A DNA stretch of 64,000 bases from Candidatus Latescibacterota bacterium (GTDB lineage Bacteria; Latescibacterota; UBA2968), in assembly GCA_965204745.1 (NCBI GenBank), contig OZ242010.1, positions 3,840,001 to 3,904,000 on the forward strand. The letters are read 5' to 3'. This document shows positions 1-64,000 of this stretch, piece by piece. The translations under genes were made by a program, and so were the position numbers. The notes beneath the pieces are model-generated. The model ran no database searches. It was not told the origin of the DNA and worked only from the letters and a program-made list of their open reading frames with translations. Every line of letters starts with the position of its first letter. The stretch's first letter is position 1.

Positions 1-215
1 CAGTGGTTGTCGATGCCCGCGCCAAGTTGAAAGGCCCGCGCCATCGCGCCAGACGCGCTATCGCACACCCCGATCATAATGCGCGCCAATGTGCCCTTTT
101 GGGCCGGCGCATCCAACCACCCGATGAACAATTTGCCATCGCGCCGAATCAACTTCCCGCTCATGTTGTATCCGGTTCCCCGATCCGATCCCTGCGTCGA
201 AATCAATGTGTTCAC
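1..215 (-). CDS. Partial CDS running off the window start; possible BNR-repeat/beta-propeller protein
   Basis: Manual translation from GTG at 215 after RBS AAAGGAAGG: MNTLISTQGSDRGTGYNMSGKLIRRDGKLFIGWLD...GAGIDNH, open to the edge. Confidence 0.5.
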   Translation of the reverse strand, partial: MNTLISTQGSDRGTGYNMSGKLIRRDGKLFIGWLDAPAQKGTLARIMIGVCDSASGAMARAFQLGAGIDNH

Positions 216-468
216 AACGACCTTCCTTTCTCAAGATAGCGATCACGGCTAAAAAATAAAATCATGCTACGCGGATAAAAGGCGAAAATCACCCCTTGTA
301 ACCGTCTCGTTGACAATTCATTACAAAGATGTGTTAAACCCTTAGCCCACGTCAAAAAAACGCCATCGGCAAATCGCTGATGGCGTTTGTGTTTGTTGGG
401 CGCGCAGGTTGTGTTGCCACATCCTTGAGACAACACACACGCAATATAGCCCAAATTCAACAGGGCAT

Positions 469-831
469 CTACGCTTTCCCAAGTGCGATTGCCTCGCCCG
501 GCTGGCGTTGGTCAATTCGTTCTCCAACAGACGGGATTTCTGCGAGTTCGCCTTGCAAACGCTGTTCTGCATGCCACAGATCGCACGCTTGTTGCATCCG
601 CAACCAAAGTTCTGGCCCATTGCCGACGAGTTTCCCTATTCTGAGTGCCATTTCCGGGGTCAAGGGATGCGTGCAAGCCAAAACGCGATGCAATGCTCGA
701 CGCGAGACCCCGAGGCGTTGCGCCGCTTCGGCAACCGATAAGGCGAGCGATGGCAAGACCTCTTCGCGCAAAATTTCGCCCGGATGAATCGGCACATGCG
801 CCAATAGACGCTTGACGAGATATTCTGTCAT
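469..831 (-). CDS. higA: HigA-family antitoxin / XRE HTH regulator (no HigB partner adjacent)
   Basis: PIHPGEILREE...LSVAEAAQRLGVSR...LTPEMALRIGKLVGNGPELWLRMQ..DLW signature; alternative GTG at 837 overlaps the upstream stop. Confidence 0.88.
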   Translation of the reverse strand: MTEYLVKRLLAHVPIHPGEILREEVLPSLALSVAEAAQRLGVSRRALHRVLACTHPLTPEMALRIGKLVGNGPELWLRMQQACDLWHAEQRLQGELAEIPSVGERIDQRQPGEAIALGKA

Positions 832-833
832 TG

Positions 834-3800
834 TCACCCTAAATGATGCCGCATATCCCACAATCTCTTTCGCAGTTGCTCAAAGGTGTAGAAGCTAAAG
901 CCAATGCCGCGAACCCGCCTGAGTTCGTCAAGGCGTTGAAATGGTCCATTCCGCGTGCGGTAAGCCACGATGTTTTTCGCAACGTCAGGGCGAAGGTCGA
1001 GCCTGTCCGCAAGCACTTTTGCACTTTCACTATTGATAAAGCGCAAGGCAGATTGTCCAATTTGTTCGGTTTGGGTGGCTTGTTCGTCGCTAATTTTGGC
1101 TTCTCTGTGGGCAGTGACCACATTGCTACTCAAACGATGCCGCATATCCCACAATCTCTTTCGCAGTTGCTCAAAGGTGTAGAAGCCGATGCCGCGAACC
1201 CGCCTGAGTTCGTCAAGGCGTTGAAACTGCCCGTTCTGTGTGCGGTAGGCCACGATTTTTTTCGCAACGTCAGGGCTGCGGAGCTTTCCAAACTCGTCTG
1301 CAAGCGAATCCGCGCTTGCACTATTGATGAATTGCAAGGCAGATTGTTCAAATTGTTCGGTGGCGGATTGGGTGGCTTGTTCGTCGCTAATTTTGGCTTC
1401 TCTGTGGGCAGTGACCACATTGCTACTCGCTGGTAGTTCCGGGTTCTCAAAGCGAGGTTTGTCCGTTCTTTTTGGGGGTTGCGAATGTTCTTGGGGCAGA
1501 GCAGATGGTTTTTCAGGCTGTTCAGCGGTGGTCGGGATGTATTTCCCACCTTTGATAGAACCTTGCCGTTTCACCGCTGATCCCTTGTTGCTTGGCGGTG
1601 GCGAGGCTTGTTCGGACTTCGGGGCAGGGGCAGATGACAGACGGGTCATTGCTTCGTTGCCCTGCGGTCGCAATGACCAAAAAACTTCATCAACCGCTTT
1701 GAGCATCTCTTTTTTAATTTTCTCCATCTTGGCCTTAATTGGGGTAAAATCCCTTTCTTGAGAATTTTTGATATTGTCAATTTTTTCTGATAGGACATCC
1801 TGTTCATCAAGAGGAATCTTAGTAGAAAGTATCTCGAGATCGAGAGAATTGAGTTCTTTCATCAATAATTCAGCGGTGTGCTCGTCTTTGCGAATCGCAT
1901 CCTCGTACATTGCAAAAACGCTTTCAATCCCCCCTCTCAATTCAGTCTCAATCTCCTCTTTCGGCTGATTTTCCCTGCGGAAAAAGTCATGCAAAGACAC
2001 CCCATCCTCATCAAACGAGTATTCCTTGCCGCGGATGGCACTGTACGCGCTGATTCCCACAGGCTCAATGTCCACATCCTCAAGCGTCTCCTTTACCTCA
2101 TCCAAAATATCTTTTAAGTCGCTTGGACTTTTGAGATCTGCCTTGTTCAAAACCACGTAAAACGGCAATCCGTTCAGTTCCAGATCTTCTATGAAATCGA
2201 GATCGTCCTGTGGAATGGTACCGGTGGCGTCCAACCCAATCATCCAGATCAGGGCATCCCGGTCTTTTAGAACCTCGGCGGCGGTTTTCCTGTCCTCGCC
2301 GGTATTCCCTCCGGCCGGGTTGTAGCCCGGCGTGTCTATCAGACAGATATTTTCAAACAGACCTTCGTCTAAAGGGACTTCCACAGTAATATAAGGCATG
2401 TGGTCTTTGAGCTTAAAGGAAAATGACTCGACGAACCTGTGGGACAGTTGGCTGTAAAGGTCAGGCGCGATATCCACTGTGGCCCCGTCACGGGAGAATC
2501 CCTTGATAGAAACCTCGGGATTGGAGATCACAAAAGAGGGGATGGCTGTGGCGGGTTCGATGCCAACGGGCATTTTCACGTCTGGCTTTTTGATAAAGCT
2601 ATTGACGAACTCGGACTTGCCACTGCTGAAGCCCCCACCAATGGCAATGGATTTCTTCATGAAAGTGTGGGGGAAGGCCACGATCTCTTCCAAGCGTTTC
2701 TCGAGAGATTGCAATTTTTGCACGGCATCCGCCTCGTCGGCCAGCGAGGATTCCTCATTGGCAAAGTCCATAAACTCCTTGTCAAAGAGTTTCTTGAATT
2801 TCACAAATGCCTCATTTTCACTGGATTTGGGAGTAAGCAGGTCGGAGACCAATTTGTATTTCTGATCCAACTCATCGAAGTTGTGACGCGCTTTGGTCAA
2901 ATCGGTCTCTGTTTGATCGTGCTCCTCGCGCAACGCATTGTGCTCCTCATGCAACGCATTGAGGGCGTCCGTTTTCTCGGCATGTTTTTCGCGCTCTTCG
3001 GTCAGGGCCGTCGTTGTCTGGTTGTGTTCCTCCAACAATTTGGGCCAATCTGTCTGCATGTATTCCTCATGCAGTGAGTTGTATTTTTTTTGTTCATCGC
3101 GCAACTCGGCCTTTGTTTGCTCGTGTTCTGCACGCGCTTCGTCCAAGGCGGTCGTTGCACGCTCCAATTCCATTGTTGTCCGCTCGTGTTTTGCATGCAA
3201 CTGTTGAAGGTCATGCTGGGCCTTGTCTAAGGCGGCTGTTACGCGCTCGTGTTCTGCACGCGCTTCGTCCAAGGCCCCAGTTTTGCGATTCAAATCCGCC
3301 GTTGTCTGTTCGTGCGCTTTTTGCAACTGCTGAACGCGATGCCGGGCCTGCTCTAAATCGGTTGCTGTCCGATCATTCTTTTCCGTTAGGGCACCATGCG
3401 CTTTTTGCAACTGCTGAAAACGATGCCGTGAGTTGTCCAAGGCGGCCTTTGTCTGAGCGTGTTCTGCACGCGCTTCGCCCAAGGCCCCGGTTTTGCGATT
3501 CAAATCGACCGTTGTCTGCTCGTGCGCTTTTTGCAACTGCTGAACGCGATGCCGGGCCTGCTCTAAATCGGTTGCTGTCCGATCATTCTTTTCAGTTAGG
3601 GCACCATGCGCGGTTTGCAACTGCTGAAAACGATGCCGCGAGTTGTCCAAGGCGGTCTTTGTCTGAGCGTGTTCTGCATGCGCTTCGCCCAAGGCCCCGG
3701 TTTTGCGATTCAAATCGGCCGTTGTCTGTTCGTGCGCGGTTTGCAACTTTGCCAAATTTTTGGTCGCACGCTCGTATGCTACACGCAACTTCTGATAGAC

Positions 3801-3845
3801 TGGCCGATTTTGAATAAATTTTTCCCAAAGAGATTTCAGACTCAT
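834..3845 (-). CDS. Dynamin-like GTPase with N-terminal repetitive coiled coil and two C-terminal ComEA-like helix-hairpin-helix modules
   Basis: G1 GGGFSSGKS, G3 DTPG, G4 NKAD; twice AKxIVAYRTxNGxFQRLDELRRVRGIG; start overlaps upstream stop (ATGA). Confidence 0.85.
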   Translation of the reverse strand: MSLKSLWEKFIQNRPVYQKLRVAYERATKNLAKLQTAHEQTTADLNRKTGALGEAHAEHAQTKTALDNSRHRFQQLQTAHGALTEKNDRTATDLEQARHRVQQLQKAHEQTTVDLNRKTGALGEARAEHAQTKAALDNSRHRFQQLQKAHGALTEKNDRTATDLEQARHRVQQLQKAHEQTTADLNRKTGALDEARAEHERVTAALDKAQHDLQQLHAKHERTTMELERATTALDEARAEHEQTKAELRDEQKKYNSLHEEYMQTDWPKLLEEHNQTTTALTEEREKHAEKTDALNALHEEHNALREEHDQTETDLTKARHNFDELDQKYKLVSDLLTPKSSENEAFVKFKKLFDKEFMDFANEESSLADEADAVQKLQSLEKRLEEIVAFPHTFMKKSIAIGGGFSSGKSEFVNSFIKKPDVKMPVGIEPATAIPSFVISNPEVSIKGFSRDGATVDIAPDLYSQLSHRFVESFSFKLKDHMPYITVEVPLDEGLFENICLIDTPGYNPAGGNTGEDRKTAAEVLKDRDALIWMIGLDATGTIPQDDLDFIEDLELNGLPFYVVLNKADLKSPSDLKDILDEVKETLEDVDIEPVGISAYSAIRGKEYSFDEDGVSLHDFFRRENQPKEEIETELRGGIESVFAMYEDAIRKDEHTAELLMKELNSLDLEILSTKIPLDEQDVLSEKIDNIKNSQERDFTPIKAKMEKIKKEMLKAVDEVFWSLRPQGNEAMTRLSSAPAPKSEQASPPPSNKGSAVKRQGSIKGGKYIPTTAEQPEKPSALPQEHSQPPKRTDKPRFENPELPASSNVVTAHREAKISDEQATQSATEQFEQSALQFINSASADSLADEFGKLRSPDVAKKIVAYRTQNGQFQRLDELRRVRGIGFYTFEQLRKRLWDMRHRLSSNVVTAHREAKISDEQATQTEQIGQSALRFINSESAKVLADRLDLRPDVAKNIVAYRTRNGPFQRLDELRRVRGIGFSFYTFEQLRKRLWDMRHHLG
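843..1428 (-). repeat. Tandem duplication (~300 bp unit) encoding the two HhH modules
   Basis: Near-identical blocks ~843-1128 and ~1137-1428; SSNVVTAHREAKISDEQATQ...LWDMRH occurs twice. Confidence 0.9.
3245..3750 (-). repeat. 210-bp (70-aa) tandem repeat in the coiled coil, about 2.5 copies
   Basis: cgatgccgYgagttgtccaagg at 3421 and 3631; QQLQKAHEQTTxDLNRKTGAL repeated. Confidence 0.9.
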
Positions 3846-6070
3846 GGGTTCACCTCCACTTTTTTCAATTCATCCTTGAGGCGGCTGATTCGCTTCAATT
3901 CCATTTCCTTGTTTTCAATGGATTTCTCAAGCGCGTCAAGTTCCTTTTTCGTGCGCTCTAGAAGTTGCTCATCCAACCGAACTCTCTTCATTTCTGCGGT
4001 GAGACTTCTCGTGTACTCTTTTATTTTTGTATTAAATTCATTGTAAAGTGTGAAGCGAAGGTATTCGTCCGCCTCCTGAGCAAATTTTTCCGCCTTTTTG
4101 CCCTTCAACACGCCTTGGGGTCTTAAGGACTTTGGCAGTGAGGGGCCAAACGTATCGTCAGGAAGGGATATGTCGGCGACAGCATTCCTGATGACCCGCC
4201 TGATCATCGAGGCTTCCAAACTCTCATCATCAAAGTGTTCCTGCAAAATTTTGGCCATCTCCTTGATGAGTTCATTCCGCCACTCAGTCTTTTTATTTTC
4301 TGCTATGGTTTTGAACTCTCTACCGATATCACTGGCAAACAGCGACAGGTCATGAGAAACGGCATTGGTGCGAATGGTCTTACTGGTTTCACTATACTGT
4401 TCGTAACCACCTCCAAACCATCTGGCAATCCCTGCAAAAACCCCTCTCTTTTTACGCTCTTTGGTTTCAGTCACTTCGCCTATCGCACTCTCGATATTTT
4501 TGCTTAACGCCTGTTTTTGTCTGTCGAGTTCTCCCCGAAGTTCCCGATTCAGCGAGTTTGTGCGCTGTGTCACCGATTCCTCGTAATCCAATTTGATGTC
4601 CCATGAAGCATCATTGAGAGCCTTTGTCAATGTTGCGCGCTGTGCCTTGATTTTTCCAATATCCGTACGTTTGATTTCGGACTGCCGCTCGTCGGCAAAC
4701 GCGAGCAGGCCATCCTTCAAGGCGTGCAGAGACTGGCGTTTGGCGTGGATGTACTCCATCCGCCTTTGCGTGATGATGTCGTCCTTTTTCGCGCGCACCG
4801 TCGAGACGATGTTTTGGATGGTCAAGATGTTGGACAACTTGTTCAAATTGACGCCCGACAAGCGCGCGTCCGCATCGGAGAAATAGTCTGGATAATCGTA
4901 CAGCAGATTGCCCCAAGCGTTCTGCATCCCCTCGTCCCACTTCTCCCGTTGTCCAAAAAGTTGCTTCAGGCTTTCGCACATTCCCGACGAGTAAATGATC
5001 TTGCTCTGGCCTTCGAGCAACTGATCGTAGGTATCGCCCACTTCGGGATTGTTATCTTTCAAATCCGCGATAACCTTGCTCAATTGGTCTCCAAGCACCC
5101 TGGTGAGACTCTCCAACACGCGATCCAACTGCCCGCCGTTCTCATCCTTCAGATTGCCGAAAAGCTGGGTATCTGCTTGGGCCGCCACGACAAACAGTTC
5201 CCGGATGCCTTCCTTACTGGTGATTCGGTCCATCAATTCCAAATCCACAGTATTCAAAAACTGCCCCGACGGACTGAGAACCAACACCACATCGCATTGG
5301 TTCAAGTGTTCTCGCGTCCGCTCCTCGCGGGACTGCACCGGGTCGTTGATGCCCGGCGTATCCACGATTTCTATGTCCTTCAGATTTTCTTGGGGAAGCC
5401 GAATGTTGACGCTTTTGGTAAAGGGCATGTACCTGCCATCCGCGCCGACATACGCCTCTAATTGAGCCTGCAAATCAGAATCACTGCCGAACTCGAGAAG
5501 GCGATTCTCGGTCAAGGATTCCCCGGTAGCCTCCATTTTCTCGTATTGTTCATGCGCGGCAGAGAGTTCGACATTCTCCCGCATCTCCCGATTGGCCCTG
5601 CTTTTCGCCCGCTCCTCTGGGGATCGAGATCGGGTTTTTCTCTGCTGTTCTTGCGCTAGGGCTGTCCTGTACCGGTCGTCCCATTGCCTGTTGTACTCGT
5701 CGTAATTCGCCTTGATATTCTCAATGTCGGCTTGGGTAAAAAATTCCACTTCCGCGGACGGGGTTTTGCCATGCGAAAGCGTGGTCAAGGCCGCGGTCAT
5801 CGGCGTAGCGGCCTTGGGGAGAATGCTTTGCCCGTCAAAGATGAGGGCGTTCAGCAACGAGGATTTCCCGGATTTGACCCGGCCCAAGATGCCGATCTTC
5901 AGCAGACGACCTTCAGTGGCAATCGACTCCAAATCCGTTTGCAAGTTCTCGCTCGTGGGAACGCTGTGTTCCCGACAGATGCGTTGGGCCTCGTCCCCGA
6001 GAAAATCGTGGTAACGGCCCGTGACACCTTCCAACTTTTCCCTGAAAGCGACAATTCCATTCTGATTCAT
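3842..6070 (-). CDS. Dynamin-like GTPase (Leo/Eleos-like, ~742 aa); native RBS displaced by IS701
   Basis: GRVKSGKSS, KAATPMTAALT, DTPGINDP; true start MNQNGI at 6070 lies within the IS target duplication. Confidence 0.88.
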   Translation of the reverse strand: MNQNGIVAFREKLEGVTGRYHDFLGDEAQRICREHSVPTSENLQTDLESIATEGRLLKIGILGRVKSGKSSLLNALIFDGQSILPKAATPMTAALTTLSHGKTPSAEVEFFTQADIENIKANYDEYNRQWDDRYRTALAQEQQRKTRSRSPEERAKSRANREMRENVELSAAHEQYEKMEATGESLTENRLLEFGSDSDLQAQLEAYVGADGRYMPFTKSVNIRLPQENLKDIEIVDTPGINDPVQSREERTREHLNQCDVVLVLSPSGQFLNTVDLELMDRITSKEGIRELFVVAAQADTQLFGNLKDENGGQLDRVLESLTRVLGDQLSKVIADLKDNNPEVGDTYDQLLEGQSKIIYSSGMCESLKQLFGQREKWDEGMQNAWGNLLYDYPDYFSDADARLSGVNLNKLSNILTIQNIVSTVRAKKDDIITQRRMEYIHAKRQSLHALKDGLLAFADERQSEIKRTDIGKIKAQRATLTKALNDASWDIKLDYEESVTQRTNSLNRELRGELDRQKQALSKNIESAIGEVTETKERKKRGVFAGIARWFGGGYEQYSETSKTIRTNAVSHDLSLFASDIGREFKTIAENKKTEWRNELIKEMAKILQEHFDDESLEASMIRRVIRNAVADISLPDDTFGPSLPKSLRPQGVLKGKKAEKFAQEADEYLRFTLYNEFNTKIKEYTRSLTAEMKRVRLDEQLLERTKKELDALEKSIENKEMELKRISRLKDELKKVEVNP

Positions 6071-6071
6071 G

Positions 6072-7151
6072 TAGGACTTACGCAAAAAAGAACAGGATCG
6101 AACCCCCATCCTCACTTTGGAGGTCTGTATGGCGAAACCAACGCGCTTGGATTACTGCCAGTATCTGCTTAGCAGTCCGCTCAATTATACCCTGACTCAT
6201 TTCGCAGATCACAGCGACCGGTTCACGCATGATATGCTCAACCGCTATCTGGGTGGGGATCGCGTCTCGCCGCGTGTGATCTGGAAAAACGTCAAACCCC
6301 ACCTCACGTCGACCGCAAAGGGCGTAATTCTCTTTGATGACACGGTCTTAGATAAGCGCTATGCCAAAAAGATGGCTCTCGTGCGTCGGCAATACAGTGG
6401 CAATGCGAAGGGGGTCATCTCGGGGATCGGTGTGGTGACGTGTGTGTATGTCAATCCGATTCAAGATCGGTTTTGGCTGATTGACTATCGCATTTACGAT
6501 CCGCAAGGGGATGGAAAAACCAAGTTAGACCACGTCAAAGAGATGTTGTCACTCTTGGTCTATCACAAAAAACTGCCTTTTGAGCGAGTGGTGATGGATA
6601 CTTGGTATGCCACCAAAGCGGTCATGCTTCACATTGAGCACTTGCAAAAGACCTATTACTGTCCTATCAAAAAGAATCGCCTCGTGGACGATTCGTCAGG
6701 TGAAAACCCCTATCAACGGGTCGATGCCTTAACTTGGACAAAACGCGAACAGGCCACAGGAAAACGCATGAAACTCAGAGGGTTCCCTAAAAACCACAAG
6801 GTGAACGTATTCCGGGTCGCGTCTGCGACGAGACGCACGGCGTATATCGTAACCAACGACTTGACTCAAACCGACCCGTCAGTGGCACAAGCGGTGTGCC
6901 ACTTGCGTTGGAAGATTGAGCAAGTTCACCGGGAAGCAAAACAGGTAACGGGGCTTGAAAAGTGTCAATGCCGATTGGCACGCATTGTGCGAAACCACAT
7001 CGCGTGTGCCTTTCTCGTTTGGGGACGACTGACCCAAGTCGCCTATCAGACTGGACAAACCATCTATCAAGTCAAACATGGCTTATGGGAGGATTATTTG
7101 AGACAACAACTCAAAACACCGGCGATACCAATGACCCTGGCGTAAGTCCTA
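6072..7151 (+). mobile_element. IS701-family element, copy 1
   Basis: TIRs TAGGACTTACGC / GCGTAAGTCCTA; 5-bp TSD TCATG at 6067-6071 and 7152-7156. Confidence 0.92.
6129..7145 (+). CDS. IS701-family DDE transposase
   Basis: FDDTVLDK, RRQYSG, MDTWY, RWKIEQVHREAKQVTG. Confidence 0.9.
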   Translation: MAKPTRLDYCQYLLSSPLNYTLTHFADHSDRFTHDMLNRYLGGDRVSPRVIWKNVKPHLTSTAKGVILFDDTVLDKRYAKKMALVRRQYSGNAKGVISGIGVVTCVYVNPIQDRFWLIDYRIYDPQGDGKTKLDHVKEMLSLLVYHKKLPFERVVMDTWYATKAVMLHIEHLQKTYYCPIKKNRLVDDSSGENPYQRVDALTWTKREQATGKRMKLRGFPKNHKVNVFRVASATRRTAYIVTNDLTQTDPSVAQAVCHLRWKIEQVHREAKQVTGLEKCQCRLARIVRNHIACAFLVWGRLTQVAYQTGQTIYQVKHGLWEDYLRQQLKTPAIPMTLA

Positions 7152-7259
7152 TCATGTTCGTTCTCCTTGTAAGGCGGTAAGAGGTAAGGCGGGAGACGGG
7201 AGAGGTGAGACAACCCCGCCCAACGCCTAAGTGGTCAGCGGAAGTTTAGCCACAAAAAC

Positions 7260-8444
7260 GGCGTTGTTGCATAAATGTTGTCGTGGCGAAGTTCGTCCCT
7301 TTCCCGCGAGATTTAAGCCCCTCTTTCTATGGGATAGGACACGGGTTTCGCGATCCTCATCATGCGATTGAGCACCGCACATCCCAACCGCGCTTCCGTT
7401 TCTTGGTTCTTCTGACTTCGTGCGCGCAACTGCCGTCCAATGAGTTGCTTGTAGCGGCATAGTTGGGTTTCAACGACCGAGCGACGATGATAGCCACTGG
7501 TGCGTTTCCACTTTCGGCGGCCTTGACGCCGGATGGCTCGGATGATTTCATCGCGGGCGAGGGGAGGTGCCTTCCTGTTTCCGTGTTGTTCAATTTTGGC
7601 ATCATGGCGCGGGGGAAGAAGAGGTCGGATGGGGGCTCCTTGTTTGGGGGCGGCGCATGTGTTGAAGACCTTGCGTTTGTCATAGCCGCCATCGGCACCC
7701 ATCGTATGGACAGGGGCCAGGACTTGATCGAGCAAGGGGTTGACCTGCCAAGCGTCATCAACGCTTGCCGAAGTCAGGGTCTGTGCGACAATCTCCCCGG
7801 TGGCCTCATCGACGCCGATGTGCAATTTGCGCCAAGTCCGGCGCTTGTAAAAGCCGTGTTGACGCACCTTCCATTCCCCTTCGCCATACACTTTCAGGCC
7901 GGTGGAATCCACCACTAAATGGATCGGCGCATGACGGGATTGGACAGGTAAATCCACGTTCAAATCGCCCTGTCGCCGGCAGAGGGTCGTGTGATCGGGC
8001 ACGCGCAAAGCCACCCCCATCAACGCCAGGATGGACGTGAGAAACCCCTCGGTTTGACGCAGGGGCAAGGCAGAGACCAAGCGCAACATCAATGCCGTTT
8101 GAATAGCCAAATCTGAAAAGGTGTTTTGCCGCCCCCGTTGCGTTGGCCCTTGATGGTACCACCCCCGAAGGGCTTGCGGCGTGATCCAAAACGTCAGACT
8201 GCCCCGCTGCTTGAGACCGGCCTCGTAGGCCGCCCAGTTCCGAACCCGATAGACAGGCGCACAGCGCGGGCGACGCGGGCGACGCGGGGACTTGACAGCG
8301 GTCTTGGAAGCGGTTATCTTGGGCATGACAGGTTCCTGGTGAGAAAGGGTGAGTGGTTTCGATGATCTATATGCCCAATCTACGAAGGAGCCTGTCTTTT
8401 TGCAATCCCAACTTGCAGGTAATTGCTATTTATGCAACAAAGCC
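7260..8444 (-). mobile_element. IS5-family (IS903 group) element
   Basis: TIRs GGCGTTGTTGCATAAA / TTTATGCAACAAAGCC; 9-bp TSD CACAAAAAC at 7251-7259 and 8445-8453. Confidence 0.93.
7313..8326 (-). CDS. IS5/IS903-group transposase
   Basis: YRVRNWAAYEAGLKQRGSLTFW, VDSTGLKVYGEGEW, ADGGYD, GYHRRSVVET. Confidence 0.93.
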   Translation of the reverse strand: MPKITASKTAVKSPRRPRRPRCAPVYRVRNWAAYEAGLKQRGSLTFWITPQALRGWYHQGPTQRGRQNTFSDLAIQTALMLRLVSALPLRQTEGFLTSILALMGVALRVPDHTTLCRRQGDLNVDLPVQSRHAPIHLVVDSTGLKVYGEGEWKVRQHGFYKRRTWRKLHIGVDEATGEIVAQTLTSASVDDAWQVNPLLDQVLAPVHTMGADGGYDKRKVFNTCAAPKQGAPIRPLLPPRHDAKIEQHGNRKAPPLARDEIIRAIRRQGRRKWKRTSGYHRRSVVETQLCRYKQLIGRQLRARSQKNQETEARLGCAVLNRMMRIAKPVSYPIERGA

Positions 8445-8533
8445 CACAAAAACACAAAAAACACAAGCGGGGTACAACTGGCGATAGGCCGTTCAAAGAC
8501 ACAATCGGAGACTATCTCCCCTTCCCGAATCGG

Positions 8534-8876
8534 GGTGAAAGTCTTGTAGTTAATTTGTTGGTCATTGTTGATTGTTTGGTGTATGTTTTGTGTCGTATTT
8601 GTTCTTTGAAAAGTGAAGCGGGATAGGCCGTTGCTGATAAAGACATGTCTGCGACAGCGACAACCAAGCGGCAGACCTAAAATCTCCTATCAGCATAAAA
8701 TCCACAGGAAGAATAGTAAATAATAGACTATTCACTTGCGCGGCTAGCTTGACCGAGCAAGTAAAAAACGGACATGGAGGTGCTGTAAGACGGACAAGAG
8801 GTTGTATGTGCTTGGACGCTGGCCTGATGAAGCGTCAATTTCAGTTGGTCAACAATGATCAACAAGAAAGGAGCGG
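8534..8876 (+). mobile_element. Non-autonomous IS607-type mini-element (no tnpA/tnpB) carrying an omegaRNA scaffold
   Basis: Ends in AAGGAGCGG like the tnpB element; inverted subterminal TTGTTG(G/A)TCATTGTTG at both ends; removal at GG restores hairpin TCTCCCC..GGGGAGA. Confidence 0.72.
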
Positions 8877-8896
8877 AGAGCCTATTGTTCAAAAAG
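8739..8896 (+). ncRNA. Putative TnpB omegaRNA (scaffold to 8876 plus ~20-nt flanking guide)
   Basis: 8765-8838 aligns with 63442-63515: AAAACGGACRTGGAGRTGCYGTAAGACGGACAMGAGGTTGTAWGTGCKTGGACGC...TGAAGCGTCAAT. Confidence 0.65.
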
Positions 8897-10597
8897 CACC
8901 GGCGTTGCCAGCAAGCGGATGTTCTCTCGAATGCTGGTCAGATCGGCAATGGTTTGTTCAATGTCCTGAAGCGCGTCCTTCTTGGCCCGCTCGGCTTCGG
9001 CGATTTCGCTTTGTTTGGCTTTGATCTGCGAATCCAAGGCCGCCGCGTTCTCATCGATGAGGGCGTTCACTTGCTCCTCGAAATTTTTGGGCAGTTCGCT
9101 CCGCAATTTGCTTTTGATGGACGGGATAACGCTTCCAATCAGTTGGTTGCGAATCTGATCCTCCTGCTTCCGCTTTTGAAAGTAGGCAATAATGTCGGGC
9201 AGGAAGATAATGACGAGTTCCAACAGTGGCATCACAAAACTGGTGGTAATGGCGAGCGTGGTGGCGACAACACGGTACAAATTCCGCCCACCTTTGACTG
9301 CACTGCCGATCCCTTTGATAATCGCGCTCCCCGTGGAAAGAATCTGTGGGGCGTGGTACACTGCTTTTTCCAGCCAATTTTCATCTCTCGTATAAGAGGA
9401 CAGAATGTGGTCAATGCCTTTGACGCTGTTAGACAAGTCTTCGCCGATCTGTCTGTTCAACTGCTCCATTTCGGTTTTCACATGGCTCCCGAGCGAGGTG
9501 CGGAGGATTTCCGCCATCTGTTGCTGAAAAGCATCTTCGCCGCCGGACAGGGCGATGTTGGTCAACTCCTCTACGGCATTGTTCAAGTCCGCGCCCACGC
9601 GCTCCACAATGGTATTGACACGGGTCGTGGAATACCGCGAGCGGATGTCCTGAATCATAGCGTTTTTCTCGCGCTCCAAATCCCGGATGGCTGTGGCGAG
9701 TTTGTCAATGGCCGCTTGGTTCTCGCCCTCGTCCTTTTTCAAGGAACTGATCCAAGTGTTCAAGCTGCCGTCAATATCGAAGAAACTCGCCTCCAAGCTG
9801 GGGCGATAAAGCCGGGTGAAAAGTTTTTCCGGATCGATGGCATCGAGCGTTTTTCCAAGACTCGCCCCGCCATCCATGTCCACGGGCACGACCACATCGG
9901 CAAAGTCGAAATCGTCTTGGAGCCGATCCTTGACGTTCTGCGCGATCTCTCGAACCTCGGATTCCGAGCGCAAATTCGCCTTGCTCAAAAACACGGAAAA
10001 CGGCTTGTCGAACTCGTCAAACTCGGACAACTGCCGATGGGTCGATTGCGTGACCGTGCCCTCTTCCACGCTGATCAAGACCGCGTAATGGCTCCCTCGG
10101 TCAAGGTACGTCAAAATGGCTTTCTGGTGCAAATCCAGCGGCGAATCAAACCCCGGCATATCCACGAGCACGAGGGGCGCGATCCCCTTGAGTTGCTCGC
10201 TGTTGAGAAAGACCTCGACATATTGATATTGCGCCGCCTTTTCCTTAATCGCGCCGATCTCCTCAATGGCGTAGCGATCCGCCTCGCCATTTTCCATGAT
10301 GGCCTCGACGCGCTCCCTGTCGGAATAACGCAACTCGGTTGCCAGCGCGGTTTCCGGGGTGATGTTGACGGGCAGGAGTTCAGACCCCAAAAACGAGTTG
10401 ATCAACGTGCTCTTGCCCGCGCTGAATGCCCCGATCACCGGCACGACCAACTCGGCCTCGGCGATCTCCCGTTTCAACGCCTCTGCGGACTGGATGTTTT
10501 TCCCAAGTTCCTCAAACACCCCCAAAGCACTCGCCCTAGTCAATTCCGCCTTCACCCCATCCAAATAATCGCAAAACGTCCTCTGCGTCTGAAGCAT
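8882..10597 (-). CDS. Dynamin-like GTPase (Leo/Eleos-like, 571 aa)
   Basis: GAFSAGKS, PETALATE, DMPGFDS, SKAN; C-terminal hydrophobic paddle ATTLAITTSFVMPLLELVIIFLP. Confidence 0.9.
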   Translation of the reverse strand: MLQTQRTFCDYLDGVKAELTRASALGVFEELGKNIQSAEALKREIAEAELVVPVIGAFSAGKSTLINSFLGSELLPVNITPETALATELRYSDRERVEAIMENGEADRYAIEEIGAIKEKAAQYQYVEVFLNSEQLKGIAPLVLVDMPGFDSPLDLHQKAILTYLDRGSHYAVLISVEEGTVTQSTHRQLSEFDEFDKPFSVFLSKANLRSESEVREIAQNVKDRLQDDFDFADVVVPVDMDGGASLGKTLDAIDPEKLFTRLYRPSLEASFFDIDGSLNTWISSLKKDEGENQAAIDKLATAIRDLEREKNAMIQDIRSRYSTTRVNTIVERVGADLNNAVEELTNIALSGGEDAFQQQMAEILRTSLGSHVKTEMEQLNRQIGEDLSNSVKGIDHILSSYTRDENWLEKAVYHAPQILSTGSAIIKGIGSAVKGGRNLYRVVATTLAITTSFVMPLLELVIIFLPDIIAYFQKRKQEDQIRNQLIGSVIPSIKSKLRSELPKNFEEQVNALIDENAAALDSQIKAKQSEIAEAERAKKDALQDIEQTIADLTSIRENIRLLATPVLFEQ

Positions 10598-10677
10598 GGT
10601 TGTCTCCTCTGTCTGAATCGCGGATTGTCGCGGATTTATGGATTGCGCGGATTAAACCCGTCCATTCGCGTTTTGTC

Positions 10678-10706
10678 ATAATAACAATAAAAGGCCATTG
10701 CGTCAA
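10678..10706 (-). promoter_or_regulatory. Sigma70-type promoter of the dynamin operon
   Basis: TTGACG-17 nt-TATTAT on the minus strand, ~80 bp upstream of the start. Confidence 0.65.
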
Positions 10707-11056
10707 GCCTCTTAGGTCGGTGGTGGATTAAAGGGTGGGACTTCCAGCCCAGGTGCTATGGTACCGTTTCAATTCCATAACACGACCATCGCTACATGCT
10801 TTGGGAGCGTGGGGGGAGTGTAACGACAGAGATACGATACGATTACTGTGTTGCATTTATCCCTGGAAAATGGCAGGTAGGCAAGTGTGCAACTCACTGT
10901 TGTAGCCTACTGATGAATCTTCTCGCCTATGCACTCCACCCCACGCAAAACTGCAATTCGCTCTTTACTATTTATTTACGGGGAATATATCCCCTATGTC
11001 ACAACATGCAAGCCGAAAAAAGTTTGTAGGGCTAAAGCCCTTCTAAAAATTTGTCC

Positions 11057-11086
11057 TTGACATGCCCCCTCTCATCGGGTTATATT
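11057..11086 (+). promoter_or_regulatory. Sigma70-type promoter
   Basis: TTGACA-18 nt-TATATT; the same -10 hexamer occurs upstream of cysH and tRNA-Lys. Confidence 0.65.
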
Positions 11087-11312
11087 TTGCGTGAACAGAC
11101 GACGCAAAACGTCAGGCGGCAAGCCGCTCGAAAGGGTTCGCGCCCGCGTGTTCACCTTCGGTCTTTTTCACGGCCGGCTCGCGACCGGCATTCGGTACCC
11201 GGCTCGGAATGCGATTTCTCCAAAGACCACCACGCACACGTCAGGCAAGCGGAAAATTCACAGAACCGCGAGTGGGAGTGACAGGCTACAACGCACACAA
11301 GAGGAGGTCAAT

Positions 11313-11372
11313 ATGCCACCTATCAGTACCACGCGGTCGGGCATCATCATGACCTCACCCCCGACCGTCTGA
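11313..11372 (+). CDS. 19-aa small peptide MPPISTTRSGIIMTSPPTV
   Basis: Strong RBS GAGGAGG 6 nt before ATG. Confidence 0.45.
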   Translation: MPPISTTRSGIIMTSPPTV

Positions 11373-11395
11373 CATTTGAGGTTGTGCAATATACA

Positions 11396-11430
11396 AACGG
11401 CCACGATCACAAGATCGCGGCCGTTTTTTT
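11396..11430 (+). terminator. Rho-independent terminator
   Basis: AAACGGCCACGATC-ACAA-GATCGCGGCCGTTTTTTT. Confidence 0.75.
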
Positions 11431-11431
11431 A

Positions 11432-12053
11432 GACCTACCCCCTGCTGGCCCCGGTTACTCGCTCCGCTCCATTATAGGCTACGCCTGTGCCTGCGAGGAA
11501 GAGGGAATGGCGATGGGGATTGCGAGGGGATTGGGACCTACCCCCTGGCCCCCTTCCTACGAGGAAGGGGGAATGGCGAGAGGTCTTCCGAGGGATTGTG
11601 TGTAAGGGTTTTTTGATTTTCATGGCGTGATCCATTCGCTCAAAGCCATCAGAATAGCTAGGGATGCAAACCGTCAAAAAGCCATGCGCTCCCCCTTTCC
11701 TCGCAGGAAAGGGGGCCGGGGGGATAGGTTTTGCGATGTGGGACCTACCCCCTGGCCCCCTTCCTACGAGGAAGGGGGAATGGCGAGAGGTTTTGCGAGG
11801 GATTGTACGAGGTGGGTTTGGATTTTCATGGCGTGATCCATTCGCCCAAAGCCATCAGAATAGCCAGGGATGCAAACCTTCAAAAAGCCATGCGCTCCCC
11901 CTTTCCTCGCAGGAAAGGGGGCCGGGGGGATAGGTCGATTTTTCATGGCGTGATCCATTCGCCCAAAGCCATCAAAACAGACAGGGATACAAACCTTCAA
12001 AAAGCCATGCGCTCCCCCTTTCCTCGCAGGAAAGGGGGCCGGGGGGATAGGTC
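11432..12053. repeat. Cluster of REP-like palindromes with three ~115-bp tandem units
   Basis: GGGACCTACCCCCTGGCCCCCTTCCTACGAGGAAGGGGG and CCCCTTTCCTCGCAGGAAAGGGGGCCGGGGGGATAGG repeated; also at 37.1, 42.8, 52.7 and 59.0 kb. Confidence 0.85.
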
Positions 12054-12094
12054 GATGGCGGTGGAACGGATGGGCACGCACGGGCAGATTTCGT

Positions 12095-12664
12095 CTATTC
12101 GTCTATTGAATCCAACAGGCGGCGCGTTTCTCGGGGCGAGCGCAGGCGGAAGACCGCGAGGTGGCGGTGTTGCGGCAGGTCGAACGCGGCGAGCAGGCTC
12201 GGTTTGCGCGACCAGTGGGTTTGGAACGCCCACAAAAACAGGGAGTCCTTTGTGAAAAAGTGCCACCACAGCTTTTCTCGGTTGCCGTTCCACAGCACGG
12301 TGCGCTTGGCGGCGCGGGAAATGGTGCGACAGAAGAGACGATAGAAGACGACCGGGAAGGCATAGTCGAGATAGATGATAGCGGTTGCGTGCGGCCATAC
12401 GAGGTCGCGGACGACGCTGTAATTGCCGTCTGCGATCCATCGGTCTGCGGCGATGGCTTTGGCGACGTTCTGCCTGAGAATGTGATTGGGCGTCGGGGCC
12501 CAGTTGGGGCCGTGCCGATACGCGTCGAACTCGATGTGGGGCACGTTCAGCCGAGACGCGAGGTGCCGGGCGAGTGTCGTCTTTCCCGCGCCCGACGTTC
12601 CGATGATGACCACGCGGCGCAAGGCGTCTTTATGAGGGGTATCGGTCACGGGGATGCCTCTCAC
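12095..12664 (-). CDS. Adenylate kinase-like / FlaR-type P-loop protein
   Basis: IIGTSGAGKTTLA, WIADGNY, IYLD. Confidence 0.8.
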   Translation of the reverse strand: MRGIPVTDTPHKDALRRVVIIGTSGAGKTTLARHLASRLNVPHIEFDAYRHGPNWAPTPNHILRQNVAKAIAADRWIADGNYSVVRDLVWPHATAIIYLDYAFPVVFYRLFCRTISRAAKRTVLWNGNREKLWWHFFTKDSLFLWAFQTHWSRKPSLLAAFDLPQHRHLAVFRLRSPRETRRLLDSIDE

Positions 12665-13450
12665 TTATCTCGCGCCGATCAAATACGCGACAGCCACCTT
12701 TGCCATTCCCGCATTGTCGTGTCCCACATCGGGCACGGTATCCAATACCCAATGACAGGGCGCGCCCAGGGCTTTGGCCTCGCGGTTAGCGGTTTCAAAA
12801 AACGTGTGACCGCGTTCAAACCGGTGCATGCCCTGCCGCATTGCCCCTCGCGTGCGCCGCAATTTGGGATGGTTCACATCCACGTCATCGCTGCCCAAAA
12901 GCACCACGACCCGCTGGCGCAACGCCCGCTTCAAATCCGCCGCAGTCAGGCCAGACCCGGCCAAGCCGTAGGGATAGGCCAAGTCGAAGGTGGGCATCGT
13001 GTACCACCCAGCATTGGCCGCAACAAAAAGACGCGCCCGCGCCCGAGGCATAAAGTACAAAAACCGATGGACAAACTGGCTACCCGCCGAATGCCCGTAA
13101 AATCCGTAGGACGTCGCGTGCAATCCCGCACGTTTTTTCACGCGATCAAAAATGCCTTCGATCACCTGAAATGACCAATCGGCCTCGGGATTTCGCGCGC
13201 CGCCTTTGGCAAACACATTGCCGAGATTAAACGACCGTTCATCCGGATAATGCGCCAAAGAAAACGCCGGCGCCAACAACAAAAATCCATGTGCATCGGC
13301 ATGGCGCGCCCATGTATCGCGGTAAGCGCTGGCATTGCGCGACGCACCGTGCAATGCGAACACCACAGGCAAATCGGTCAGGCGACCTTTCGGGCAGTGA
13401 TACCACACCCGCACGCGACCAAAATCAAAAGTTCCAGAACTTCGATTCAT
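12665..13450 (-). CDS. Alpha/beta hydrolase
   Basis: LHGASRNA, GHSAGSQFVHR nucleophile elbow, VGHD. Confidence 0.8.
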   Translation of the reverse strand: MNRSSGTFDFGRVRVWYHCPKGRLTDLPVVFALHGASRNASAYRDTWARHADAHGFLLLAPAFSLAHYPDERSFNLGNVFAKGGARNPEADWSFQVIEGIFDRVKKRAGLHATSYGFYGHSAGSQFVHRFLYFMPRARARLFVAANAGWYTMPTFDLAYPYGLAGSGLTAADLKRALRQRVVVLLGSDDVDVNHPKLRRTRGAMRQGMHRFERGHTFFETANREAKALGAPCHWVLDTVPDVGHDNAGMAKVAVAYLIGAR

Positions 13451-13592
13451 CGTTTATTCTCCAAGGGGGACGCCCCTACGATTGCCTTTGACCTATACGA
13501 CACCTCGACCCGTCATTGCTTCGGACAGGCACGGGGGCCTGTTCCTACGATTGCCTTTCATCTGCGTTCTTATGCGTTCTAATTTTCGTCGT

Positions 13593-14552
13593 TTATTCTC
13601 CAAACCGATTGACGGCATTTCGCACCGGGGGAACGGTTTGCAAATAGGCGTAGATGGCGTTGAGGTCTTCGTCCGTCATGCCCGCGTACATGGTCCACGG
13701 CATCACGGTGTTCATCCCGTCTTGCAGGGGGATTTGCGTTGCGGTTGCGAATTGCCTGAAGCGGCTCGTAAAATACTGTTTTTGCCAGTGCCCGATGCCG
13801 GTTTCCATATCTGGGGTGATGTTGGCCGATTGCACGACTTTCCCGCTGGGCAACACAAATTGAAATCCCCCGGCGAATTGCATGCCCGCGATGGGCTGCC
13901 GCTGGATGTGCGGCGTGTGGCAAGTGGCGCATCCGGCAATGGTCGCCAAATATTTGCCATAACCGACTGCGTCTGAACGGTCTATCGGCGCGGGTGGACG
14001 ATATGCTCGAGGCATGGTGCGGACTATCAAATCGGTGGGAAAATTCAACGCGGAACGCGGGGGCTTATGGTCGATGGGGCGCAACGTACGCAGGTACGCC
14101 ACGATGGCCTCGGCGTCCGCTCGCATCAAAAACCGGTACGCGCGATAGGGCATCAGGGGAAACAGGGGATCGCCAGCTTTGGTCACCCCACTCGTAAAAG
14201 CGCGGATGATCTCGCCATCGGTCCAATGATCCAGCGCGGCAGGCGTGATGTTGGGCGCGACCAAGGTGCCCGGAAATCCCGCGGCTTCGGAAAACACCTC
14301 GCCGCCCTTGCCCTCGGTGCCCGGTATAGGCGGCGCGGAAAAATGCGTCCAATCGCGCGTGGAATGGCATTCGAGGCACACGGTCACATGGTGGGCCAAA
14401 TAACGCCCGCGTGCGACCTGCTCGGGCGTTCCCGCCACGCGAACATCGGGCGGCGGCCCCACATTGGGCAACTGGGTTTTCACATAGTACATTCCGCAGA
14501 GCGCGGCCCCAACCACGAGCGCGACCATCGCGACCACAACGACTCGCTTCAT
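13593..14552 (-). CDS. Diheme cytochrome c with N-terminal membrane anchor
   Basis: CLECH and CATCH; APNITP, MPW motifs. Confidence 0.85.
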   Translation of the reverse strand: MKRVVVVAMVALVVGAALCGMYYVKTQLPNVGPPPDVRVAGTPEQVARGRYLAHHVTVCLECHSTRDWTHFSAPPIPGTEGKGGEVFSEAAGFPGTLVAPNITPAALDHWTDGEIIRAFTSGVTKAGDPLFPLMPYRAYRFLMRADAEAIVAYLRTLRPIDHKPPRSALNFPTDLIVRTMPRAYRPPAPIDRSDAVGYGKYLATIAGCATCHTPHIQRQPIAGMQFAGGFQFVLPSGKVVQSANITPDMETGIGHWQKQYFTSRFRQFATATQIPLQDGMNTVMPWTMYAGMTDEDLNAIYAYLQTVPPVRNAVNRFGE

Positions 14553-14606
14553 CGATCCATCTCTCCGAGTATGACGCCCACACAAAAACTATGGCAAACG
14601 ATAAAT

Positions 14607-15647
14607 TTATCCGCCCTCGTTGTCAATGCGTTCCACGGCATTGCGGATCCCCACCATCTGCCCGATAGCAAATGCCCATCCGATGCGGGTATCGGGCGTG
14701 TCGCCCAAAATCCCCGGCGTGTGGTCCGGGTCGATCAGGCCATCGTACCCCACGTCTTGAAACGCCTGCACGCAAGCAACCATATCGCACTCGCCATCAT
14801 CGTGAAACGTCTCCACGTACTTAAACCGCGGAACCTCGACCTTCACGTTTCGGAAATGCACGGTGCCAATGCGGTTGCGCGCCCCAAAATAGCGGATCAT
14901 CGCCACGGCATCCGCGCCCTTTTCCGTCATCACGCCCGTGTCAAAAAAAACGCAGTTGGACGGACTATCCACCACCTCGATCAGCCGCATCATCCCCGCC
15001 ACATCGCCTAGGGGTTGGGCCACCCCGCGATAGTCCGGCACTGGCGGATCATTGGGATGCGCGGCGAGTTGAACGCCCGCGCTTTCCGCTGTGGGGATCG
15101 CGCTTTCGAGAAAATACGTCAGATTGTCCCACATCTCGTCCATGCCGATTCGCCCGATAGAATCGAGTGGGGGCAACTGGGCGATCCGCTCGTGGTCAAA
15201 GTCGCGCAAATCCGCGCCGCCGCGCCCGGCACCGCGCTGCGCCGCATATCCCTCTGACGCTCGGAGGGCCGTAAAACTGTAATGCAGTGCCCGAAGCCCG
15301 AGCCGCCCGGCGATTTCGATATTGGCTTTTGCGATCTCCAAATCGTCCGCCCGGCCCGGCTGGCCCATCAAAACGCGCCCGGAAAGATCCAATCTGGCGA
15401 TGAGCGGTTGCAACTCAAATGCCTCGATCCGCGCTTTGATGCGCTGCAATTCGCGCTCATCCCAAACCCCTCCCTGTGCGCCTTTTGGCCCGGTCTGGAT
15501 CGGAGGCACCAATTGGCGTTCCCCGGCGCCTGGGACCTCTCGCCATCGCGTTGGCATCGAGACCGCCTCCACGCCGATCTGCCGATAAAATCGCAAGGTG
15601 TGTTCTGAAACATCGCCAACACCCTTGCCAATTTTGATTTGCGACAT
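14607..15647 (-). CDS. Mannonate dehydratase (UxuA) family protein
   Basis: LAAHPNDPP, VHFRNV, PDHTP, AFAIG. Confidence 0.8.
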   Translation of the reverse strand: MSQIKIGKGVGDVSEHTLRFYRQIGVEAVSMPTRWREVPGAGERQLVPPIQTGPKGAQGGVWDERELQRIKARIEAFELQPLIARLDLSGRVLMGQPGRADDLEIAKANIEIAGRLGLRALHYSFTALRASEGYAAQRGAGRGGADLRDFDHERIAQLPPLDSIGRIGMDEMWDNLTYFLESAIPTAESAGVQLAAHPNDPPVPDYRGVAQPLGDVAGMMRLIEVVDSPSNCVFFDTGVMTEKGADAVAMIRYFGARNRIGTVHFRNVKVEVPRFKYVETFHDDGECDMVACVQAFQDVGYDGLIDPDHTPGILGDTPDTRIGWAFAIGQMVGIRNAVERIDNEGG

Positions 15648-15753
15648 TGCGTATCCTCCTTTTTTTGAGTATCATAGAGCAACCCCGCCGCCACGGGGGC
15701 CTGTCTCTACGGGGGATGGGGGTGGACTGACAACTGACAACTGGATCATTTCC

Positions 15754-17409
15754 ATGCTCAAATACGAATCACTGCTGGACAAGTTGAACGAACAGACAGA
15801 AGCTCTGTTGCCCCGTCAGGTGATGGATGCGCGGAGGGCGGATTACGGCGGGTTTGTCAGCGAGGGCATTGCCGGGGCTTCTAATGTGAGCGCGGTGACG
15901 ACTCTGGGATATGCCTATCTTTTGGAAGGCGGGCGGTATTACCGGAGCGAGGCCATTTTGACGCGCATTCTCACGGGCGCGACCTTTGCCCGAAATGTCC
16001 GCCGGGAGAGCGGGTGTTATGATTTGGTGACGACCAATTTCGATTCGTCGCCGGATACGGGGTTTATCGTCATGGCACTCGCGCCCGTGGTTCGGGCCGC
16101 GCGCAAAGCCGAAGATGAGGGCGCAGGGCAGATCGCCGAGGCCCTGGGGGAGGTGATTCAAACCGGGGTTCCGGGCATGATCGCGGGGGGGTTTCACACG
16201 CCAAATCACCGCTGGGTGCTGGTGGCCGCGCTATCCCTCGCGCTGGAGCTCTTTCCCGAGTTAGAGGGGATGGACGCGATAGAAAGCTATCTCGCGGAGA
16301 CGGTAGATATAAACGCGGATGGCGAATACATCGAGCGCAGCGCGGGCACGTACAATGCGATCTGCAATCGCGCGCTGAGGTTGGCCGCCGCCGCGCTCGA
16401 CCGGCTCGACCTGTTAAAACCCGTGCGGAAAAATCTCGATTTGTCCTATCACATGTTGCACGCGGACGGAACGGTTGTGACGAGTTTTTCGCACAGGCAG
16501 GATTTTGGCACGCGCACGGTGCTGGTCAATATGGTCGATAGCTACTACGACATGGCGCGGCGCGATGGCAATGGGTTTTACGCGGCCGTGGCCGATTGGC
16601 TGTACGCGATGTCCCCGGGCGGATTGCCGTGGACGCTGGAGCCGTTTTTGACCCATCCCGAATGGCGCGTGGATGATCTGCAACGCGAGCCGTTGCCCGA
16701 GTCCTACGCAAAGGTGTATCCCACGGCGCGATTGTGGCGCGTGCGGCGCGGGAAAACGAGCGCGACCGCCGGCGCGGGGGTGACGTCGCCATTTGCTGTC
16801 AAACATGGGGAAGTGGAATTGGCGTCCGTGAATTTGTGCGCGAGTTATTTTGCTATCGCACAATTTTCAGGCGAGACTTTTGAAGCAGTGGATGGCAAAA
16901 TTACAATGGCGCACGAGAGTCGAAGCGCGGATGGCAGCAGGCCCGGCTACGACCTGCCCTTGGGCCGCGAGGTCGCGTTTGATAAATTCTACGAGGTGCG
17001 GAAAGAACGCGAGGTGTACGCACTGCCACCGCTGACGACCACGCTGGAAATTGCAGAGGTGGCAGGCGGGTTTGATCTGCATGTGAACGCGGCGGGTTAT
17101 GATGGCGTGCCGTTTCAAATCGCGTGCGATTTCGTACCGGGCGGCGAGTTGGATTTTGACAGTGGGATTGTGCGCGGGCAAGCGGGCGAGGTGGCATTTC
17201 TCAAGGATGGATACGCGACTTATCACCTGGGCAATGACGCGATTTCCATTGGGCCGGGCGCGTACGCCCACCGGTTTTGGCAGATGCGCGGCAGCGAGTC
17301 CGCCCCCACCGCCTTTCGCGTTTTGCTGACGTTTGTCACGCCCGTGGATCGCGTTCTGAAAATCAGATGCGGAACGTGGTCAGCAACAGAGGAGATAGCC
17401 CATGAATGA
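15754..17409 (+). CDS. Conserved hypothetical protein (possibly heparinase/lyase-like fold)
   Basis: Long ORF; GGFHTPNHRW and DGEYIERS motifs. Confidence 0.6.
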   Translation: MLKYESLLDKLNEQTEALLPRQVMDARRADYGGFVSEGIAGASNVSAVTTLGYAYLLEGGRYYRSEAILTRILTGATFARNVRRESGCYDLVTTNFDSSPDTGFIVMALAPVVRAARKAEDEGAGQIAEALGEVIQTGVPGMIAGGFHTPNHRWVLVAALSLALELFPELEGMDAIESYLAETVDINADGEYIERSAGTYNAICNRALRLAAAALDRLDLLKPVRKNLDLSYHMLHADGTVVTSFSHRQDFGTRTVLVNMVDSYYDMARRDGNGFYAAVADWLYAMSPGGLPWTLEPFLTHPEWRVDDLQREPLPESYAKVYPTARLWRVRRGKTSATAGAGVTSPFAVKHGEVELASVNLCASYFAIAQFSGETFEAVDGKITMAHESRSADGSRPGYDLPLGREVAFDKFYEVRKEREVYALPPLTTTLEIAEVAGGFDLHVNAAGYDGVPFQIACDFVPGGELDFDSGIVRGQAGEVAFLKDGYATYHLGNDAISIGPGAYAHRFWQMRGSESAPTAFRVLLTFVTPVDRVLKIRCGTWSATEEIAHE

Positions 17410-17594
17410 TGGCCCGACCACCCCAGTCCGTACGGCTATTTTTTTTGCAAAAAAAGTGCAGTCGCGCTCTGGTGCGTGATTTTCGCGTGGTGATAGAACG
17501 CGATCTGTTCCGCGAGCCGCCGCATCCACGCCATTCCAGTCGATCTGACCATGCGGGCAGGGCGCATCGTCTTTGCGCGCGATGGGGCCGGGTT

Positions 17595-18545
17595 TTAAGG
17601 CGCGAGGGCCACAGCGCGGACTTCGCCGAACTCGCGGGTGAGTTTCGTCCACGAATCGCCGCTGTCCGTGCTTTTGAAGAGTTGCCCGGCAATGCTGTAA
17701 GCCATCATCCAGTTGGGGATGGCGGGATTGTAGATGACGGCCCAAACCGTGCTGTTGGTGTTGCCGCCCAGGTCCGCACGTTTCCATGAACGCCCCAAGT
17801 CCTCGGTGTAGAACAACCCGCCCTGGTCGCCCGGAGGCCCGTTGCCCGCGCCGACATACACGCGGCCCTTGGATGTGTACAGGACGCCCCGGCAATAGGG
17901 CCACGGAAAATGGTCTTTCACATTCAGGCGCGTCCAGTGGGTCATGTCCGTGCTGAGGCACACGTCGTTGTTGGTGCCGGCCACCAGTGTTTTTGGGGTT
18001 CCGGGCACGACGGCGAGGCCGTGAATGTCGAGGCTCGAGAGGCCCTCGTTGCCCGCTGTCCATGTTTGCCCGCCGTCTGTGCTGCGGCGCATGCCGTCGA
18101 TTTCAATGCCGGCATAGACGGTTTGATCGTCTTGCGGGTCGATGATGATGGTCGTCACGCGCGGGATGATGGGGCCGCAGTCTTCCACGAGTTCCACGCA
18201 AAGTCGTTGCCACGTCTCGCCGCTATCGTCCGACCGAAACAGCGCGGAAGGGCAAGTGCCGGCAAAAATTGTGTCGGGATGGTTGGGGTGAATGGCGAGG
18301 GACCAGATTTGCAGGTCGTTCATCGGCGAATCCAGTTTTGCCCAGTTGTCGCCGCAATTTTGCGACCGGTAAACGCCGGTCTCTGTGCCCGCGAAGAGAA
18401 TGGACGCATCTTCCGGATGCACGGCAATGGCACGAATGTCCGATTCCGAAAACATGCCGTTGCTGGTGCGCCGCCACGAGTCCCCGCCATCTCCGCTTCG
18501 CCAGATGCCTTGCCCGATAGTGCCGACATAAAGCGTTGGTTTCAT
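17595..18545 (-). CDS. BNR/Asp-box beta-propeller protein
   Basis: Repeated SxDxGxxW Asp-boxes. Confidence 0.85.
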   Translation of the reverse strand: MKPTLYVGTIGQGIWRSGDGGDSWRRTSNGMFSESDIRAIAVHPEDASILFAGTETGVYRSQNCGDNWAKLDSPMNDLQIWSLAIHPNHPDTIFAGTCPSALFRSDDSGETWQRLCVELVEDCGPIIPRVTTIIIDPQDDQTVYAGIEIDGMRRSTDGGQTWTAGNEGLSSLDIHGLAVVPGTPKTLVAGTNNDVCLSTDMTHWTRLNVKDHFPWPYCRGVLYTSKGRVYVGAGNGPPGDQGGLFYTEDLGRSWKRADLGGNTNSTVWAVIYNPAIPNWMMAYSIAGQLFKSTDSGDSWTKLTREFGEVRAVALAP

Positions 18546-18715
18546 CGTTTCCTCCTCGTTAAAAATTTGGGTACTTGGGGATAAGATACGGCTTCAAATC
18601 AAAAACACAAGTGCCTACGCAATGGCGAGGCAAAAGGCAAAAAATGGTTGTGCAAATGCCTGTAACTCATTAGATTCCGCGCTTCAACTCTCAACCCCCG
18701 AAGGAGGTGAATCCC

Positions 18716-18973
18716 TTGCCCAAACTGGCATCGTCAAAAAAACGCCTGCGCCAGGCCCAAAAAGCCAGGCTTCGCAATAAAAGTGCGCGCTCGCTGTTGC
18801 GGTCTTCCCTGAAAAAGATGTTGGCGACAACGAGCAGAGCGGAAGCCGAAGCCCTGATCAACCGCACGCAGTCCATCATCGATAAAACCGCCCAAAAAGG
18901 CGTTATCCACCTCAATGCAGCGGCCCGATACAAAGCGAGAATCATGACGCACGTCGCCGCACTCGAGTCATAG
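18716..18973 (+). CDS. rpsT: 30S ribosomal protein S20
   Basis: SSKKRLRQ..RNKSARSLLRS..IDKTAQKGVIHLNAAARYKARI; TTG start after AAGGAGGTGA. Confidence 0.93.
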   Translation: MPKLASSKKRLRQAQKARLRNKSARSLLRSSLKKMLATTSRAEAEALINRTQSIIDKTAQKGVIHLNAAARYKARIMTHVAALES

Positions 18974-18991
18974 CCACATCACAGCCATAAA

Positions 18992-19032
18992 ACAAAAAGC
19001 CCGGCAATCTCAAAGAGATGCCGGGTTTTTTT
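18992..19032. terminator. Bidirectional rho-independent terminator
   Basis: AAAAAGCCCGGCAATCTC-AAA-GAGATGCCGGGTTTTTTTT between convergent genes. Confidence 0.8.
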
Positions 19033-19042
19033 TGTTACTGGC

Positions 19043-19234
19043 CTACGGGTCTAACTTGGACTTGTCTATACCTTGAGGCGCGTCCTGCTTTGGCGGCTTT
19101 GTGGCCGGCGTCTGGATTCTTAGAGAGGAAGACCAAAACGTTCCGCCGCGGTTGAGTTGCACCACCGGCGTACAACCCACCAAGTCCAGAACCGTATGTC
19201 CAACTTTCGCAGCATGTATAAGGGCGTGGCTCAT
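19043..19234 (-). pseudogene. Truncated cysteine synthase (CysK-like) 5' remnant
   Basis: VGHTVLDLVGCTPVVQLNR matches the N-terminus of cysteine synthases, then diverges; start overlaps the cysO stop. Confidence 0.6.
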
Positions 19235-19506
19235 CCGCCGGCAATGGCGGGAACGATAGTCACTTGGTCGCCATCTTTGACGTCCGTTTCGCTTCCGTCC
19301 AAGAAGCGAATGTCCTCTTCATTGACATACACATTGACGAATCGGCGGATCGCGCCCGATTCATCGACCATGCGTTCTTTGATGCCCGAATGCCGTGCTT
19401 CGAGGTTGTCGATGACTTCCCTGACGGTCGCGCCCCGCACTTCCACGTCGGCCCGATCGCCCGTGAATTTACGCAGGGGCGTTGGAATGCGAACTGTTAC
19501 AGCCAT
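19231..19506 (-). CDS. MoaD/ThiS/CysO ubiquitin-like sulfur carrier
   Basis: IPTPLR..RRFVNVYVNEEDIRF..C-terminal AIAGG. Confidence 0.92.
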   Translation of the reverse strand: MAVTVRIPTPLRKFTGDRADVEVRGATVREVIDNLEARHSGIKERMVDESGAIRRFVNVYVNEEDIRFLDGSETDVKDGDQVTIVPAIAGG

Positions 19507-19629
19507 GGTTATCTCCTTGGTTAAATGCGGTGAGAGGTGAGAAGGAAGAAGTGAGAGGGCCGCCCAGCCCCGCTACACACTGCGCGCATTTGAACGGGCA
19601 GTCGCTCAGTTGTACTCCGCTCGGGGCTA

Positions 19630-20041
19630 GGTTGTGTTGACATTTACGAGCCCTGCAATGACTTGAGCGGTTTATCGAGAAAATCAAGCCCTGACGTTTC
19701 GCAGTTCAAAGAAGGCATCACAATAAGTGCTCTCGCAAAAGACCCTCCGATCAAGCCATCACGCACAGCGCGCAAGGCCGTCTCGCAACCAACATCCCTC
19801 TTGCAACCCACTTTGCAGGCCAACGCATGTCGTGCGATTACAAAAGCGATTTGCGCTGTGCAAGCCCCTCGGCGTTTGAGAGCGGCATTTTTTGCCTACT
19901 TTTTTTTGCTGTTGAAAAAAAGTAGGTCGCCGAAGGCATCGGAGGCAACCAACGAGGCTTTAGGACCAAACGCCTTAAATGAGCAAGCAACACATTTGCT
20001 AATCTGTGCGTAACAGAAAAAAATAAAATGTCAACACGACC
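19630..20041. mobile_element. MITE family A, copy 1
   Basis: TIR GGTTGTGTTGACATTT / AAATGTCAACACGACC, TA on both flanks. Confidence 0.8.
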
Positions 20042-20059
20042 TAAACTTCCATCTTACTT

Positions 20060-20539
20060 CTACCCTCTTACTTCCTCGAATTGCGATGATGAATCGCACC
20101 ATTGAAATACTTTTTTGTTGTGTTCATCTACCCGCGCGTGTTGGACCGCGATGACGGGATAGACCACGCCGGGGTAGGTGGGTTCGCCGAAGAAGGTTGC
20201 GGCGTTGTGGTCTTCTTCAGAGAAGTACGCGGGGACGTCGATGTGCGAATGGTAAATCGCGATCATCCGCCCGCCCGCTTTTTCGGCTTCGGATTGAATC
20301 CGCATCACTTGCATGTCGTCCATGCGATAAGCCATCTTTGAGGTGCGCGGATGGGTTTCGGGATCGGCGGCGTGCAATTTGTCTTGGATATTTTCGCAGG
20401 GATGCACCACCTGCACTCCCGAAGCGTCTTCGGTGACGATGCCGCAGCACTCGGCCGGGTACTCGCGTTTTGCGTGGGCAACCATGGCGTCCCAAACGGG
20501 TTTGTCAAACACGATCACCTCGCGGAGTTGAGCCGCCAC
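20060..20539 (-). CDS. JAB/M67 metallopeptidase (Mec, CysO-cysteine peptidase-like)
   Basis: YPAECCG, IYHSH, FSEED JAMM motif. Confidence 0.9.
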   Translation of the reverse strand: MAAQLREVIVFDKPVWDAMVAHAKREYPAECCGIVTEDASGVQVVHPCENIQDKLHAADPETHPRTSKMAYRMDDMQVMRIQSEAEKAGGRMIAIYHSHIDVPAYFSEEDHNAATFFGEPTYPGVVYPVIAVQHARVDEHNKKVFQWCDSSSQFEEVRG

Positions 20540-21441
20540 AAGGGCGTGCTCATGTACTTTTCCCCACTGTCGGGAAACAGGGTGACGATGACCCCATGAT
20601 CCAGGGTTTCGGCGACTTTCAGGGCCGCGGCCATCGCAGCACCGCAGGACTGCCCCACGAGCAGGCCCATGTCTCGGGTCAACCAGCGCGCTATGTGATA
20701 GGCGTCTTCGGTTTCGATCCGCATTTTTTTATCCCACACAGCGGGGTCGTAAATGCCGGGCACAATGGACACATCCATGTTTTTGAGGCCCTCGATGCCG
20801 TGAAATTCGGGCGGTTCAACGGCGATGATTTGCACATTGGGATTGCGTTCTTTCAGGCCCTGCGCCGTGCCCATCAACGTGCCACTCGTGCCCAAGGTTG
20901 CCACAAAGTGCGTGATTCTGCCCCGGGTTTGCGCCCAGATTTCTGGGGCCGTGTGCAAGTAGTGCGCTTTGGGATTGGAGGGGTTGTTGTACTGATCGGG
21001 TTTGTAATACCGATCCGGTGCGGCCGCGAGGATGTCTCGGCATTTCAAGATCGCGCCGTCTGACCCCTCGAGCGGGTCGCTCAAGACCAATTCCGAGCCG
21101 TAATGCTGAATGACGTAGCGCCGCTCAATGCTCACGCTTTCGGGCATGACCAGTTCGACCCGGTACCCCTTTGCCGCGCCGATCATGGCATAGGCAATGC
21201 CGGTGTTGCCCGAGGTCGAATCCAAAATCACTTTGTCGGATGTGAGTTCGCCCGCTTGTTCCGCATCCTCGATCATCTGCAACGCAGGGCGATCCTTGAC
21301 CGATCCGCCCGGGTTAAACATTTCGAGCTTGGCCCAGATTTCAACACGCGGATCGATCTTTTTGCCCAACCCGCGAATGTGCAACAACGGCGTTTTGCCG
21401 ATGGCATCGAGAATGGAATGGCGAATGCCCTTGCGCTTCAT
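20515..21441 (-). CDS. cysM: PLP-dependent cysteine synthase B
   Basis: NPGGSVKDR, TSGNTG, GTSGT; adjacent to mec and cysO. Confidence 0.88.
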   Translation of the reverse strand: MKRKGIRHSILDAIGKTPLLHIRGLGKKIDPRVEIWAKLEMFNPGGSVKDRPALQMIEDAEQAGELTSDKVILDSTSGNTGIAYAMIGAAKGYRVELVMPESVSIERRYVIQHYGSELVLSDPLEGSDGAILKCRDILAAAPDRYYKPDQYNNPSNPKAHYLHTAPEIWAQTRGRITHFVATLGTSGTLMGTAQGLKERNPNVQIIAVEPPEFHGIEGLKNMDVSIVPGIYDPAVWDKKMRIETEDAYHIARWLTRDMGLLVGQSCGAAMAAALKVAETLDHGVIVTLFPDSGEKYMSTPLWRLNSAR

Positions 21442-21464
21442 AAATGGCCTGCCCGATCTCGAGG

Positions 21465-21851
21465 TTAATACAGCTTTGCCAAAAATTCGGTGAAACTGCC
21501 CGATAGGTCGGATATCTCATCGCTTTCGTGATTCCAAAAAACCACCGAATCAATTCGCCCGTCTGCAATTTTGAAAGCGATGAAATTTCCGAATGGGTCT
21601 GTTGCAATGGGGATTAGGTTATCGGGAGGGATCGCTTGGGCAATGGCGATGGTGTCTTCGAGATCGACCATGTAATCGAGGACGCATTCCCTTTCGCGTT
21701 CCGCGTCAAATCGTTCCAAGGTGGGTTTTCCTCGGTTGCATGTCTCGAGCGATGCCTTGTAGTCATCCGGCAGGCTGAGGTCAAAGTGTGCCTCAATTTT
21801 TGCCACTTGGTCTTTGTCCAATGGCGAGACGTATTTCCATTCTAAGGTCAT
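21465..21851 (-). CDS. SMI1/KNR4 (SUKH) immunity protein
   Basis: IEAHFDLSLPDDYK, IPIATDPFGN, VFWNHE, SFTEFL. Confidence 0.9.
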   Translation of the reverse strand: MTLEWKYVSPLDKDQVAKIEAHFDLSLPDDYKASLETCNRGKPTLERFDAERERECVLDYMVDLEDTIAIAQAIPPDNLIPIATDPFGNFIAFKIADGRIDSVVFWNHESDEISDLSGSFTEFLAKLY

Positions 21852-21867
21852 CACATGCTCTCCTGTT

Positions 21868-22353
21868 TTATCGTGCTTCGCTTCCACCGCCCCATAAGCT
21901 CCAGCCGCCTACATGCGGAGTTCTGCGGTGGACTTCAGAATCTACCAACTGCATGCGCCCCGGTTCTTCGTGGTGATGCCAAGTATATCCTTCGGGCTTA
22001 TCGCCATTGCGGATTTGTTCTAGTTGCCTGTCGGTGAATTGCTCGGTGTCGAGCGTGCCGTTCTCGTAAGCCTGATGCAACTGCTCGTTGCAATACTTGT
22101 CATGCAGATAACGAGAATCCTCGAGTTGATCCTCGGGGAGTTGGGTTTCATAGCGGCAATGTTCAGAGAAATCGTGTATCAACCCCTGTTCTTTCAAATC
22201 CGCGAGGCGAATCTCATACAAAATTTCAGCGCGGAAAGACTCATCTTGGAGCATCACATCAACTCGCTCACCGATGACTTCTTGCGGAATCTCTTTCTCG
22301 ATTGCCGAAGGGGTTTCGCTCAACTCGGTTGCCGTAGTCTCAATAACCATCAC
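21868..22353 (-). CDS. HNH/EndoVII-fold WHH nuclease toxin
   Basis: PEGYTWHHHEEPGRMQLVD..H..HVGG. Confidence 0.9.
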   Translation of the reverse strand: MMVIETTATELSETPSAIEKEIPQEVIGERVDVMLQDESFRAEILYEIRLADLKEQGLIHDFSEHCRYETQLPEDQLEDSRYLHDKYCNEQLHQAYENGTLDTEQFTDRQLEQIRNGDKPEGYTWHHHEEPGRMQLVDSEVHRRTPHVGGWSLWGGGSEAR

Positions 22354-25300
22354 ATCACTCGCTTTCTAATGGCGTTGCGTATCTCTTGCACGATTCGCTT
22401 TCTAATGGCGTTGCGTATCTCTTGCACGATCTCGCGGTCGTCAACGAGTAGCTTTTTGTCAACGATTTTATCAAGTGCTTCGGGTAGTTTAATGTCTGTT
22501 TTCTTTGATTTCTTCGTTCCACGTTCATAAATAGCCAGATTTGCTACGCTCTCCATGATTCTATCCCGACTGCTCTCACCCAGCCATTTGTCAAAGGCCG
22601 CCATGAACCGCACGCGATTAAAACGCAGGCGATCATCCCAAAGGCGATTAACAGCCTCTAAAACATCACCATCAATGACTCTTTCCTTCGCAAGCCCCAA
22701 AGTCAAAAAAAATAACACGCGGCAAAACCATTCGCGCAAGGCACGTTCTATGGTTTCATCAGTGACGTACATCAGTTGCTCTGCTTTTCTGGCCGTTTTT
22801 ATGGCTTCGGGCAAGAGATCGTCGAGTTCAGAATTTGAGAGAAATAACGAACGAAGCAATTTTATGGCTTCGGGCAAGAGATCGTCGAGTTCAGCGTTTG
22901 AAAGAAAAAGCGAATGGAGCAATCGCAGTGCGATGGCACGCAGGTCTCGGCTGTCCAGCAAGCCGCTCTCGTGTAATGCGAGTTCCGGCTCCTGGCCCTC
23001 GACTTTGATCCTTATATCTCCAATCGCCTCATTCGGCAGTTCATTAAAAACGGAAATTTCAACCGGCTTTGACATTCCCTCTTTGTGCGCGAGTGCCGTG
23101 CCCGCAGAAAGTTGGTTGAGGTACCGGCATTCCTGTTCCTCCAATCCCAAGCCCGTGCCGACGGCGATTTGGTCATCGATTGAAACGAGCCTGTGGATGA
23201 TCTTGGTGTTGGTGTTCTTGATGACATCCGGGGCGATTTTGGTCGGGATTTGCTCGGCGACAATCACGCCTTGGCCGTAGGAGCGCATCTCGGCAATGAG
23301 GTTGCAAAAAGACTCGACGGCTTTGCCTTTGGGATTGCCGATCATTTCACTGGTGCGCTCGGTTTGCACGTTTTTGAGCAACCTGTGCGCTTCTTCAATA
23401 ACCAAGACGTGGTGGAGATCATCCGTGTGTGTCAGAGTGCTTTCGCGGGCCGAACATTGCCGGTATTCGCTTACCAACGCGAGCATCAAACCGACGAAGA
23501 AGGCTTTGTCGTCGTCATCGGAAAGGGATTCGAGTTCAAACACAACGCGACCTTTTAGCAAATCCTCTATGTTTCTAAAATCGTGCGTGTTAAAGAGAAA
23601 GCCCTTCGCGCCAACGGCTAAGGATTCGAGACGGGCGACAATCGCGCTGCGGATATTGTCCTGCAATTCGCCTTTGTATTCCAATTCCTCTTTTACATAC
23701 CGGTTCACATCGTCGATCAAGTCTCTGATCGTGGGATAGATAAAGCGGTGAGTTTGGCAATCCGCGAACGTTTTTATTTTCACCCGCTGATGGTTGCCCG
23801 TGGTCAAGTTCCATCCGCGATCCTTGTAGATGTTGTAAATACATTTTTCGAGGATGTAGGGCATCGGCCCGTAGAGGGAGAAACTCGCGTAAAAGATGGA
23901 TTTGAGGTTGTCGATATGGGTGATGAGCGACACCCCGGGAAGCACCATAAACGGGTTGTGGCGTATTGGCGAAACACCCGAATCGCCAACCGTATAGACG
24001 CGCAAGTTGCCGTCGTATTTCGCATCGGTCAATAATCTGCGGTATTCCCTCTTGGCGGATTCGATGACGAGGAAGGGCGTGTCAATGCTGTGCAAGATGT
24101 GCTTGACTGTGGTCGTCTTGCCCGATCCGGTGAGGCCAGAGACAAAGATGTGTTTGCGGATGTCGTCTTTTGAGATGGTAAAGTCAGAGCCTTTTACAAC
24201 TCGTCCGTGTTCGGAAATGCGACCGATTGAATAACCTGCGCGGTCTCGGGTATCCGTCAGGCTCAAGGCGGGTTTGACGCGAATATCATAGCCGGGAACA
24301 GAAGAAAGCGGCGGGGCCATGAGCAAGGCGGCTTCGTCGCTCGACAAGAACGACAGCAATTTGTTGCCCGTGATGAGGGATCCCCCATCTCGCTCTTTGG
24401 GAACGAAGATCGGTATGTCGGCGGATAACGCACCGCTGACGTTTCGGATCGGCAGGGCGTCGGGATCGGCCTTGATGAGTTCGCCTGCCAAGGTGCCGGA
24501 TAAAATTTGCGAGGCCGTACGCGATCCTGTCGCGTATGTGATAAAACTTTCCCAAAGCCCGGTGTTCAAGCCATTACGCAATCGGGTGATCAGCTTATCG
24601 GCGATACTTTCCAACTCCCTCGCAAGCGTGTTCTGCTGTTCGTAGGAAAGACTGCGCCCGACGTTTTCCGACCAGCCTACGGAATCGGTTTCCGAACGGC
24701 TTGAGAATTTTGTTTTATTGTAAGAGTACCCCACAGAAGGCAGAAGCATCAGCCCCATCAGCCCCATCAGCCCCGTCATACCCACATTGAATCCATGAGA
24801 ACGCGATTCCCCTTCTGTCTCTTGAACCGCATGGCTTTGGTTTATGCCTGCACTCTCTTCCAGCCCGATTTGCCGATTTGCCAGCGCGTGGCACTGATCT
24901 TTTCGGTTCATCAGTTCGTGAAGTTGCTGTGCCGTCTCGTATTTCGCAACAGGACGTGAGACTATCGCCAAGAGAAATTCCTGCCCATTCATGCTTCTTA
25001 TGACCGAAGACAGATCGAAGGTCTGTTTTTTCTTATCTATTTTCTGTGTCGGAATACCTGTGAGGACGCCGCCATGCTTTTGTTCCTTTAGCCTGTTGAC
25101 GATTCTTTCTCTATCGGATTCGATGCCTTTCCCGGGATAAACCCCCTGCAATTGTTCCCTGAACACATCCTTCACATCTTCCTCACCTCTGACTCCAAGA
25201 AAAATGTCAACCGTGCCGCCGCCATCTCCTGAAATGATCGTCGTAAGCGTATAGCCTGCTTGGGCGGCGGCGACAATCGCGGCTTGCTGTCTTTTGTAGA

Positions 25301-25553
25301 TCAGATCAGCCACATCTTGAGCATCGGCGGACACAGAAATCTCCCCAACTCGAAACAAATAGAGCGAATCGAGAAATCGCTCAATGTCGCCGCGACCTCG
25401 CATGACGTTTTCGCGCAGGGTATCGGTGTCCGTTGACGCAATGGTCCAAGGGAGAAGGTCCGAGAAAATTGCGTTGAGTTCCCGCGCCCCATCTTCCTGA
25501 TCAGGCACTTTCTGTTTTTCAAGAGCCTTTGTCATAAATGCCTCTCTTGTCAT
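22350..25553 (-). CDS. HerA/FtsK-superfamily ATPase (DUF87-like), 1067 aa
   Basis: Walker A GLTGSGKT, Walker B VIEEAH, EMRSYG, EQIP; Gly-rich hydrophobic stretch near aa 260. Confidence 0.88.
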   Translation of the reverse strand: MTREAFMTKALEKQKVPDQEDGARELNAIFSDLLPWTIASTDTDTLRENVMRGRGDIERFLDSLYLFRVGEISVSADAQDVADLIYKRQQAAIVAAAQAGYTLTTIISGDGGGTVDIFLGVRGEEDVKDVFREQLQGVYPGKGIESDRERIVNRLKEQKHGGVLTGIPTQKIDKKKQTFDLSSVIRSMNGQEFLLAIVSRPVAKYETAQQLHELMNRKDQCHALANRQIGLEESAGINQSHAVQETEGESRSHGFNVGMTGLMGLMGLMLLPSVGYSYNKTKFSSRSETDSVGWSENVGRSLSYEQQNTLARELESIADKLITRLRNGLNTGLWESFITYATGSRTASQILSGTLAGELIKADPDALPIRNVSGALSADIPIFVPKERDGGSLITGNKLLSFLSSDEAALLMAPPLSSVPGYDIRVKPALSLTDTRDRAGYSIGRISEHGRVVKGSDFTISKDDIRKHIFVSGLTGSGKTTTVKHILHSIDTPFLVIESAKREYRRLLTDAKYDGNLRVYTVGDSGVSPIRHNPFMVLPGVSLITHIDNLKSIFYASFSLYGPMPYILEKCIYNIYKDRGWNLTTGNHQRVKIKTFADCQTHRFIYPTIRDLIDDVNRYVKEELEYKGELQDNIRSAIVARLESLAVGAKGFLFNTHDFRNIEDLLKGRVVFELESLSDDDDKAFFVGLMLALVSEYRQCSARESTLTHTDDLHHVLVIEEAHRLLKNVQTERTSEMIGNPKGKAVESFCNLIAEMRSYGQGVIVAEQIPTKIAPDVIKNTNTKIIHRLVSIDDQIAVGTGLGLEEQECRYLNQLSAGTALAHKEGMSKPVEISVFNELPNEAIGDIRIKVEGQEPELALHESGLLDSRDLRAIALRLLHSLFLSNAELDDLLPEAIKLLRSLFLSNSELDDLLPEAIKTARKAEQLMYVTDETIERALREWFCRVLFFLTLGLAKERVIDGDVLEAVNRLWDDRLRFNRVRFMAAFDKWLGESSRDRIMESVANLAIYERGTKKSKKTDIKLPEALDKIVDKKLLVDDREIVQEIRNAIRKRIVQEIRNAIRKRVM

Positions 25554-25573
25554 TCATCGAGAAACCGCCATCA

Positions 25574-25813
25574 CTACTCGGCATCCAACACGCGCTGAAA
25601 TGCCGCCAGATCGGTCACTTGCGCCGCCGAGCGAAGCAACTGCTTGAGGCGTTGCAAATCGTCAATGGCCCTGATACCGGCGGCGAATTGGTTAGCCGCG
25701 TTAGGGTCAAAGCGAACCTCCAACACGTCGAGGATATATTCAACTGCACGCTCTCTACCCGCTCTTTGCATGAGATATTGTGCAAACGATGATTCACGCA
25801 TAATCGCGTCCAT
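25574..25813 (-). CDS. Standalone Rpn C-terminal domain protein (RpnS-like)
   Basis: Paralogous to the last ~77 aa of upstream Rpn; own RBS AGGAGG before MDAIMRESS. Confidence 0.75.
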   Translation of the reverse strand: MDAIMRESSFAQYLMQRAGRERAVEYILDVLEVRFDPNAANQFAAGIRAIDDLQRLKQLLRSAAQVTDLAAFQRVLDAE

Positions 25814-25827
25814 AAGACCCTCCTGCA

Positions 25828-26694
25828 CTACTCGGCATCCAACACGCGCTGAAATTCATCTAGACCATCAACTTGCACTGCCGCATGAAGCAACTGCTTA
25901 AGCCGTTGTGTATCGTTGATGGTCGCAATGCGACCTGTGAACTGGCCGGCCGCGGCCGGACCAAAGCGAATCTCCAACACTTCTTGGATGCTCTCTTGCA
26001 TGCCCACTTGTTTAATGTATTGTGCAAACGACGATTCGCGCATAATCGCGTCCATAAGACCCTCCTGAGAAATGATGCTCGTAATAGTGCTTGGCTCGTA
26101 CACCAACCCACTCAATACCGCCAACCCACCCAAAAAATTAGCCTTGGTTGAATGATCCAACGACACCTCATCGGTTTTGAGGATACACTGACGCAACCAT
26201 TCCTGTGAAGCCATCCCCACAGGCGGTTTCATCAATGGCGCGAACGGTAGCAAACCTCGATGACCGCCCTCGATAATGCTTTGCCCGTCTATCTCGCTCA
26301 GCCGAATCACCTTGTAGCGCACCACCACTTGGAAGTCGGGATGCTCTTGGATGTAAAGCCCTGGATCGTGCCGCCCTGCATCGGGCCGCAAGTAGATTAC
26401 GCTGGAATAGACAGGTAGGCCATACTTCTCAATAGCGCGGCCGACATAGCTGGGTATGCGGTGCTGCATCGGGATGCCCGTGCTGTCCGTGGTTTGAAAT
26501 TCCGTGTGAACCACGACATCTTTGCCATCGATCCGCACGAGAATCAGGCTATCGGTTTGGCGCGTTTCAACCGTGGGTTGTTCCGTGTCGAGGATTGCTC
26601 GGAACTCAACGTCGGTTCGTTCAAGTGCGAATTGGACGAAGTCGTCGGGGTAAGTTTGAATCAGTCGTTTGGAAATCGTATCGTATTCGGCCAT
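25828..26694 (-). CDS. Rpn/YhgA-like PD-(D/E)XK nuclease family protein
   Basis: YDTISKRL..P, TDSL, HTEFQ, VIYL, LLPFAPL, MRESS. Confidence 0.8.
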   Translation of the reverse strand: MAEYDTISKRLIQTYPDDFVQFALERTDVEFRAILDTEQPTVETRQTDSLILVRIDGKDVVVHTEFQTTDSTGIPMQHRIPSYVGRAIEKYGLPVYSSVIYLRPDAGRHDPGLYIQEHPDFQVVVRYKVIRLSEIDGQSIIEGGHRGLLPFAPLMKPPVGMASQEWLRQCILKTDEVSLDHSTKANFLGGLAVLSGLVYEPSTITSIISQEGLMDAIMRESSFAQYIKQVGMQESIQEVLEIRFGPAAAGQFTGRIATINDTQRLKQLLHAAVQVDGLDEFQRVLDAE

Positions 26695-26758
26695 GTGGAT
26701 ACCTTCGGCTCAAAAAATAAAATCATCCCTGCTTACATCCGCAGGGCCATTGTATTCC

Positions 26759-26950
26759 CTATTCACTAAAAAGGTGCAGGCGCGCTCCACCGAGCGGTGG
26801 GGTGATATTGTATTTGGGTTTCGTATCGACCCCCAAGCGGTGCAATTCCAACTCCAACTTCTCGTGCCGCGCCACCAAATCTGGATCAACCATCGGGTTG
26901 CGCCTAAGAATTTCAGCCTTTTCCATCGGCTTGGGCATTTGATTGGTCAT
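26759..26950 (-). CDS. Hypothetical 63-aa protein
   Basis: Co-oriented ORF with RBS GAGGA just after the upstream stop. Confidence 0.55.
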   Translation of the reverse strand: MTNQMPKPMEKAEILRRNPMVDPDLVARHEKLELELHRLGVDTKPKYNITPPLGGARLHLFSE

Positions 26951-26958
26951 GGTATTCC

Positions 26959-27609
26959 TCAGCGTCTGAGGCGGATTCTCTCGCGGATTCTCTCGAGTTT
27001 TTCCTCTATGCGTTCCTGCAAGTATGCCTCTTGTACTAGTTCACCGTCCCATATATCGAAATCAGCAATACCTGATGCAACACGTATTGCTTCAACCAAA
27101 AGGTCAATGTCGTCAACGCCGCGGTGGAGTCCGCGGTAAAGGATGGCGTATGCCAATGTAGCATCGCGGAGATCAATATCACTGAATGAGCCAGCGATCC
27201 ATTGATAAGGAATATTTATTTTTTGAATTTCCTCTGCCATTTGTGTGCCATGTGCGCCGCCGCAACATGACATACACACACCAAGGCCACCGATATACTC
27301 ATGAATGTCAAGAAGGTAGTCAGCGAGTTCAGGCCACGGGATTCTGCTCTGATCGGTAAGTTGAATGCCTTGTTCGCTCCCGTGTGTACTGAGATGCAAA
27401 ATTGGAACTTTGCGGAACTTATCTATGGCTTCTTCAACCCTATTAGTCATTGCGATGTCGAATTGATCCAAGTCAATCGCAAGATTATATGAGTATTGAA
27501 TCCCAGCGATGTCGAGAAGCCCGTATAGAGCTCCGCCCTCGGTAATACCATCAAGCAGTTCGTCAGGCGATGGTGATTCGACTATATGGACATAGAAATT
27601 GTTAGCCAT
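26959..27609 (-). CDS. Caspase/CHAT-like protease-fold protein
   Basis: ILHLSTHG and VCMSCCGG give a His-Gly / Cys dyad spacing. Confidence 0.6.
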   Translation of the reverse strand: MANNFYVHIVESPSPDELLDGITEGGALYGLLDIAGIQYSYNLAIDLDQFDIAMTNRVEEAIDKFRKVPILHLSTHGSEQGIQLTDQSRIPWPELADYLLDIHEYIGGLGVCMSCCGGAHGTQMAEEIQKINIPYQWIAGSFSDIDLRDATLAYAILYRGLHRGVDDIDLLVEAIRVASGIADFDIWDGELVQEAYLQERIEEKLERIRERIRLRR

Positions 27610-27610
27610 T

Positions 27611-28216
27611 TCAATTTTCCTCCGCAGGTGTGATTTCCTCAAACAGCGCGACGTATTCATCAATGATTTTTCGCGCTTGTTCTTGGTAGCGCGTCTCAAC
27701 CGCATCGAGATGGGCATGCAACTGCTCTAAGGTCTTTGTCTTATTGCGCTTATCCACGACGCGGGGAATGAGAAAGAACATGCCCGCTGCCACAACGACG
27801 ATAAACGCGCCAGAGGGAAAAGCGGTAGCGACAACAGCGCGATAGATGCCGCCAGCAGCGACAACACCAGAGGCGATCTGGATGTATTTTTTGGGCAAAA
27901 TTTTAGGCGAAAAGGACGCGGTCTCGTCAATGCGGGATGAGACCTGATCGCGGATTTTACTGTCGTAATACCGATTTTGATCCACGGGTGCCCAGTTGGA
28001 GATCGCTTGGCGGGCGTCTTTGTCCAGATAGGTCAGCAAGGTCGTCTGGATGACGCCATTGATATTTTCGATGCGCGCCCTCAACTCTTGGGCGATTCGC
28101 TCCGCGTACATTTCGCTTCCGCTGTTCTCTGAGTCCAGATCATTGAAATACGCTTTGATCTCTTGCACCATAGACCCAATATCAGAGAAGATGAGTTCAG
28201 CGTGGGTGAGTTTCAT
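27611..28216 (-). CDS. Helical protein with a two-helix hydrophobic hairpin
   Basis: IASGVVAAGGIY..AFIVVVAAGMFFLIP; TGATG coupling to the dynamin gene. Confidence 0.7.
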   Translation of the reverse strand: MKLTHAELIFSDIGSMVQEIKAYFNDLDSENSGSEMYAERIAQELRARIENINGVIQTTLLTYLDKDARQAISNWAPVDQNRYYDSKIRDQVSSRIDETASFSPKILPKKYIQIASGVVAAGGIYRAVVATAFPSGAFIVVVAAGMFFLIPRVVDKRNKTKTLEQLHAHLDAVETRYQEQARKIIDEYVALFEEITPAEEN

Positions 28217-30255
28217 CACAATTCTCCTGCGATTTGCGTACACTTTTTGATGTTGTCCTCGAAAGTTTTTTTTTGTTTTTTCAGATCGGAAATCTCATCT
28301 CCCAATTCTTCATTTGTTCTTTTGTCTCCCTCAAGATTTTCCATAAACTCCTGTCGCTTCTGAAGTTCCCCATTGAATTGACGCTCATATCTGTCGCAGA
28401 AATTATTTATTAGCCGATCAATTTGTTGCTGAACTTCCGTCTCAATTTCTTGAGATAAGGTTACAAACGGCCCTCTAATCATCTCCCAAAACACATATGC
28501 ACGTTTTTCTTCAATTTCATTTATTTGTGTATTCCTAGAGTCGCAACAACTTCCCTTTGCGCTTTCTTTGGCTACCAAGTCCTTGATTTTTTTTTCGGTA
28601 GCCTTTATCCCTCTCGTCCAAAAATTTCTATCCAATGGGACTTTGGGCACAGTTATTGAGTAATCACTCTGCACACCAATAGCTCTTTCCTCTATTCTTT
28701 TCTTAAAATCTGACTCCAGTGAATTAACGAATTGGGTCATTTCATCATAGTAATCTTCTCGCAATTTTTCTCCATAAGATTCGACATTTTTGGGTTCCTC
28801 TCCGGGTCTAAAACTTTTTTGGTTGATCTCGTTGCGGAAGCTATTCACTATTTGATGTATTTCTCGATAATATCTGCTGTTTCTATTTTTTGGAGAGAAA
28901 TCATCTCTCAATTCGGCGGTAAATTCATTGTAATCCCTTCTCATTCTCTCCGTTTCATCTTTATGCTTCTGTATTTCCGATGCAAAAGACTGAGGGTTCT
29001 GATACTTCTTTCGCAGGGGTTCTATGCGTGCGCTAATGTTGTTGTCAAGGACTTCATACCCCTCTTTTAAGTCAGTAGCAAATTTCTTCATTTGAATAGA
29101 TGCTGACTTTTGTGCATCGCGTTCAATTCTTTTGCGAATCTCGTCGAAATTCGCCTGCGCTTCTAATAGGTCGAGAAACTCATTTATATCGTCATTGGCC
29201 TTAAAAAAGCACGGCGCAGTCAGCCCCATTATTTTCGAGTCCGCAGAAAGAATGGCCTGGACTTCATCCATTGTTTTTGCTTTGTAAAAGGATTTTTTCA
29301 GATAGAGTTCAGTTAGACTATCGACAAGGAAGATATTATCCGCGCCAATTCCGGGATAATAGCTCTTGGTCGCATCCAATATTCTCTCGCGTTCATCTTC
29401 ATCGATCTGGCTCCTATGCGTCAGGACGAGTATCAAACGCCCTTTGACCCGTTCGGGAATCACATTCTCCAAGGCATTGCGGAGTGCGATACTTTCCTGC
29501 TGTCCCACTTTGTGTAAATAGATAACCGCATCCGCTTGGTTGATGAAATTCTTCGTCTGATCTTCTATGCCGCCAATCGCGTTGATTCCCGGCGTATCGA
29601 CAATTTTGAAATGCTTGGACTGCAAAAACTCAATCGGATAACCGAGTGCGACCGTTTTGGGAATCTCAGCACAAGAGATGTTGTGCTGGACATATTCGCG
29701 GATTTTTCGGGCAAATGCCTCTTTCTCCAAGTTGTGTACATTTTCGAGTTCGGGATCATCAATGAAGTCTCTCAATTCTTTCTCGCTGAATACCGCCTTC
29801 TTGCTTCTGTCGCTGTAACGATCCATCAAGAATTTGTTGACTTGGACGACGGGGATGTCGCGGTATTCATCTTTGACAGCAGCGATTTTCTTCAAAAACG
29901 GCACGGTCTCGTTTTCAGGCGTTCGCAGGTCGTCCTCAACGACTTGCTCTGTGCCATTGGCAAAGGAGACGCGCACTTCCTTTTTGTCGGACTTGTCGAT
30001 CTCAATGATTTCAGAGGTCGCTTGCAGGGCTTCATAAGGCAAGATCGCCTCGCCGAGAAGCGCGTTGATAAAGGTCGATTTCCCGGCTTTCACTTCCCCG
30101 ACAATGGCGAGCAAAAACTTTTCCGCTTCGATATTTTTTTGCGCCGCCCTCAAGCCCGCGTCAATGTGCTTGCCCTCTTTGCCAAGGTCCGCGTGCAGGG
30201 ATGTATAGAGATCTAGCAAAACCGTTCGGTGTCCTGCGAGTTGTTCGTAATTCAT
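28216..30255 (-). CDS. Dynamin-like GTPase (679 aa)
   Basis: GEVKAGKSTFINALLG, QATS, DTPGINA, helical C-terminus. Confidence 0.88.
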   Translation of the reverse strand: MNYEQLAGHRTVLLDLYTSLHADLGKEGKHIDAGLRAAQKNIEAEKFLLAIVGEVKAGKSTFINALLGEAILPYEALQATSEIIEIDKSDKKEVRVSFANGTEQVVEDDLRTPENETVPFLKKIAAVKDEYRDIPVVQVNKFLMDRYSDRSKKAVFSEKELRDFIDDPELENVHNLEKEAFARKIREYVQHNISCAEIPKTVALGYPIEFLQSKHFKIVDTPGINAIGGIEDQTKNFINQADAVIYLHKVGQQESIALRNALENVIPERVKGRLILVLTHRSQIDEDERERILDATKSYYPGIGADNIFLVDSLTELYLKKSFYKAKTMDEVQAILSADSKIMGLTAPCFFKANDDINEFLDLLEAQANFDEIRKRIERDAQKSASIQMKKFATDLKEGYEVLDNNISARIEPLRKKYQNPQSFASEIQKHKDETERMRRDYNEFTAELRDDFSPKNRNSRYYREIHQIVNSFRNEINQKSFRPGEEPKNVESYGEKLREDYYDEMTQFVNSLESDFKKRIEERAIGVQSDYSITVPKVPLDRNFWTRGIKATEKKIKDLVAKESAKGSCCDSRNTQINEIEEKRAYVFWEMIRGPFVTLSQEIETEVQQQIDRLINNFCDRYERQFNGELQKRQEFMENLEGDKRTNEELGDEISDLKKQKKTFEDNIKKCTQIAGEL

Positions 30256-30269
30256 GGTGTGACCTCGTG

Positions 30270-30388
30270 TTTTGAAGTGTCAAGACAAAACCGCTCCTGA
30301 GTTGGGGTTGCGTCAAAGTAGCAGGCGATTTTTGAAGTGTCAAGACGAAACCGCTCCGGAGTTGGGGTTGCGTCGAAGTAGCAGGCGA
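30270..30388. repeat. 60-bp tandem duplication
   Basis: TTTTGAAGTGTCAAGAC..GAGTTGGGGTTGCGTCRAAGTAGCAGGCGA twice. Confidence 0.9.
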
Positions 30389-30406
30389 CTGCTTCTTTAA
30401 TAGGAC

Positions 30407-31423
30407 TTACGCCAGGGTCATTGGTATCGCCGGTGTTTTGAGTTGTTGTCTCAAATAGTCCTCCCATAAGCCATGTTTGACTTGATAGATGGTTTGTCCG
30501 GTCTGATGGGCGACTTGGGTCAGTCGTCCCCAAACGAGGAAGGCACACGCGATATGGTTTCGCACAATGCGTGCCAATCGGCATTGACACTTTTCAAGTC
30601 CCGTCACCTGTTTTGCTTCCCGGTGAACTTGCTCAATCTTCCAACGCAAGTGACACACCGCTTGTGCCACTGACGGGTCGGTTTGAGTCAAGTCGTTGGT
30701 TACGATATACGCCGTGCGTCTCGTAGCAGACGCGACCCGGAATACGTTCACCTTGTGGTTTTTAGGGAACCCTCTGAGTTTAATGCGTTTCCCTGTGTCC
30801 TGTTCGCGTTTTGTCCAAGTTAAGGCATCGACCCGTTGATAGGGGTTTTCACCTGACGAATCGTCCACGAGGCGATTCTTTTTGATAGGACAGGAATAGA
30901 TCTTTTGTAAGTGCTCAATGTGAAGCATGACCGCTTTGGTGGCATACCAAGTATCCATCACCACTCGCTCAAAAGGCAGTTTTTTGTGATAGACCAAGAG
31001 CGACAACATCTCTTTGACGTGATCTAACTTGGTTTTCCCATCCCCTTGCGGATCGTAAATGCGATAGTCAATCAGCCAAAACCGATCTTCAACCGGATTG
31101 ACATACACACACGTCACCACACCGATCCCCGAGATGACCCCCTTCGCATTGCCACTGTATTGCCGACGCACGAGGGCCATCTTTTTGGCATAGCGCTTGT
31201 CTAAGACCGTGTCATCAAAGAGAATCACGCCCTTTGCGGTTGACGTGAGGTGGGGTTTGACGTTTTTCCAGATCTCACGCGGCGAGACGCGATCCCCACC
31301 CAGATAGCGGTTGAGCATATCATGCGTGAACCGGTCGCTGTGATCTGCGAAATGAGTCAGGGTATAGTTGAGCGGACTGCTAAGCAGATACTGGCAGTAA
31401 TCCAGGCGTGTTGGTTTCGCCAT
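30407..31423 (-). CDS. IS701-family transposase (copy 2, element 30401-31480)
   Basis: Near-identical to 6129-7145; same TIRs. Confidence 0.9.
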   Translation of the reverse strand: MAKPTRLDYCQYLLSSPLNYTLTHFADHSDRFTHDMLNRYLGGDRVSPREIWKNVKPHLTSTAKGVILFDDTVLDKRYAKKMALVRRQYSGNAKGVISGIGVVTCVYVNPVEDRFWLIDYRIYDPQGDGKTKLDHVKEMLSLLVYHKKLPFERVVMDTWYATKAVMLHIEHLQKIYSCPIKKNRLVDDSSGENPYQRVDALTWTKREQDTGKRIKLRGFPKNHKVNVFRVASATRRTAYIVTNDLTQTDPSVAQAVCHLRWKIEQVHREAKQVTGLEKCQCRLARIVRNHIACAFLVWGRLTQVAHQTGQTIYQVKHGLWEDYLRQQLKTPAIPMTLA

Positions 31424-31590
31424 ACAGACCTCCAAAGTGAGGATGGGGGTTCGATCCCGTTCTTTTTTGCGTAAGTCCTATTTGGGATGAATAATGGTCA
31501 ATCTTTTTGTTGACGTAAATAAAGATAGAATACCTATCACCATTTGTCAACCTTTTTTGGCATGAATAATAGTCAATCTTTTTGTTGACA

Positions 31591-32567
31591 ATGCGAATCA
31601 AGAGTAGAAAGCGAGTAAGAAGCAAGCCGCGGTCAATCGCCCAAAGACATGAACGAGTAAGCCCTCATAGGATCGTACCCGAGACGCCATCGAGATGTTC
31701 GTCTTTCGTTCAATCCAACTGAACAAGGCCTCTATAGGCTGTCGCATGCTCGAAACCGCCCGAGAAAAGTCTTTTTCGGCCTCGGTCAGGCTTTCTTGCC
31801 CCTTCTTTCGCTTCACCGGCGTCTTGAAGATCAGGTTCTGCTGTTTGCTAAGCGTGTCTTTTAAGGGCTGATCGGCGTAGATTTTATCGCCGTAGAGGTG
31901 TCCATCCCGCAAAACGGGTAAGCCTTGTCGCAAAGCGGTCAGGTCATGCTCTGCTGCGCCTGTCAAGCCGAAGTACTCTGCTTTGGGCAGGCCATTCGCT
32001 CGGTCTTGTGCGACAATGTGCAGTTTAGTGCCGTAATACCACATCTTTTTGGAAGCGCACCGGCCTTTGTTGGCCAGTTGTTCTTCGGCCACACATGCCT
32101 TTCCGCTACGTGCCGATTGTGCCATAACAATCGGCATGGAATCCACCCTGTAGGTGTGTTCAGAGACATCGGTTGCGGGACTGTCCTTTTGGATCTGTTC
32201 AATCAATGGGGCGAAGACCACACACAAACGGTTCAACCGCTGGATATAGCCTGCATAAGTGGGCAGATGGGGAAACCAGTCGGAAAGATGATCCTTGGTA
32301 TAGGTATAAATCGCCTTGATCTGCGTGTGTTGTTGCATGATCCCAAACAGATAGATCGTCAGCACTTCTTCATCTGTGAAGGTCGGCGTATCGTTATTAC
32401 TCATGCGTTGTGTATAAAACCACAGATGCTTTTGGTCATACTGCTGACAAATATAGACATACAAGTGAATGAGTTTATCTTGCCAATCCATCGCGTGCTC
32501 CTTCCTTTAAGGGTGAAATGGTTGAGCCCTCAAGAAAAGACAAGTACGCGATGGATTCAACTCTTAA
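31591..32567 (-). mobile_element. IS982-family element, upstream end clipped by IS701
   Basis: End ATGCGAATCAAGAGT; the other end stops at ACTCTTAA where the MITE at 37.07 kb continues TTCGCAT. Confidence 0.8.
31598..32491 (-). CDS. IS982-family transposase
   Basis: FTDEEVLT, VDSMPI, YYGTKLH, YGDKIY, RQPIEALF. Confidence 0.88.
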   Translation of the reverse strand: MDWQDKLIHLYVYICQQYDQKHLWFYTQRMSNNDTPTFTDEEVLTIYLFGIMQQHTQIKAIYTYTKDHLSDWFPHLPTYAGYIQRLNRLCVVFAPLIEQIQKDSPATDVSEHTYRVDSMPIVMAQSARSGKACVAEEQLANKGRCASKKMWYYGTKLHIVAQDRANGLPKAEYFGLTGAAEHDLTALRQGLPVLRDGHLYGDKIYADQPLKDTLSKQQNLIFKTPVKRKKGQESLTEAEKDFSRAVSSMRQPIEALFSWIERKTNISMASRVRSYEGLLVHVFGRLTAACFLLAFYS

Positions 32568-32622
32568 TAGGACTTACGCAAAAAAGAACGGGACGCCCCC
32601 CATCCTCACATTGGAGGTCTGT

Positions 32623-33638
32623 ATGGCGAAACCAACGCGCCTGGATTACTGCCAGTATTGCTTAGTAGTCCGCACAACTATACCCTGACTCATTTCGCAG
32701 ATCACAGCGACCAGTTCACGCATGATATGCTCAACCGCACGCTGAGTGGGGATCGCGTCTCGCCGCGTGAGATCTGGAAAAACGTCAAACCCCACCTCAC
32801 GTCGACCGCAAAGGGCGTGGTTCTCTTTGATGATACGGTCCAAGACAAGCGCTATGCGAAAAAGATGGCCCTCGTGCGTCGGCAATACAGTGGCAATGCG
32901 AAGGGGGTCATCAATGGGATCGGTGTGGTGACATGTGTGTCTGTCAATCCGGTTACCGATCCGTTTTGGTTGATTGACTCTCGCATTTACGACCCAGAAG
33001 GGGACGGAAAAACCAAGTTAGACCCCGTCAAAGAGATGTTGTCACTCTTGGTCTATCACAAAAAGCTGCCTTTTGATCGGGTCGTGATGGATACTTGGTA
33101 TGCCACCAAAGCGGTCATGCTTCACATTGAGCACTTGCAAAAGACCTATTCCTGTCCTATTAAAAAGAATCGCCTCGTGGACGATTCGGCAGGTGAAAAC
33201 CCCTATCAACGGGTCGATGCCTTAACTTGGACAAAACGCGAACAGGCCACAGGAAAACGCATGAAACTCAGAGGGTTCCCCAAAAACCATAAGGTGAACG
33301 TATTCCGGGTTGCATCTCCTACGGGACGCACGGCGTATATCGTAACCAACGACTTGACGCAAACCGACCCGTCGGTGGCACAAGAGGTGTGCCACTTGCG
33401 TTGGAAGATTGAGCAAGTTCACCGGGAAGCAAAACAGGTAACGGGGCTTGAAAAGTGTCAATGCCGATTGGCACGCATTGTGCGAAACCACATTGCGTGT
33501 GCCTTTCTCGTTTGGGGACGACTGACCCAAGTCGCCCATCAGACCGGACAAACCATCTCTCAAGTCAAACATGGCTTATGGGAGGACTATTTGAGACAAC
33601 AACTCAAAACACCGGCGATACCAATGACCCTGGCGTAA
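32623..33638 (+). pseudogene. IS701 transposase copy 3 (element 32568-33644), frameshifted near the 5' end
   Basis: CAGTAT-TGC versus CAGTATCTGC in intact copies; several Y>S and other substitutions. Confidence 0.8.
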
Positions 33639-33832
33639 GTCCTATTTAATATTTTGGCGGAGTTCGTCGAGGGTGTCGCCTTGGGTGTGGATGCCGTATC
33701 CCAGGGCACTGGCGGCGTATCCACCGTCGAGTTCGTCCTCGGTGACTTCAAAGATGATTTCGGCCATGGCGATTCTTTCTGCTATGGTTATGCGAATGAA
33801 TTTTGAATGGTCAACCCCTGTATCTGAACCCT

Positions 33833-34225
33833 CTAAAGCAGTACCACACCCTCAAGCTGTGACGCCTCTCTATCAAAGGTGTACAGGGGATTGGCCCCGG
33901 ATCGTTCGGCGGCGGCGAGAATCATCAGGTCGGAAAACCCCGCGCCGCCCATCCGGTAGCGGGATGTTGCATGGATAACATCGCCGGTTGCCTCAATGAC
34001 GAGTCCCTCAGTCACGACCAACTCTTCTAATATCGTCGCGACTTGGTCACGGGAATAGCCGTAAGCGCGTTCCAGCACCCAGACGAGTTCAACGGCAACC
34101 TCACGACAGATATAGCCGGGACGGTCTTCTGTAAGCGATTCCATTAAAGCACGGGCTGTCTCCGCCTGCGCGATGTCATCGCGTACCAAATAGCGGACGA
34201 GGACATTGGTATCGAGCGCGATCAT
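33833..34225 (-). CDS. vapC: VapC PIN-domain toxin
   Basis: MIALDTNVLVRYL, ELVWVL, FSDLMI, TFD. Confidence 0.9.
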   Translation of the reverse strand: MIALDTNVLVRYLVRDDIAQAETARALMESLTEDRPGYICREVAVELVWVLERAYGYSRDQVATILEELVVTEGLVIEATGDVIHATSRYRMGGAGFSDLMILAAAERSGANPLYTFDREASQLEGVVLL

Positions 34226-34464
34226 GCTTCAGAAATTCCTTCGGCAATGGCCTGCTCCATCTCCTCCACACTGATAGGGGGGCCGTCATAGGGGAGCGCG
34301 CCAAACAGCCGACTGATCGGGAGCACCGGCACAATTTGTACTGTGCTATCGGCAATGAAGTAACGCACGCGATCCCCTGCCTTCAAGCCAAGTGCCTCCA
34401 GCACAGGCTTGGGGAGTGTCGTCTGTCCTTGCCCTGTCACGCGGGATTCGATATTCCGGGTCAT
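34222..34464 (-). CDS. AbrB/MazE-type antitoxin
   Basis: SRVTGQGQTTLPK..LGLKAGD; ATGA overlap with vapC. Confidence 0.88.
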   Translation of the reverse strand: MTRNIESRVTGQGQTTLPKPVLEALGLKAGDRVRYFIADSTVQIVPVLPISRLFGALPYDGPPISVEEMEQAIAEGISEA

Positions 34465-34501
34465 GTCTTTCACGATCACCTCCGTTGAACGTCATCATTC
34501 A

Positions 34502-34576
34502 TCAAGCGCGATTCTTTCTGCTATGGTTACGCGAATGGATGCGGACATTGGTATCAAAAAAGTTTTCAACGCTCAT
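34502..34576 (-). pseudogene. Truncated PIN toxin 5' fragment
   Basis: MSVENFFDTNV, then runs into the 30-bp repeat and stops. Confidence 0.6.
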
Positions 34577-34808
34577 TCATTTCCTCCCGCGTCAATTTGC
34601 GTCCGACGAGAAGTTTGCCTTGCAATTTACGCATGACTTTCATGGCTTCGGCGGCTTGATTTTCGCGTTGAACGCAGTCGCCGTTGCGCTGAACGTAGTC
34701 TTTTAGCCACACCTGAAATTGCTCGTTTAAGGTCGTGCGGTTCGCCGTAGCGCATCGGTGTGCGGATGCGATCAAGTTCGCGTCGGCATGCAGGGTAATG
34801 GCTTTCAC
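34566..34808 (-). CDS. Putative antitoxin (ribbon-helix-helix-like), orphaned
   Basis: KAITLHADANLIASAH..TTLNEQFQVWL..RKLTREEMNER; RBS AAGGAG. Confidence 0.7.
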   Translation of the reverse strand: MKAITLHADANLIASAHRCATANRTTLNEQFQVWLKDYVQRNGDCVQRENQAAEAMKVMRKLQGKLLVGRKLTREEMNER

Positions 34809-34840
34809 GGGTTCTCTCCTTCGCGCTAAGGGCGTTCGCG

Positions 34841-35581
34841 TCAACGTGAAACGGATTCGGGATTGGGGGTAGCGTCGATGGGTTGTAAGAACGTGTGGAT
34901 GCCGCACTCGGTTTTGGATGTGCCTGCCCAGCGACCTGCACGTTCATCTGTGTTGGCATCGACGGCTTTTGTGCAGGGCCAGCAGCCGATGGTGGCGTAG
35001 CCCTGATCCATCAAGGGATTGTACGGCAAGGCGTGTTCGAGAATATAATCCCACACTTGTTTGCGCGTCCACGGCGCCATGGGGTTGAGTTTGAGCAAGG
35101 CGCGACCGTCTGTTTCGTAGTATTCCAGAATGGGAATTTGGCTGCGGGTATCGCCTTGATCGCGGCGGCGGCTGTTGATCCAGCCGTTCAGTTCGGACAA
35201 TTTGCGTTGCAATGGCTCGACTTTTCGCAACCAGCAACAGCGGTCCGCGTCGCGCTTGTAGAGTTCCGGGCCGTAATCGTGGGCTTGCTCTTCCACGGTC
35301 AAACGGGAATACACGCGCTCGATTTTGATGGCGTAGCGCGCTTCCACGCGGTCGATCAAATGCAGGGTTTCGGGAAACAGAAACCCCGTATCAATGGTAA
35401 ATACGGGGATTTGCGGCGCGACCTTTTGCATCGCGTCGAGCAAGACCATGCCACTCGCGCCGAATGCCGTGCCAAATGCCACGCGCTCGCCCAGCGTTTC
35501 CCAGGCCCAAGTCAAGATGTCTTCCAAGGGTGCGGTTTCAAACGCTTGGGATTGCGCGATCAATTTTTTTCGGGTAATCAC
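34841..35581 (-). CDS. cysH: PAPS/APS reductase
   Basis: IDTGFLFPET, CCWLRKVEPL, IGCWPCT, ERAGRW, ECGIH. Confidence 0.92.
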   Translation of the reverse strand: MITRKKLIAQSQAFETAPLEDILTWAWETLGERVAFGTAFGASGMVLLDAMQKVAPQIPVFTIDTGFLFPETLHLIDRVEARYAIKIERVYSRLTVEEQAHDYGPELYKRDADRCCWLRKVEPLQRKLSELNGWINSRRRDQGDTRSQIPILEYYETDGRALLKLNPMAPWTRKQVWDYILEHALPYNPLMDQGYATIGCWPCTKAVDANTDERAGRWAGTSKTECGIHTFLQPIDATPNPESVSR

Positions 35582-35613
35582 ACGCTTCTCCTCTGCTCGA
35601 GTTGTCGATGCAC

Positions 35614-35642
35614 AATATATTTAATCCCATGTACGATGTCAA
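35614..35642 (-). promoter_or_regulatory. Sigma70-type promoter of cysH
   Basis: TTGACA-17 nt-TATATT. Confidence 0.7.
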
Positions 35643-35711
35643 GGTGGGGCAAGTCACAGCAACGCGCTTGACCTTTGAAAAACAATGTACTAAATTTATC
35701 GCCTGCTATCG

Positions 35712-35750
35712 AAAAACAAAAAAGCCCTGAAATCGCTGCGATTCAGGGCT
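35712..35750 (-). terminator. Terminator downstream of tRNA-Lys
   Basis: AGCCCTGAATCGCAGCGATTTCAGGGCT followed by a U-rich tract on the minus strand. Confidence 0.7.
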
Positions 35751-35760
35751 GTGATGGGTA

Positions 35761-35836
35761 TGGTGAGCGCGGCAGGATTCGAACCTGCGACCCACGGCTT
35801 AAAAGGCCGTTGCTCTACCGCCTGAGCTACGCGCCC
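35761..35836 (-). tRNA. tRNA-Lys(TTT)
   Basis: GGGCGCGTAGCTCAGGCGGTAGAGCAACGGCCTTTTAAGCCGTGGGTCGCAGGTTCGAATCCTGCCGCGCTCACCA; promoter TTGACA-17-TATATT at 35888-35860. Confidence 0.97.
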
Positions 35837-35910
35837 ATCTGATTTTTTCGGGAAGTGCGAATATAGATGTTCTCGCGAGATCTGTCAAGGAAAAGGATGG
35901 AGAAAATCCC

Positions 35911-36990
35911 ATGATGCGCCGCCGCAGGAAAAACCGAATTTACAAATGGTTGTTGTGGATCGTCGGGGTGATCGGAACCCTTGTGCTCGCGCTCGCGCTG
36001 ATCCAAATCGACGATATCGTCATGGCCCAAGGCATTGTCGAACCCGGGGACAAGGTCTATATCGACTCGCCCATGAGCCGCGTGTTGCACGAAGTCTTTG
36101 TCGAACCCGGAGACTCGGTGACAGTGGGCCAACCCGTCGCCCAACTGTACGATGGGGATTTGAAAGCCACGGCGACAACCGCCGAACAGGAAATCAAACG
36201 GGAAATCGCCAACCTCGAAGCCGCGCGCGCCCAACTCGCCCTGTTGCGCGAAAAGCCCACGCAGGAAGAACTCAGGATCGCGGAATCGCGCGTGGAGCAA
36301 GCGCGCATCAGCCTCACGGCGCGGCAGCAAGAGCTCAAACGCGCCGAGGCCCTGTACCAAGGGCAACGTATCTTCAGCCAAGAGGACTACGAGCGCGCAC
36401 AGACCAATTACGACCTCGCGGCGGCCAACCTCAAGGTGGCAAACGAAAATCTCAACTTGGTGCGGCGCGGCCCCTTGGCTTCGGAAATTCAACATGTGGA
36501 AGCCACAGTGCGCCAAACCCAAGCCGCATTGGACAAGGCAAAACACAACAGCGAAGCGGCCCGCGAAGCGTTTGAACGCGCGACCATGCGCTCGCCGGTC
36601 AATGGCGTGGTGGTGCGCCAAGACCTGTACCCGGGCATGCAGGCCAATCAGGGCGCCATTGTCATGATCATCGCAGGCGAGGGCGAGGGCGTGGTGATCG
36701 ACGCGTGGATGCCCGAGACCAGTGCTTGGAAGGTGCTACCCGGGCAATCCGTGGAAATTTTGAGCAATCTGTTCACGGACCGCGAGGGCTTTCTCGGTCA
36801 GGGCGAGGTGTCCGAGGTTCACGGGTACGCGATTCACGAAGGCGGGGTTCGCACGTTTGCGTTGGAGGTCGCGGTCGAGCAGGCGCCCATTTCCCTGAGC
36901 TTTGGCTCCACCGCTGATTTGCGGATCTACGTGGGCAAGCGCAGCATTTTGCAGACGGTACTGGGGTGGGATAGCGCGGTTCAAGAGTAG
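35911..36990 (+). CDS. HlyD-family membrane fusion protein
   Basis: N-terminal TM, VEPGDSVTVGQ lipoyl half, coiled coil, RSPVNGVV. Confidence 0.85.
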   Translation: MMRRRRKNRIYKWLLWIVGVIGTLVLALALIQIDDIVMAQGIVEPGDKVYIDSPMSRVLHEVFVEPGDSVTVGQPVAQLYDGDLKATATTAEQEIKREIANLEAARAQLALLREKPTQEELRIAESRVEQARISLTARQQELKRAEALYQGQRIFSQEDYERAQTNYDLAAANLKVANENLNLVRRGPLASEIQHVEATVRQTQAALDKAKHNSEAAREAFERATMRSPVNGVVVRQDLYPGMQANQGAIVMIIAGEGEGVVIDAWMPETSAWKVLPGQSVEILSNLFTDREGFLGQGEVSEVHGYAIHEGGVRTFALEVAVEQAPISLSFGSTADLRIYVGKRSILQTVLGWDSAVQE

Positions 36991-37064
36991 TCAGTGGTCA
37001 GTGGTCAGTCCGCCCCCCCCCCATCACCCATAGGGACAGGCACAGGGGCCTGTCCTCAGTCAGT

Positions 37065-37342
37065 GATGCGAATTAAGAGTTGAATCCATCGCGTACTTGT
37101 CTTTAATTATTGGGACCTACCCCCCTAACCCCCGTTACTCGCTTCGTTGTAGGCTACGCCTGTGCCTGCGAGGAAGGGGGAATAACATCTCTCCGTTGCG
37201 GGGATGAGCCGGAGGAGGGGACATCGTTTTTTAAGACTAGTTCTAAGGGGCGATCCTATAATGGATGAGTCGTTCATGTCTTTAGACGATTGGTTGCGGC
37301 TTGCTTCTTACTTCTTACTCGCTTTCTACTCTTAATTCGCAT
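37065..37342 (+). mobile_element. IS982-derived MITE with REP cargo
   Basis: ATGCGAATTAAGAGTTGAATCCATCGCGTACTTGTCTT and ACTCTTAATTCGCAT match both ends of the IS982 at 31.6-32.6 kb. Confidence 0.82.
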
Positions 37343-37351
37343 TTTTAACCA

Positions 37352-38641
37352 ATGACCCTCATGCATTCAGAAAACGAAATCACATCTCGAGACGCGCTTT
37401 GCGACTGGCAGTTGAAACGCTTGCGGAGCCTGCTGTGCGCGGTCTTGGCGGACAATGCGTTTTACCGCGAAAAGCTCACGCGGGCGGGCATTCGGCGGGC
37501 AGAAGACATCCAAACCATCGCGGACTATCGCCAACTGCCCTTCACCACCAAAGCGGAATTGTCCGCGGATCAAGCGGCGCATCCGCCCTACGGCAACAAC
37601 CTCACGTTCCCGGCAGAACACTACCTCCGCCTCCATCAAACATCCGGCACCGCCGGCAACCCCTTGCGCTGGTTGGACACGGAAAGCAGTTGGGCGTGGT
37701 TTGCGCGTTGCTGGCTCCCGGTGTATCGCGGGGCGGGCGTAACCGCAAATGACACCGTGTTTTTTGCGTTTTCATTCGGCCCGTTCATCGGGTTCTGGTC
37801 CGCATTTGAAGCGGCCCGCTTGATGGGCGCGTTGTCGATCTCTGGCGGGGCCATGTCCTCCATCCAACGCCTGCAAGCGATTCGGGATCACGAGGCCACC
37901 GTGCTCATCTCCACGCCCACTTATGCCCTGCATCTCGCAGAAGTGGCCCATGCCGAAGGCATCGACATCGCCAACAGCAGCATTCACACCACCATTCACG
38001 CGGGCGAACCGGGCGCGGGATTGCCCGCAACCAAAGCGCGCATCGAACAGGCATGGGGCGCGCGGTGTTACGACCATGCAGGGGCCACAGAAGTGGGCGC
38101 GTGGGGATTTGAATGCGCGTTGCAAAATGGCATGCACATCAACGAGCGCGAATTTATCTGCGAAGTGATCGACCCCAACACCGGCGAACACGCGCTTGAA
38201 GGCGAACTCGCGATCACCAATTTGGGACGCATCGGCATGCCCGTCATCCGCTACCGCACGGGAGACCGCATCCACCTAAACCCCGAACCCTGCGCGTGTG
38301 GCTCTGTTTTCTCGCGTCTGATAGGCGGCGTGATCGGGCGCATCGACGATGCCGTGATCATCCGAGGCGTGAATGTCTATCCCAGTACCATCGAAAATAT
38401 CGTGCGGAGTTTTCCCGAGGTCGCGGAATTTGCCGTGGATATTTACCGCCGCAGCGAAATGGACGACATGGAAATCCGCTTGGAACTCAACGGCGGGCCG
38501 CAAGGGTCGGTTGCCGATGCCATCGTCCGCGAAGTGCGCCACATCTTGGGCATTCGCGCGGGCGTTCAAACCGTACCGCCCAATACCCTTCCGAGATTCG
38601 AACTCAAGGCGCGGCGATTCAATGATCATAGAGAGAGGTGA
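37352..38641 (+). CDS. Phenylacetate-CoA ligase family (PaaK-like)
   Basis: LPFTTKAEL, QTSGTAG, AGEPG, RYRTGD, GRIDD. Confidence 0.88.
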   Translation: MTLMHSENEITSRDALCDWQLKRLRSLLCAVLADNAFYREKLTRAGIRRAEDIQTIADYRQLPFTTKAELSADQAAHPPYGNNLTFPAEHYLRLHQTSGTAGNPLRWLDTESSWAWFARCWLPVYRGAGVTANDTVFFAFSFGPFIGFWSAFEAARLMGALSISGGAMSSIQRLQAIRDHEATVLISTPTYALHLAEVAHAEGIDIANSSIHTTIHAGEPGAGLPATKARIEQAWGARCYDHAGATEVGAWGFECALQNGMHINEREFICEVIDPNTGEHALEGELAITNLGRIGMPVIRYRTGDRIHLNPEPCACGSVFSRLIGGVIGRIDDAVIIRGVNVYPSTIENIVRSFPEVAEFAVDIYRRSEMDDMEIRLELNGGPQGSVADAIVREVRHILGIRAGVQTVPPNTLPRFELKARRFNDHRER

Positions 38642-38716
38642 GAGGCAAGAGGTGAGAGGCGAAAAGCGCAAGAGGGGAGAGGCAAGAGGCAAGAGGCAAG
38701 ATACTCTCTTAAAAGG

Positions 38717-39724
38717 TCAAGGGGTTTTCGGGGTGATTCGATAGAATTTTTCGCCCTCAAAATCTTGGTCATGGCGCAACATGCCCCAGATCGAATGGAG
38801 CAACTTTCGCATCACCGCAACGATAGCCTGCAAAGGTTTCTTGCCGCGGGCGATGAGTTGGTCATAGAAGGCTTTGACATGGCCTTCGTGTCTGATGGCC
38901 ACCCAGGCAGGCATATAGAGGGCATGGCGGAGGTACTTATTCCCGGTTTTCGAGATGCGTCTTTGTGGATTGGCGGTTCCGGATTGTTTGGGTTTGGGAT
39001 CCAGGCCTGCATGTGCGACCCACTGGGGCGGTTGCATCTCCTCTGGCAAAAGGGTCAACTCGGCCAAGAGCCGCAAGGCACTCGTTTGCGCGATGCCAGG
39101 CGTCGAGCAGAGGCGTTGGTAGGCACGCTTGAGGGGCTCATCGTGCAAAACGAGATCGAGGGCTTGGCTTTCCAAGTATGCAATCCGGCGTTTGAAGTGT
39201 CGAATATTCACCTGAATATCGCGTGCGATGAGACGTGTGCTGCGGATGTGGTAGCTCTGCGCGTGGTTGCGGCTCTGTTCGCGGATGATCTCCTGCTTGA
39301 GTTGGTCAATGCGTCTGGTGAGGGCTTGCAGTTGAAGCCGTTGCTCGCTCGGCGCTTGCCAAGGCACAAAAGGCATGCGCTCGGCATAGTCGAGGATCAA
39401 CAACGCATCCTTCGCATCCGTCTTCGCCCGTTGCATGCAGGCTTGGGCGTACTTGCTCATCGCTTTGGGATTGACGACCATGACCTTTGTGTGGCGATGC
39501 CGATGCAAGGCCAAGGCCACCCCCAAACTGTAAAGCCCGGTCGCTTCGAGGCACACAGAGACCATGTGCCCGCCCTTCGTGAGCCACTTCAGCAACCGCT
39601 TATGCGCTTGGGGATCATTGGCAAAGGTCGCTTGCATGACAGCTTGTCCGGGTCTGGACAGGGCAACGGACAACGTGCGGGCACTGACATCAATGCCGGC
39701 AAAAGCGGGGTGAGATTTCGACAT
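38717..39724 (-). CDS. IS110-family DEDD recombinase
   Basis: GIDVS, LEATG, KTDAKDA, PGI, QSG, AVMRKL. Confidence 0.93.
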   Translation of the reverse strand: MSKSHPAFAGIDVSARTLSVALSRPGQAVMQATFANDPQAHKRLLKWLTKGGHMVSVCLEATGLYSLGVALALHRHRHTKVMVVNPKAMSKYAQACMQRAKTDAKDALLILDYAERMPFVPWQAPSEQRLQLQALTRRIDQLKQEIIREQSRNHAQSYHIRSTRLIARDIQVNIRHFKRRIAYLESQALDLVLHDEPLKRAYQRLCSTPGIAQTSALRLLAELTLLPEEMQPPQWVAHAGLDPKPKQSGTANPQRRISKTGNKYLRHALYMPAWVAIRHEGHVKAFYDQLIARGKKPLQAIVAVMRKLLHSIWGMLRHDQDFEGEKFYRITPKTP

Positions 39725-39744
39725 GGGGGCCTCCTGTGATGAGG

Positions 39745-39950
39745 GGGTTGTAAGGGATCTGGTGCGCGCTCGGGGTCGCGTCCCGACCATTGACGCCAAG
39801 TCTACCGGTCTTGTATATGCAGCCTCAAGGGGCTTAGATACTCTTCGGCATAGACCCGGCGGTCGGGGGGCCTATCTTACCTACAAGGTCATCGCCTTCA
39901 AGAGGGGCCGGCCTTCCCCGAGCCGGGCATCAAGATGGCTTATCTCGATA
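39745..39950 (-). ncRNA. Bridge RNA of IS110 copy 1 (boundaries approximate)
   Basis: Loops contain CCCCUCU/AGGUAAGA (target) and GAGUAUCU/AUACAAGA (donor) matching the junctions. Confidence 0.8.
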
Positions 39951-40098
39951 CGAGGGCGCAACTCCTAATTAACCCTTACTTCCAAGATACAAGAGGGGAA
40001 AGGCGAAAAGCGAAAAGCGCAAGAGGGGAGAGGTAAGACGGAAGAGGGGAGATGGGAGTTTAGAGCGGGCCGCAGGATAAATTGTTAGGAATGTTGCT

Positions 40099-41358
40099 AT
40101 GATCTCGACGCACTACGATGTCATTGTCATTGGTGGCGGGCCGGCCGGGAGTACGACGGCGGCACTCGTTGCGGAGTACGGGCACCGGGTCTTGTTGCTG
40201 GAGCGGGAGGAATTTCCCCGATTTCAGATCGGCGAATCCCTGATGCCCGGCACGTATTGGTCGTTCAAACGCCTGGGCCTGTTGGACAAATTGGAAAAAA
40301 GTGCCTTTGTAAAAAAATACAGCGTGCAATTTTTCAGCAGTTCGGGCAAAGGCTCTGCGCCGTTTTACTTTTTCAAACACGACCCCCACGAAAGTTCCAT
40401 CACCTATCAGGTGTTGCGAAGCGAATTTGATTTGATGATGCTGGACAATGCCCGGGAAAAGGGCGCCGAAGTTGTGCAGGGAACGAGCGTGCATCGCGTG
40501 CATTTCACTGGGGACCGGGCAACGGGCGTCCAGATCAAAGGCCGCAACGGGCAGGGCCAAGACATTCTCGCCGATGTCATCGTGGATGCCACGGGCCGCA
40601 GCGCGCTCATCTCGAGACGGCTGAAAACCAAAACCGTGGAGCCGAAACTCAAAAAAGCCTCCATCTTCACGCACTTCAAAGGCGGGTTGCGCGACCCCGG
40701 CATCGACGAAGGCGCGACCCTGATTTTGCATACCCGCGACAAGGACTCCTGGTTTTGGTACATCCCCCTGCCCGATGATGTGGTCAGCGTGGGCGTTGTC
40801 GGCGGCTTGGATACCCTGCTCCAAAACCGTAGCGGAACGCCGCGGGAAATTTTTGACGAGGAATTGGCAAAGTGCATCCCCATGTGCGAACGCCTCGCGT
40901 CTGCCGAGCAGTTGTTTCCCATGAAAGTCACGCAGGATTTCTCGTACCGATCCCGCGTTGCCGCGGGCGAGGGCTGGGTGTTGGTCGGCGATGCGTTTGG
41001 GTTTATCGACCCGGTCTATTCCTCGGGCGTGTTCCTCGCGCTCAAATCCGGCGAGATGGCCGCCGATGCGATCCACGAAGCCCTTGAAAAGCGCGATTTC
41101 TCCGCGGAGCAACTCGGCAACTGGGCACCGGAATTTCTGCCGGGCATGGAAGCGATCCGCAAGTTGGTCTATGCGTTTTATTCCAAAAATTTCAGTTTTG
41201 CCAAGTTCCTCAAAGCGCATCCCGAATGTATTGACGGCGTGATCAACATCCTCAAAGGCTATGTCTATCGGGAAGACGTCACCCCGATTTTTGAACCGAT
41301 GGGCCGCATGTGCGACCTACCCGAAGATGTGGCACACTACGCCGAAGCCGCGTCTTAA
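40099..41358 (+). CDS. FAD-dependent halogenase-like oxidoreductase
   Basis: GGGPAG, FPRFQIGESL, WFWYIP, GDAFGFIDPVYSSG. Confidence 0.82.
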   Translation: MISTHYDVIVIGGGPAGSTTAALVAEYGHRVLLLEREEFPRFQIGESLMPGTYWSFKRLGLLDKLEKSAFVKKYSVQFFSSSGKGSAPFYFFKHDPHESSITYQVLRSEFDLMMLDNAREKGAEVVQGTSVHRVHFTGDRATGVQIKGRNGQGQDILADVIVDATGRSALISRRLKTKTVEPKLKKASIFTHFKGGLRDPGIDEGATLILHTRDKDSWFWYIPLPDDVVSVGVVGGLDTLLQNRSGTPREIFDEELAKCIPMCERLASAEQLFPMKVTQDFSYRSRVAAGEGWVLVGDAFGFIDPVYSSGVFLALKSGEMAADAIHEALEKRDFSAEQLGNWAPEFLPGMEAIRKLVYAFYSKNFSFAKFLKAHPECIDGVINILKGYVYREDVTPIFEPMGRMCDLPEDVAHYAEAAS

Positions 41359-41392
41359 CCTTTAATTGGGACCTACCCCTGCCCCCTTCGCT

Positions 41393-42706
41393 ATGTCTTC
41401 TCCCATGCGAATTGCCTATATCGCCGCCGGTGCTGCGGGCATGTATTGTGGCAGTTGTATCCACGACAACGCGCTCGCCGTTGCCCTTCAGCGCAAAGGA
41501 ATCGATTTTGCCCTCGTCCCGACGTACACCCCCTTGCGAACGGACGAACCGGGCGCGAGCATCGATCAGGTGTTCTACGGCGGCATCAACGTCTATCTGC
41601 AAGGAAAAATGGGCATCTTTCGGCACACGCCCTGGTTCATCGACCGGCTGTTCAACACCCCGACCTTGCTCAACGGCCTGGCCCGGTTCAGCGGCACAAC
41701 CCGCGCAGAAGACCTCGGCGCGCTCACCGTATCGGTCTTAGAGGGGGAAAACGGGCTGCAAAAAAAAGAACTCGCAAAATTGGTGCGCTGGCTCAAACAA
41801 GACTTCCAGCCGGACTTAGTACACCTGACCAACTCCATGTTTTTGGGCATGGTCAGGGAAATCAAGCGCGAACTCGGCGTCCCGGTCTTGTGTTCCCTGC
41901 AAGGCGAAGACATCTTTCTCGAGGGCTTGACAGAACCGCACAAATCAGCCGCGCAACTCCTGATTCGAGAACGCGCCCGAGACGCGGATGGCTTTGTGGC
42001 CCCGTGCGATTATTACGCCGACTTCATGGCCGATTACCTCGACGTATCGCGCAACCGCATCTCTGTCGCACGCTTGGGCATCAAATTGGACGGGCACGGA
42101 GGACGCGACTCAGCGTTGCCCCCCTCGCCCTTTACCGTGGGCTATCTCGCCCGAATCTGTCCGGAAAAGGGGTTGCACCTCCTCGCGGATGCGTTTCACC
42201 AGTTGGCAGAACAGGTCGGATCGGAAAATGTCAAACTCAGCGTCGCGGGGTACTTGGGCAAACGAGACGCGGCGTACTTTCGGCAAGTGCGCGAACAAAT
42301 CGCATCATGGGGCCTGTCCGATGCGTTCTCGCATTGCGGCGAAGTCAACCGCGTAGAGAAAATCGCCTTTCTCAACAGCATCCACGTCTTATCCGTCCCA
42401 ACGCCTTACCGAGAACCCAAAGGGTTGTTCCTCCTCGAAGCCCTCGCCAACGGCGTTCCAGTCGTCCAACCCCGGCACGGCGTTTTTCCGGAATGGATAG
42501 AACAAACGGGCGGCGGCATCTTGGTCACGCCCCTCTCATCAGAAGCATTGGCCGCCGGCCTGTTGCGGATGATGAACGATCCCGAAGGCAGAAAAACAAT
42601 GGGCCAAACAGGCAAACGCGCCGTGCATCAACGCTTTAGCGACAATGATATGGCAGACGCAATGTTGGATGTCTATCGGAGGTCAGTGGTCAGTAGGTTG
42701 TGTTGA
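41393..42706 (+). CDS. Glycosyltransferase family 4
   Basis: ARICPEKG, EPKGLFLLEALANGVPVV; stop codon supplied by the MITE TIR. Confidence 0.88.
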   Translation: MSSPMRIAYIAAGAAGMYCGSCIHDNALAVALQRKGIDFALVPTYTPLRTDEPGASIDQVFYGGINVYLQGKMGIFRHTPWFIDRLFNTPTLLNGLARFSGTTRAEDLGALTVSVLEGENGLQKKELAKLVRWLKQDFQPDLVHLTNSMFLGMVREIKRELGVPVLCSLQGEDIFLEGLTEPHKSAAQLLIRERARDADGFVAPCDYYADFMADYLDVSRNRISVARLGIKLDGHGGRDSALPPSPFTVGYLARICPEKGLHLLADAFHQLAEQVGSENVKLSVAGYLGKRDAAYFRQVREQIASWGLSDAFSHCGEVNRVEKIAFLNSIHVLSVPTPYREPKGLFLLEALANGVPVVQPRHGVFPEWIEQTGGGILVTPLSSEALAAGLLRMMNDPEGRKTMGQTGKRAVHQRFSDNDMADAMLDVYRRSVVSRLC

Positions 42707-43119
42707 CATTTAGGAGCAAAGCAACTGGCTTGAGCGGTTTATCAAGAAAATCAAGCCCTATCGCAGAATATGCTCTCGGTTGGAGAAACTGAAACAGTCG
42801 CTCCTTATCGGGACCTACCCCCCTAGCCCCCCTTCCTGCGAGGAAGGGGGGAACTGTGAGCGGTTTTGCGAGGGGATTGATGAGGAATATTTAATCGCTT
42901 TATGCCCTCGCACAACGCCATCAGAGCCACCATAGCGAGAAGCCATCAAAGGGACTTTACTCCCCTTTCCTCGTAGGAAAGGGGCCGGGGGATAGGTCCC
43001 CTCGCGCAACGCCATCAGAGCAACCTAAGCCATCAAAGGACCAAACGCCTTAAATGAGCAAGAAGCAACACAGTTGCTACTCTGTGCTAACGTCAAAAAA
43101 ATGAAATGTCAACACAACC
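42696..43119. mobile_element. MITE family A, copy 2 (REP cargo)
   Basis: TIR GGTTGTGTTGACATTT; TA duplicated within GTCAG-TA-GTCAGT. Confidence 0.85.
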
Positions 43120-43150
43120 TAGTCAGTCCGCCCCGCCCCCTGTCCAAAGC

Positions 43151-43248
43151 GGTCAGTAGTCAGTGGTCAGTAGTCAGTGGTCAGTGGTCAGTAGTCAGTG
43201 GTCAGTGGTCAGTAGTCAGTGGTCAGTAGTCAGTGGTCAGTAGTCAGT
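43151..43248. repeat. Heptamer tandem repeat (GTCAGTR) x about 14
   Basis: Direct reading; shorter or related arrays at 15725, 36990, 57297, 59225 and 60667. Confidence 0.92.
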
Positions 43249-43353
43249 CCGCCCCGCACCCTGCCCTAAGCGAGCAGTGGGTTGTAGGGGCGATGCCCCT
43301 GTGTGCTTAAAGCAGGGGCAGAATCCAGGGACTTTTCTTTTTTAGGAGGTTAC

Positions 43354-43845
43354 ATGCCGACTTCATCTATTGGGCTTACGTGGTTGGTCTTTGCATTGTT
43401 GACCGTTGCATCCTGGGGCTTGTACGGTCTCTTTTTGCACACCGGGCAAATCGCTATGGGCGATCCGGAGAATGGTCGTTACAAAGCCTTTCTCTTTGTG
43501 GGCATTGCCTATTTGTTGACCGCTGTCATCGGCTCTTTGATCGTGCTCGTTGTCAACGGGGCGGACTGGTCATTCCCGGCAAAGGGCCTCACCTGGTCCC
43601 TGTTGGCGGGCATTGTAGGGGCGATTGGCGCGTTTGGCGTGCTCCTCGCGTTTGGTGCAAAGGGCACGCCGCCCGTGGTCATGTCCATTGTCTTTGCGGG
43701 CGCGCCGATTGTCAATGCGGTCGTCTCTCTCATCCTGCATCCACCCGCCGGAGGTTGGGGCGGTTTGAACTGGCAATTTGTGCTCGGCATCGTCCTCGCG
43801 GCCCTCGGCGGTTGTCTGGTCACGTTGTTCAAACCCTCGTCGTAA
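43354..43845 (+). CDS. Five-helix membrane protein (EamA/DMT-like)
   Basis: Multiple TM segments; RBS AGGAGG. Confidence 0.7.
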   Translation: MPTSSIGLTWLVFALLTVASWGLYGLFLHTGQIAMGDPENGRYKAFLFVGIAYLLTAVIGSLIVLVVNGADWSFPAKGLTWSLLAGIVGAIGAFGVLLAFGAKGTPPVVMSIVFAGAPIVNAVVSLILHPPAGGWGGLNWQFVLGIVLAALGGCLVTLFKPSS

Positions 43846-43905
43846 GCAGTTGTTTTTTAGGCGAATGACGTCTTTCTCATTGCCACCCCCTCGTCGTAAC
43901 ACGCC

Positions 43906-44331
43906 ATGCCCAGCGAATTTCACACCACCCGCCGAGTCGCGTTCTCCGATACGGATATGGCCGGCATCGTCCACTTTTCCCGGTTCTTCGTTTTTATGGA
44001 AGCCGCCGAACACGCATTTTTGCGCTCGCTGGGCACGAGTGTTTCAACGGCGTGGCACGGGAATAAGATCGGATGGCCGCGCTTGGAAGCGACCTGCACC
44101 TATCTCAGCCCGGCCGTTTTTGAAGACGTGTTGGACATCCACCTGAAGGTGATCCGCAAAGGCGCGAAATCCCTGACCTACCAATTCGATTTTTCACGCG
44201 GCGAAACCGCCATTGCCCGGGGAAAAGTGAGCGCGGTTTGTTGCATCTGCAATCCCGGTGAGAAAATCAGGTCCATACCCATCCCGGATTTTATCGCCGA
44301 TCAGATTCGAGAAGCGAGAGAGGCACCTTGA
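43906..44331 (+). CDS. Acyl-CoA thioesterase (4HBT/hotdog)
   Basis: FSDTDMAGIVHF..ME. Confidence 0.88.
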   Translation: MPSEFHTTRRVAFSDTDMAGIVHFSRFFVFMEAAEHAFLRSLGTSVSTAWHGNKIGWPRLEATCTYLSPAVFEDVLDIHLKVIRKGAKSLTYQFDFSRGETAIARGKVSAVCCICNPGEKIRSIPIPDFIADQIREAREAP

Positions 44332-44373
44332 CGTTCCGCAGTCATTCAGCGAAGCCATGGCAACCCTGCCATC

Positions 44374-44612
44374 GCAAAAGACCATCCGCTAAAGCCATCA
44401 CGCACAGCGCGCAAGGCCGTCTCGCAACCAATGTCCATCTGGCAACCCACCTTACAGGCTGACGCATGTCGTTCTGTTACACAAGCGATTTGCGCTGTGC
44501 AAGCCCCTCGGCGTTTGAGAGCGGCATTTTTTGCCTACTTTTTTTTGCTGTTGAAAAAAAGTAGGTCGCCGAAGGCATCGGAGGCAACCAACGAGGCTGT
44601 AGGACCAAACGC
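44374..44612. repeat. Dispersed ~240-bp repeat also found inside MITE A copy 1 (19735-19973)
   Basis: Shared GCACAGCGCGCAAGGCC..CCTACTTTTTTTTGCTGTTGAAAAAAAGTAGG..AGGACCAAACGC. Confidence 0.85.
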
Positions 44613-44711
44613 TTGAGACGAGCAACGTAGGCATAAGCGTAGCCTGCAATGAGCGGAACGAATAACGGGGGCAGGGGGATAGGGTCCCCACTGACTCATG
44701 GAGAACGCGAA

Positions 44712-45371
44712 ATGGCATTGAAAGTAAAACGCCTGTCCAAACAATTTGGCGACATAGAAGTTCTGCGGGACATCTCCTTTGAAATGGCGCAGGGGCAGTC
44801 GCTGAGCATGATGGGGCCTTCGGGATCGGGCAAGAGCACCTTGTTGCATGTGCTCGGCACGCTGGATCGGCCATCGTCTGGGCGGATCGAAATCGGCGGG
44901 CAAGACCCCTTCGCACTGCCCGAACTCGCGCTCGCGCAATTTAGAAATCAGGGCATTGGATTCGTATTTCAAGAACACCATCTCTTGCCGCAATACTCGG
45001 TTGTGGAAAACGTCTTGATCCCGACGCTGGCATTTGGCAAACCGAGCCGCGAGGCGCGAGATCGCGCCCGAGAAGTGATCGACCACGTGGGCCTGTCGCA
45101 TCGCATCGACCACCGGCCGAGCGAATTATCCGGTGGGGAACGCCAGCGCACAGCGGTTGCGCGCGCCCTCATCAACCGCCCGGCACTGCTCTTGTGCGAC
45201 GAACCCACCGGCAGCTTGGACGGCGCGCGCGCAGAGGAAATCGCGGACCTGATCTTTGACTTGCACCACGCGGAAAACAACATCTTGATCTGCGCCACGC
45301 ACAGCGCCGCGCTCGCCCATCGCTTTGAGCGGCAATTTGAACTGCGGGGGGGAACGTGCTCCGAAGCCTGA
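44712..45371 (+). CDS. ABC transporter ATP-binding protein (LolD/MacB-like)
   Basis: GPSGSGKST, LSGGERQR, CDEPTG. Confidence 0.92.
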   Translation: MALKVKRLSKQFGDIEVLRDISFEMAQGQSLSMMGPSGSGKSTLLHVLGTLDRPSSGRIEIGGQDPFALPELALAQFRNQGIGFVFQEHHLLPQYSVVENVLIPTLAFGKPSREARDRAREVIDHVGLSHRIDHRPSELSGGERQRTAVARALINRPALLLCDEPTGSLDGARAEEIADLIFDLHHAENNILICATHSAALAHRFERQFELRGGTCSEA

Positions 45372-48300
45372 CCTACTTTTGGCGAATCAATCTCGCGGTC
45401 GCGCTCGGCATCGCCGTGGGCACGGCGGTTTTGACCGGCGCGTTGATCGTGGGCGATTCCGTGCGCGGCAGCCTAAAGGACTTGTCCCTCAGTCGCTTGG
45501 GCAAAATCGACCACGCCTTGGTCTCCGAGCGATTTTTTCGCGCACATCTCGCCAGCGATCTCAAAAACGCCCTCGACGACCGCTTTGCCGCGGTGGTCCC
45601 CGCCATCAGCCTGAGTGGAACTGCGATCCACGCCAATGCGCGCACCCGGGCGTCTCGCGTCCAGATTCAGGGCATCGACCACCGATTTGCAAACCTGTTC
45701 GATCACCCCTTGCCCGAGTTGGAACGCGAGACCACATTCCCACCTGTGGTCATCAACGCCGCCCTCCAGCGCGAACTCGACGCGCAACTCGGCGACCCCA
45801 TCCTCCTGTCCTTTGAACAACTCGGCGACATCCACCGCGAATCCCTGTTTGGACGCACGTCAGACGCGCTGCAAACCGTCCGCTTAACCCTGGCCGCTGT
45901 GTTGCCGGACAAGGGCATGGGACGCTTTGGCCTCATCGCCCGGCAAACCGTGCCGCGCAACGCGTACCTGTCCCTGCCCGTCTTGCAACGCGCCTTGGGT
46001 CAACCCAACCGCGTCAACGCCTTGTTCGTCTCGGGCGCGCCCAATGCGGCGTCAGCCCTTCAAACCGCACTTTCCCAAATCGCAACCCCGGACGACCTCG
46101 GCTTGGTCATCCGCCGCGGGGCAGATCACTTCGCTATCGAAAGCACGCAATTCATCCTCAAAGCACACACCGCAGAGGCCATTCAAACACTCGCTGCCGA
46201 CCTCGACGCGCCCGCCATGTCCATCCTCACGTACCTCGCCAACACCGCGCAAATCGGCACGCGGGAACTGCCCTACTTCACGATCTCGGCACTGGACATC
46301 GGCCCTCTCGGCGCGTTCCACCTGACGAGCGGATCGTCCCAACTCGGGGAAACCGACATCTTGCTCAATGCCTGGGCCGCCGAGGATTTGGACGCGCAGG
46401 TCGGCGACGAAGTCGATCTCGCGTATTACGAAGTCGCGCCCGGGGAAAAATTCCTCACCCGCAGGGCCACATTTCAAGTCAAGGGCATTGTCGCCATGAC
46501 CGGCTTGGGGGCAGATGAAACCCTGACGCCCGATTACCCGGGCCTGGCCGATGCCACCAACATGGCCGACTGGGAGGCCCCGTTTCCCATCGACCTAAAC
46601 CGCGTGCGCCCCCGGGACGAAGATTATTGGGACCTGTACCGAGACGCGCCCAAAGCCTTTGTCTCTGCTGGCGCCGGGCAACGCCTGTGGAAAAGCCGAT
46701 TTGGCGCGTTCACCGGCATCCGCATCGGCCCCATCGCCGGGCAAAGCCTCGAAGCCACGCTTGGGCAATTCCGCGACCGCTTGCCCCGTGCCATCGCGCC
46801 CGCCTCCGTGGGCCTCGGCTTTGAGCCGGTCATGCAACGGGGCATTGCGGCCTCTGAGGGCGCGACGGATTTCAGCGGGTTGTTCATCGGCTTCAGCCAA
46901 TTCCTGATCCTCTCGGCGGCCCTGCTCGTGGGCTTGTTATTTCGCCTGAGCGTGGAACAGCGCGGCAAAGAGGTCGGCCTGCGGATGGTCTCGGGCTACG
47001 CGGCAAAAAAAATCCGCCGACAGTTCAGCCGCGAGGGTCTCGGCTTGGCCTGTGTGGGCGGGATATTGGGGCTTGCAGGCGGGGTCGGGTACGCGCATCT
47101 CATCATGGTGGGCCTGCGAACGCATTGGGTCAGCGCGGTTGGCACGTCTGAACTCGCGCTCCACATCCACGCGGGCAGCCTGTTGTTGGGCTATGCGATT
47201 TCCCTCGCCGTCGTCCTGTTGGCGATCTGGCTCACCCTGCGCCGCTTGGGCAACATCTCCATCCGCGCCTTGTTGGCCGGCATCACGGAAGGGGCACGGG
47301 CAAAACCGCGCACAAAGGGGTACGCGCTGATCAGCCTCGCGCTCGCCGCGCTCGCGCTCGCCGGCGCGGTCGTGGTGGGGCCATCAGAGGGCGCGACCTT
47401 GTTTTTTGTCAGCGGCGCGCTGTGGATGGTCGCGGGCCTGTGCTTCTTGTCCCGCCATCTGCGGCGCGGACCTCAAGCACTCGGCAAAGGCACGCTGGGC
47501 ATGGGCATCCAAAACAGCAGCCGCCAACCCGCGCGGAGTTTGGCGTGTGCGTCTCTCATCGGATGCGCGTGTTTTGTCCTCGTCGCCACCGGCGCGAACC
47601 GGCGCGCGGACCTCGGGCAAAACATCGGGCGAGACAAGGCATCGGGCACGGGCGGCTTTGCCCTCATCGCCGAAACAGACGCGCCGATTTATCACGACTT
47701 CCACGCCCGATCCGGGCAATTTGAACTCGGTTTCTCCCAAGCGGACGCAGACCATCTAGCGCGGGCAGAGATCATCCCCCTGCGCGTTTTGCCCGGGGAG
47801 GACGCGAGTTGTCTCAACCTGTACCGGCCCGAAAACCCGCGCGTTTTGGGCGTTCCCGAATCCCTGATCCAGCGCGGCGGCTTTGCCTTTCAGCAAACGG
47901 CAGTGGAAAACCCCTGGGCCGCATTGTCTCGAGACTTGGGCGCAGGGGTGATTCCGGCTATCGGCGATTACAATTCCGCCATGTGGATTTTGCACAAGCA
48001 ACTAGGCGATGAGATCGCCATCAAAAACGACAGGGGCGAGGACGTGACCCTGCGCTTGGTGGGCTTGTTAAAAACGAGCATTTTTCAAAGCGAAGTGCTG
48101 ATTTCCGAACGCCATTTCTTGCAGCACTTTCCCGAGCAAAGCGGGTACCGCGCCTTTCTCATCGACGCGCAACGCCCCGATACCCTCGCCGCACTCCTCG
48201 AAAACCGCTTAAAAGACCTCGGCTTAGACGCCACCCCGACCGCGCAAAAACTCGCCCATTTCCAAACCGTGGAAAACACGTACCTCGCCACGTTTCAAAC

Positions 48301-48661
48301 CCTGGGCGGCTTGGGCCTGCTCTTGGGCACGCTCGGCTTGGGCATCGTCCTGTTGCGAAACGTCATCGAACGCCGCGGCGAATTGGCAATTCTGCGCGCC
48401 TTTGGCTTTCGCCGCGCCTTGCTCGCGCGCATGCTCCTCGCGGAAAACGGCTTTTTGATGCTCGCTGGCTTGGGCATCGGCAGCCTATCCGCGCTCATCG
48501 CCGTCGCCCCCCATCTCATCGCGCACGGCGCGTTGGTGCCTTGGGCATCCCTCGGCCTCACCCTCGCCCTCATCTACGCCACCGGCCTCATCGCCAGTGC
48601 AATCGCCGTCTCCTTCGCCCTCCGCGCTCCGCTCTTGCCCGCGTTGAAGCGGGAGATTTGA
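45356..48661 (+). CDS. ABC transporter permease with two FtsX domains
   Basis: AVLTGALIVGDS; EQRGKEVGL..G and ERRGELAILRAFGF. Confidence 0.88.
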   Translation: MLRSLTYFWRINLAVALGIAVGTAVLTGALIVGDSVRGSLKDLSLSRLGKIDHALVSERFFRAHLASDLKNALDDRFAAVVPAISLSGTAIHANARTRASRVQIQGIDHRFANLFDHPLPELERETTFPPVVINAALQRELDAQLGDPILLSFEQLGDIHRESLFGRTSDALQTVRLTLAAVLPDKGMGRFGLIARQTVPRNAYLSLPVLQRALGQPNRVNALFVSGAPNAASALQTALSQIATPDDLGLVIRRGADHFAIESTQFILKAHTAEAIQTLAADLDAPAMSILTYLANTAQIGTRELPYFTISALDIGPLGAFHLTSGSSQLGETDILLNAWAAEDLDAQVGDEVDLAYYEVAPGEKFLTRRATFQVKGIVAMTGLGADETLTPDYPGLADATNMADWEAPFPIDLNRVRPRDEDYWDLYRDAPKAFVSAGAGQRLWKSRFGAFTGIRIGPIAGQSLEATLGQFRDRLPRAIAPASVGLGFEPVMQRGIAASEGATDFSGLFIGFSQFLILSAALLVGLLFRLSVEQRGKEVGLRMVSGYAAKKIRRQFSREGLGLACVGGILGLAGGVGYAHLIMVGLRTHWVSAVGTSELALHIHAGSLLLGYAISLAVVLLAIWLTLRRLGNISIRALLAGITEGARAKPRTKGYALISLALAALALAGAVVVGPSEGATLFFVSGALWMVAGLCFLSRHLRRGPQALGKGTLGMGIQNSSRQPARSLACASLIGCACFVLVATGANRRADLGQNIGRDKASGTGGFALIAETDAPIYHDFHARSGQFELGFSQADADHLARAEIIPLRVLPGEDASCLNLYRPENPRVLGVPESLIQRGGFAFQQTAVENPWAALSRDLGAGVIPAIGDYNSAMWILHKQLGDEIAIKNDRGEDVTLRLVGLLKTSIFQSEVLISERHFLQHFPEQSGYRAFLIDAQRPDTLAALLENRLKDLGLDATPTAQKLAHFQTVENTYLATFQTLGGLGLLLGTLGLGIVLLRNVIERRGELAILRAFGFRRALLARMLLAENGFLMLAGLGIGSLSALIAVAPHLIAHGALVPWASLGLTLALIYATGLIASAIAVSFALRAPLLPALKREI

Positions 48662-48670
48662 CGCGCCCTG

Positions 48671-50209
48671 TCATGACCTTTCTTTGCTTTGCTTTTTCAG
48701 CACGAGTTCATAACACGCTGCTTCCCGATCATTTCGCACGAGCAAATAGGGTGCGGCAAACGCGGGGCTGTTCCACGTATGGCTGTTCAAAGCCGGAAAG
48801 CGCGCGCGTTCTCGGTGTGCATCGGGCGACGCATCCACGAGCGCGACCTCGCCGGATTCGGCTTGGATGAGCAACAGATCGCCCACCAAAATGAGTTGCC
48901 CGTGCCCATAGCGTCCGCGCTTCCAGGTGCGTTGTCCATCGCCGAGATCCAAACAGGTCAGAACCCCGTCATCTAGCCCGTACACGTACCCGTCTTTGTG
49001 AACCATATTCGCAAACTTGGCTTTGAGGCGCGGGCTTTTCCATAGCTGAGTCGCGCGCCATTCCCCGCCATCGCTTTGGGCAACTTGGATCAACGCGCTC
49101 CCAACGCCATACCCGGTCGAGACAAAAATCCGGTCGTCAGACAGGGGAATGGGTTGCGCCACATGCTGCGTTATCCCGCCCGCCCACGGATAGGTCCACA
49201 GCACCGCGCCAGACGCGGGATCGTGGCCCGCGACTTGTCCCAAATTAAAAATGAGCACTTGATCCATCCCACCTATCGCGGCCAAACTCGGGGAACTGTG
49301 CCCGGCTCTTGCGCGCCCGCCGCCCCAAATCACGTCGCCGGTCTCGCGATGATACGCCATCAGGGACTGCTCGTTTTGACCGCCCGGACTCGCGATCACC
49401 TTATCGCCGATCACCAAAGGCGACCCGCTCATGCCCCATTCCTTCACGCGCGCGCCGACTTCCTTCACCGTATCGCGCGCCCAAATTTCTCGGCCCGTGT
49501 CCAAATCCAGACACGTCAGTATCCCGGTCGCGCCAAAAGCGTAAACGCGATTTCCCGCCACCGTGGGCGTAGCCCTCGGCCCAATGCCCGCTATCGCGGT
49601 TTCGTAACGCGCCCGCGCTCGATGGCGCCACTTCTCCTTCCCGGTCAACACATCGTAGCACACCACCGTCTCATCCTCGCCCTGCTGTTCCTGCGTCAGC
49701 GCGGATCGTCCCACAATCGCAAACGATGACCACGCCTCTCCAACCGGCACGCGCCAGAGCAACTTGGGCGGATATCGAACCCAATCGGTCTCCAGTTCAA
49801 CACCCGTCAAAATGCCATTGCGGTCAGGCCCTAAAAACTGCGGATAGTCCATCTCGGGATCACTGGAAAATTGACCCGCCCCAGACACCGATGCGACAGA
49901 AGACCAACGCCACGCCACATGAGGCGCCAAATCGCCCGTAAAACCGCGCACCTGAAACGAGACAACGCCCAAGCCGAGCACGAGAATCAGCGCGCCCAAC
50001 CCCTGCAAGCGGACTTTCCACCGCAATCGGGAAAACGCAAAAAACCAGAGACAGAGCAACGCGGAGCCGACCAGGCAGATCAGCATCGTCGGCATCACCT
50101 GCATCTGGCGATTCGGCCTGTCGGGAATCCAGATCATCGCCAACCCGACAATCATCAACGCGCCGATCAAAACAGCCGGCCACCAGCGAATGGATTTTGA
50201 AACGGGCAT
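48671..50209 (-). CDS. Membrane-anchored PQQ-like beta-propeller protein
   Basis: 3 TM segments; PQFLGPDRNG; repeated LDxxTGxxxW. Confidence 0.82.
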   Translation of the reverse strand: MPVSKSIRWWPAVLIGALMIVGLAMIWIPDRPNRQMQVMPTMLICLVGSALLCLWFFAFSRLRWKVRLQGLGALILVLGLGVVSFQVRGFTGDLAPHVAWRWSSVASVSGAGQFSSDPEMDYPQFLGPDRNGILTGVELETDWVRYPPKLLWRVPVGEAWSSFAIVGRSALTQEQQGEDETVVCYDVLTGKEKWRHRARARYETAIAGIGPRATPTVAGNRVYAFGATGILTCLDLDTGREIWARDTVKEVGARVKEWGMSGSPLVIGDKVIASPGGQNEQSLMAYHRETGDVIWGGGRARAGHSSPSLAAIGGMDQVLIFNLGQVAGHDPASGAVLWTYPWAGGITQHVAQPIPLSDDRIFVSTGYGVGSALIQVAQSDGGEWRATQLWKSPRLKAKFANMVHKDGYVYGLDDGVLTCLDLGDGQRTWKRGRYGHGQLILVGDLLLIQAESGEVALVDASPDAHRERARFPALNSHTWNSPAFAAPYLLVRNDREAACYELVLKKQSKERS

Positions 50210-50248
50210 AACAAGTCCTTTCAAAAGAGAGGTGAGACGGGAGAGGTA

Positions 50249-51544
50249 AGATACTCTCTTAAAAGGTCAAGGGGTTTTCGGGGTGATTCGATAGAATTTT
50301 TCGCCCTCAAAATCTTGGTCATGGCGCAACATGCCCCAGATCGAATGGAGCAACTTTCGCATCACCGCAACGATAGCCTGCAAAGGTTTCTTGCCGCGGG
50401 CGATGAGTTGGTCATAGAAGGCTTTGACATGGCCTTCGTGTCTGATGGCCACCCAGGCAGGCATATAGAGGGCATGGCGGAGGTACTTATTCCCGGTTTT
50501 CGAGATGCGTCTTTGTGGATTGGCGGTTCCGGATTGTTTGGGTTTGGGATCCAGGCCTGCATGTGCGACCCACTGGGGCGGTTTGCATCTCCTCTGGCAA
50601 AAGGGTCAACTCGGCCAAGAGCCGCAAGGCACTCGTTTGCGCGATGCCAGGCGTCGAGCAGAGGCGTTGGTAGGCACGCTTGAGGGGCTCATCGTGCAAA
50701 ACGAGATCGAGGGCTTGGCTTTCCAAGTATGCAATCCGGCGTTTGAAGTGTCGAATATTCACCTGAATATCGCGTGCGATGAGACGTGTGCTGCGGATGT
50801 GGTAGCTCTGCGCGTGGTTGCGGCTCTGTTCGCGGATGATCTCCTGCTTGAGTTGGTCAATGCGTCTGGTGAGGGCTTGCAGTTGAAGCCGTTGCTCGCT
50901 CGGCGCTTGCCAAGGCACAAAAGGCATGCGCTCGGCATAGTCGAGGATCAACAACGCATCCTTCGCATCCGTCTTCGCCCGTTGCATGCAGGCTTGGGCG
51001 TACTTGCTCATCGCTTTGGGATTGACGACCATGACCTTTGTGTGGCGATGCCGATGCAAGGCCAAGGCCACCCCCAAACTGTAAAGCCCGGTCGCTTCGA
51101 GGCACACAGAGACCATGTGCCCGCCCTTCGTGAGCCACTTCAGCAACCGCTTATGCGCTTGGGGATCATTGGCAAAGGTCGCTTGCATGACAGCTTGTCC
51201 GGGTCTGGACAGGGCAACGGACAACGTGCGGGCACTGACATCAATGCCGGCAAAAGCGGGGTGAGATTTCGACATGGGGGCCTCCTGTGATGAGGGGGTT
51301 GTAAGGGATCTGGTGCGCGCTCGGGGTCGCGTCCCGACCATTGACGCCAAGTCTACCGGTCTTGTATATGCAGCCTCAAGGGGCTTAGATACTCTTCGGC
51401 ATAGACCCGGCGGTCGGGGGGCCTATCTTACCTACAAGGTCATCGCCTTCAAGAGGGGCCGGCCTTCCCCGAGCCGGGCATCAAGATGGCTTATCTCGAT
51501 ACGAGGGCGCAACTCCTAATTAACCCTTACTTCCAAGATACAAG
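50249..51544 (-). mobile_element. IS110-family element, copy 2
   Basis: Matches copy 1 apart from a 1-bp insertion near 50582; flank AGGTAAG..AGGGG. Confidence 0.92.
50267..51275 (-). pseudogene. IS110 recombinase with a 1-bp frameshift
   Basis: GGGCGGTTTGC versus GGGCGGTTGC; ORF split into 287-aa and 65-aa pieces. Confidence 0.85.
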
Positions 51545-51604
51545 AGGGGAGAGGGTTGGTCAGTTCCAGTTCATCCTCAAGTTGTCAGTTGTCAGCGGAA
51601 CGCC

Positions 51605-51667
51605 AGGGCTTGATTTTCTCGATAAACCGTTCAAGCCGGTGCATGGCCCGTAAATGTCAACACAACC
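51605..51667. mobile_element. MITE family A single-end remnant
   Basis: AGGGCTTGATTTTCTCGATAAACCG..AAATGTCAACACAACC-TA. Confidence 0.7.
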
Positions 51668-51725
51668 TAGCCACGAGCGGGGTACATCTAACGACAGCCA
51701 GAGAACGGCGTATAACTGCGTTTGT

Positions 51726-52397
51726 TCAAAATCTCGTTTTTAACGCGACCATTGTCCGACCCTGCATATCGACAGGCGCGATGTCGATCCACATGCGAGG
51801 GCCGGTTTGTTTTTTCAGGGTGCGCGTGTAGGCAGAGGCGTGGATTGCGCTGGCGATGTGGTTGAGCACGGCGAGGCCCGTGACGAGCGACGCACGTTTG
51901 AGGTATTTGTTGCTGTCGTTGCGCCGGGTTTCATACGCCTGCCTGCGCGCGGATTGCACGCTCGTGTTGTCGGTTGTAAATTCAGAGGGCGCGTCGTCCC
52001 AGCCATAGACGAACTGGTGGTATTTGCCGATGAGTTCGTAGTACTGTTGCGTGTCGTCCTCTTTGGAGGGCAATGCGTGGGTTTCGTGATAGGGGTCGTC
52101 CTGCCGCCTGTTGAAGTCCCGCCATGCCCTGTACCGCGCTGCGTTCCAATGCTGGTCCGCGTACGCGCGAAATTCCGCTTTGATGTCATTCCCCTTGCCC
52201 CGCCATGAAATATAGGCCGTCCATGTGAGGGCCTCCGCGCTCATAAATCCAACCCCTCGCCATTTGGCCCCGGCATACCACTCACCCAACCCCGGCACGA
52301 GCAACGAGAGAAAGAAAGCCGTCTTCGGCGATTTTTCCGCATGCACCTGCCCGCACATCAGGGCAAACGCGAATGCGTAGAGGGTAAATTTTCGCAT
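51726..52397 (-). CDS. Exported hypothetical protein (DUF5683-like N-terminus)
   Basis: Signal peptide; KSPKTAFFLSLLVPGLGEWYAG. Confidence 0.65.
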   Translation of the reverse strand: MRKFTLYAFAFALMCGQVHAEKSPKTAFFLSLLVPGLGEWYAGAKWRGVGFMSAEALTWTAYISWRGKGNDIKAEFRAYADQHWNAARYRAWRDFNRRQDDPYHETHALPSKEDDTQQYYELIGKYHQFVYGWDDAPSEFTTDNTSVQSARRQAYETRRNDSNKYLKRASLVTGLAVLNHIASAIHASAYTRTLKKQTGPRMWIDIAPVDMQGRTMVALKTRF

Positions 52398-52527
52398 GGG
52401 GAAAACTCCTTTTTTTCAGCCATCCGCGTCATCTGCATTCTTATGCGAATGTCTTTGCCTCGTTGTGGCTTACTCGCCCTTTTGTATTTTGAACTGGCTG
52501 TCGCCAGTTGTACCCCGCTCGTGGCTA

Positions 52528-52868
52528 GGTTGTGTTGACATTTTATTTTTTTCACGTTACTCACAGAGTAGCAACTGTGTTGCTTGCTGATTTAATGCGT
52601 CTGGTCCTTTGATGGCTTATATCTCTGGTTGCTCTGATGGCGTTGTGCGAGGGGACCTATCCCCCGGCCCCTTTCCTACGAGGAAAGGGGAGTAAAGCAC
52701 CTTTGATGGCTTAGGTTGCTCTGATGGCGTTGACCGAGGGCATAAAGCGATCAGAAATCCCTCATCAATCCCCTCGCAAAACCGCTCACAGTTCCCCCCT
52801 TCCTCGCAGGAAGGGGGGTTAGGGGGGTAGGTCCCGATGTTGCAGGGCCCGTAAATGTCAACACAACT
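52528..52868. mobile_element. MITE family A, copy 3 (inverted relative to copy 2)
   Basis: TIRs and TA flanks; interior is the reverse complement of 42.8-43.1 kb. Confidence 0.82.
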
Positions 52869-52900
52869 TAATTTTTTCCGCGTCCTCCGCTTAATCGCCT

Positions 52901-55900
52901 TTAATCCGCGATCCGTTTTTCCTCCGCGATCAGGTTTTCAAAATACCGTCGGATGAGGGCTTGGTACTCGGCGGAGTAGCCTTGTTTGAGGGCGTCGCGC
53001 ATCAGGCGGCGCAGGGGATTGTCCGCTTCGCCCAAATTTGCGGGGAGCGATCCCGGCCCGCGATAGGTGATGTTTTCGCCCGTGCGCGCTTGGCGTTTTT
53101 TGCTCTTGCCGCGCTCGCGCATGGCGCGTTGCGCGTCGAGCAAGCGAGAGAGGATTTGTCGTTGTCGCGTGAGGGTTTGGGGCGAGATCTGTCGTTGCGC
53201 GAGTTCGCGGGCCGTTTCGCGCATGTCGCCTGCGATTTTGCCCAGGTCCCCGAGCATCTCGCGCCGTTGTTGGGCCAATTCGTCTCGCAGGGCATCGAGC
53301 GCGTCTTGAATGGCGCGTTGTTGGGCCGCGAGGCGTTGCCATGAGGGTTGTTGCCCGGGTCGTCCAAAGAGATTTTCGGTTTGGTCATTGACGTCGCCTT
53401 GTCGTTGGGCGAGGGCGGCCATTTGTGCCATCATTTCTTCAAAGCCGGTGCCGGATTGCGAGGCCGCGAGTTGGCCCAGCGCGCCTTGTACCATCATCGC
53501 GGCAGTGTTGAGCGCGCCCATGGCCTCGCGGGCGAGTTGGGGTGCTCGATCGGCGTGGCCCGCGTTGAGGTGCTCGGCGGCTTCTTCCATTTTGTTCAGG
53601 GCATTGCCCAATGCGGCTTGCGCCCTTGGCGGGAGGAAAAAGCTCTTGCGCGACGCGTCGAGCATGCGGCCCGCCATGCGCGATGCCCCCGCGATGGTGC
53701 GTGCTTGATCCCGGGCGAGGGGTGCGGTTTCGCTGCGGTCTCGCGCTTCATCTGCGCGTTGTGCCGTGCGTTCTTGGGCGCGGGACAAGGCGAGCAAGTC
53801 GTGCAAGACCCGGTTGAGGTCGCGGGCGACTTCGTCTTTTTGCCGCTGGATAAATCGCTGGCGCGCGTCCGCAAATCGCTGGCTGAGGGCTTGCAAATCC
53901 CCGGCGATGGCATCGCTTTTTTGTCGCGCGCTTTGCCGTTGCCCAAACGCCAAGTCCTCGCGCACGCGATCCATGCGGTCGGAAAATTTCTCGCGGCGCA
54001 TGGCGTCGGCGATGCGGTCGAGGTCGCTCGCGGTGGGGTTGTCCATCTCCTGCGCGGCGCGGTGCAATTCTCGGCGCAACTGCTCGGTGTCGCGGGCGAT
54101 TTGCACTTGCCTGCGCGCGAGGTCATCTGCGGGGGCGCGTTCCATGTGCTGCGTGAGTTGGCCTTGGGCGCGGGCGAGTTCTTCGAGTTTTTGGCCGAGC
54201 GCGTCCAGGGTTTGTTGCTGGCGCACGCGCTGGAGCAAGGCCAGGGCGCGGTCGATGCCCTCGTGAAATTTTTCGCGCTCATTCTGAAATTCCGCGAGGG
54301 CTTCGCGCACCATGTCCGCGTCTGCGTTTTGAACGGCTTCGTCCAATTTTTTCATCACTTCCATCAGTTCGGGCGTGCGAATTTGCGAGAGCAAGTCGTG
54401 CAATTCGTCGAGTTTTTGCAAGGTGTCGTCCTCGAGCAACCCGCTGTCTTCGAGTTGGTCGAGGGCGCGGTCGAGTTGCTCGGCGGTGGCTTGGATTTCG
54501 TCGGCGAGTTCGGCCTGCGTTTGGAGTGCTTTTTCAAATTCGCGTTTTTCCTGCCAGTCCAGCGCGTCTTTGGACATGAGTTGCCGCGCCAAGTCTTGCA
54601 GGCGTCGGTCGAGGTCGCGCCCGCGTTCTTGAACGCTTTCGATGTGATCGATGCTCTCGCGCTGCGTTTTCTCTGCGGCTTCGTGGATTTCAAACAAACT
54701 GGGCAAGCGAATGGTGAAGGTGGCGGTTTCGGCATAAGACGGGGTGGGATTGTTGTCGTACGCACGGACGCGGTACGACACGCGGTCCCCCGGCAGCAGG
54801 TTGAGACCAGCCATGTCCCAGTGGTAAGCCGCCTCGACTTCGCGGCCTGGGGACATGGCGATGGGAATGACCTGCGGTTGGCCGGTGTGGTCCACCGCGT
54901 CATAACGCAGTTCAAGGCGGGAAACGCCGTAGTCGTCAAAGGCTTCGGCCAGCAGGGAAACGCGCAGGGACTCGGTGAGATCGACATCGCGGCCCGGATG
55001 CAACAACCGCACCTCTGGGGGATGATCGGGCAGGGCGACGACGCGGTAGGAAACCGGATCCTCGTTGCCGACCATGTGGGCGTCTCGCATCACAACGCGG
55101 TAACGCCCGTCTTTTGCCACTGTGAAGACCACCTGTGCGCGGGACGAATCCACCGCGGCGGGCAGGCGGGATGAGTCGTCAAAAACGAGGGTTGCGGTTT
55201 CGATAGACTTGTTGGCCTCGATGGTCAGCGCGACCTCTGTGCCGGTTGGGACGACGATATCCCCGCCTTGTTGATCGATGCGGTCGGGCAAATGGGTATG
55301 CGGCGGGAACCGGTCATCGTGCGAGATGCGCGTGACGATGGGGCGCGGGTGTACGCTCGCGGTGTAAATCGGGGTTTGCGCGTCGTGGGCAGACAGGCGG
55401 TAGTCGAAGGATCGCGTGACCGCGGGAAAGCGATGAGACGCGGTGGTTTGTTTGACCGGCAAGACAAATGATGCCCATGATTGCGCGCCCGCTTCGCGGA
55501 TGTACAGCCGGGCATTGCGCGGGACGACGCCGGACAGGTGCGCGGTGATGGCGAGCGGCTCGCCTCCGACGACCTCGACATGGCCCGGGCGCAATGCGAT
55601 GTGCGTATCGGGCGGGCGGGTATAGTGCGTTTGCGGAGTTGCGAGGCGTTGCGCTGCGCCGGCCAGTGCGGTGGGCCACAGCGCGTGGAGCAACAGGGCC
55701 ACCACCGCGAGCGCGATGGTCGCCATTGCTGCGCGAATTGGGGGCTTGCGGTCGATGAGCGTTTCAAACGCGAGGTGCTGCGTGGCTTCTTCGGCTTGGA
55801 TGATCGCGGCATCGACCAATGCGGTGGCGTGCCCGTCGCGGTCGCGGTGCCGCCACAACTGGAGCGCGTTGATCAAGTGTTGTTGCAACCCCCCGAAATG

Positions 55901-56188
55901 GCGTTCCACGCGCAGGGCGATCTCGTCGAGCCTCGGCGGCCTGACGATGGGCATGACGCAGAAGTACCCGATGAGGAACGCGACGCACAACGCGCACGCG
56001 CCTTCCAAAATGAGCTTGAGGATCGGACGCAGGTAAAAGATGGATTCGAGCGCGATGAGCACAAGGCCCGCGCCGAGCGCAAAGGCCAGCGCGATGCCCA
56101 TGCCCGTCAGCACCCGATTCGCGGCGATCAATGCGCGTAATCGCGTGAGCCGTTGCGCGAGTTTTTGATGTGCGGATTGTGCAGTCAT
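52901..56188 (-). CDS. DUF4175-like membrane protein with Ig-like domains and a long coiled coil
   Basis: 3 TM segments, DDYGV, RVRAYDN, Gln-rich tail; follows the DUF4159 gene. Confidence 0.75.
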   Translation of the reverse strand: MTAQSAHQKLAQRLTRLRALIAANRVLTGMGIALAFALGAGLVLIALESIFYLRPILKLILEGACALCVAFLIGYFCVMPIVRPPRLDEIALRVERHFGGLQQHLINALQLWRHRDRDGHATALVDAAIIQAEEATQHLAFETLIDRKPPIRAAMATIALAVVALLLHALWPTALAGAAQRLATPQTHYTRPPDTHIALRPGHVEVVGGEPLAITAHLSGVVPRNARLYIREAGAQSWASFVLPVKQTTASHRFPAVTRSFDYRLSAHDAQTPIYTASVHPRPIVTRISHDDRFPPHTHLPDRIDQQGGDIVVPTGTEVALTIEANKSIETATLVFDDSSRLPAAVDSSRAQVVFTVAKDGRYRVVMRDAHMVGNEDPVSYRVVALPDHPPEVRLLHPGRDVDLTESLRVSLLAEAFDDYGVSRLELRYDAVDHTGQPQVIPIAMSPGREVEAAYHWDMAGLNLLPGDRVSYRVRAYDNNPTPSYAETATFTIRLPSLFEIHEAAEKTQRESIDHIESVQERGRDLDRRLQDLARQLMSKDALDWQEKREFEKALQTQAELADEIQATAEQLDRALDQLEDSGLLEDDTLQKLDELHDLLSQIRTPELMEVMKKLDEAVQNADADMVREALAEFQNEREKFHEGIDRALALLQRVRQQQTLDALGQKLEELARAQGQLTQHMERAPADDLARRQVQIARDTEQLRRELHRAAQEMDNPTASDLDRIADAMRREKFSDRMDRVREDLAFGQRQSARQKSDAIAGDLQALSQRFADARQRFIQRQKDEVARDLNRVLHDLLALSRAQERTAQRADEARDRSETAPLARDQARTIAGASRMAGRMLDASRKSFFLPPRAQAALGNALNKMEEAAEHLNAGHADRAPQLAREAMGALNTAAMMVQGALGQLAASQSGTGFEEMMAQMAALAQRQGDVNDQTENLFGRPGQQPSWQRLAAQQRAIQDALDALRDELAQQRREMLGDLGKIAGDMRETARELAQRQISPQTLTRQRQILSRLLDAQRAMRERGKSKKRQARTGENITYRGPGSLPANLGEADNPLRRLMRDALKQGYSAEYQALIRRYFENLIAEEKRIAD

Positions 56189-56256
56189 TGGAATCAGTGG
56201 TTGGTGGTCGGCGGTTAAGTCCTCGTCCATCCGCCTTCTGAATCGGAATTTGGAAT

Positions 56257-56919
56257 TTAATGCATGAGTGCCCAGACGATGACGTTGACGCCCATTTTGA
56301 GGGCTTCGCGTCTTTTTTCGGGCGGGTCATTGTGGACGTCGGGATCGTCCCACCCATCGGCGATGTCGCTGCTCACGTTGTAAAAGACGATCAGGCGGCC
56401 TTCGTGGAACAGGCCCCAAGCCTGCGGGGGATCGCCGTCGTGTTCGTGGATTTTGGGCAAGCCGTTTGGAAAGGAGAACGGCGTTTGAAAGAGGCCATAA
56501 GACGGGGGCAGTTGCACGAGTTCCTTGTCCGGAAATGCGCGGTGAAGTTCTCGGCGAAAGGATTTGTCCAACCCGTAGTCGTCGTTGGCAAAGAGAAATC
56601 CCCCGCGCTCGAGGTACAGGCGCAGGCGGCGCAGTTCTTCTTCGGAGAATCGGATGTTCCCGTGGCCCGTGAGGAACAGCACGGGATAGGCGAAGAGGTG
56701 GTCGTCTGTCAGCGCGACTTGGGCTTCTTGTTCCGCGGTGCGAATGGGCGTGTGTTGCGCGATAAATGCGAGCAAATTGGGAATTTCCGTCGGGCCGTTG
56801 TACCAGTCGCCGCCGCCGTCGTACTTGAGGCGGGCGATAGTAAATGCCGCGGGCGGCTCGCGCAGTTGGGCCACGCAGGGCGCGGCGAGCATGAGAATGA
56901 AAATGAGAAAATGGCGCAT
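56257..56919 (-). CDS. DUF4159-domain protein
   Basis: ARLKYDGGGDWY, YLERGGFLFANDDYG, MGVN. Confidence 0.82.
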   Translation of the reverse strand: MRHFLIFILMLAAPCVAQLREPPAAFTIARLKYDGGGDWYNGPTEIPNLLAFIAQHTPIRTAEQEAQVALTDDHLFAYPVLFLTGHGNIRFSEEELRRLRLYLERGGFLFANDDYGLDKSFRRELHRAFPDKELVQLPPSYGLFQTPFSFPNGLPKIHEHDGDPPQAWGLFHEGRLIVFYNVSSDIADGWDDPDVHNDPPEKRREALKMGVNVIVWALMH

Positions 56920-56955
56920 GGTTTTTAGAACGTTGGAAAGAGGCGCGGAGTTCCA

Positions 56956-57279
56956 CTATGGGGCCGTGCGATGGGGTTCGATTTGCAGGAACGTGTACGT
57001 GCAATCGAAATCGACTTCTGACAAACACCGCTTGTCAATGGGAAATGCCGCGCATTGTTGGGGGCGGTTTTCGTAGATGCTACACAGGGTATCCCCGGTT
57101 TCGCTTTTGATGAGAAACGGGCATTTGAACAGCAACTCACAGCAGTTGCCACACTGGTTGCACTCGCCCTGCCTGCGTTCAACCTGCTGCGCGACATACG
57201 CCTTGCGAAACCACACCAGCCAAAATCGCCGCATCTTGCCGATGCCCTGTTCGCACAATTTGCCAAATGTTTTGGTCAT
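56956..57279 (-). CDS. Small cysteine-cluster (Fe-S/Zn, YkgJ-like) protein
   Basis: CNQCGNCC, CPFL, CSIYENRPQQCAAFP. Confidence 0.75.
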   Translation of the reverse strand: MTKTFGKLCEQGIGKMRRFWLVWFRKAYVAQQVERRQGECNQCGNCCELLFKCPFLIKSETGDTLCSIYENRPQQCAAFPIDKRCLSEVDFDCTYTFLQIEPHRTAP

Positions 57280-57298
57280 GGAGAGTCCTGGGAAGTGG

Positions 57299-57676
57299 TC
57301 AGTAGTCAGCGATCAGCCCCGCCAAAAGCATGGGCAAAGCGAGGAGTTCGCGTTTGAGCGGATCGAGAACATAGCCCAAGGCTTCGAGGGTGACGACACC
57401 CAAGAGATTGCTGTCCCCCGGTTCGCCAAAGATGACGGGCGAGGCGCCACGGTGGGCTTTGTAGCGAAACAGCGCGTCTCCCATGTCGCGTTCAATCCTA
57501 TCGCCATTTGCCAGCGTGAAGGTTCGGCGGGAATGCGGTTGGATGCCCAAGGCTTCTAGCACGGGCCGTTGCACCACAGAGTAGATCGCGCCCGAGTCGA
57601 TGAGAAAGTGCTCGGTTTGAAAGGTTTCTGCGTGCGCGGGGTTGGCGATGTCGATGTCGAGAAATACGAGTCCCAT
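57299..57676 (-). CDS. Clan AA (retropepsin-like) aspartyl protease
   Basis: FLIDSGA, LANG, LLGVVTLE. Confidence 0.82.
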   Translation of the reverse strand: MGLVFLDIDIANPAHAETFQTEHFLIDSGAIYSVVQRPVLEALGIQPHSRRTFTLANGDRIERDMGDALFRYKAHRGASPVIFGEPGDSNLLGVVTLEALGYVLDPLKRELLALPMLLAGLIADY

Positions 57677-57683
57677 ACTTCGG

Positions 57684-58883
57684 TTATCCCACCAATGAGA
57701 GGCGCGAGAGGATGTTTTTCGATACTTTTGGCGTGGCGTTTTTTTGCAGTTGCGCGATTTCGCGTTCGATATTTTGCACGTCGCGTTTGGTGTCGTGAAC
57801 CGCGATAGTGAGGTCGCAGTGGTGCGTTTCCCCGGCGTTGAGGCCGATCACGCGCCCGGCGTCGCGTTCAAAGCGTTTGGGATTGGGATAGTTGGTGGCC
57901 GGCTCCAGGCCGGTGACGTACCCATCTCGCAGGGAGGCCGTGTTTTTCCAAAGCGTGAAACACGGCATTTGCTCGCGCGAAAAGTGGAGGGACGATCCCA
58001 GGTTGCCATCGGCGTTTTTGAGCAAGACGGAGGTTTGACCGCCGCGCTTGCCGGCGAGTTCGTAAAAGTACACCTGCTCCACATAGCCCGGCGTGGGGCC
58101 GCTGAATTGGTCGTAAGTTTGGATGGCTTTCTGGGCATGGGGGTCGCGCGGCGACACGGTCTTAAACGGCGCGACCAATGACGCGCCGGCTTCCAAGATG
58201 GGCGCGCCGTAATTGCAGTGGTAGAGGAGTTGCAGTTCCGCGGGCTTGTCGTTGAGATTGGTCACTTGATCCGCGATAGTGAGGCTGTTGCTGCCCAATT
58301 CGGTGGATAGAGCCGTGGTCAGGCGCAGGGCCGGGCCAAACATCATGGTTTCATCCACAATGCCCAAGACCGTGATGCGATGGGGCGGGGACAGGTCGAT
58401 TTGCACCTCCACGTGCCGCGCGGGCAGGTTGGCGATTTTGCCGTGCAGGGGCACGAACACTTCGGCCTCGTTGCCGTTGTTGTCGATCACCACATCCTTG
58501 CCAGGCGCGCCATTGCTGTCTAACCCGCAACGCACGATCCATTCGTTGAACCCCTTGAGCCAGCCCAAGCCGCCTCGGTCATCGAGATCGACAAAGGCCG
58601 GATTGACGAGGTCGCGCACGGGCGATTCCCAGCCCAAGGGAATGCCGCGGTAAATGCCCTTCCAAATACCCATGCCGCGCGTGGGCACGATGAACACAGA
58701 CAGCGCGCCGTTGTCGATTTCGATGAGATCGACCCCGTCTTGCAAGCCGCCTTTGAGCGCGGTTTTTTGCACGCGCCAAGTATGCCCGGTGCCCAGCGGC
58801 AAGGTGGATTCATCGACTGTCCACGCTTCGGTCCAAAGCGCGCGCTCGACATCGGTGAGCACAAAACGGTAAGTGCCTTCCAT
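57684..58883 (-). CDS. Aldose 1-epimerase-like protein (DUF4432)
   Basis: PTRGMG, CGL..NG.P, LHG, LYHCNYG, GLEP. Confidence 0.82.
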   Translation of the reverse strand: MEGTYRFVLTDVERALWTEAWTVDESTLPLGTGHTWRVQKTALKGGLQDGVDLIEIDNGALSVFIVPTRGMGIWKGIYRGIPLGWESPVRDLVNPAFVDLDDRGGLGWLKGFNEWIVRCGLDSNGAPGKDVVIDNNGNEAEVFVPLHGKIANLPARHVEVQIDLSPPHRITVLGIVDETMMFGPALRLTTALSTELGSNSLTIADQVTNLNDKPAELQLLYHCNYGAPILEAGASLVAPFKTVSPRDPHAQKAIQTYDQFSGPTPGYVEQVYFYELAGKRGGQTSVLLKNADGNLGSSLHFSREQMPCFTLWKNTASLRDGYVTGLEPATNYPNPKRFERDAGRVIGLNAGETHHCDLTIAVHDTKRDVQNIEREIAQLQKNATPKVSKNILSRLSLVG

Positions 58884-59019
58884 CGGAATATCCTTTGGTG
58901 TGAGATTCGACCTGACGCATTGAAATATACGGGAAAAGCCCAAAAGTGCAAAGCCCGTTGTTGCGCGGCGCAGGTGATTCGCACTTGCAAGCCCTTATGT
59001 TACTCGATATATTCAAAAT

Positions 59020-59223
59020 TATTGGGACCTACCCCCTGGCCCCCTTCCTACGAGGAAGGGGGAAGAACATCTCTCCGTTACGGGAAGGAGCCGGAGGGGG
59101 GGGCATCCATTGTTTGTTTTAAGACAAGTGCTAAGAGACGATCCGATAATGGATGAGTCGTTCATGTCTTTGGGCGATTGGCCGCGGCTTGCTTCTCACT
59201 CGCTTTTTACTCTTAATTCGCAT
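59020..59223 (+). mobile_element. One-ended copy of the IS982-derived MITE
   Basis: Matches ~37105-37342, ending ACTCTTAATTCGCAT. Confidence 0.75.
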
Positions 59224-59250
59224 TGACAACTGACAACTGACAACTGACCT

Positions 59251-60624
59251 ATGAAACAGACCTTCTTCTTCTGCGGAATAGGCGGCAGTGGCATGAGTGC
59301 CATTGCACAGGTGTTGTTGCACCAAGGCCATGTCGTGCGCGGGTCGGATCGCAGCTATGACCAAGGGCAAAATCCGGATTTGTACGCCCGTTTGCGCGCA
59401 TTGGGAATCGCGTTGTTCCCGCAAGATGGGTCGGGCGTGGATGAGCAGGTGGATGTGCTCGTGGTGTCGAGTGCGGTTGAGCCGACGATTTTGGATGTGA
59501 AGAAGGGGCTGAATCTGGGCATTGCGATCCGCAAACGCGCCGAAGTGTTGGCGGATTTGTTTCACCGGGGAACGGGTGTTGCCATTGGCGGCACGAGTGG
59601 CAAATCGACCGTGACCGGCATGATCGGGCATATCTTGTGCAAAACCGGGCGCGATCCCACGGTGATCAATGGCGGGATCATGCGCGATGCCGCACAGGCG
59701 CGGGGATTGGGCAATGCGATCTGCGGGGACGCCGAGTTGCTCGTCATCGAAGCCGACGAGAGCGATGGCACTATCGCGTTGTACAATCCGACCATATCCA
59801 TTCTGACCAATATCTCGCTGGATCACAAGCCGATAGACGAGTTGCAATCGCTTTTTCGGGACTTTTGCATGCGGGCAACAGACGCGGCGGTGGTGAATCG
59901 CAACTGTACGCGGTCAATGGCCTTGACGCAGGGCGTCCCCCGGCGAGTGACGTTTGGCGTGGATTGCGAGGATGTCGATGTGCAGGTGCGCGAGATAGCC
60001 CTGTTGCCGGATGGGGTGGCGTGCGTCATCAACGGGATACCCTGTCGCTTGCGCGTGCCGGGATGGCACAATGCGAGCAATGTAGCAGCGGCTATCGCAG
60101 CGTGTCGCGTGCTCGGGATCAGCGCAGAGCAAGGAGCCGCGGCATTGGCAGATTTCTCGGGCATCAGCAGGCGGTTGGACATGGTGGGCAAAGCCAACGG
60201 CGTGACCGTGATCGACGATTTCGCCCACAATCCCGACAAAATTGCCGCGACTTTGGCGACACTACACGCACAGCCCGGGCGCGTGCTCTCCGTGTTTCAA
60301 CCGCACGGCTTTGTCCCCACGCGATTTTTGAAGGACGGGCTGATCGCGGCCTTTGTCGAAGGAATGACCGAGGATGATCTGGTGATTCTATCCGAGATTT
60401 TTTACGCTGGCGGCACCGCGCACCGCGATATTTCCTCCCGAGACTTGGTCGTTGAAATCTCAAAGGCCGGGCGCCGCGCCAAATACATCCCCAACCGCGA
60501 AGCCATCATCGCCCGCCTGACCGCAGAAGCCCGTGCGGGTGATCGCATCGTCATCATGGGCGCGCGAGACGATACCCTAACCGCGTTTGCAAAAGCGATA
60601 CTGGATGGGATCCGCGAATCCTAG
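59251..60624 (+). CDS. murC: UDP-N-acetylmuramate--L-alanine ligase family (MurC/Mpl-like)
   Basis: GIGGSGMS, GTSGKST, EADESDG, DDFAHNP, FQPH, MGA. Confidence 0.75.
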   Translation: MKQTFFFCGIGGSGMSAIAQVLLHQGHVVRGSDRSYDQGQNPDLYARLRALGIALFPQDGSGVDEQVDVLVVSSAVEPTILDVKKGLNLGIAIRKRAEVLADLFHRGTGVAIGGTSGKSTVTGMIGHILCKTGRDPTVINGGIMRDAAQARGLGNAICGDAELLVIEADESDGTIALYNPTISILTNISLDHKPIDELQSLFRDFCMRATDAAVVNRNCTRSMALTQGVPRRVTFGVDCEDVDVQVREIALLPDGVACVINGIPCRLRVPGWHNASNVAAAIAACRVLGISAEQGAAALADFSGISRRLDMVGKANGVTVIDDFAHNPDKIAATLATLHAQPGRVLSVFQPHGFVPTRFLKDGLIAAFVEGMTEDDLVILSEIFYAGGTAHRDISSRDLVVEISKAGRRAKYIPNREAIIARLTAEARAGDRIVIMGARDDTLTAFAKAILDGIRES

Positions 60625-60720
60625 CCAACGCCGAAGTCCAGTGACTTTCCGAGGGGTTGGGCGGGGACTGACAACTGACAACTGACAACTGACAACTGCT
60701 TTTCTTTTTTGGAGGAATCC

Positions 60721-61716
60721 ATGAAACGCCTGATCTCATTTCTGAGTACCTGTTTGGTTGCACTCTCGATTCAAGCCGAAGATCTGCCGCGGCGGCCCGT
60801 GGCGACCTATTCCATTGTCGCGCGCGATTCCACCACTGGGCAACTCGGCGTGGCCGTACAGTCGCATTGGTTTTCCGTTGGCCCCATCGTGCCGTGGGCC
60901 GAACCCGGGGTGGGTGCCGTGGCGACGCAATCGCTGGTCGATCCCGCGTATGGGCCGCTTGGCCTAAATTTGATGCGGATGGGCCGCACCGCGCCCGAAG
61001 CACTCAAGGCACTCGTCTCGACTGATGAAGGCGCGGATGTGCGCCAAGTTGCGATGGTCGATGCGAAGGGCAATGTTGCCGCGCATACGGGCAAACGCGC
61101 CATTTTTGCGGCCGGGCATCAGCTAGGTGCGCAGTATTCCGTACAGGCCAATATCATGGAAAAGCCCACGGTTTGGGCAGCCATGGGCGCGGCTTATGAA
61201 TCTGCGGAGGGCGATTTGGCCGAGCGCTTGCTCGCGGCCCTCGAAGCCGCAGAAGCCGAAGGCGGGGACCTGCGCGGGCGACAATCGGCGGCCATTCTCG
61301 TCGTCAGCTCTAAAAATACGCACGAGCCCTGGGTCGACCGCCTGTTTGACCTGCGCGTTGAAGACCATCCCAATCCGGTCGCGGAGTTGCGCCGGCTCGT
61401 CACGTTGCAACGCGCCTATCTCAAGTTGTACGAGGGCGACGAATGGGTTGTCAAAGGCGATATCGAAAAAGCCCTTGCCGCGTACCGCCAAGCCCTTGAG
61501 ATCGTGCCGGACGAGGCCACCAATGGCGAGGCCGCGTTCTGGGTCGGCGTCACCTTGGCGGATACGGGCGATCCGGAGCAAGCCATTCCCTATCTCGCGC
61601 GGGCGTATCAACAGGACAAACGCTGGGCCGAACTCCTCCCTCGCCTACCTGCATCCAAACTCCTGCCCGACGACCCTGCGCTCATCGACCGCTTGGTTCA
61701 AGAAATGAAAAAATAA
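60721..61716 (+). CDS. DUF1028 (Ntn-hydrolase-like) protein with C-terminal TPR
   Basis: TYSIVARD..GVAVQS, GAVATQ, GGDLRGRQSAA, DLRVEDH. Confidence 0.85.
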   Translation: MKRLISFLSTCLVALSIQAEDLPRRPVATYSIVARDSTTGQLGVAVQSHWFSVGPIVPWAEPGVGAVATQSLVDPAYGPLGLNLMRMGRTAPEALKALVSTDEGADVRQVAMVDAKGNVAAHTGKRAIFAAGHQLGAQYSVQANIMEKPTVWAAMGAAYESAEGDLAERLLAALEAAEAEGGDLRGRQSAAILVVSSKNTHEPWVDRLFDLRVEDHPNPVAELRRLVTLQRAYLKLYEGDEWVVKGDIEKALAAYRQALEIVPDEATNGEAAFWVGVTLADTGDPEQAIPYLARAYQQDKRWAELLPRLPASKLLPDDPALIDRLVQEMKK

Positions 61717-61722
61717 AATGCG

Positions 61723-62184
61723 TCAAAATCCGTCCATCCATTCAAACATTTGATAGTGGTTGCCATCCATCCCCAGCGCGCGATAGGTTTTTTGCGCGCG
61801 CTCATTTTCCCGCTCGACATATAGCCTGAGTCCACGCAAATCAGCAGCGCGTTCAACCGCGGTTTTTAACGCTTCGTACATCGCTCGAAAAACGCCTTGG
61901 CGCCGCGCTTTGGGCAACACGTAAACCGAGTGAATCCACACCACAGTGCCGTTGCGCCAATCGCTCCATTCGGGCACGGTCAGCAAACAACCCGCAACTT
62001 CGCCATCGACTTCGGCAATCCAATACGCGCCCTTGTGCGGGTCGTCAAAAACCGCGCGCACGCCCTTTTCCACAGTGGGTCGATCCAGTTCAAATCGCTC
62101 TGTCTCCCACGCCAATCGGAGTTGAAAATCCACGATATAGGGCGCGTCCTCGCGGCGCCCGCGACGAACTTCAATCATCGCCAT
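61723..62184 (-). CDS. GNAT acetyltransferase
   Basis: EWSDWRNG, VYVLPKARRQGV, NERAQKTY..LG. Confidence 0.88.
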   Translation of the reverse strand: MAMIEVRRGRREDAPYIVDFQLRLAWETERFELDRPTVEKGVRAVFDDPHKGAYWIAEVDGEVAGCLLTVPEWSDWRNGTVVWIHSVYVLPKARRQGVFRAMYEALKTAVERAADLRGLRLYVERENERAQKTYRALGMDGNHYQMFEWMDGF

Positions 62185-62192
62185 TTCCTTTC

Positions 62193-62221
62193 TTGACACT
62201 TGGCTTAGCTGTGGGTATTTT
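62193..62221 (+). promoter_or_regulatory. Sigma70-type promoter directly upstream of the tnpB element
   Basis: TTGACA-17 nt-TATTTT. Confidence 0.6.
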
Positions 62222-62224
62222 GGG

Positions 62225-63599
62225 GGCAAGTAACAGTTCGCTATAATCGTATCGTATCGTATAAAATCGTATATTATCGAGCGAAAGCAGTTGGTGTTGA
62301 AGATTGGATAGGCCAATGGTTAAGACGCACAAAAATGCACTGAAGCCGAATAAAGCACAGGCGACGCTGTTGTCAAAGCATTGTGGCTATGCGCGTGTGG
62401 CCTATAATCACGCGCTAAATGTGTTCAAAGATGGCTTGGACAATGACGAGTTTAAGTCGCTTTACACGCTCAAGCGCGAGTTCAATGCCGTGAAGAACGA
62501 GGAGTACGAATGGAATGGCGAATTGTCGCAGAACGCATCCAAGAATGCCATCCACCACCTGGATCGGGCCATAAAGAACTGGCGGAACAAGACTTTGCCT
62601 GCGCGTTTTCCAACACACCGCAAACGCGCACACGGCCAGAGCTATCAAGCGGATAACGGCAAAGGCACAGTCAAGGTCTGTGGCAATGTGGTCTTCTTGC
62701 CCAAAATCCGATGGGTCAAGATGGCCGAATCTTTGCGGTTTGATGGCGAGATTGTCCAAGCCACGGTGACCAAAACGCATAGCCGATGGTTCGTCTGCTT
62801 GTCCGTTGAAACAGGCGAGGAGACGCCCGCCAAGCGCGCAGGAGAGACCATCGGCATTGACATGGGCATCCAGACATTGGCAACGTATTCAGATGGACAG
62901 ACCGTGGAGAATCCCCAAGCGTCTCTTGACCGACACTATCGGAAGTTAAGGCGTGTGGATAAGGCTATCGCACGCTCGCAGAATGTCCACGGCAAGAACA
63001 AGCACAGCAACCGCAGGCAACGTCGGTATGACCAAAGACAACGCATTTATGGCCGCATCGCGAACATTCGCGACGACGTTCACCACAAAGCCACATCCGC
63101 TTTGGTGAAAGCGACGACCGTTGGTAAGGTGATCGTTGAAACGCTGAATGTCGCCGGTATGCGCCAAAACAAGTGTCTGTCTCGCGCTTTCCACCGCGCC
63201 GGCATCGCAGGCTTCTTGCGAATGTTGGCCTACAAGTGCGAATGGTCTGGCGTGGTCTTTGAGAAAGCCGACCGGTGGTTTGCGAGCACGAAGACATGCT
63301 CCGACTGTGGCGAGAAGAAAGTCGCCATGGACCTATCAGAGCGCGACTATGTCTGCCTGGCCTGCGGATTGGTCATCAACCGCGATTTGAACGCGGCAAA
63401 GAACTTGGCACACTACGACGCGGCAAGCCATGCCGAGTCGCAAAACGGACGTGGAGATGCCGTAAGACGGACACGAGGTTGTAAGTGCGTGGACGCATGC
63501 CCTGTGAAGCGTCAATCAAATCAACTGTCATTTGCTTTCGCATAACTTTGCGATAGTATGCGATAAATGAATGCGATTTCATACGATTTGAAGGAGCGG
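62225..63599 (+). mobile_element. tnpB-only IS607-type element (no tnpA)
   Basis: Preceded by TGGGGG, ends AAGGAGCGG; inverted subterminal ATCGTATRAAATCGYAT motifs at both ends. Confidence 0.7.
62316..63545 (+). CDS. tnpB: RNA-guided endonuclease TnpB
   Basis: N-terminal HTH; RuvC GIDMG / VETLN / RDLNAA intact; Zn ribbon CSDC..CLAC. Confidence 0.93.
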   Translation: MVKTHKNALKPNKAQATLLSKHCGYARVAYNHALNVFKDGLDNDEFKSLYTLKREFNAVKNEEYEWNGELSQNASKNAIHHLDRAIKNWRNKTLPARFPTHRKRAHGQSYQADNGKGTVKVCGNVVFLPKIRWVKMAESLRFDGEIVQATVTKTHSRWFVCLSVETGEETPAKRAGETIGIDMGIQTLATYSDGQTVENPQASLDRHYRKLRRVDKAIARSQNVHGKNKHSNRRQRRYDQRQRIYGRIANIRDDVHHKATSALVKATTVGKVIVETLNVAGMRQNKCLSRAFHRAGIAGFLRMLAYKCEWSGVVFEKADRWFASTKTCSDCGEKKVAMDLSERDYVCLACGLVINRDLNAAKNLAHYDAASHAESQNGRGDAVRRTRGCKCVDACPVKRQSNQLSFAFA

Positions 63600-63638
63600 T
63601 AAATAACGGATGACACAACTCAACACGAGGAGGTTGCA

Positions 63639-63968
63639 ATGGCATTAGACACGTACAAAGCCGTCAAGAAGCTCCAAGAAGTCGGGTTCGACGAAGCCCA
63701 GGCCGCAATGGTGATTAGAATGATCGGCGAGGCATTTGACAATTCCGTAGCGACAAAGGCCGACATAGCGGCTGTTCGCACGGAGTTGGTGGCACAGGGT
63801 GCGGAGTTGCGCGCCGAGATTCAAGAAGTTCGCGCCGAGTTGCACGTCGAGGCCAAGGCGATTCGGGCTGAAATCCGCGATCTTGAACAGCGCATGACGA
63901 TCAAGTTGGGCGGCCTTCTCGTGCTCGCCTTGACTTTGCTCACCGCCATTAACAAATGGCTTGGCTGA
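63639..63968 (+). CDS. DUF1640/CCDC90-like coiled-coil protein with C-terminal TM
   Basis: DTYKAVKKLQEVGFDEAQA, ATKADI, MTIKLG; RBS GAGGAGG. Confidence 0.8.
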   Translation: MALDTYKAVKKLQEVGFDEAQAAMVIRMIGEAFDNSVATKADIAAVRTELVAQGAELRAEIQEVRAELHVEAKAIRAEIRDLEQRMTIKLGGLLVLALTLLTAINKWLG

Positions 63969-64000
63969 CGATCCGCGAGATCGTTTTTGCGAAAGGGCTT

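Follow-up and report, generated by a model that had tools for sequence, protein, structure and literature searches.

A mobile five-gene cassette of a dynamin, a VirB4/HerA-type ATPase and a DNase toxin-immunity pair is a candidate phage-defence or toxin-delivery machine

Do eight minus-strand ORFs in a Candidatus Latescibacterota genome, among them genes for a dynamin, an ATPase and a nuclease toxin, encode a single system, and what would such a system do? The first-pass annotation of the window (the whole 64-kb stretch of DNA analysed) had proposed a candidate new conflict system with two tightly coupled gene sets. All eight ORFs lie on the (-) strand at the positions it gave, and we read the junctions directly from the sequence. 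The stop codon of the gene for a 679-aa dynamin-like GTPase (28216-30255) overlaps the start of the gene for a 201-aa hairpin protein (27611-28216) in TGATG, and a 1-nt gap separates the latter from the gene for a 216-aa His/Cys protein (26959-27609). A 63-aa ORF (26759-26950) and a 288-aa Rpn-like ORF (25828-26694) follow, together with a partial duplicate of the C terminus of the Rpn-like ORF (25577-25831; 61% identity to aa 208-288). The gene for a 1067-aa VirB4/HerA-type ATPase (22350-25553) overlaps at its stop the start of the gene for a 160-aa WHH nuclease toxin (21868-22350), reading GTGATGTGATG. A 16-nt gap containing AGGAG then precedes the gene for a 128-aa SUKH/SMI1-KNR4 immunity protein (21465-21851).

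The core consists of five genes in order: dynamin, hairpin protein, ~1050-aa ATPase, small nuclease toxin and immunity protein. The gene neighbourhoods of ATPase homologues show that this order is conserved across phyla. A full-length ATPase homologue is present in 11 related genomes; the dynamin gene is adjacent in 10 of these and WHH and SUKH genes are present in 10, while the eleventh, L041, carries another toxin/immunity pair in the same slot. The cassette order also recurs in 46 loci of other genomes, which come from a wide range of bacterial phyla and from two archaeal MAGs. Of the 40 loci that could be assessed, 38 have a dynamin gene upstream of the ATPase gene (36 within 1.5 kb, L045 across the insert described below and L087 at a distance), and at least 31 of these 38 have the hairpin gene. 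When the hairpin gene intervenes, it accounts by itself for the dynamin-to-ATPase gap, typically 610-700 bp. A toxin gene immediately follows the ATPase gene in 38 of the 42 loci that could be assessed for it, and the overlap of ATPase stop and toxin start is conserved. Clustering of neighbouring ORFs, most of which have no family annotation, found no conserved gene beyond the five. The proposal that the genes co-occur as one unit therefore holds for these five genes but not for the supposed caspase-like gene.

The 216-aa, 63-aa and Rpn-like genes are a lineage-specific insert, unrelated to the five-gene cassette. Apart from the window, only a single sister genome, L032 (1 of 11 related loci), has the three-gene insert in its cassette, and the same holds for the Rpn-like gene within a cassette. 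The suspicion that the Rpn-like gene and the 63-aa ORF were later insertions is supported by their absence from most related loci. The 216-aa gene, previously counted as a component, is present in 8 of the 168 genomes of the phylum; six of these eight lack the cassette, and none of its genes lies within 1.5 kb of the 216-aa gene there. Its label as a caspase-like protease is unproven: the protein has HLSTHG and MSCCGG motifs, and its sole Pfam match, iREC, is below the cut-off (E 0.0074-0.0094; 16.4-16.7 bits versus 27). A language-model look-alike search gave as leads DUF6642 and, for a minority of one cluster's members, a CHAT label, so a DUF6642/CHAT-like fold is possible. The 63-aa ORF, which belongs to no family in Pfam, NCBIfam, PADLOC or PHROGs, is kept in L032 (dN/dS 0.39) and is present in two copies in L031. 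The 288-aa ORF likewise had no match in these four libraries to bear out its Rpn label; its D...E-x-Q motif is one that we take to fit Rpn/YhgA.

In the toxin, a WHH (HNH/EndoVII, colicin-DNase-like) nuclease domain comes after a short adaptor at the N terminus (MVIET..TELSETPSAIEKEIPQEV). The window protein matches Colicin-DNase (7.6e-26) and WHH (1.3e-16), both beyond the Pfam cut-off, and its neighbour matches SMI1_KNR4 (3.7e-20) and SUKH_6 (8.9e-19). In 10 of the 11 related loci the WHH toxin gene is followed by a SUKH gene. The Pfam scan and locus comparison thus uphold the earlier view of a nuclease with no known delivery domain and a cognate immunity gene. Across loci the toxin slot is polymorphic, joining a common, cassette-specific ~55-aa N-terminal module without any Pfam match to interchangeable DNase domains: WHH, LHH, Endonuclea_NS_2 and two outside Pfam that on visual inspection resemble restriction endonucleases. 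Each toxin type is followed by its own immunity gene, be it SUKH-type, DUF7832-like or another. Every toxin domain identified is a DNase, and none targets the wall or membrane. The N-module was found in one protein per genome, the cassette's own, in 5/5 isolate genomes searched, and the L041-type immunity gene occurs in just one of the phylum's 168 genomes, its own.

The ATPase combines a VirB4-NTD-like N-half (~30-440), an ATPase domain (~440-850) and a private all-helical C-domain (855-1066). Its Walker A (GLTGSGKTT) and Walker B (VIEEAH) residues are invariant across 35 ATPase sequences. In sequence searches it matches HerA (1.7e-15) and mad8 (9.3e-18) in PADLOC and, far under the cut-offs, CedD (8.3e-19), ser_rich_anae_1 (4.3e-29) and part of a VirB4-family conjugal ATPase (2.5e-9) in NCBIfam. 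Foldseek with an AlphaFold2 model (pLDDT 79.7) retrieved HerA and VirB4/TrwK at 8-12% identity to the latter, and the predicted fold is HerA/VirB4. The only PDB matches of the N-half at E <= 1e-3 were seven to TrwK/VirB4, the N-terminal domain giving a best E of 5.1e-5 and TM 0.29-0.36. The former HerA label is therefore partly justified: the window protein falls under the Pfam DUF87 cut-off (19.4 versus 23.2 bits), but 3 of 4 scanned homologues pass it (37.7-38.8 bits) and the modelled fold agrees. The ATPase is a member of a VirB4-like group, 'EccE3-HerA', that is found attached to CoCoNuT restriction systems as well.

A Gly-rich hydrophobic segment had also been noted in the ATPase. It is real: a 9-bp x3.6 tandem repeat (24747-24778, (-) strand; Tandem Repeats Finder) encodes GLMGLMGLM within a hypervariable loop (231-302). 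We rejected it as a conserved transmembrane helix, as the loop is rich in indels (alignment columns 330-400), is predicted to be disordered (pLDDT <50) and, in 3 of the 10 close homologues, is short and lacks hydrophobic character.

The dynamin has a GEVKAGKST P-loop and matches Pfam Dynamin_N (2.8e-17; 63.7 bits versus a cut-off of 27). Its closest solved sequence is Nostoc BDLP (2j68, 2.4e-12), and its match to PADLOC LeoBC (7.4e-14) is confined to the GTPase part; the L063 dynamin matches the same model at 1.1e-10. By sequence similarity the window dynamin is distantly LeoB/LeoBC-like. The hairpin protein is helical, has a Gly/Ala-rich hydrophobic hairpin and belongs to no family in Pfam, NCBIfam, PADLOC or PHROGs. 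Its L063 homologue matches positions 354-527 of the LeoBC profile (2.1e-6) and 321-510 of LeoB (9.2e-5). Look-alikes with a Pfam family in a language-model atlas, which we treat as a lead only, are Fzo_mitofusin and DLP_helical (0.81-0.82). The hairpin protein probably represents the half of the dynamin that holds the stalk and membrane paddle, split off as its own gene, and the two proteins are distant relatives of the anti-phage LeoB/LeoBC of Eleos.

The five-gene cassette is horizontally mobile. Within one genus its copies fall at a single hot spot, where it may be intact, truncated or deleted. The ATPase family has 43 matching plasmid records, and 3 of the 8 inspected have the ATPase-WHH-immunity set, two of these with annotated dynamin genes. 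Plasmids of Lactococcus cremoris and Treponema show the same order with WHH toxins and two dynamin genes each; on the former, the first dynamin matches LeoA (3.1e-14) and the second LeoBC (1.1e-6). On an Exiguobacterium plasmid, the ATPase, WHH and SMI1/KNR4 genes stand behind a 658-aa protein of no detectable family. The window cassette lies in a low-GC island (0.40-0.53 versus 0.53-0.62 outside) that also holds insertion sequences and a PIN toxin gene. Elsewhere, WYL/WYL-WCX regulator genes adjoin the cassette in six loci by Pfam (L055, L056, L058, L059, L071 and L077) and in a seventh, L061, by clustering only. L057 and L066 have type I or III restriction-modification methylases at their flanks, and the L083 ATPase homologue is bordered by a Piwi protein and RM-like genes. 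On a Photobacterium plasmid, an ATPase homologue (32.6% identity over 46% of the query) adjoins a DUF2357/McrC-N gene.

Does the cassette correspond to a described system? As the first-pass annotation had supposed, no named system in PADLOC v2 matches it, the dynamin and ATPase matches being weak and partial, and no paper found in our literature searches describes the five-gene set. Eleos ('Dynamins', LeoA + LeoBC) shares a dynamin-family GTPase with a membrane-anchoring part, a defence-island setting, the LeoBC/LeoB matches (which in the L063 hairpin cover the C-terminal half) and, in the Lactococcus and Treponema versions, two dynamin genes. However, Eleos is defined as two genes (10.1101/2022.12.12.520048, 10.1101/2022.05.11.491447), whereas most cassette loci have a single dynamin, the window copy lacks LeoA, and three further genes (ATPase, toxin, immunity) are obligatory. 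The window ATPase model shows the EccE3-HerA layout of PMC11090510 (2024), and the Photobacterium neighbour recalls CoCoNuT, but the cassette lacks CoCoNuT/McrBC, vWA and kinase genes and instead has a dynamin and a toxin-immunity pair; the word 'dynamin' is absent from the main text of that article. EccE3 itself is missing among the PDB fold matches listed for the window ATPase. VirB4/TrwK shares the two-domain architecture, and the C-half matches VirB4 and HerA ATPase domains; the cassette ATPase differs in its negligible sequence similarity, its 210-aa helical C-domain and the lack of recurring T4SS genes.

Sir2-HerA, DUF4297-HerA and NurA-HerA also set a HerA-type ATPase beside a nuclease or other effector, and structures matched by our ATPase include 8wod, 8ziq, 9c1n, 4d2i and 9x1m by fold and 8yho, 9x1l and 8xau by sequence profile. 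Unlike the cassette protein, the HerA proteins of these complexes measure ~500-600 aa and have a HAS-barrel N terminus. The complexes also lack a dynamin, and an effector in them is neither a polymorphic colicin-type toxin nor paired with a separate immunity protein. Toxins of T7SS (EssC/YueA, LXG/WXG) and colicin pairs resemble the cassette in their constant N-module, swappable nucleases, SUKH-type immunity and FtsK/HerA-superfamily ATPase in the operon (PMC3113570, PMC3482391). The cassette N-module, however, lies outside any Pfam family, its ATPase is single-domain rather than triple-domain like EssC, WXG100 and EsaC genes were not recognised, and the toxin lacks receptor-binding and translocation domains of the colicin kind. 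The dynamin is obligatory here, and the word does not occur in PMC3113570 or PMC3482391.

Our preferred reading, with a probability of roughly one half, is an Eleos-related defence of the abortive-infection type, directed at phages or other invading DNA. In this model the cytoplasmic membrane would carry a hexameric ATPase and the dynamin, the latter tethered by the hairpin protein, and the two would detect or act upon an event linked to infection, for instance the entry of DNA or a disturbance of the membrane. The toxin would be made in step with the ATPase through the overlapping stop and start, dock on it by the N-terminal module and be held silent by the immunity protein. Upon a trigger, NTP hydrolysis would free or position the DNase, and DNA in the infected cell would be degraded. 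Control of the operon by a WYL-WCX regulator is likely in some hosts. The evidence leans towards defence, without settling the choice between defence and toxin delivery, because of the regulators, methylases and Piwi protein beside some loci, the island around the window cassette, the single hot spot with its three states, the CoCoNuT-type gene beside a related ATPase, the fold match to the Sir2-HerA and DUF4297-HerA defence complexes, the single N-module protein per isolate genome and the confinement of the L041-type immunity gene to its own genome. The anti-phage activity of the Eleos pair points the same way: LeoA/LeoBC protects B. subtilis against jumbo phages, and P-loop mutants lose protection (10.1101/2022.05.11.491447). 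Against defence, WYL genes occur in only 6-7 of 46 loci and not in the window, and PADLOC models recognise no system. Dedicated immunity proteins are rare among known defence effectors.

A constant N-module, swappable toxin domains and a downstream immunity gene are the hallmark of secreted inter-bacterial polymorphic toxins (PMC3482391, PMC3113570), which argues against defence and for a new delivery route in cell-cell competition. The ATPase would recognise the N-module and load or translocate the DNase, dynamin-driven fission or fusion would carry it to neighbours, and immunity would shield the producer and its kin. This reading, the main rival, which we hold to be possible but doubtful, draws on at least five DNase families with a shared N-module, on VirB4-like N- and C-terminal ATPase domains and on the export of toxins by FtsK/HerA-type pumps in T4SS and T7SS (PMC3113570, PMC3482391). 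LeoABC is also linked to vesicle-associated toxin release and raises vesicle-associated secretion in ETEC (PMC4159319), and a vesicle or fusion route would explain presence in diderms, monoderms and archaea without envelope-spanning parts. Immunity genes outlast toxin or apparatus in some genomes: L057 and L065 keep an immunity-like gene with no toxin ORF, and G087 keeps one after toxin or apparatus loss. Yet each isolate genome searched has a single substrate, orphan toxin/immunity arrays were not seen downstream in the loci listed, and 0/167 other genomes of the phylum have an orphan L041-type immunity gene. The DNase-only cargo, the lack of a conserved transmembrane segment in the ATPase, and neighbours typical of defence islands rather than secretion also count against delivery, as does the geometry of a cytoplasmic dynamin, which bends the membrane the wrong way for outward budding (PMC4159319).

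In one relative, G081, an intact toxin/immunity pair survives the loss of the dynamin, hairpin and ATPase genes; this retention and that in L057 and L065 agree equally well with decay, with addiction and with a shield against toxins of neighbours. The pair might stabilise its carrier island or plasmid, or exclude rival plasmids, with the NTPases as accessories, as its plasmids and insertion-sequence-rich islands would allow. We judge this unlikely, as a plain addiction pair would not need three large genes (~5.8 kb) conserved with it across phyla under purifying selection, nor the conserved ATPase-toxin overlap. The VirB4-like fold, the partial CedD and conjugal ATPase matches and the DNase-only cargo might instead indicate a VirB4/Ced-like device for DNA transfer or uptake, its nuclease processing the transported DNA. 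That seems very improbable: the NCBIfam scores are all far under their cut-offs, clustering of the mostly unannotated neighbours found no recurrent relaxase, coupling protein, pilin or channel gene, and a non-specific colicin-type DNase that comes with a tight immunity protein is a toxin rather than a processing enzyme. Finally, 2.7 kb with three other genes separates dynamin/hairpin from ATPase/nuclease/SUKH in the window, as if two unrelated modules (the first including the 'protease') were neighbours by chance. This is scarcely credible and is refuted by relatives and wider loci, in most of which the dynamin/hairpin genes stand immediately beside the ATPase gene; the linkage extends from records titled Latescibacterota to Lactococcus and archaeal MAGs.

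The window copy itself has peculiarities. All its genes are intact, with dN/dS of 0.19-0.49 against the sister genome, and the WHH motif is preserved. The toxin lacks a ~40-aa Ala/Glu/Val-rich stretch present in relatives, so that part of the N-terminal region is lost, and has W at the HxGG(R/K) position where 14 of 15 relatives have R/K. Because of this loss, the R-to-W change and the splitting of the operon by the three-gene insert, this copy may be attenuated. Its ATPase also carries two in-frame tandem duplications on the (-) strand, one of 63 bp x2 (21 aa; 22797-22923) in the C-terminal helical domain and one of 36 bp x2.1 (12 aa; 22358-22435) at the extreme C terminus, both missing from 10/10 close homologues.

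Eight ORFs, all on the minus strand, were read at 21465-30255. In order, they encode a 679-aa dynamin-family GTPase (Pfam Dynamin_N, 2.8e-17), a 201-aa Gly/Ala-rich hydrophobic hairpin protein of no family, a 216-aa protein with HLSTHG and MSCCGG motifs and no family above cut-off, a 63-aa ORF of no family, a 288-aa Rpn-like ORF without a match in any library, a 1067-aa P-loop ATPase, a 160-aa WHH/colicin-DNase nuclease and a 128-aa SUKH protein. The junctions described in the first-pass annotation are exact: the dynamin and hairpin genes overlap at TGATG, a 1-nt gap precedes the 216-aa gene, the ATPase stop overlaps the nuclease start, and a 16-nt spacer with AGGAG precedes the SUKH gene. The GC content of the block is 0.40-0.53, compared with 0.53-0.62 outside. 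The flanks carry cysteine synthase and JAB genes on one side and three insertion-sequence transposase genes, a PIN gene and a PAPS reductase gene on the other. When 21300-30500 was scanned for promoters and terminators, sites were not above shuffles (6 versus 9.3 expected; 15 versus 10.9 expected), so operon boundaries could not be assigned. The same DDE transposase gene is present three times in the window, at 6117-7142, 30410-31435 and 32658-33635 (97%, 100% and 93% identity). Two of these copies and a different transposase gene (31598-32491) lie directly upstream of the cassette.

The dynamin, hairpin, ATPase, nuclease and immunity genes had been grouped as one set on the basis of the window. 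When 168 genomes of the phylum were searched with the ATPase, 25 gave a match and 11 besides the window's own gave a full-length homologue (47-88% identity). We compared by tblastn the 20-kb loci around these 11 homologues, together with one degraded and one distant locus. A dynamin gene adjoins the ATPase gene in 10 of the 11 full-length loci (it is absent in locus L031), and WHH and SUKH genes follow the ATPase gene in 10/11. The hairpin gene is present in six, five found by tblastn and one (L041) by ORF reading.

A pattern scan of one genome per species yielded 46 loci, a lower bound given that a match to either of two exact octapeptides was required. Records titled Candidatus Latescibacterota supply 12 of them and records under other titles 34. 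The 34 include Gamma- and Betaproteobacteria (Vibrio metschnikovii, Pseudomonas, Halopseudomonas, Legionella, Thiofilum, Advenella, Tepidiphilus), Bacteroidota, Binatia, Cloacimonadota, Ignavibacterium, Brocadiaceae/Scalindua, Calditrichaeota, WOR-3 and others. Archaeal MAGs supply two of the loci (one titled Woesearchaeota, one "uncultured archaeon"). In 38 of the 40 loci with at least 1 kb of upstream contig, ORF calling, blastp and clustering place a dynamin gene upstream of the ATPase gene: within 1.5 kb in 36, across the three-gene insert in L045, and in L087, where the dynamin is 23% identical. Loci L044 and L083 have none. At least 31 of the 38 dynamin-bearing loci also have the hairpin gene. 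A toxin gene is found no more than 200 bp downstream of the ATPase gene in 38/42 assessable loci; only an immunity-like gene follows in L057 and L065, and neither gene follows in L083 and L087. These data indicate that the five genes co-occur in other genomes as the grouping supposed, and the alternative that two unrelated modules are adjacent by chance is refuted. Clustering of neighbouring ORFs in the 46 loci revealed no sixth gene family recurring across lineages.

A Sel1-repeat gene and a small membrane-protein gene were considered as core genes and rejected, being near the cassette in six loci (L035, L040, L041, L052, L108 and L109) and absent from most. They encode a Sel1-like repeat protein of ~200-520 aa, its repeats read by eye, and a ~140-aa single-pass membrane protein, and they lie beside the cassette or at its empty site (for example L041:4697-5699). 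In the Woesearchaeota locus, 3 nt separate the end of the Sel1-like repeat gene from the dynamin gene.

Of the 11 full-length phylum loci, only that of the window's sister genome (L032) has the 216-aa, 63-aa and Rpn-like genes. They were acquired by the ancestor shared by these two genomes, at a site between the hairpin gene and the ATPase gene; all eight genes are intact in both genomes, with a dN/dS of 0.19-0.49 between the two. The 216-aa gene was found in 8/168 phylum genomes, six of which have no full-length ATPase homologue (four with no ATPase match, one with a weak partial match and one with a short fragment). No cassette gene lies within 1.5 kb of the 216-aa gene in those six. The six cassette-less genomes indicate that the 216-aa gene is independent and came with the 63-aa and Rpn-like genes. 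The first-pass annotation had suggested that the Rpn gene and the 63-aa ORF might be later insertions, and among related loci both are found only in the window and L032. It had also counted the 216-aa, "caspase-like" gene as a component of the system. That part does not stand, as this too is an insert gene carried by six genomes apart from the cassette. Its absence from most cassettes and its occurrence without one rule it out as the protease of the system.

The 216-aa protein has His and Cys motifs, and its language-model look-alikes are DUF6642 clusters, one with CHAT on 11% of its members; we treat "caspase-like" as a lead. This protein, the 63-aa ORF and the hairpin protein gave nothing usable in Pfam (also at E ≤ 10), NCBIfam, PADLOC or PHROGs. 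The 288-aa protein had no match in the same libraries, even at E ≤ 10 in Pfam, and left the Transposase_31/Rpn models unmatched; its possible resemblance to Rpn/YhgA-like PD-(D/E)XK proteins lies in a motif. Its C-terminus is partly duplicated at 25577-25831 (aa 208-288, 61% identity), and the duplicate takes up most of the 274 bp that separate the Rpn-like gene from the ATPase gene.

The toxins encoded downstream of the ATPase start with a common, mostly helical N-module of ~55 aa (alignment of 20 sequences). Its pattern is M-h-E-x-h-x-A ... KE-SP(L/V) ... IEN-x-SLE-x-L-x-A-x-NE, with a diverged form in Latescibacterota. The DNase domains that follow are WHH, LHH (9.7e-24), Endonuclea_NS_2 (3.3e-14) and two types without a Pfam family that look restriction-endonuclease-like by eye. 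Across homologous loci, a constant N-terminal region is therefore joined to variable C-terminal toxin domains, as in polymorphic toxins. The immunity gene varies with the toxin: WHH and LHH toxins have SUKH families as followers, the L041-type toxin has a DUF7832-like gene and the lactococcal WHH toxin has DUF6985. A DUF1232 gene lies 109 bp downstream of the Endonuclea_NS_2 toxin gene in L071 and was not counted as a demonstrated immunity gene. In five isolate genomes searched, the N-module occurs exactly once per genome, within the cassette. The L041-type immunity gene is present in 1/168 phylum genomes, with no orphan copies.

The window toxin scores 60.5 bits with Pfam WHH and 91.2 bits with Colicin-DNase (cut-offs about 25), and it retains the WHH motif, of which W124, H125 and H126 are invariant. 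An Ala/Glu/Val-rich segment of ~40 aa is missing from its N-region, and at one position it has W where 14 of 15 sequences have R or K. The SUKH protein scores 73.2 bits with SMI1_KNR4 (cut-off 25.4), and its gene lies 16 nt from the toxin gene. Known trafficking modules (signal peptide, Rhs, LXG/WXG, PAAR, TPS and the like) are missing from the toxins, in which Pfam finds nuclease domains only. This agrees with the earlier description of a nuclease that has a cognate immunity gene and no recognisable delivery domain. Partial remains of the cassette lie at the PAPS-reductase/cysK hot spot: in locus L108 (genome G081) the WHH toxin and SUKH pair is all that is left and is intact, and locus L109 (genome G083) is a scar fusing dynamin aa 1-74 to SUKH aa 53-140.

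We modelled the ATPase with AlphaFold2 on a 35-sequence alignment (pLDDT 79.7, pTM 0.67). The fold of its C-terminal half matches HerA (Sir2-HerA, archaeal HerA, HerA-NurA and DUF4297-HerA) and VirB4/TrwK, with Foldseek matches to HerA structures 8wod and 4d2i at E about 1e-12. The Walker residues G473, T475, G476, G478, K479, T482, E720 and E721 are invariant in the 35 sequences. With Pfam DUF87, the window ATPase scores 19.4 bits against a cut-off of 23.2, the homologues of L063, L058 and L066 score 37.7-38.8 and that of L052 scores 20.7. A separate model of residues 1-445 (pLDDT 78.0) matched only the TrwK/VirB4 N-terminal domain at E ≤ 1e-3 (seven matches, TM 0.29-0.36), and the full model matched 7o43, 8rtd and 4ag5. 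A VirB4 N-terminal domain with a C-terminal ATPase was thus found at the fold level only. The 210-aa helical C-domain gave no match. It contains in-frame tandem duplications at 22358-22435 (36 bp x2.1) and 22797-22923 (63 bp x2.0) that are absent from 10/10 close homologues.

Residues 231-302 form a low-confidence beta-hairpin (strands 241-250/281-290) with an indel-rich tip rich in Gly, Ser and Thr. The hydrophobic stretch noted in the first-pass annotation sits in this tip, which in the window contains a 9-bp x3.6 repeat. We considered this Gly-rich stretch as a transmembrane anchor and rejected it, given the hypervariable, indel-rich tip, the low-confidence model and the tandem repeat. Complex predictions of ATPase residues 303-1067 with the toxin reached 0.20 and 0.09 (mark 0.32), scores that, in the absence of control runs, speak neither for nor against binding. 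When 1.84 billion cluster representatives were searched with a profile, 6,389 proteins passed E ≤ 1e-3, of which 3,036 passed E ≤ 1e-30. Some 40 matches are nearly full-length, and the few named family members are labelled "DUF87 domain-containing" or "hypothetical".

The dynamin has an intact P-loop (GEVKAGKST), scores above the Dynamin_N cut-off and has Nostoc BDLP as its nearest solved sequence. It is the least conserved core protein, at 42-73% identity where the ATPase is at 68-87%. The PADLOC LeoBC matches of the cassette dynamins are weak; the window's dynamin matches LeoBC (7.4e-14, GTPase part only) and LeoC (8.6e-6) and does not match LeoA. The hairpin protein of locus L063 matches the C-terminal half of LeoBC and LeoB. 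Together with translational coupling, these matches suggest that a LeoB-like dynamin may have been split in two, with the hairpin protein as its detached stalk and paddle half. Three more minus-strand dynamin-family genes lie in the window, at 837-3845, 3845-6115 and 8885-10597. The first encodes a 1003-aa protein with two helix-hairpin-helix motifs (HHH_3 2.3e-24; Dynamin_N 25.9 bits, just below the cut-off of 27), and it overlaps the gene for a 757-aa dynamin (Dynamin_N 1.3e-22). Insertion-sequence transposase genes at 6117-7145 and 7313-8326 separate this pair from the third, which encodes 571 aa (Dynamin_N 3.3e-19). These genes may form a second, Eleos-like dynamin locus.

Related sets occur on plasmids at ~28% ATPase identity. 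Lactococcus cremoris pB26B encodes two dynamins, a pair of small proteins of which one has a Gly-zipper tail, the ATPase, and a WHH toxin followed by a DUF6985 protein. One Treponema saccharophilum and one Exiguobacterium plasmid both have the ATPase, WHH and SMI1/KNR4 genes, preceded in the former by genes for two dynamins and a tail-anchored protein and in the latter by one for a 658-aa protein without detectable family. Among eight plasmid matches inspected, these three have the ATPase-WHH-immunity arrangement (two with annotated dynamins), one is CoCoNuT-linked and four are different. Phage records gave only two weak partial ATPase matches (27-31% identity), in unannotated contigs. The passages on dynamins in a lactococcal plasmidome paper (PMC11381338) and a P. 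laudensis paper (PMC13335696) list them only as DynA or LeoABC.

The nearest known kinds are Eleos-type or HerA-effector defence and polymorphic toxin systems. Eleos has two adjacent dynamin-like genes, LeoA-type and LeoBC-type (or LeoB and LeoC), whereas the window copy has one dynamin gene and a hairpin gene, and the two-dynamin form is found only in the distant plasmid versions. The 'EccE3-HerA' ATPase that Bell et al. (PMC11090510) describe in Type III-A CoCoNuT extensions has a variable-length beta insertion in its N-domain, a fused VirB4-like ATPase and a small helical partner. The cassette shares this layout, with a beta-hairpin that has a hypervariable tip, a VirB4-like ATPase and a helical toxin N-module encoded directly downstream. 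The ATPase family is tied to EccE3-HerA by a homologue that a Photobacterium plasmid encodes beside a DUF2357 gene. Genes of the CoCoNuT operon (McrBC-type, vWA) are found neither in the window cassette nor in the 46 loci. No system in PADLOC v2 has this combination, and no paper in the full-text literature searched has a dynamin, a VirB4/HerA ATPase and a toxin-immunity set, though supplementary tables of relevant papers might list such loci. The earlier statement that the locus cannot be assigned to a named system is therefore upheld. All parts are of known kinds; the combination, the toxin N-module and the obligatory dynamin-VirB4-like ATPase link are absent from PADLOC v2 and the literature searched.

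We favour a role in defence, to which we give a probability of about one half. The neighbours include WYL/WYL-WCX regulators, RM methylases and a Piwi protein, and within one genus all stages of the cassette, intact through scar, are found at a single hot spot. Eleos, to which the dynamin is related, is reported to protect against jumbo phages and to need an intact GTPase P-loop for doing so (10.1101/2022.05.11.491447), and the ATPase is related to CoCoNuT-attached ATPases and HerA defence motors. The single toxin per isolate genome, the lack of orphan L041-type immunity genes and the DNase-only cargo also argue for defence rather than for toxin delivery between cells. Delivery would fit the toxin grammar with its cognate immunity genes, the VirB4-like motor, the retention of immunity genes after toxin or apparatus loss, and the link of LeoABC to vesicle release described in PMC4159319, and we consider it possible and clearly the less probable reading. 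A specific version seems somewhat more doubtful still: an envelope-independent polymorphic-toxin system of bacteria and archaea with any envelope, in which the VirB4-like motor would load the DNase through its private N-terminal tag and the dynamin would pinch or fuse the membrane, so that neighbours are injected and kin are immune. On a bold reading, six hypervariable Gly/Ser/Thr-rich beta-hairpins of a hexameric ATPase could form a membrane-inserting channel. Toxin-immunity pairs serving addiction or competition between elements appear improbable. Less probable still is DNA transfer by the VirB4-like ATPase; T4SS have channel, coupling and relaxase genes (VirB6/8/9/10, VirD4), whereas no family beyond the five core genes recurs in the 46 loci.

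If the cassette acts in defence, it joins dynamin (Eleos/Mx-like) immunity, HerA-scaffolded effectors and toxin-immunity pairs, so far studied apart, and it could provide the missing effector logic of dynamin-based immunity. Delivery would instead mean a new secretion principle common to bacteria and archaea, and a new category. Either way, a new N-terminal address module of toxins is defined, and a large uncharacterised ATPase family gains a context. Because the cassette occurs in cultivable hosts and on a dairy Lactococcus plasmid, the question is directly testable.

Two loci carry an ATPase homologue in other company. On an Acinetobacter piscicola plasmid (L097), a homologue lies between an upstream WYL-domain gene and five downstream hypothetical genes, which makes this another, distinct cassette built around the ATPase family. 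In a Gelidibacter MAG (L083:4135-19206), a 38%-identical homologue, with neither dynamin nor toxin, lies between genes that by eye are type-I-RM-like and a gene for a Piwi-domain protein (Pfam Piwi 5.2e-10), after which comes a gene for a 1084-aa protein.

Follow-up and report, generated by a model that had tools for sequence, protein, structure and literature searches.

The insertion sequence IS621 of Escherichia coli works with a bridge RNA, as described by Durrant et al. 2024 (PMC11208160) and Hiraizumi et al. 2024 (PMC11208158; PDB 8wt6), the latter of whom assign the roles of its catalytic residues and describe a handshake in which A81/U82 stand opposite dA6/dT7. That IS110 elements target host repeats, and that guides covary naturally with targets, was already described in the former paper, so the novelty that a first-pass annotation of the present locus had seen in repeat-directed specificity was overstated. 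Mechanism, family, and repeat-targeting are all published; the genome reported here displays a known mechanism unusually clearly and, the mechanism being established, its value is that of natural history and of a possible resource.

We analyzed a window of 64,000 nucleotides from a Latescibacterota genome (contig OZ242010.1; genome G000 below) that holds two copies of an insertion sequence (Table 1), very probably an RNA-guided element of the IS110 subgroup (IS621 type) aimed at a rare junction within arrays of heptamers. The IS621-type assignment follows from its domains and catalytic residues, a two-loop RNA, the fit of guides to flanks, their covariation, and an occupancy that falls with worse pairing. 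The genome contains 52 full-length copies, besides several truncated relics; alignment of the 52 gave the copy boundaries, with a CT core at both junctions in 52/52, and the coordinates, boundaries, and core assigned in the first pass all check on the minus strand. On inspection the ends (TGTATC... and ...GAGTAT) carry no terminal inverted repeats. In copy 1 a 267-nt non-coding left end (LE) lies upstream of the recombinase gene, and the right end (RE) reaches only 16 nt past the stop codon. This anatomy refutes an IS1111-type element, whose seekRNA would come from downstream of the gene: a DEDD recombinase and RNA guidance are common to both groups (PMC11187229), but with all four guides in the 267 nt upstream the chance of that assignment is vanishingly small.

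Table 1. Features of the two element copies and their flanks, in positions of the window.
Feature	Positions	Strand	Remarks
IS110-family element, copy 1	38699..39993	-	CT core included at each junction
Copy 1, element proper	38701-39991	-	1291 nt
Heptamer array, LE side	39994..40058	.	Tandem Repeats Finder, period 7; last unit is the left target CCCCT
Left target CCCCT	39998-39994	-	
Core CT at left junction	39993-39992	-	
LE start TGTAT	39991	-	
TATCTT, -10 half of predicted circle-junction promoter	39984..39989	-	Read from sequence
Left non-coding end (LE), predicted bridge-RNA source	39725..39991	-	Structured part to about 39781
Left target guide (LTG) CCCCU + core-binding CU (CCCCUCU)	39901..39907	-	Left flank + core, same sense
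Right target guide (RTG) AGGUA + core-binding AG	39876..39882	-	Reverse complement of CT-TACCT
Probable handshake guide AU, target-binding loop	39874..39875	-	Complements donor positions 6-7 (A, T of GAGTAT)
Left donor guide (LDG) AGAGUAU + CU	39836..39844	-	Identical to last 7 nt of RE + core
Right donor guide (RDG) AUACA + AG	39809..39816	-	Reverse complement of CT-TGTAT; then probable handshake A (39809)
Recombinase gene, 335 codons	38717..39724	-	DEDD RuvC-like domain + Tnp domain
TTGACC, -35 half in right end	38715..38720	-	Overlaps stop codon TGA (38719-38717)
RE end ...GAGTAT	38701	-	
Core CT at right junction	38700-38699	-	
Right target TGCCT	38698-38694	-	
Heptamer array, RE side	38641..38698	.	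Tandem Repeats Finder, period 7, 8.4 copies; first unit is the right target TGCCT
Element copy 2	50249..51544	-	Flanks CCCCT-CT-TACCT, perfect match

The recombinase matches the Pfam families PF01548 (1.2e-24) and PF02371 (4.8e-20) at 87.3 and 72.2 bits, both over the Pfam cut-offs, and the NCBIfam equivalog NF033542, whose title is "IS110 family RNA-guided transposase", at 213.8 bits against a cut-off of 140. Sequence matches in the PDB include ISCro4 (9t56; 7.6e-40, residues 7-326) and IS621 (8wt6; 5.8e-36), and by alignment D12, E60, D103, D106, and S248-G249 correspond to D11, E60, D102, D105, and S241-G242 of IS621 (PDB chain numbering in this alignment is offset by +2).

The consensus fold of LE, from 22 sequences in 5 genomes, has two internal loops, each with a closing stem and an inner hairpin; its 36 pairs are 97.6% paired, and 7 of them are compensatory, with changes on both sides. 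When the pairing partners were slid, only 31-56% were paired, and 0/500 shuffles reached any of five measures of the consensus structure, a control that overstates significance because the aligned sequences are related and not independent. The single sequence folds no more stably than its shuffles (z = -1.39; 21/200 fold equally well), so the structure is supported by comparison and not by thermodynamics. The GGCC-closed loop of the first pass stands, GGCC at 39913-39910 pairing with GGCC at 39872-39869 in the centroid fold and in 21-22 of the 22 aligned sequences. An Rfam scan of 38000-40500 with E up to 10 returned four chance-level matches, none of them a bridge-RNA family; a bridge-RNA model may be absent from the Rfam set.

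All four guides lie where the first-pass annotation had located them, within 39809-39907. Its RTG word, AGGUAAGA (39882-39875, minus strand), is correctly placed, and the 3' A of AGGUAAGA appears better read as part of a handshake guide, whose position it fits better than that of a target pair. The donor words are GAGUAUCU for the LDG (39843-39836, minus strand), with AGAGUAUCU equal to the RE end plus core, and AUACAAGA for the RDG (39816-39809, minus strand). After the AG of the RDG the base is A here, where target position 7 is T, and the second position of the donor-binding loop is unpaired; in six/six relative groups this base is G, with C at target position 7 in five and, in genome G018, a T that makes a G:T wobble. 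Variable alignment columns concentrate in the two target guides, and the donor guides are invariant, the LDG in 21/22 aligned sequences, with copy 1297010 mismatched in its own LDG. When the 215-nt LE was shuffled 200,000 times, 27 of the shuffled sequences contained both target-guide 7-mers and 0 contained the full set of four guides.

Comparison of all genomic copies did not turn up the unrelated targets that the first-pass annotation had named as evidence against guidance: 43/52 copies pair fully with their own guides, 23 of them at 10/10 positions and 20 with one G:U-type wobble, and 9/52 have 1-3 mismatches. Copy 1 has one U:G wobble and copy 2 none, as first described. We find 59 bridge-RNA loci in this one genome, with at least eight target-loop variants, each accompanied by cognate flanks, and one shared donor. 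The LTG CCCCU is carried by 45 copies, and in 41/45 it reads in the same sense as the left flank plus core. Four copies with LTG CGCCU and RTG AAGUA have left flanks CGCCT (3) or CACCT (1) and right flanks TACTT (3) or TACCT (1), and one copy with LTG UCCCU and RTG AGGUG lies in TCCCT-CT-CACCT; the RTG variants AAGUA, AGGUG, and ACGGG accompany the flanks TACTT, CACCT, and CCCGT, respectively. Orthologues follow suit to differing degrees: RTG AGAAA goes with right target TTTCT at 5/7 loci of G016, where left-arm matches are weak (0-2 mismatches, register ambiguous); LTG CGCCU goes with left target CGCCT or CACCT at 14/18 loci of G018, where only three right-arm bases pair; RTG ACGUU goes with AACGT at 3/3 loci of G036; and RTG CCGUU goes with AACGG in the Gemmatimonadota genome L026.

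These data bear on whether the protein, or the structure of the repeat DNA, picks the site, the guide-like words in LE then being coincidental or captured copies of the target. Every target is embedded in low-complexity C/T-rich repeat sequence, where short matches come more easily, and the single-sequence fold is not significant; yet each word falls on an unpaired side of the conserved two-loop scaffold, the right guide has the reverse-complement sense that the published model requires (PMC11208160), at least four guide variants here and those of four orthologues change with the flanks, abundant array junctions go unused (see below), and shuffling never assembled the four words, all of which makes choice by protein or DNA structure highly improbable.

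Three of the copies that look off-target match the guides of other residents, which suggests guiding in trans: copies 1927357 and 5150702 lie at CCCCT-CT-CCCGT, the target of the guide pair in a mini-element at genome position 2972659, and copy 602728 occupies a target matching the guides of copy 1297010. All copies share one donor junction, so the bridge RNA of one copy could probably direct the circle of another. For a further 6/52 copies no matching guide was found in the genome; their site is TACCT-CT-TACCT in four cases, CGCCT-CT-TACCT in another, and CCCCT-CT-TGCCC in the last.

The first-pass annotation had placed both copies in simple repeats, and this applies to both sides of copy 1, where period-7 arrays run at 38641-38701 and 39994-40058, and only to the RE side of copy 2. 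It had further described the element as programmed against the host repeat, which is right as to location and too broad as to target. The perfect site CCCCT-CT-TACCT is occupied at 20/25 sites (80%) and the site with one wobble at 17/82 (21%), whereas the commonest array junctions are occupied at 0/241 (TGCCT-CT-TGCCT), 0/121, and 0/117 sites (perfect site vs all other array sites, Fisher p = 4e-34). Since the commonest junctions are never occupied, it is a rare unit junction that is targeted and not the repeat as such; read from the flanks, the element aims at a single rare junction where two types of unit meet in the (CTYNCST)n heptamer arrays of the host.

G000 has 1283 arrays of at least four units and G018 has 1196, and it is in these two genomes that the element targets heptamer arrays; the other 39 genomes have 0-20. 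This distribution, the sum of core (2) and guide arm (5) that gives the period of 7, and the occurrence of CTTGTAT (core plus LE start) as a unit in some arrays, once tandemly duplicated, would fit arrays built by the element through CT-core recombination in shifted register, in place of a pre-existing host target. We consider this distinctly unlikely, because no resident guide matches the commonest units and junctions (TGCCT, CACCT), G016 has the element and only 3 arrays, and other heptamer satellites (GACAACT, GACCACT) are likewise abundant in this genome. A few arrays occur in 16/20 other genomes of the genus, 14/16 of which lack the element, and G000, G016, and G018 are nearest kin (RpoB 94% vs 89-90%), so that the co-occurrence of arrays and element amounts to at most two events.

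If the IS621 model applies to this array-targeting element, it would excise as a circle, and the joining of RE to LE would set the -35 TTGACC (38720-38715) 18 nt before the -10 TATCTT (39989-39984), as the first pass had proposed and as the sequence reads; the resulting promoter would transcribe LE into the bridge RNA. The donor-binding loop would then hold the circle junction AGAGTAT-CT-TGTAT and the target-binding loop the chromosomal site CCCCT-CT-TACCT, and a tetramer of the DEDD/Ser recombinase would exchange strands at the CT core. The halves of this predicted sigma-70-type promoter, -35 in RE and -10 in LE, are conserved in four genomes: the -10 TATCTT is kept in the orthologues of G016, G018, and G036, and the spacer, 18 nt in the subfamily of copy 1, measures 17 nt in those three genomes and in the 95% subfamily.

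Whether the family is still at work was approached through the copies themselves and through four public runs, whose assembled contigs, a form of data that drops rare forms, contain no RE-LE joint of a circle. One X1 contig skips 38693 to 40001 (1307 nt, with 40 nt on its shorter side); both sides lie in genome-wide heptamer arrays, and we did not count it as an empty allele. The depth of the element in X1 is some 35-60x that of its flanks, a ratio that is not a copy number. G016 was considered as a pre-insertion site and set aside: the flanking genes are adjacent there, but array and element are both absent from their 258-nt spacer. The two genes are not neighbours in G018 and G001. A bridge-RNA element by descent, inactive here by now, whose guide-flank fit records past activity, would agree with the lack of a circle junction or unambiguous empty-site allele in those contigs, with the truncated relics, and with copy 2, whose sole difference from copy 1, one extra A (about 50582-50584), disrupts the recombinase frame ahead of the catalytic Ser. 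This is nevertheless unlikely, given that the 335-codon frame is open in 51/52 full-length copies, 34 of which specify an identical protein, that the copies are 99-100% identical in DNA with catalytic residues intact, that perfect sites are 80% filled, and that runs from other studies contain the guide variants 39881 C>T and 39907 G>A.

We further find possible traces of excision. The left end reads CT-TGTAT-CT, in which a second CT core follows GTAT-CT, a mimic of the left donor arm. In a repeat family of 151 sites, 16-17 sites carry TGTATCT at the CT where element relics sit, in at least six left contexts, and the remaining members are empty at that CT. A deletion from the second CT of LE to the right-end junction would remove the element and leave 7 nt (TGTATCT) at the target, and the TGTATCT inserts at otherwise empty target sites may, from their sequence, be such excision footprints. 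That IS621-type elements do not always leave cleanly, and that their recombinase makes TGTATCT footprints at targets, is a tentative proposal that we consider possible but, on balance, doubtful. At G016's own target the footprint CTTGTATCTTTTCT occurs at one site each in G000, G016, and G018, without enrichment, and a literature search on IS110 bridge-RNA excision found no use of "footprint" in this sense in the portions of text it returned.

The 10-mer CTTGTATCTT, which unites the right-donor half-site and the -10 box, heads a REP-like hairpin present in 143-234 copies in the three element-carrying genomes and in only 0-3 in 18 further genomes from this genus. Insertion of these REP-like elements by the resident bridge RNA was rejected as a simple model, as 0/20 sampled left flanks in G016 matched the G016 target. 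No two-ended MITE with the right-end-like terminus GAGTATCT was found; its occurrences outside RE are the LDG in LE copies, some of them truncated, or unrelated sequence. If the footprints are made by the recombinase, bridge recombinases would seed their own half-sites genome-wide and help shape host repeat families, and the seeded half-sites could serve the half-match reactions of 2026 preprints.

The fall in occupancy from perfect sites (80%) through one rU:dG wobble (21%) to other junctions (0%) constitutes a natural specificity profile, of a kind hitherto obtained mostly from screens, and the genome also offers natural cases that would fit guiding in trans and others that would fit insertion by one arm ("half-match"). 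An orthologue with symmetrical target arms of 5+2 nt, from a phylum without cultured members, may interest collectors of bridge recombinases. For annotation, roughly 50 copies and their flanking arrays become one RNA-guided element and its target in place of unexplained repeats.

Among known systems, the best match of the recombinase in solved structures is the ISCro4 transposase (PDB 9t56), a likeness drawn by alignment alone. The IS1111 group resembles this element in its RNA-guided DEDD recombinase and specific targets (seekRNA; Siddiquee et al. 2024, PMC11187229) and is described there as having a guide RNA downstream of the gene and subterminal inverted repeats, whereas the RNA here lies upstream. 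ISPpu9 and ISPpu10 of Pseudomonas putida also belong to the IS110 family, and every copy of each is located within a single repeated intergenic sequence (PMC12288879; bioRxiv 10.64898/2026.03.19.712850), but their reported targets are REP-type or conserved intergenic sequences. In the literature library searched, no paper treats IS110 together with heptanucleotides. The comparison with IS621 is based on protein alignment and published descriptions, and a blastn search with the complete element found no match in any complete E. coli genome. With IS621 the element shares the recombinase architecture and all five catalytic residues, a bridge RNA (predicted here) encoded in LE with a target loop and a donor loop, a CT core, an LTG in the sense of the left target and an RTG complementary to the right one, and a host repeat as target; the AU opposite donor A6-T7 is probably a handshake guide as in IS621, and a promoter split between RE and LE is predicted here. 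The first-pass assignment to an IS621-type mechanism with a CT core is supported. The element differs from IS621 in that its protein is only distantly matched (E 5.8e-36), each target arm has 5 nt plus core where IS621 has a nine-base LTG and a four-base RTG (PMC11208160), the target is a junction in a heptamer tandem array and not a REP palindrome, and about 50 copies with at least eight target-loop variants reside in one genome.

The insertion sequence studied here is an IS110-type element flanked by CT, and its sole long frame encodes a recombinase of 335 codons (see the table of features). A Pfam search finds PF01548 and PF02371, the two domains of IS110 recombinases, and the protein scores 213.8 bits with the NCBI equivalog NF033542 ("IS110 family RNA-guided transposase"), whose cut-off is 140. 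Only two solved structures match it, both of them bridge recombinases, ISCro4 (9t56, 7.6e-40) and IS621 (8wt6, 5.8e-36), and its residues D12, E60, D103, D106, and S248-G249 align with D11, E60, D102, D105, and S241-G242 of IS621, whose essentiality has been demonstrated (PMC11208158). Protein homologues are abundant (3,473 at E up to 1e-30 among 5,451 candidates). The noncoding DNA comprises 267 bases 5' of the gene versus only 16 past the stop codon.

The genome (G000) is a single contig of 5,482,115 bases, with MAGs labelled Latescibacteria or Latescibacterota as its closest public relatives, and BLAST finds 52 full-length copies in it. With boundaries set by end alignment, all 52 have the form LT-CT-TGTAT...GAGTAT-CT-RT, where LT and RT are the target flanks. 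The 335-codon frame is open in 51 copies, 34 of which encode an identical protein; the exception, copy 2 in the window, differs from copy 1 solely by a single additional A that shifts the frame ahead of the catalytic serine. Elsewhere two full-length copies follow one another head to tail with nothing but CT-TACCT-CT (one heptamer unit and two cores) between them.

Features of the element, its relics, and associated repeats (plain numbers, window positions; G000:C1, whole-genome positions)
Feature	Position	Strand	Detail
Element, copy 1	38699-39993	minus	1291 nt between the CT cores
Recombinase gene	38717-39724	minus	
Left target guide (LTG)	39907-39901	minus	CCCCU-CU
Right target guide (RTG)	39882-39876	minus	AGGUA-AG
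Left donor guide (LDG)	39844-39836	minus	AGAGUAU-CU
Right donor guide (RDG)	39816-39810	minus	AUACA-AG
Element, copy 2	50249-51544	minus	
Other heptamer satellites	43151-43248, 59224-59248, 60667-60698, 36986-37009		
Head-to-tail copies	G000:C1:1121571-1124190		
Mini-element	G000:C1:2972659-2972850		~190 nt
TGTATCT-insert sites	G000:C1 3668574, 1079907, 2981522, 4573316, 234964		and ~11 near-identical sites
Empty sites, 151-site family	G000:C1 622571, 4580038		examples
Relic left junctions	G000:C1 921770, 1263485		
Relic right junction	G000:C1 5088585		
Tandem TGTATCT	G000:C1:2459526-2459545		2 units
Headed hairpins	G000:C1:72130-72150, 149716-149736		examples

The left end was read by the rule of Durrant et al. 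for matching target guides to flanks, which the donor loop also obeys. The four guides specify CCCCT-CT-TACCT and AGAGTAT-CT-TGTAT, confirming the target and donor junction proposed in the first-pass annotation. Shuffling the 215-nt left end 200,000 times brought both target words together 27 times and all four guide words never. That annotation had also extended the RTG by a 3' A; this A and the next U complement donor positions 6-7 (A, T) and are more probably a handshake guide than part of the target pairing. In the main element the core-binding AG of the RDG is followed by A, and target position 7 is T; the six relative groups (related genomes G016, G018, and G036, the Gemmatimonadota contig locus L026, and two relic copies) all have G instead, with C at target position 7 in five and T in G018, a G:T wobble.

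Folded as a single sequence, the left end gives a 5' hairpin and then two internal loops closed by stems. Each loop contains an inner hairpin and carries the guides on its unpaired sides; the folding energy is no better than that of shuffles (z = -1.39; 21 of 200 equally stable). We aligned 22 distinct left ends (9 from G000, 5 from G016, 6 from G018, and 1 each from G036 and the Gemmatimonadota contig), picked for variant diversity out of 59 G000 loci and 26 fetched loci, and their consensus structure has the same architecture. Across 36 curated pairs 97.6% of cells are paired, with two-sided changes in seven pairs; none of 500 shuffles attains any of five measures and slid partners are only 31-56% paired, controls that overstate significance because the aligned sequences are related. 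The two target guides form the variable columns and the donor guides show no variation, the pattern that would be expected of a programmable target loop with a fixed donor.

We scored the ten noncore flank bases of every copy against its own guides, which are CCCCU/AGGUA (the main pair) in 45 of the 52 copies, CGCCU/AAGUA in four, UGCCU/AAGUA in two, and UCCCU/AGGUG in one. All ten pair by Watson-Crick rules in 23 copies, another 20 are free of mismatches but contain one G:U-type wobble, and nine have one to three mismatches. Copies with variant guides track those guides: the CGCCU copies have left flanks CGCCT (three) or CACCT (one) and right targets TACTT (three) or TACCT (one), and the UCCCU/AGGUG copy lies at TCCCT-CT-CACCT with both arms perfect. 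A left-end-only BLAST of the genome yields 59 loci spanning the target loop, with at least eight guide pairs. In one mini-element, a left end whose target loop is complete joins the last right-end bases through a short AAGA microhomology, and the -35 box is lost. Its guides (CCCCU/ACGGG) specify CCCCT-CT-CCCGT, exactly the site of main-family copies 1927357 and 5150702, which mismatch their own guides, and misfit copy 602728 is located at the site specified by the guides of copy 1297010. These three of the nine mismatched copies are as would be expected if bridge RNAs worked in trans on a common donor. Four further mismatched copies, at TACCT-CT-TACCT, have one arm perfect and resemble half-match insertions of IS621 (preprint 10.64898/2026.08.31.748434), a picture that repeat changes after insertion could also produce.

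Occupancy was counted at each NNNNN-CT-NNNNN site on both strands of the genome, using the 45 copies with the main guide pair.

Occupancy of array-type target sites by copies with the main guide pair
Site	Occupied	Total	Share
CCCCT-CT-TACCT (perfect)	20	25	80%
CCCCT-CT-TGCCT (one wobble)	17	82	21%
TACCT-CT-TACCT	4	87	5%
TGCCT-CT-TGCCT	0	241	0%
TGCCT-CT-CACCT	0	121	0%
CACCT-CT-CACCT	0	117	0%

The perfect site differs from all other array sites (Fisher's exact, p = 4e-34) and from the wobble site (p = 1e-7), and 2,769 array-type CT sites are empty; the target of the element is therefore an uncommon junction between two types of unit rather than the repeat generally. Runs of at least four CTYNCST units number 1,283 in G000, 1,196 in G018, 3 in G016, and between 0 and 20 in each of the 38 remaining genomes. 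The two array-rich genomes are those whose element targets arrays, a co-occurrence of at most two events because the element-bearing G000, G016, and G018 are closely related. G016 has the element without need of arrays and most array junctions fit no resident guide; we read the target loop as tracking an abundant host satellite, with arrays not built by the element. CTTGTAT is present as a unit at the margins of several arrays, and other heptamer satellites (GGTCAGT/AGTCAGT, TGACAAC, ACTGACA) are frequent in the window and adjoin many copies.

Parts of the stretch are contained in contigs of 20 listed public runs from eight studies, several labelled sponge metagenome and none recorded as RNA. 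In the four runs compared, summed depth over the element is far above that of the flanks, and guide positions vary (39881 C>T, 39907 G>A) in ways that correspond to the subfamily guides. Their contigs contain no joint of right to left end; one skip joint, lying entirely in repeat sequence, was not counted.

At E up to 1e-20, the element is present in three of 40 related genomes: G016 (9 matches), G018 (19), and G036 (4; 54% identity). By RpoB, G016 and G018 are the closest kin of G000 (94% versus 89-90% for the other 18 in the genus). Of 18 loci of the G018 element (LTG CUCGCCU-CU), 14 have it within heptamer arrays at CGCCT or CACCT, and 16 show right-arm pairing, which is limited to three bases (CCC). 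The G016 element (RTG AGAAA) lies at CT-TTTCT in five of seven loci, its C/T-rich left arm giving a poorer fit, and the RTGs of G036 and the Gemmatimonadota contig match CT-AACGT and CT-AACGG, respectively. All four retain a right-end -35 box and a left-end -10 box with a 17-nt spacer, which is 18 nt in the main family. Of three G036 copies of the 54%-identical orthologue, two (L034 and L038) have the left junction ...CAT-TGTAT without CT and an LTG ending in AU, not CU, with CT retained on the right; they may have a different left-junction core or a shifted register. A distant IS110 relative in G036 (L042, G036:C1:4262482-4263399 plus upstream; 33% identity), inserted immediately after a REP-type hairpin (GGGCGGGCACAGGGGCCCGCCC-CT), shares CT-TGTATCTTG as its start, so that conservation of the donor end reaches far outside the element's close kin.

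The core and the initial 8 nt of the left end together make the 10-mer CTTGTATCTT, of whose 212 genomic occurrences only ~53 are element ends. In a 151-site repeat family, usually ...TTCCCC-CT-TCCTCGYAGGCAC, 16-17 sites in at least six left contexts have an insert exactly after that CT: TGTATCT, in which CT follows the opening 5 nt of the left end. Relic copies occupy the same CT, and this is the site that their guides specify (CCCCC or UUCCC combined with UAGGA or CAGGA). A direct repeat, GTATCTT, flanks every copy: bases 2-8 of the left end supply one unit, and the right end together with the core and the first base of the target supplies the other. Deletion between the two gives exactly the TGTATCT-insert state. 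By comparison of these sites, the insert may be an excision or deletion footprint: either replication would slip between the direct repeats, or the recombinase would use the second CT, whose GTAT-CT context resembles the left donor arm. TGTATCT also occurs twice in tandem (TCCCC-CT-TGTAT-CT-TGTAT-CT-TGGAAG...); the left-end heptamer itself can therefore duplicate.

CTTGTATCTT, a right-donor half-site plus -10 box, also heads a REP-like hairpin (in G016, loci L058-L077). Headed copies number 143, 193, and 234 in the three element-bearing genomes versus 0-3 in the other 18 of the genus, a distribution confounded by kinship, and related headless hairpins are present throughout the genus. In G008, of this set of related genomes, the head is absent from all 19 sampled hairpins and present in one extra site picked for matching the head pattern. 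The left flanks of 20 sampled G016 headed hairpins do not match the G016 target, so simple guided insertion fails to account for them; the head, like the footprint, is read by comparison. Preprints from 2026 describe half-match reactions and partial circles reusing one donor end (10.64898/2026.08.14.744561), and we found no description of a 7-nt footprint in them.

In the literature searched, no paper linked IS110 elements with heptanucleotide repeats. The bridge-RNA mechanism was itself discovered through guide-target covariation across natural IS110s (Durrant et al. 2024), a study that also reports host repeats as targets and some orthologues with longer RTGs, and seekRNA is described in PMC11187229. 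Hiraizumi et al. (2024) provided the structure and the handshake guides, and the AU that follows the RTG here, a probable handshake guide, sits where IS621 has A81/U82 (PMC11208158).
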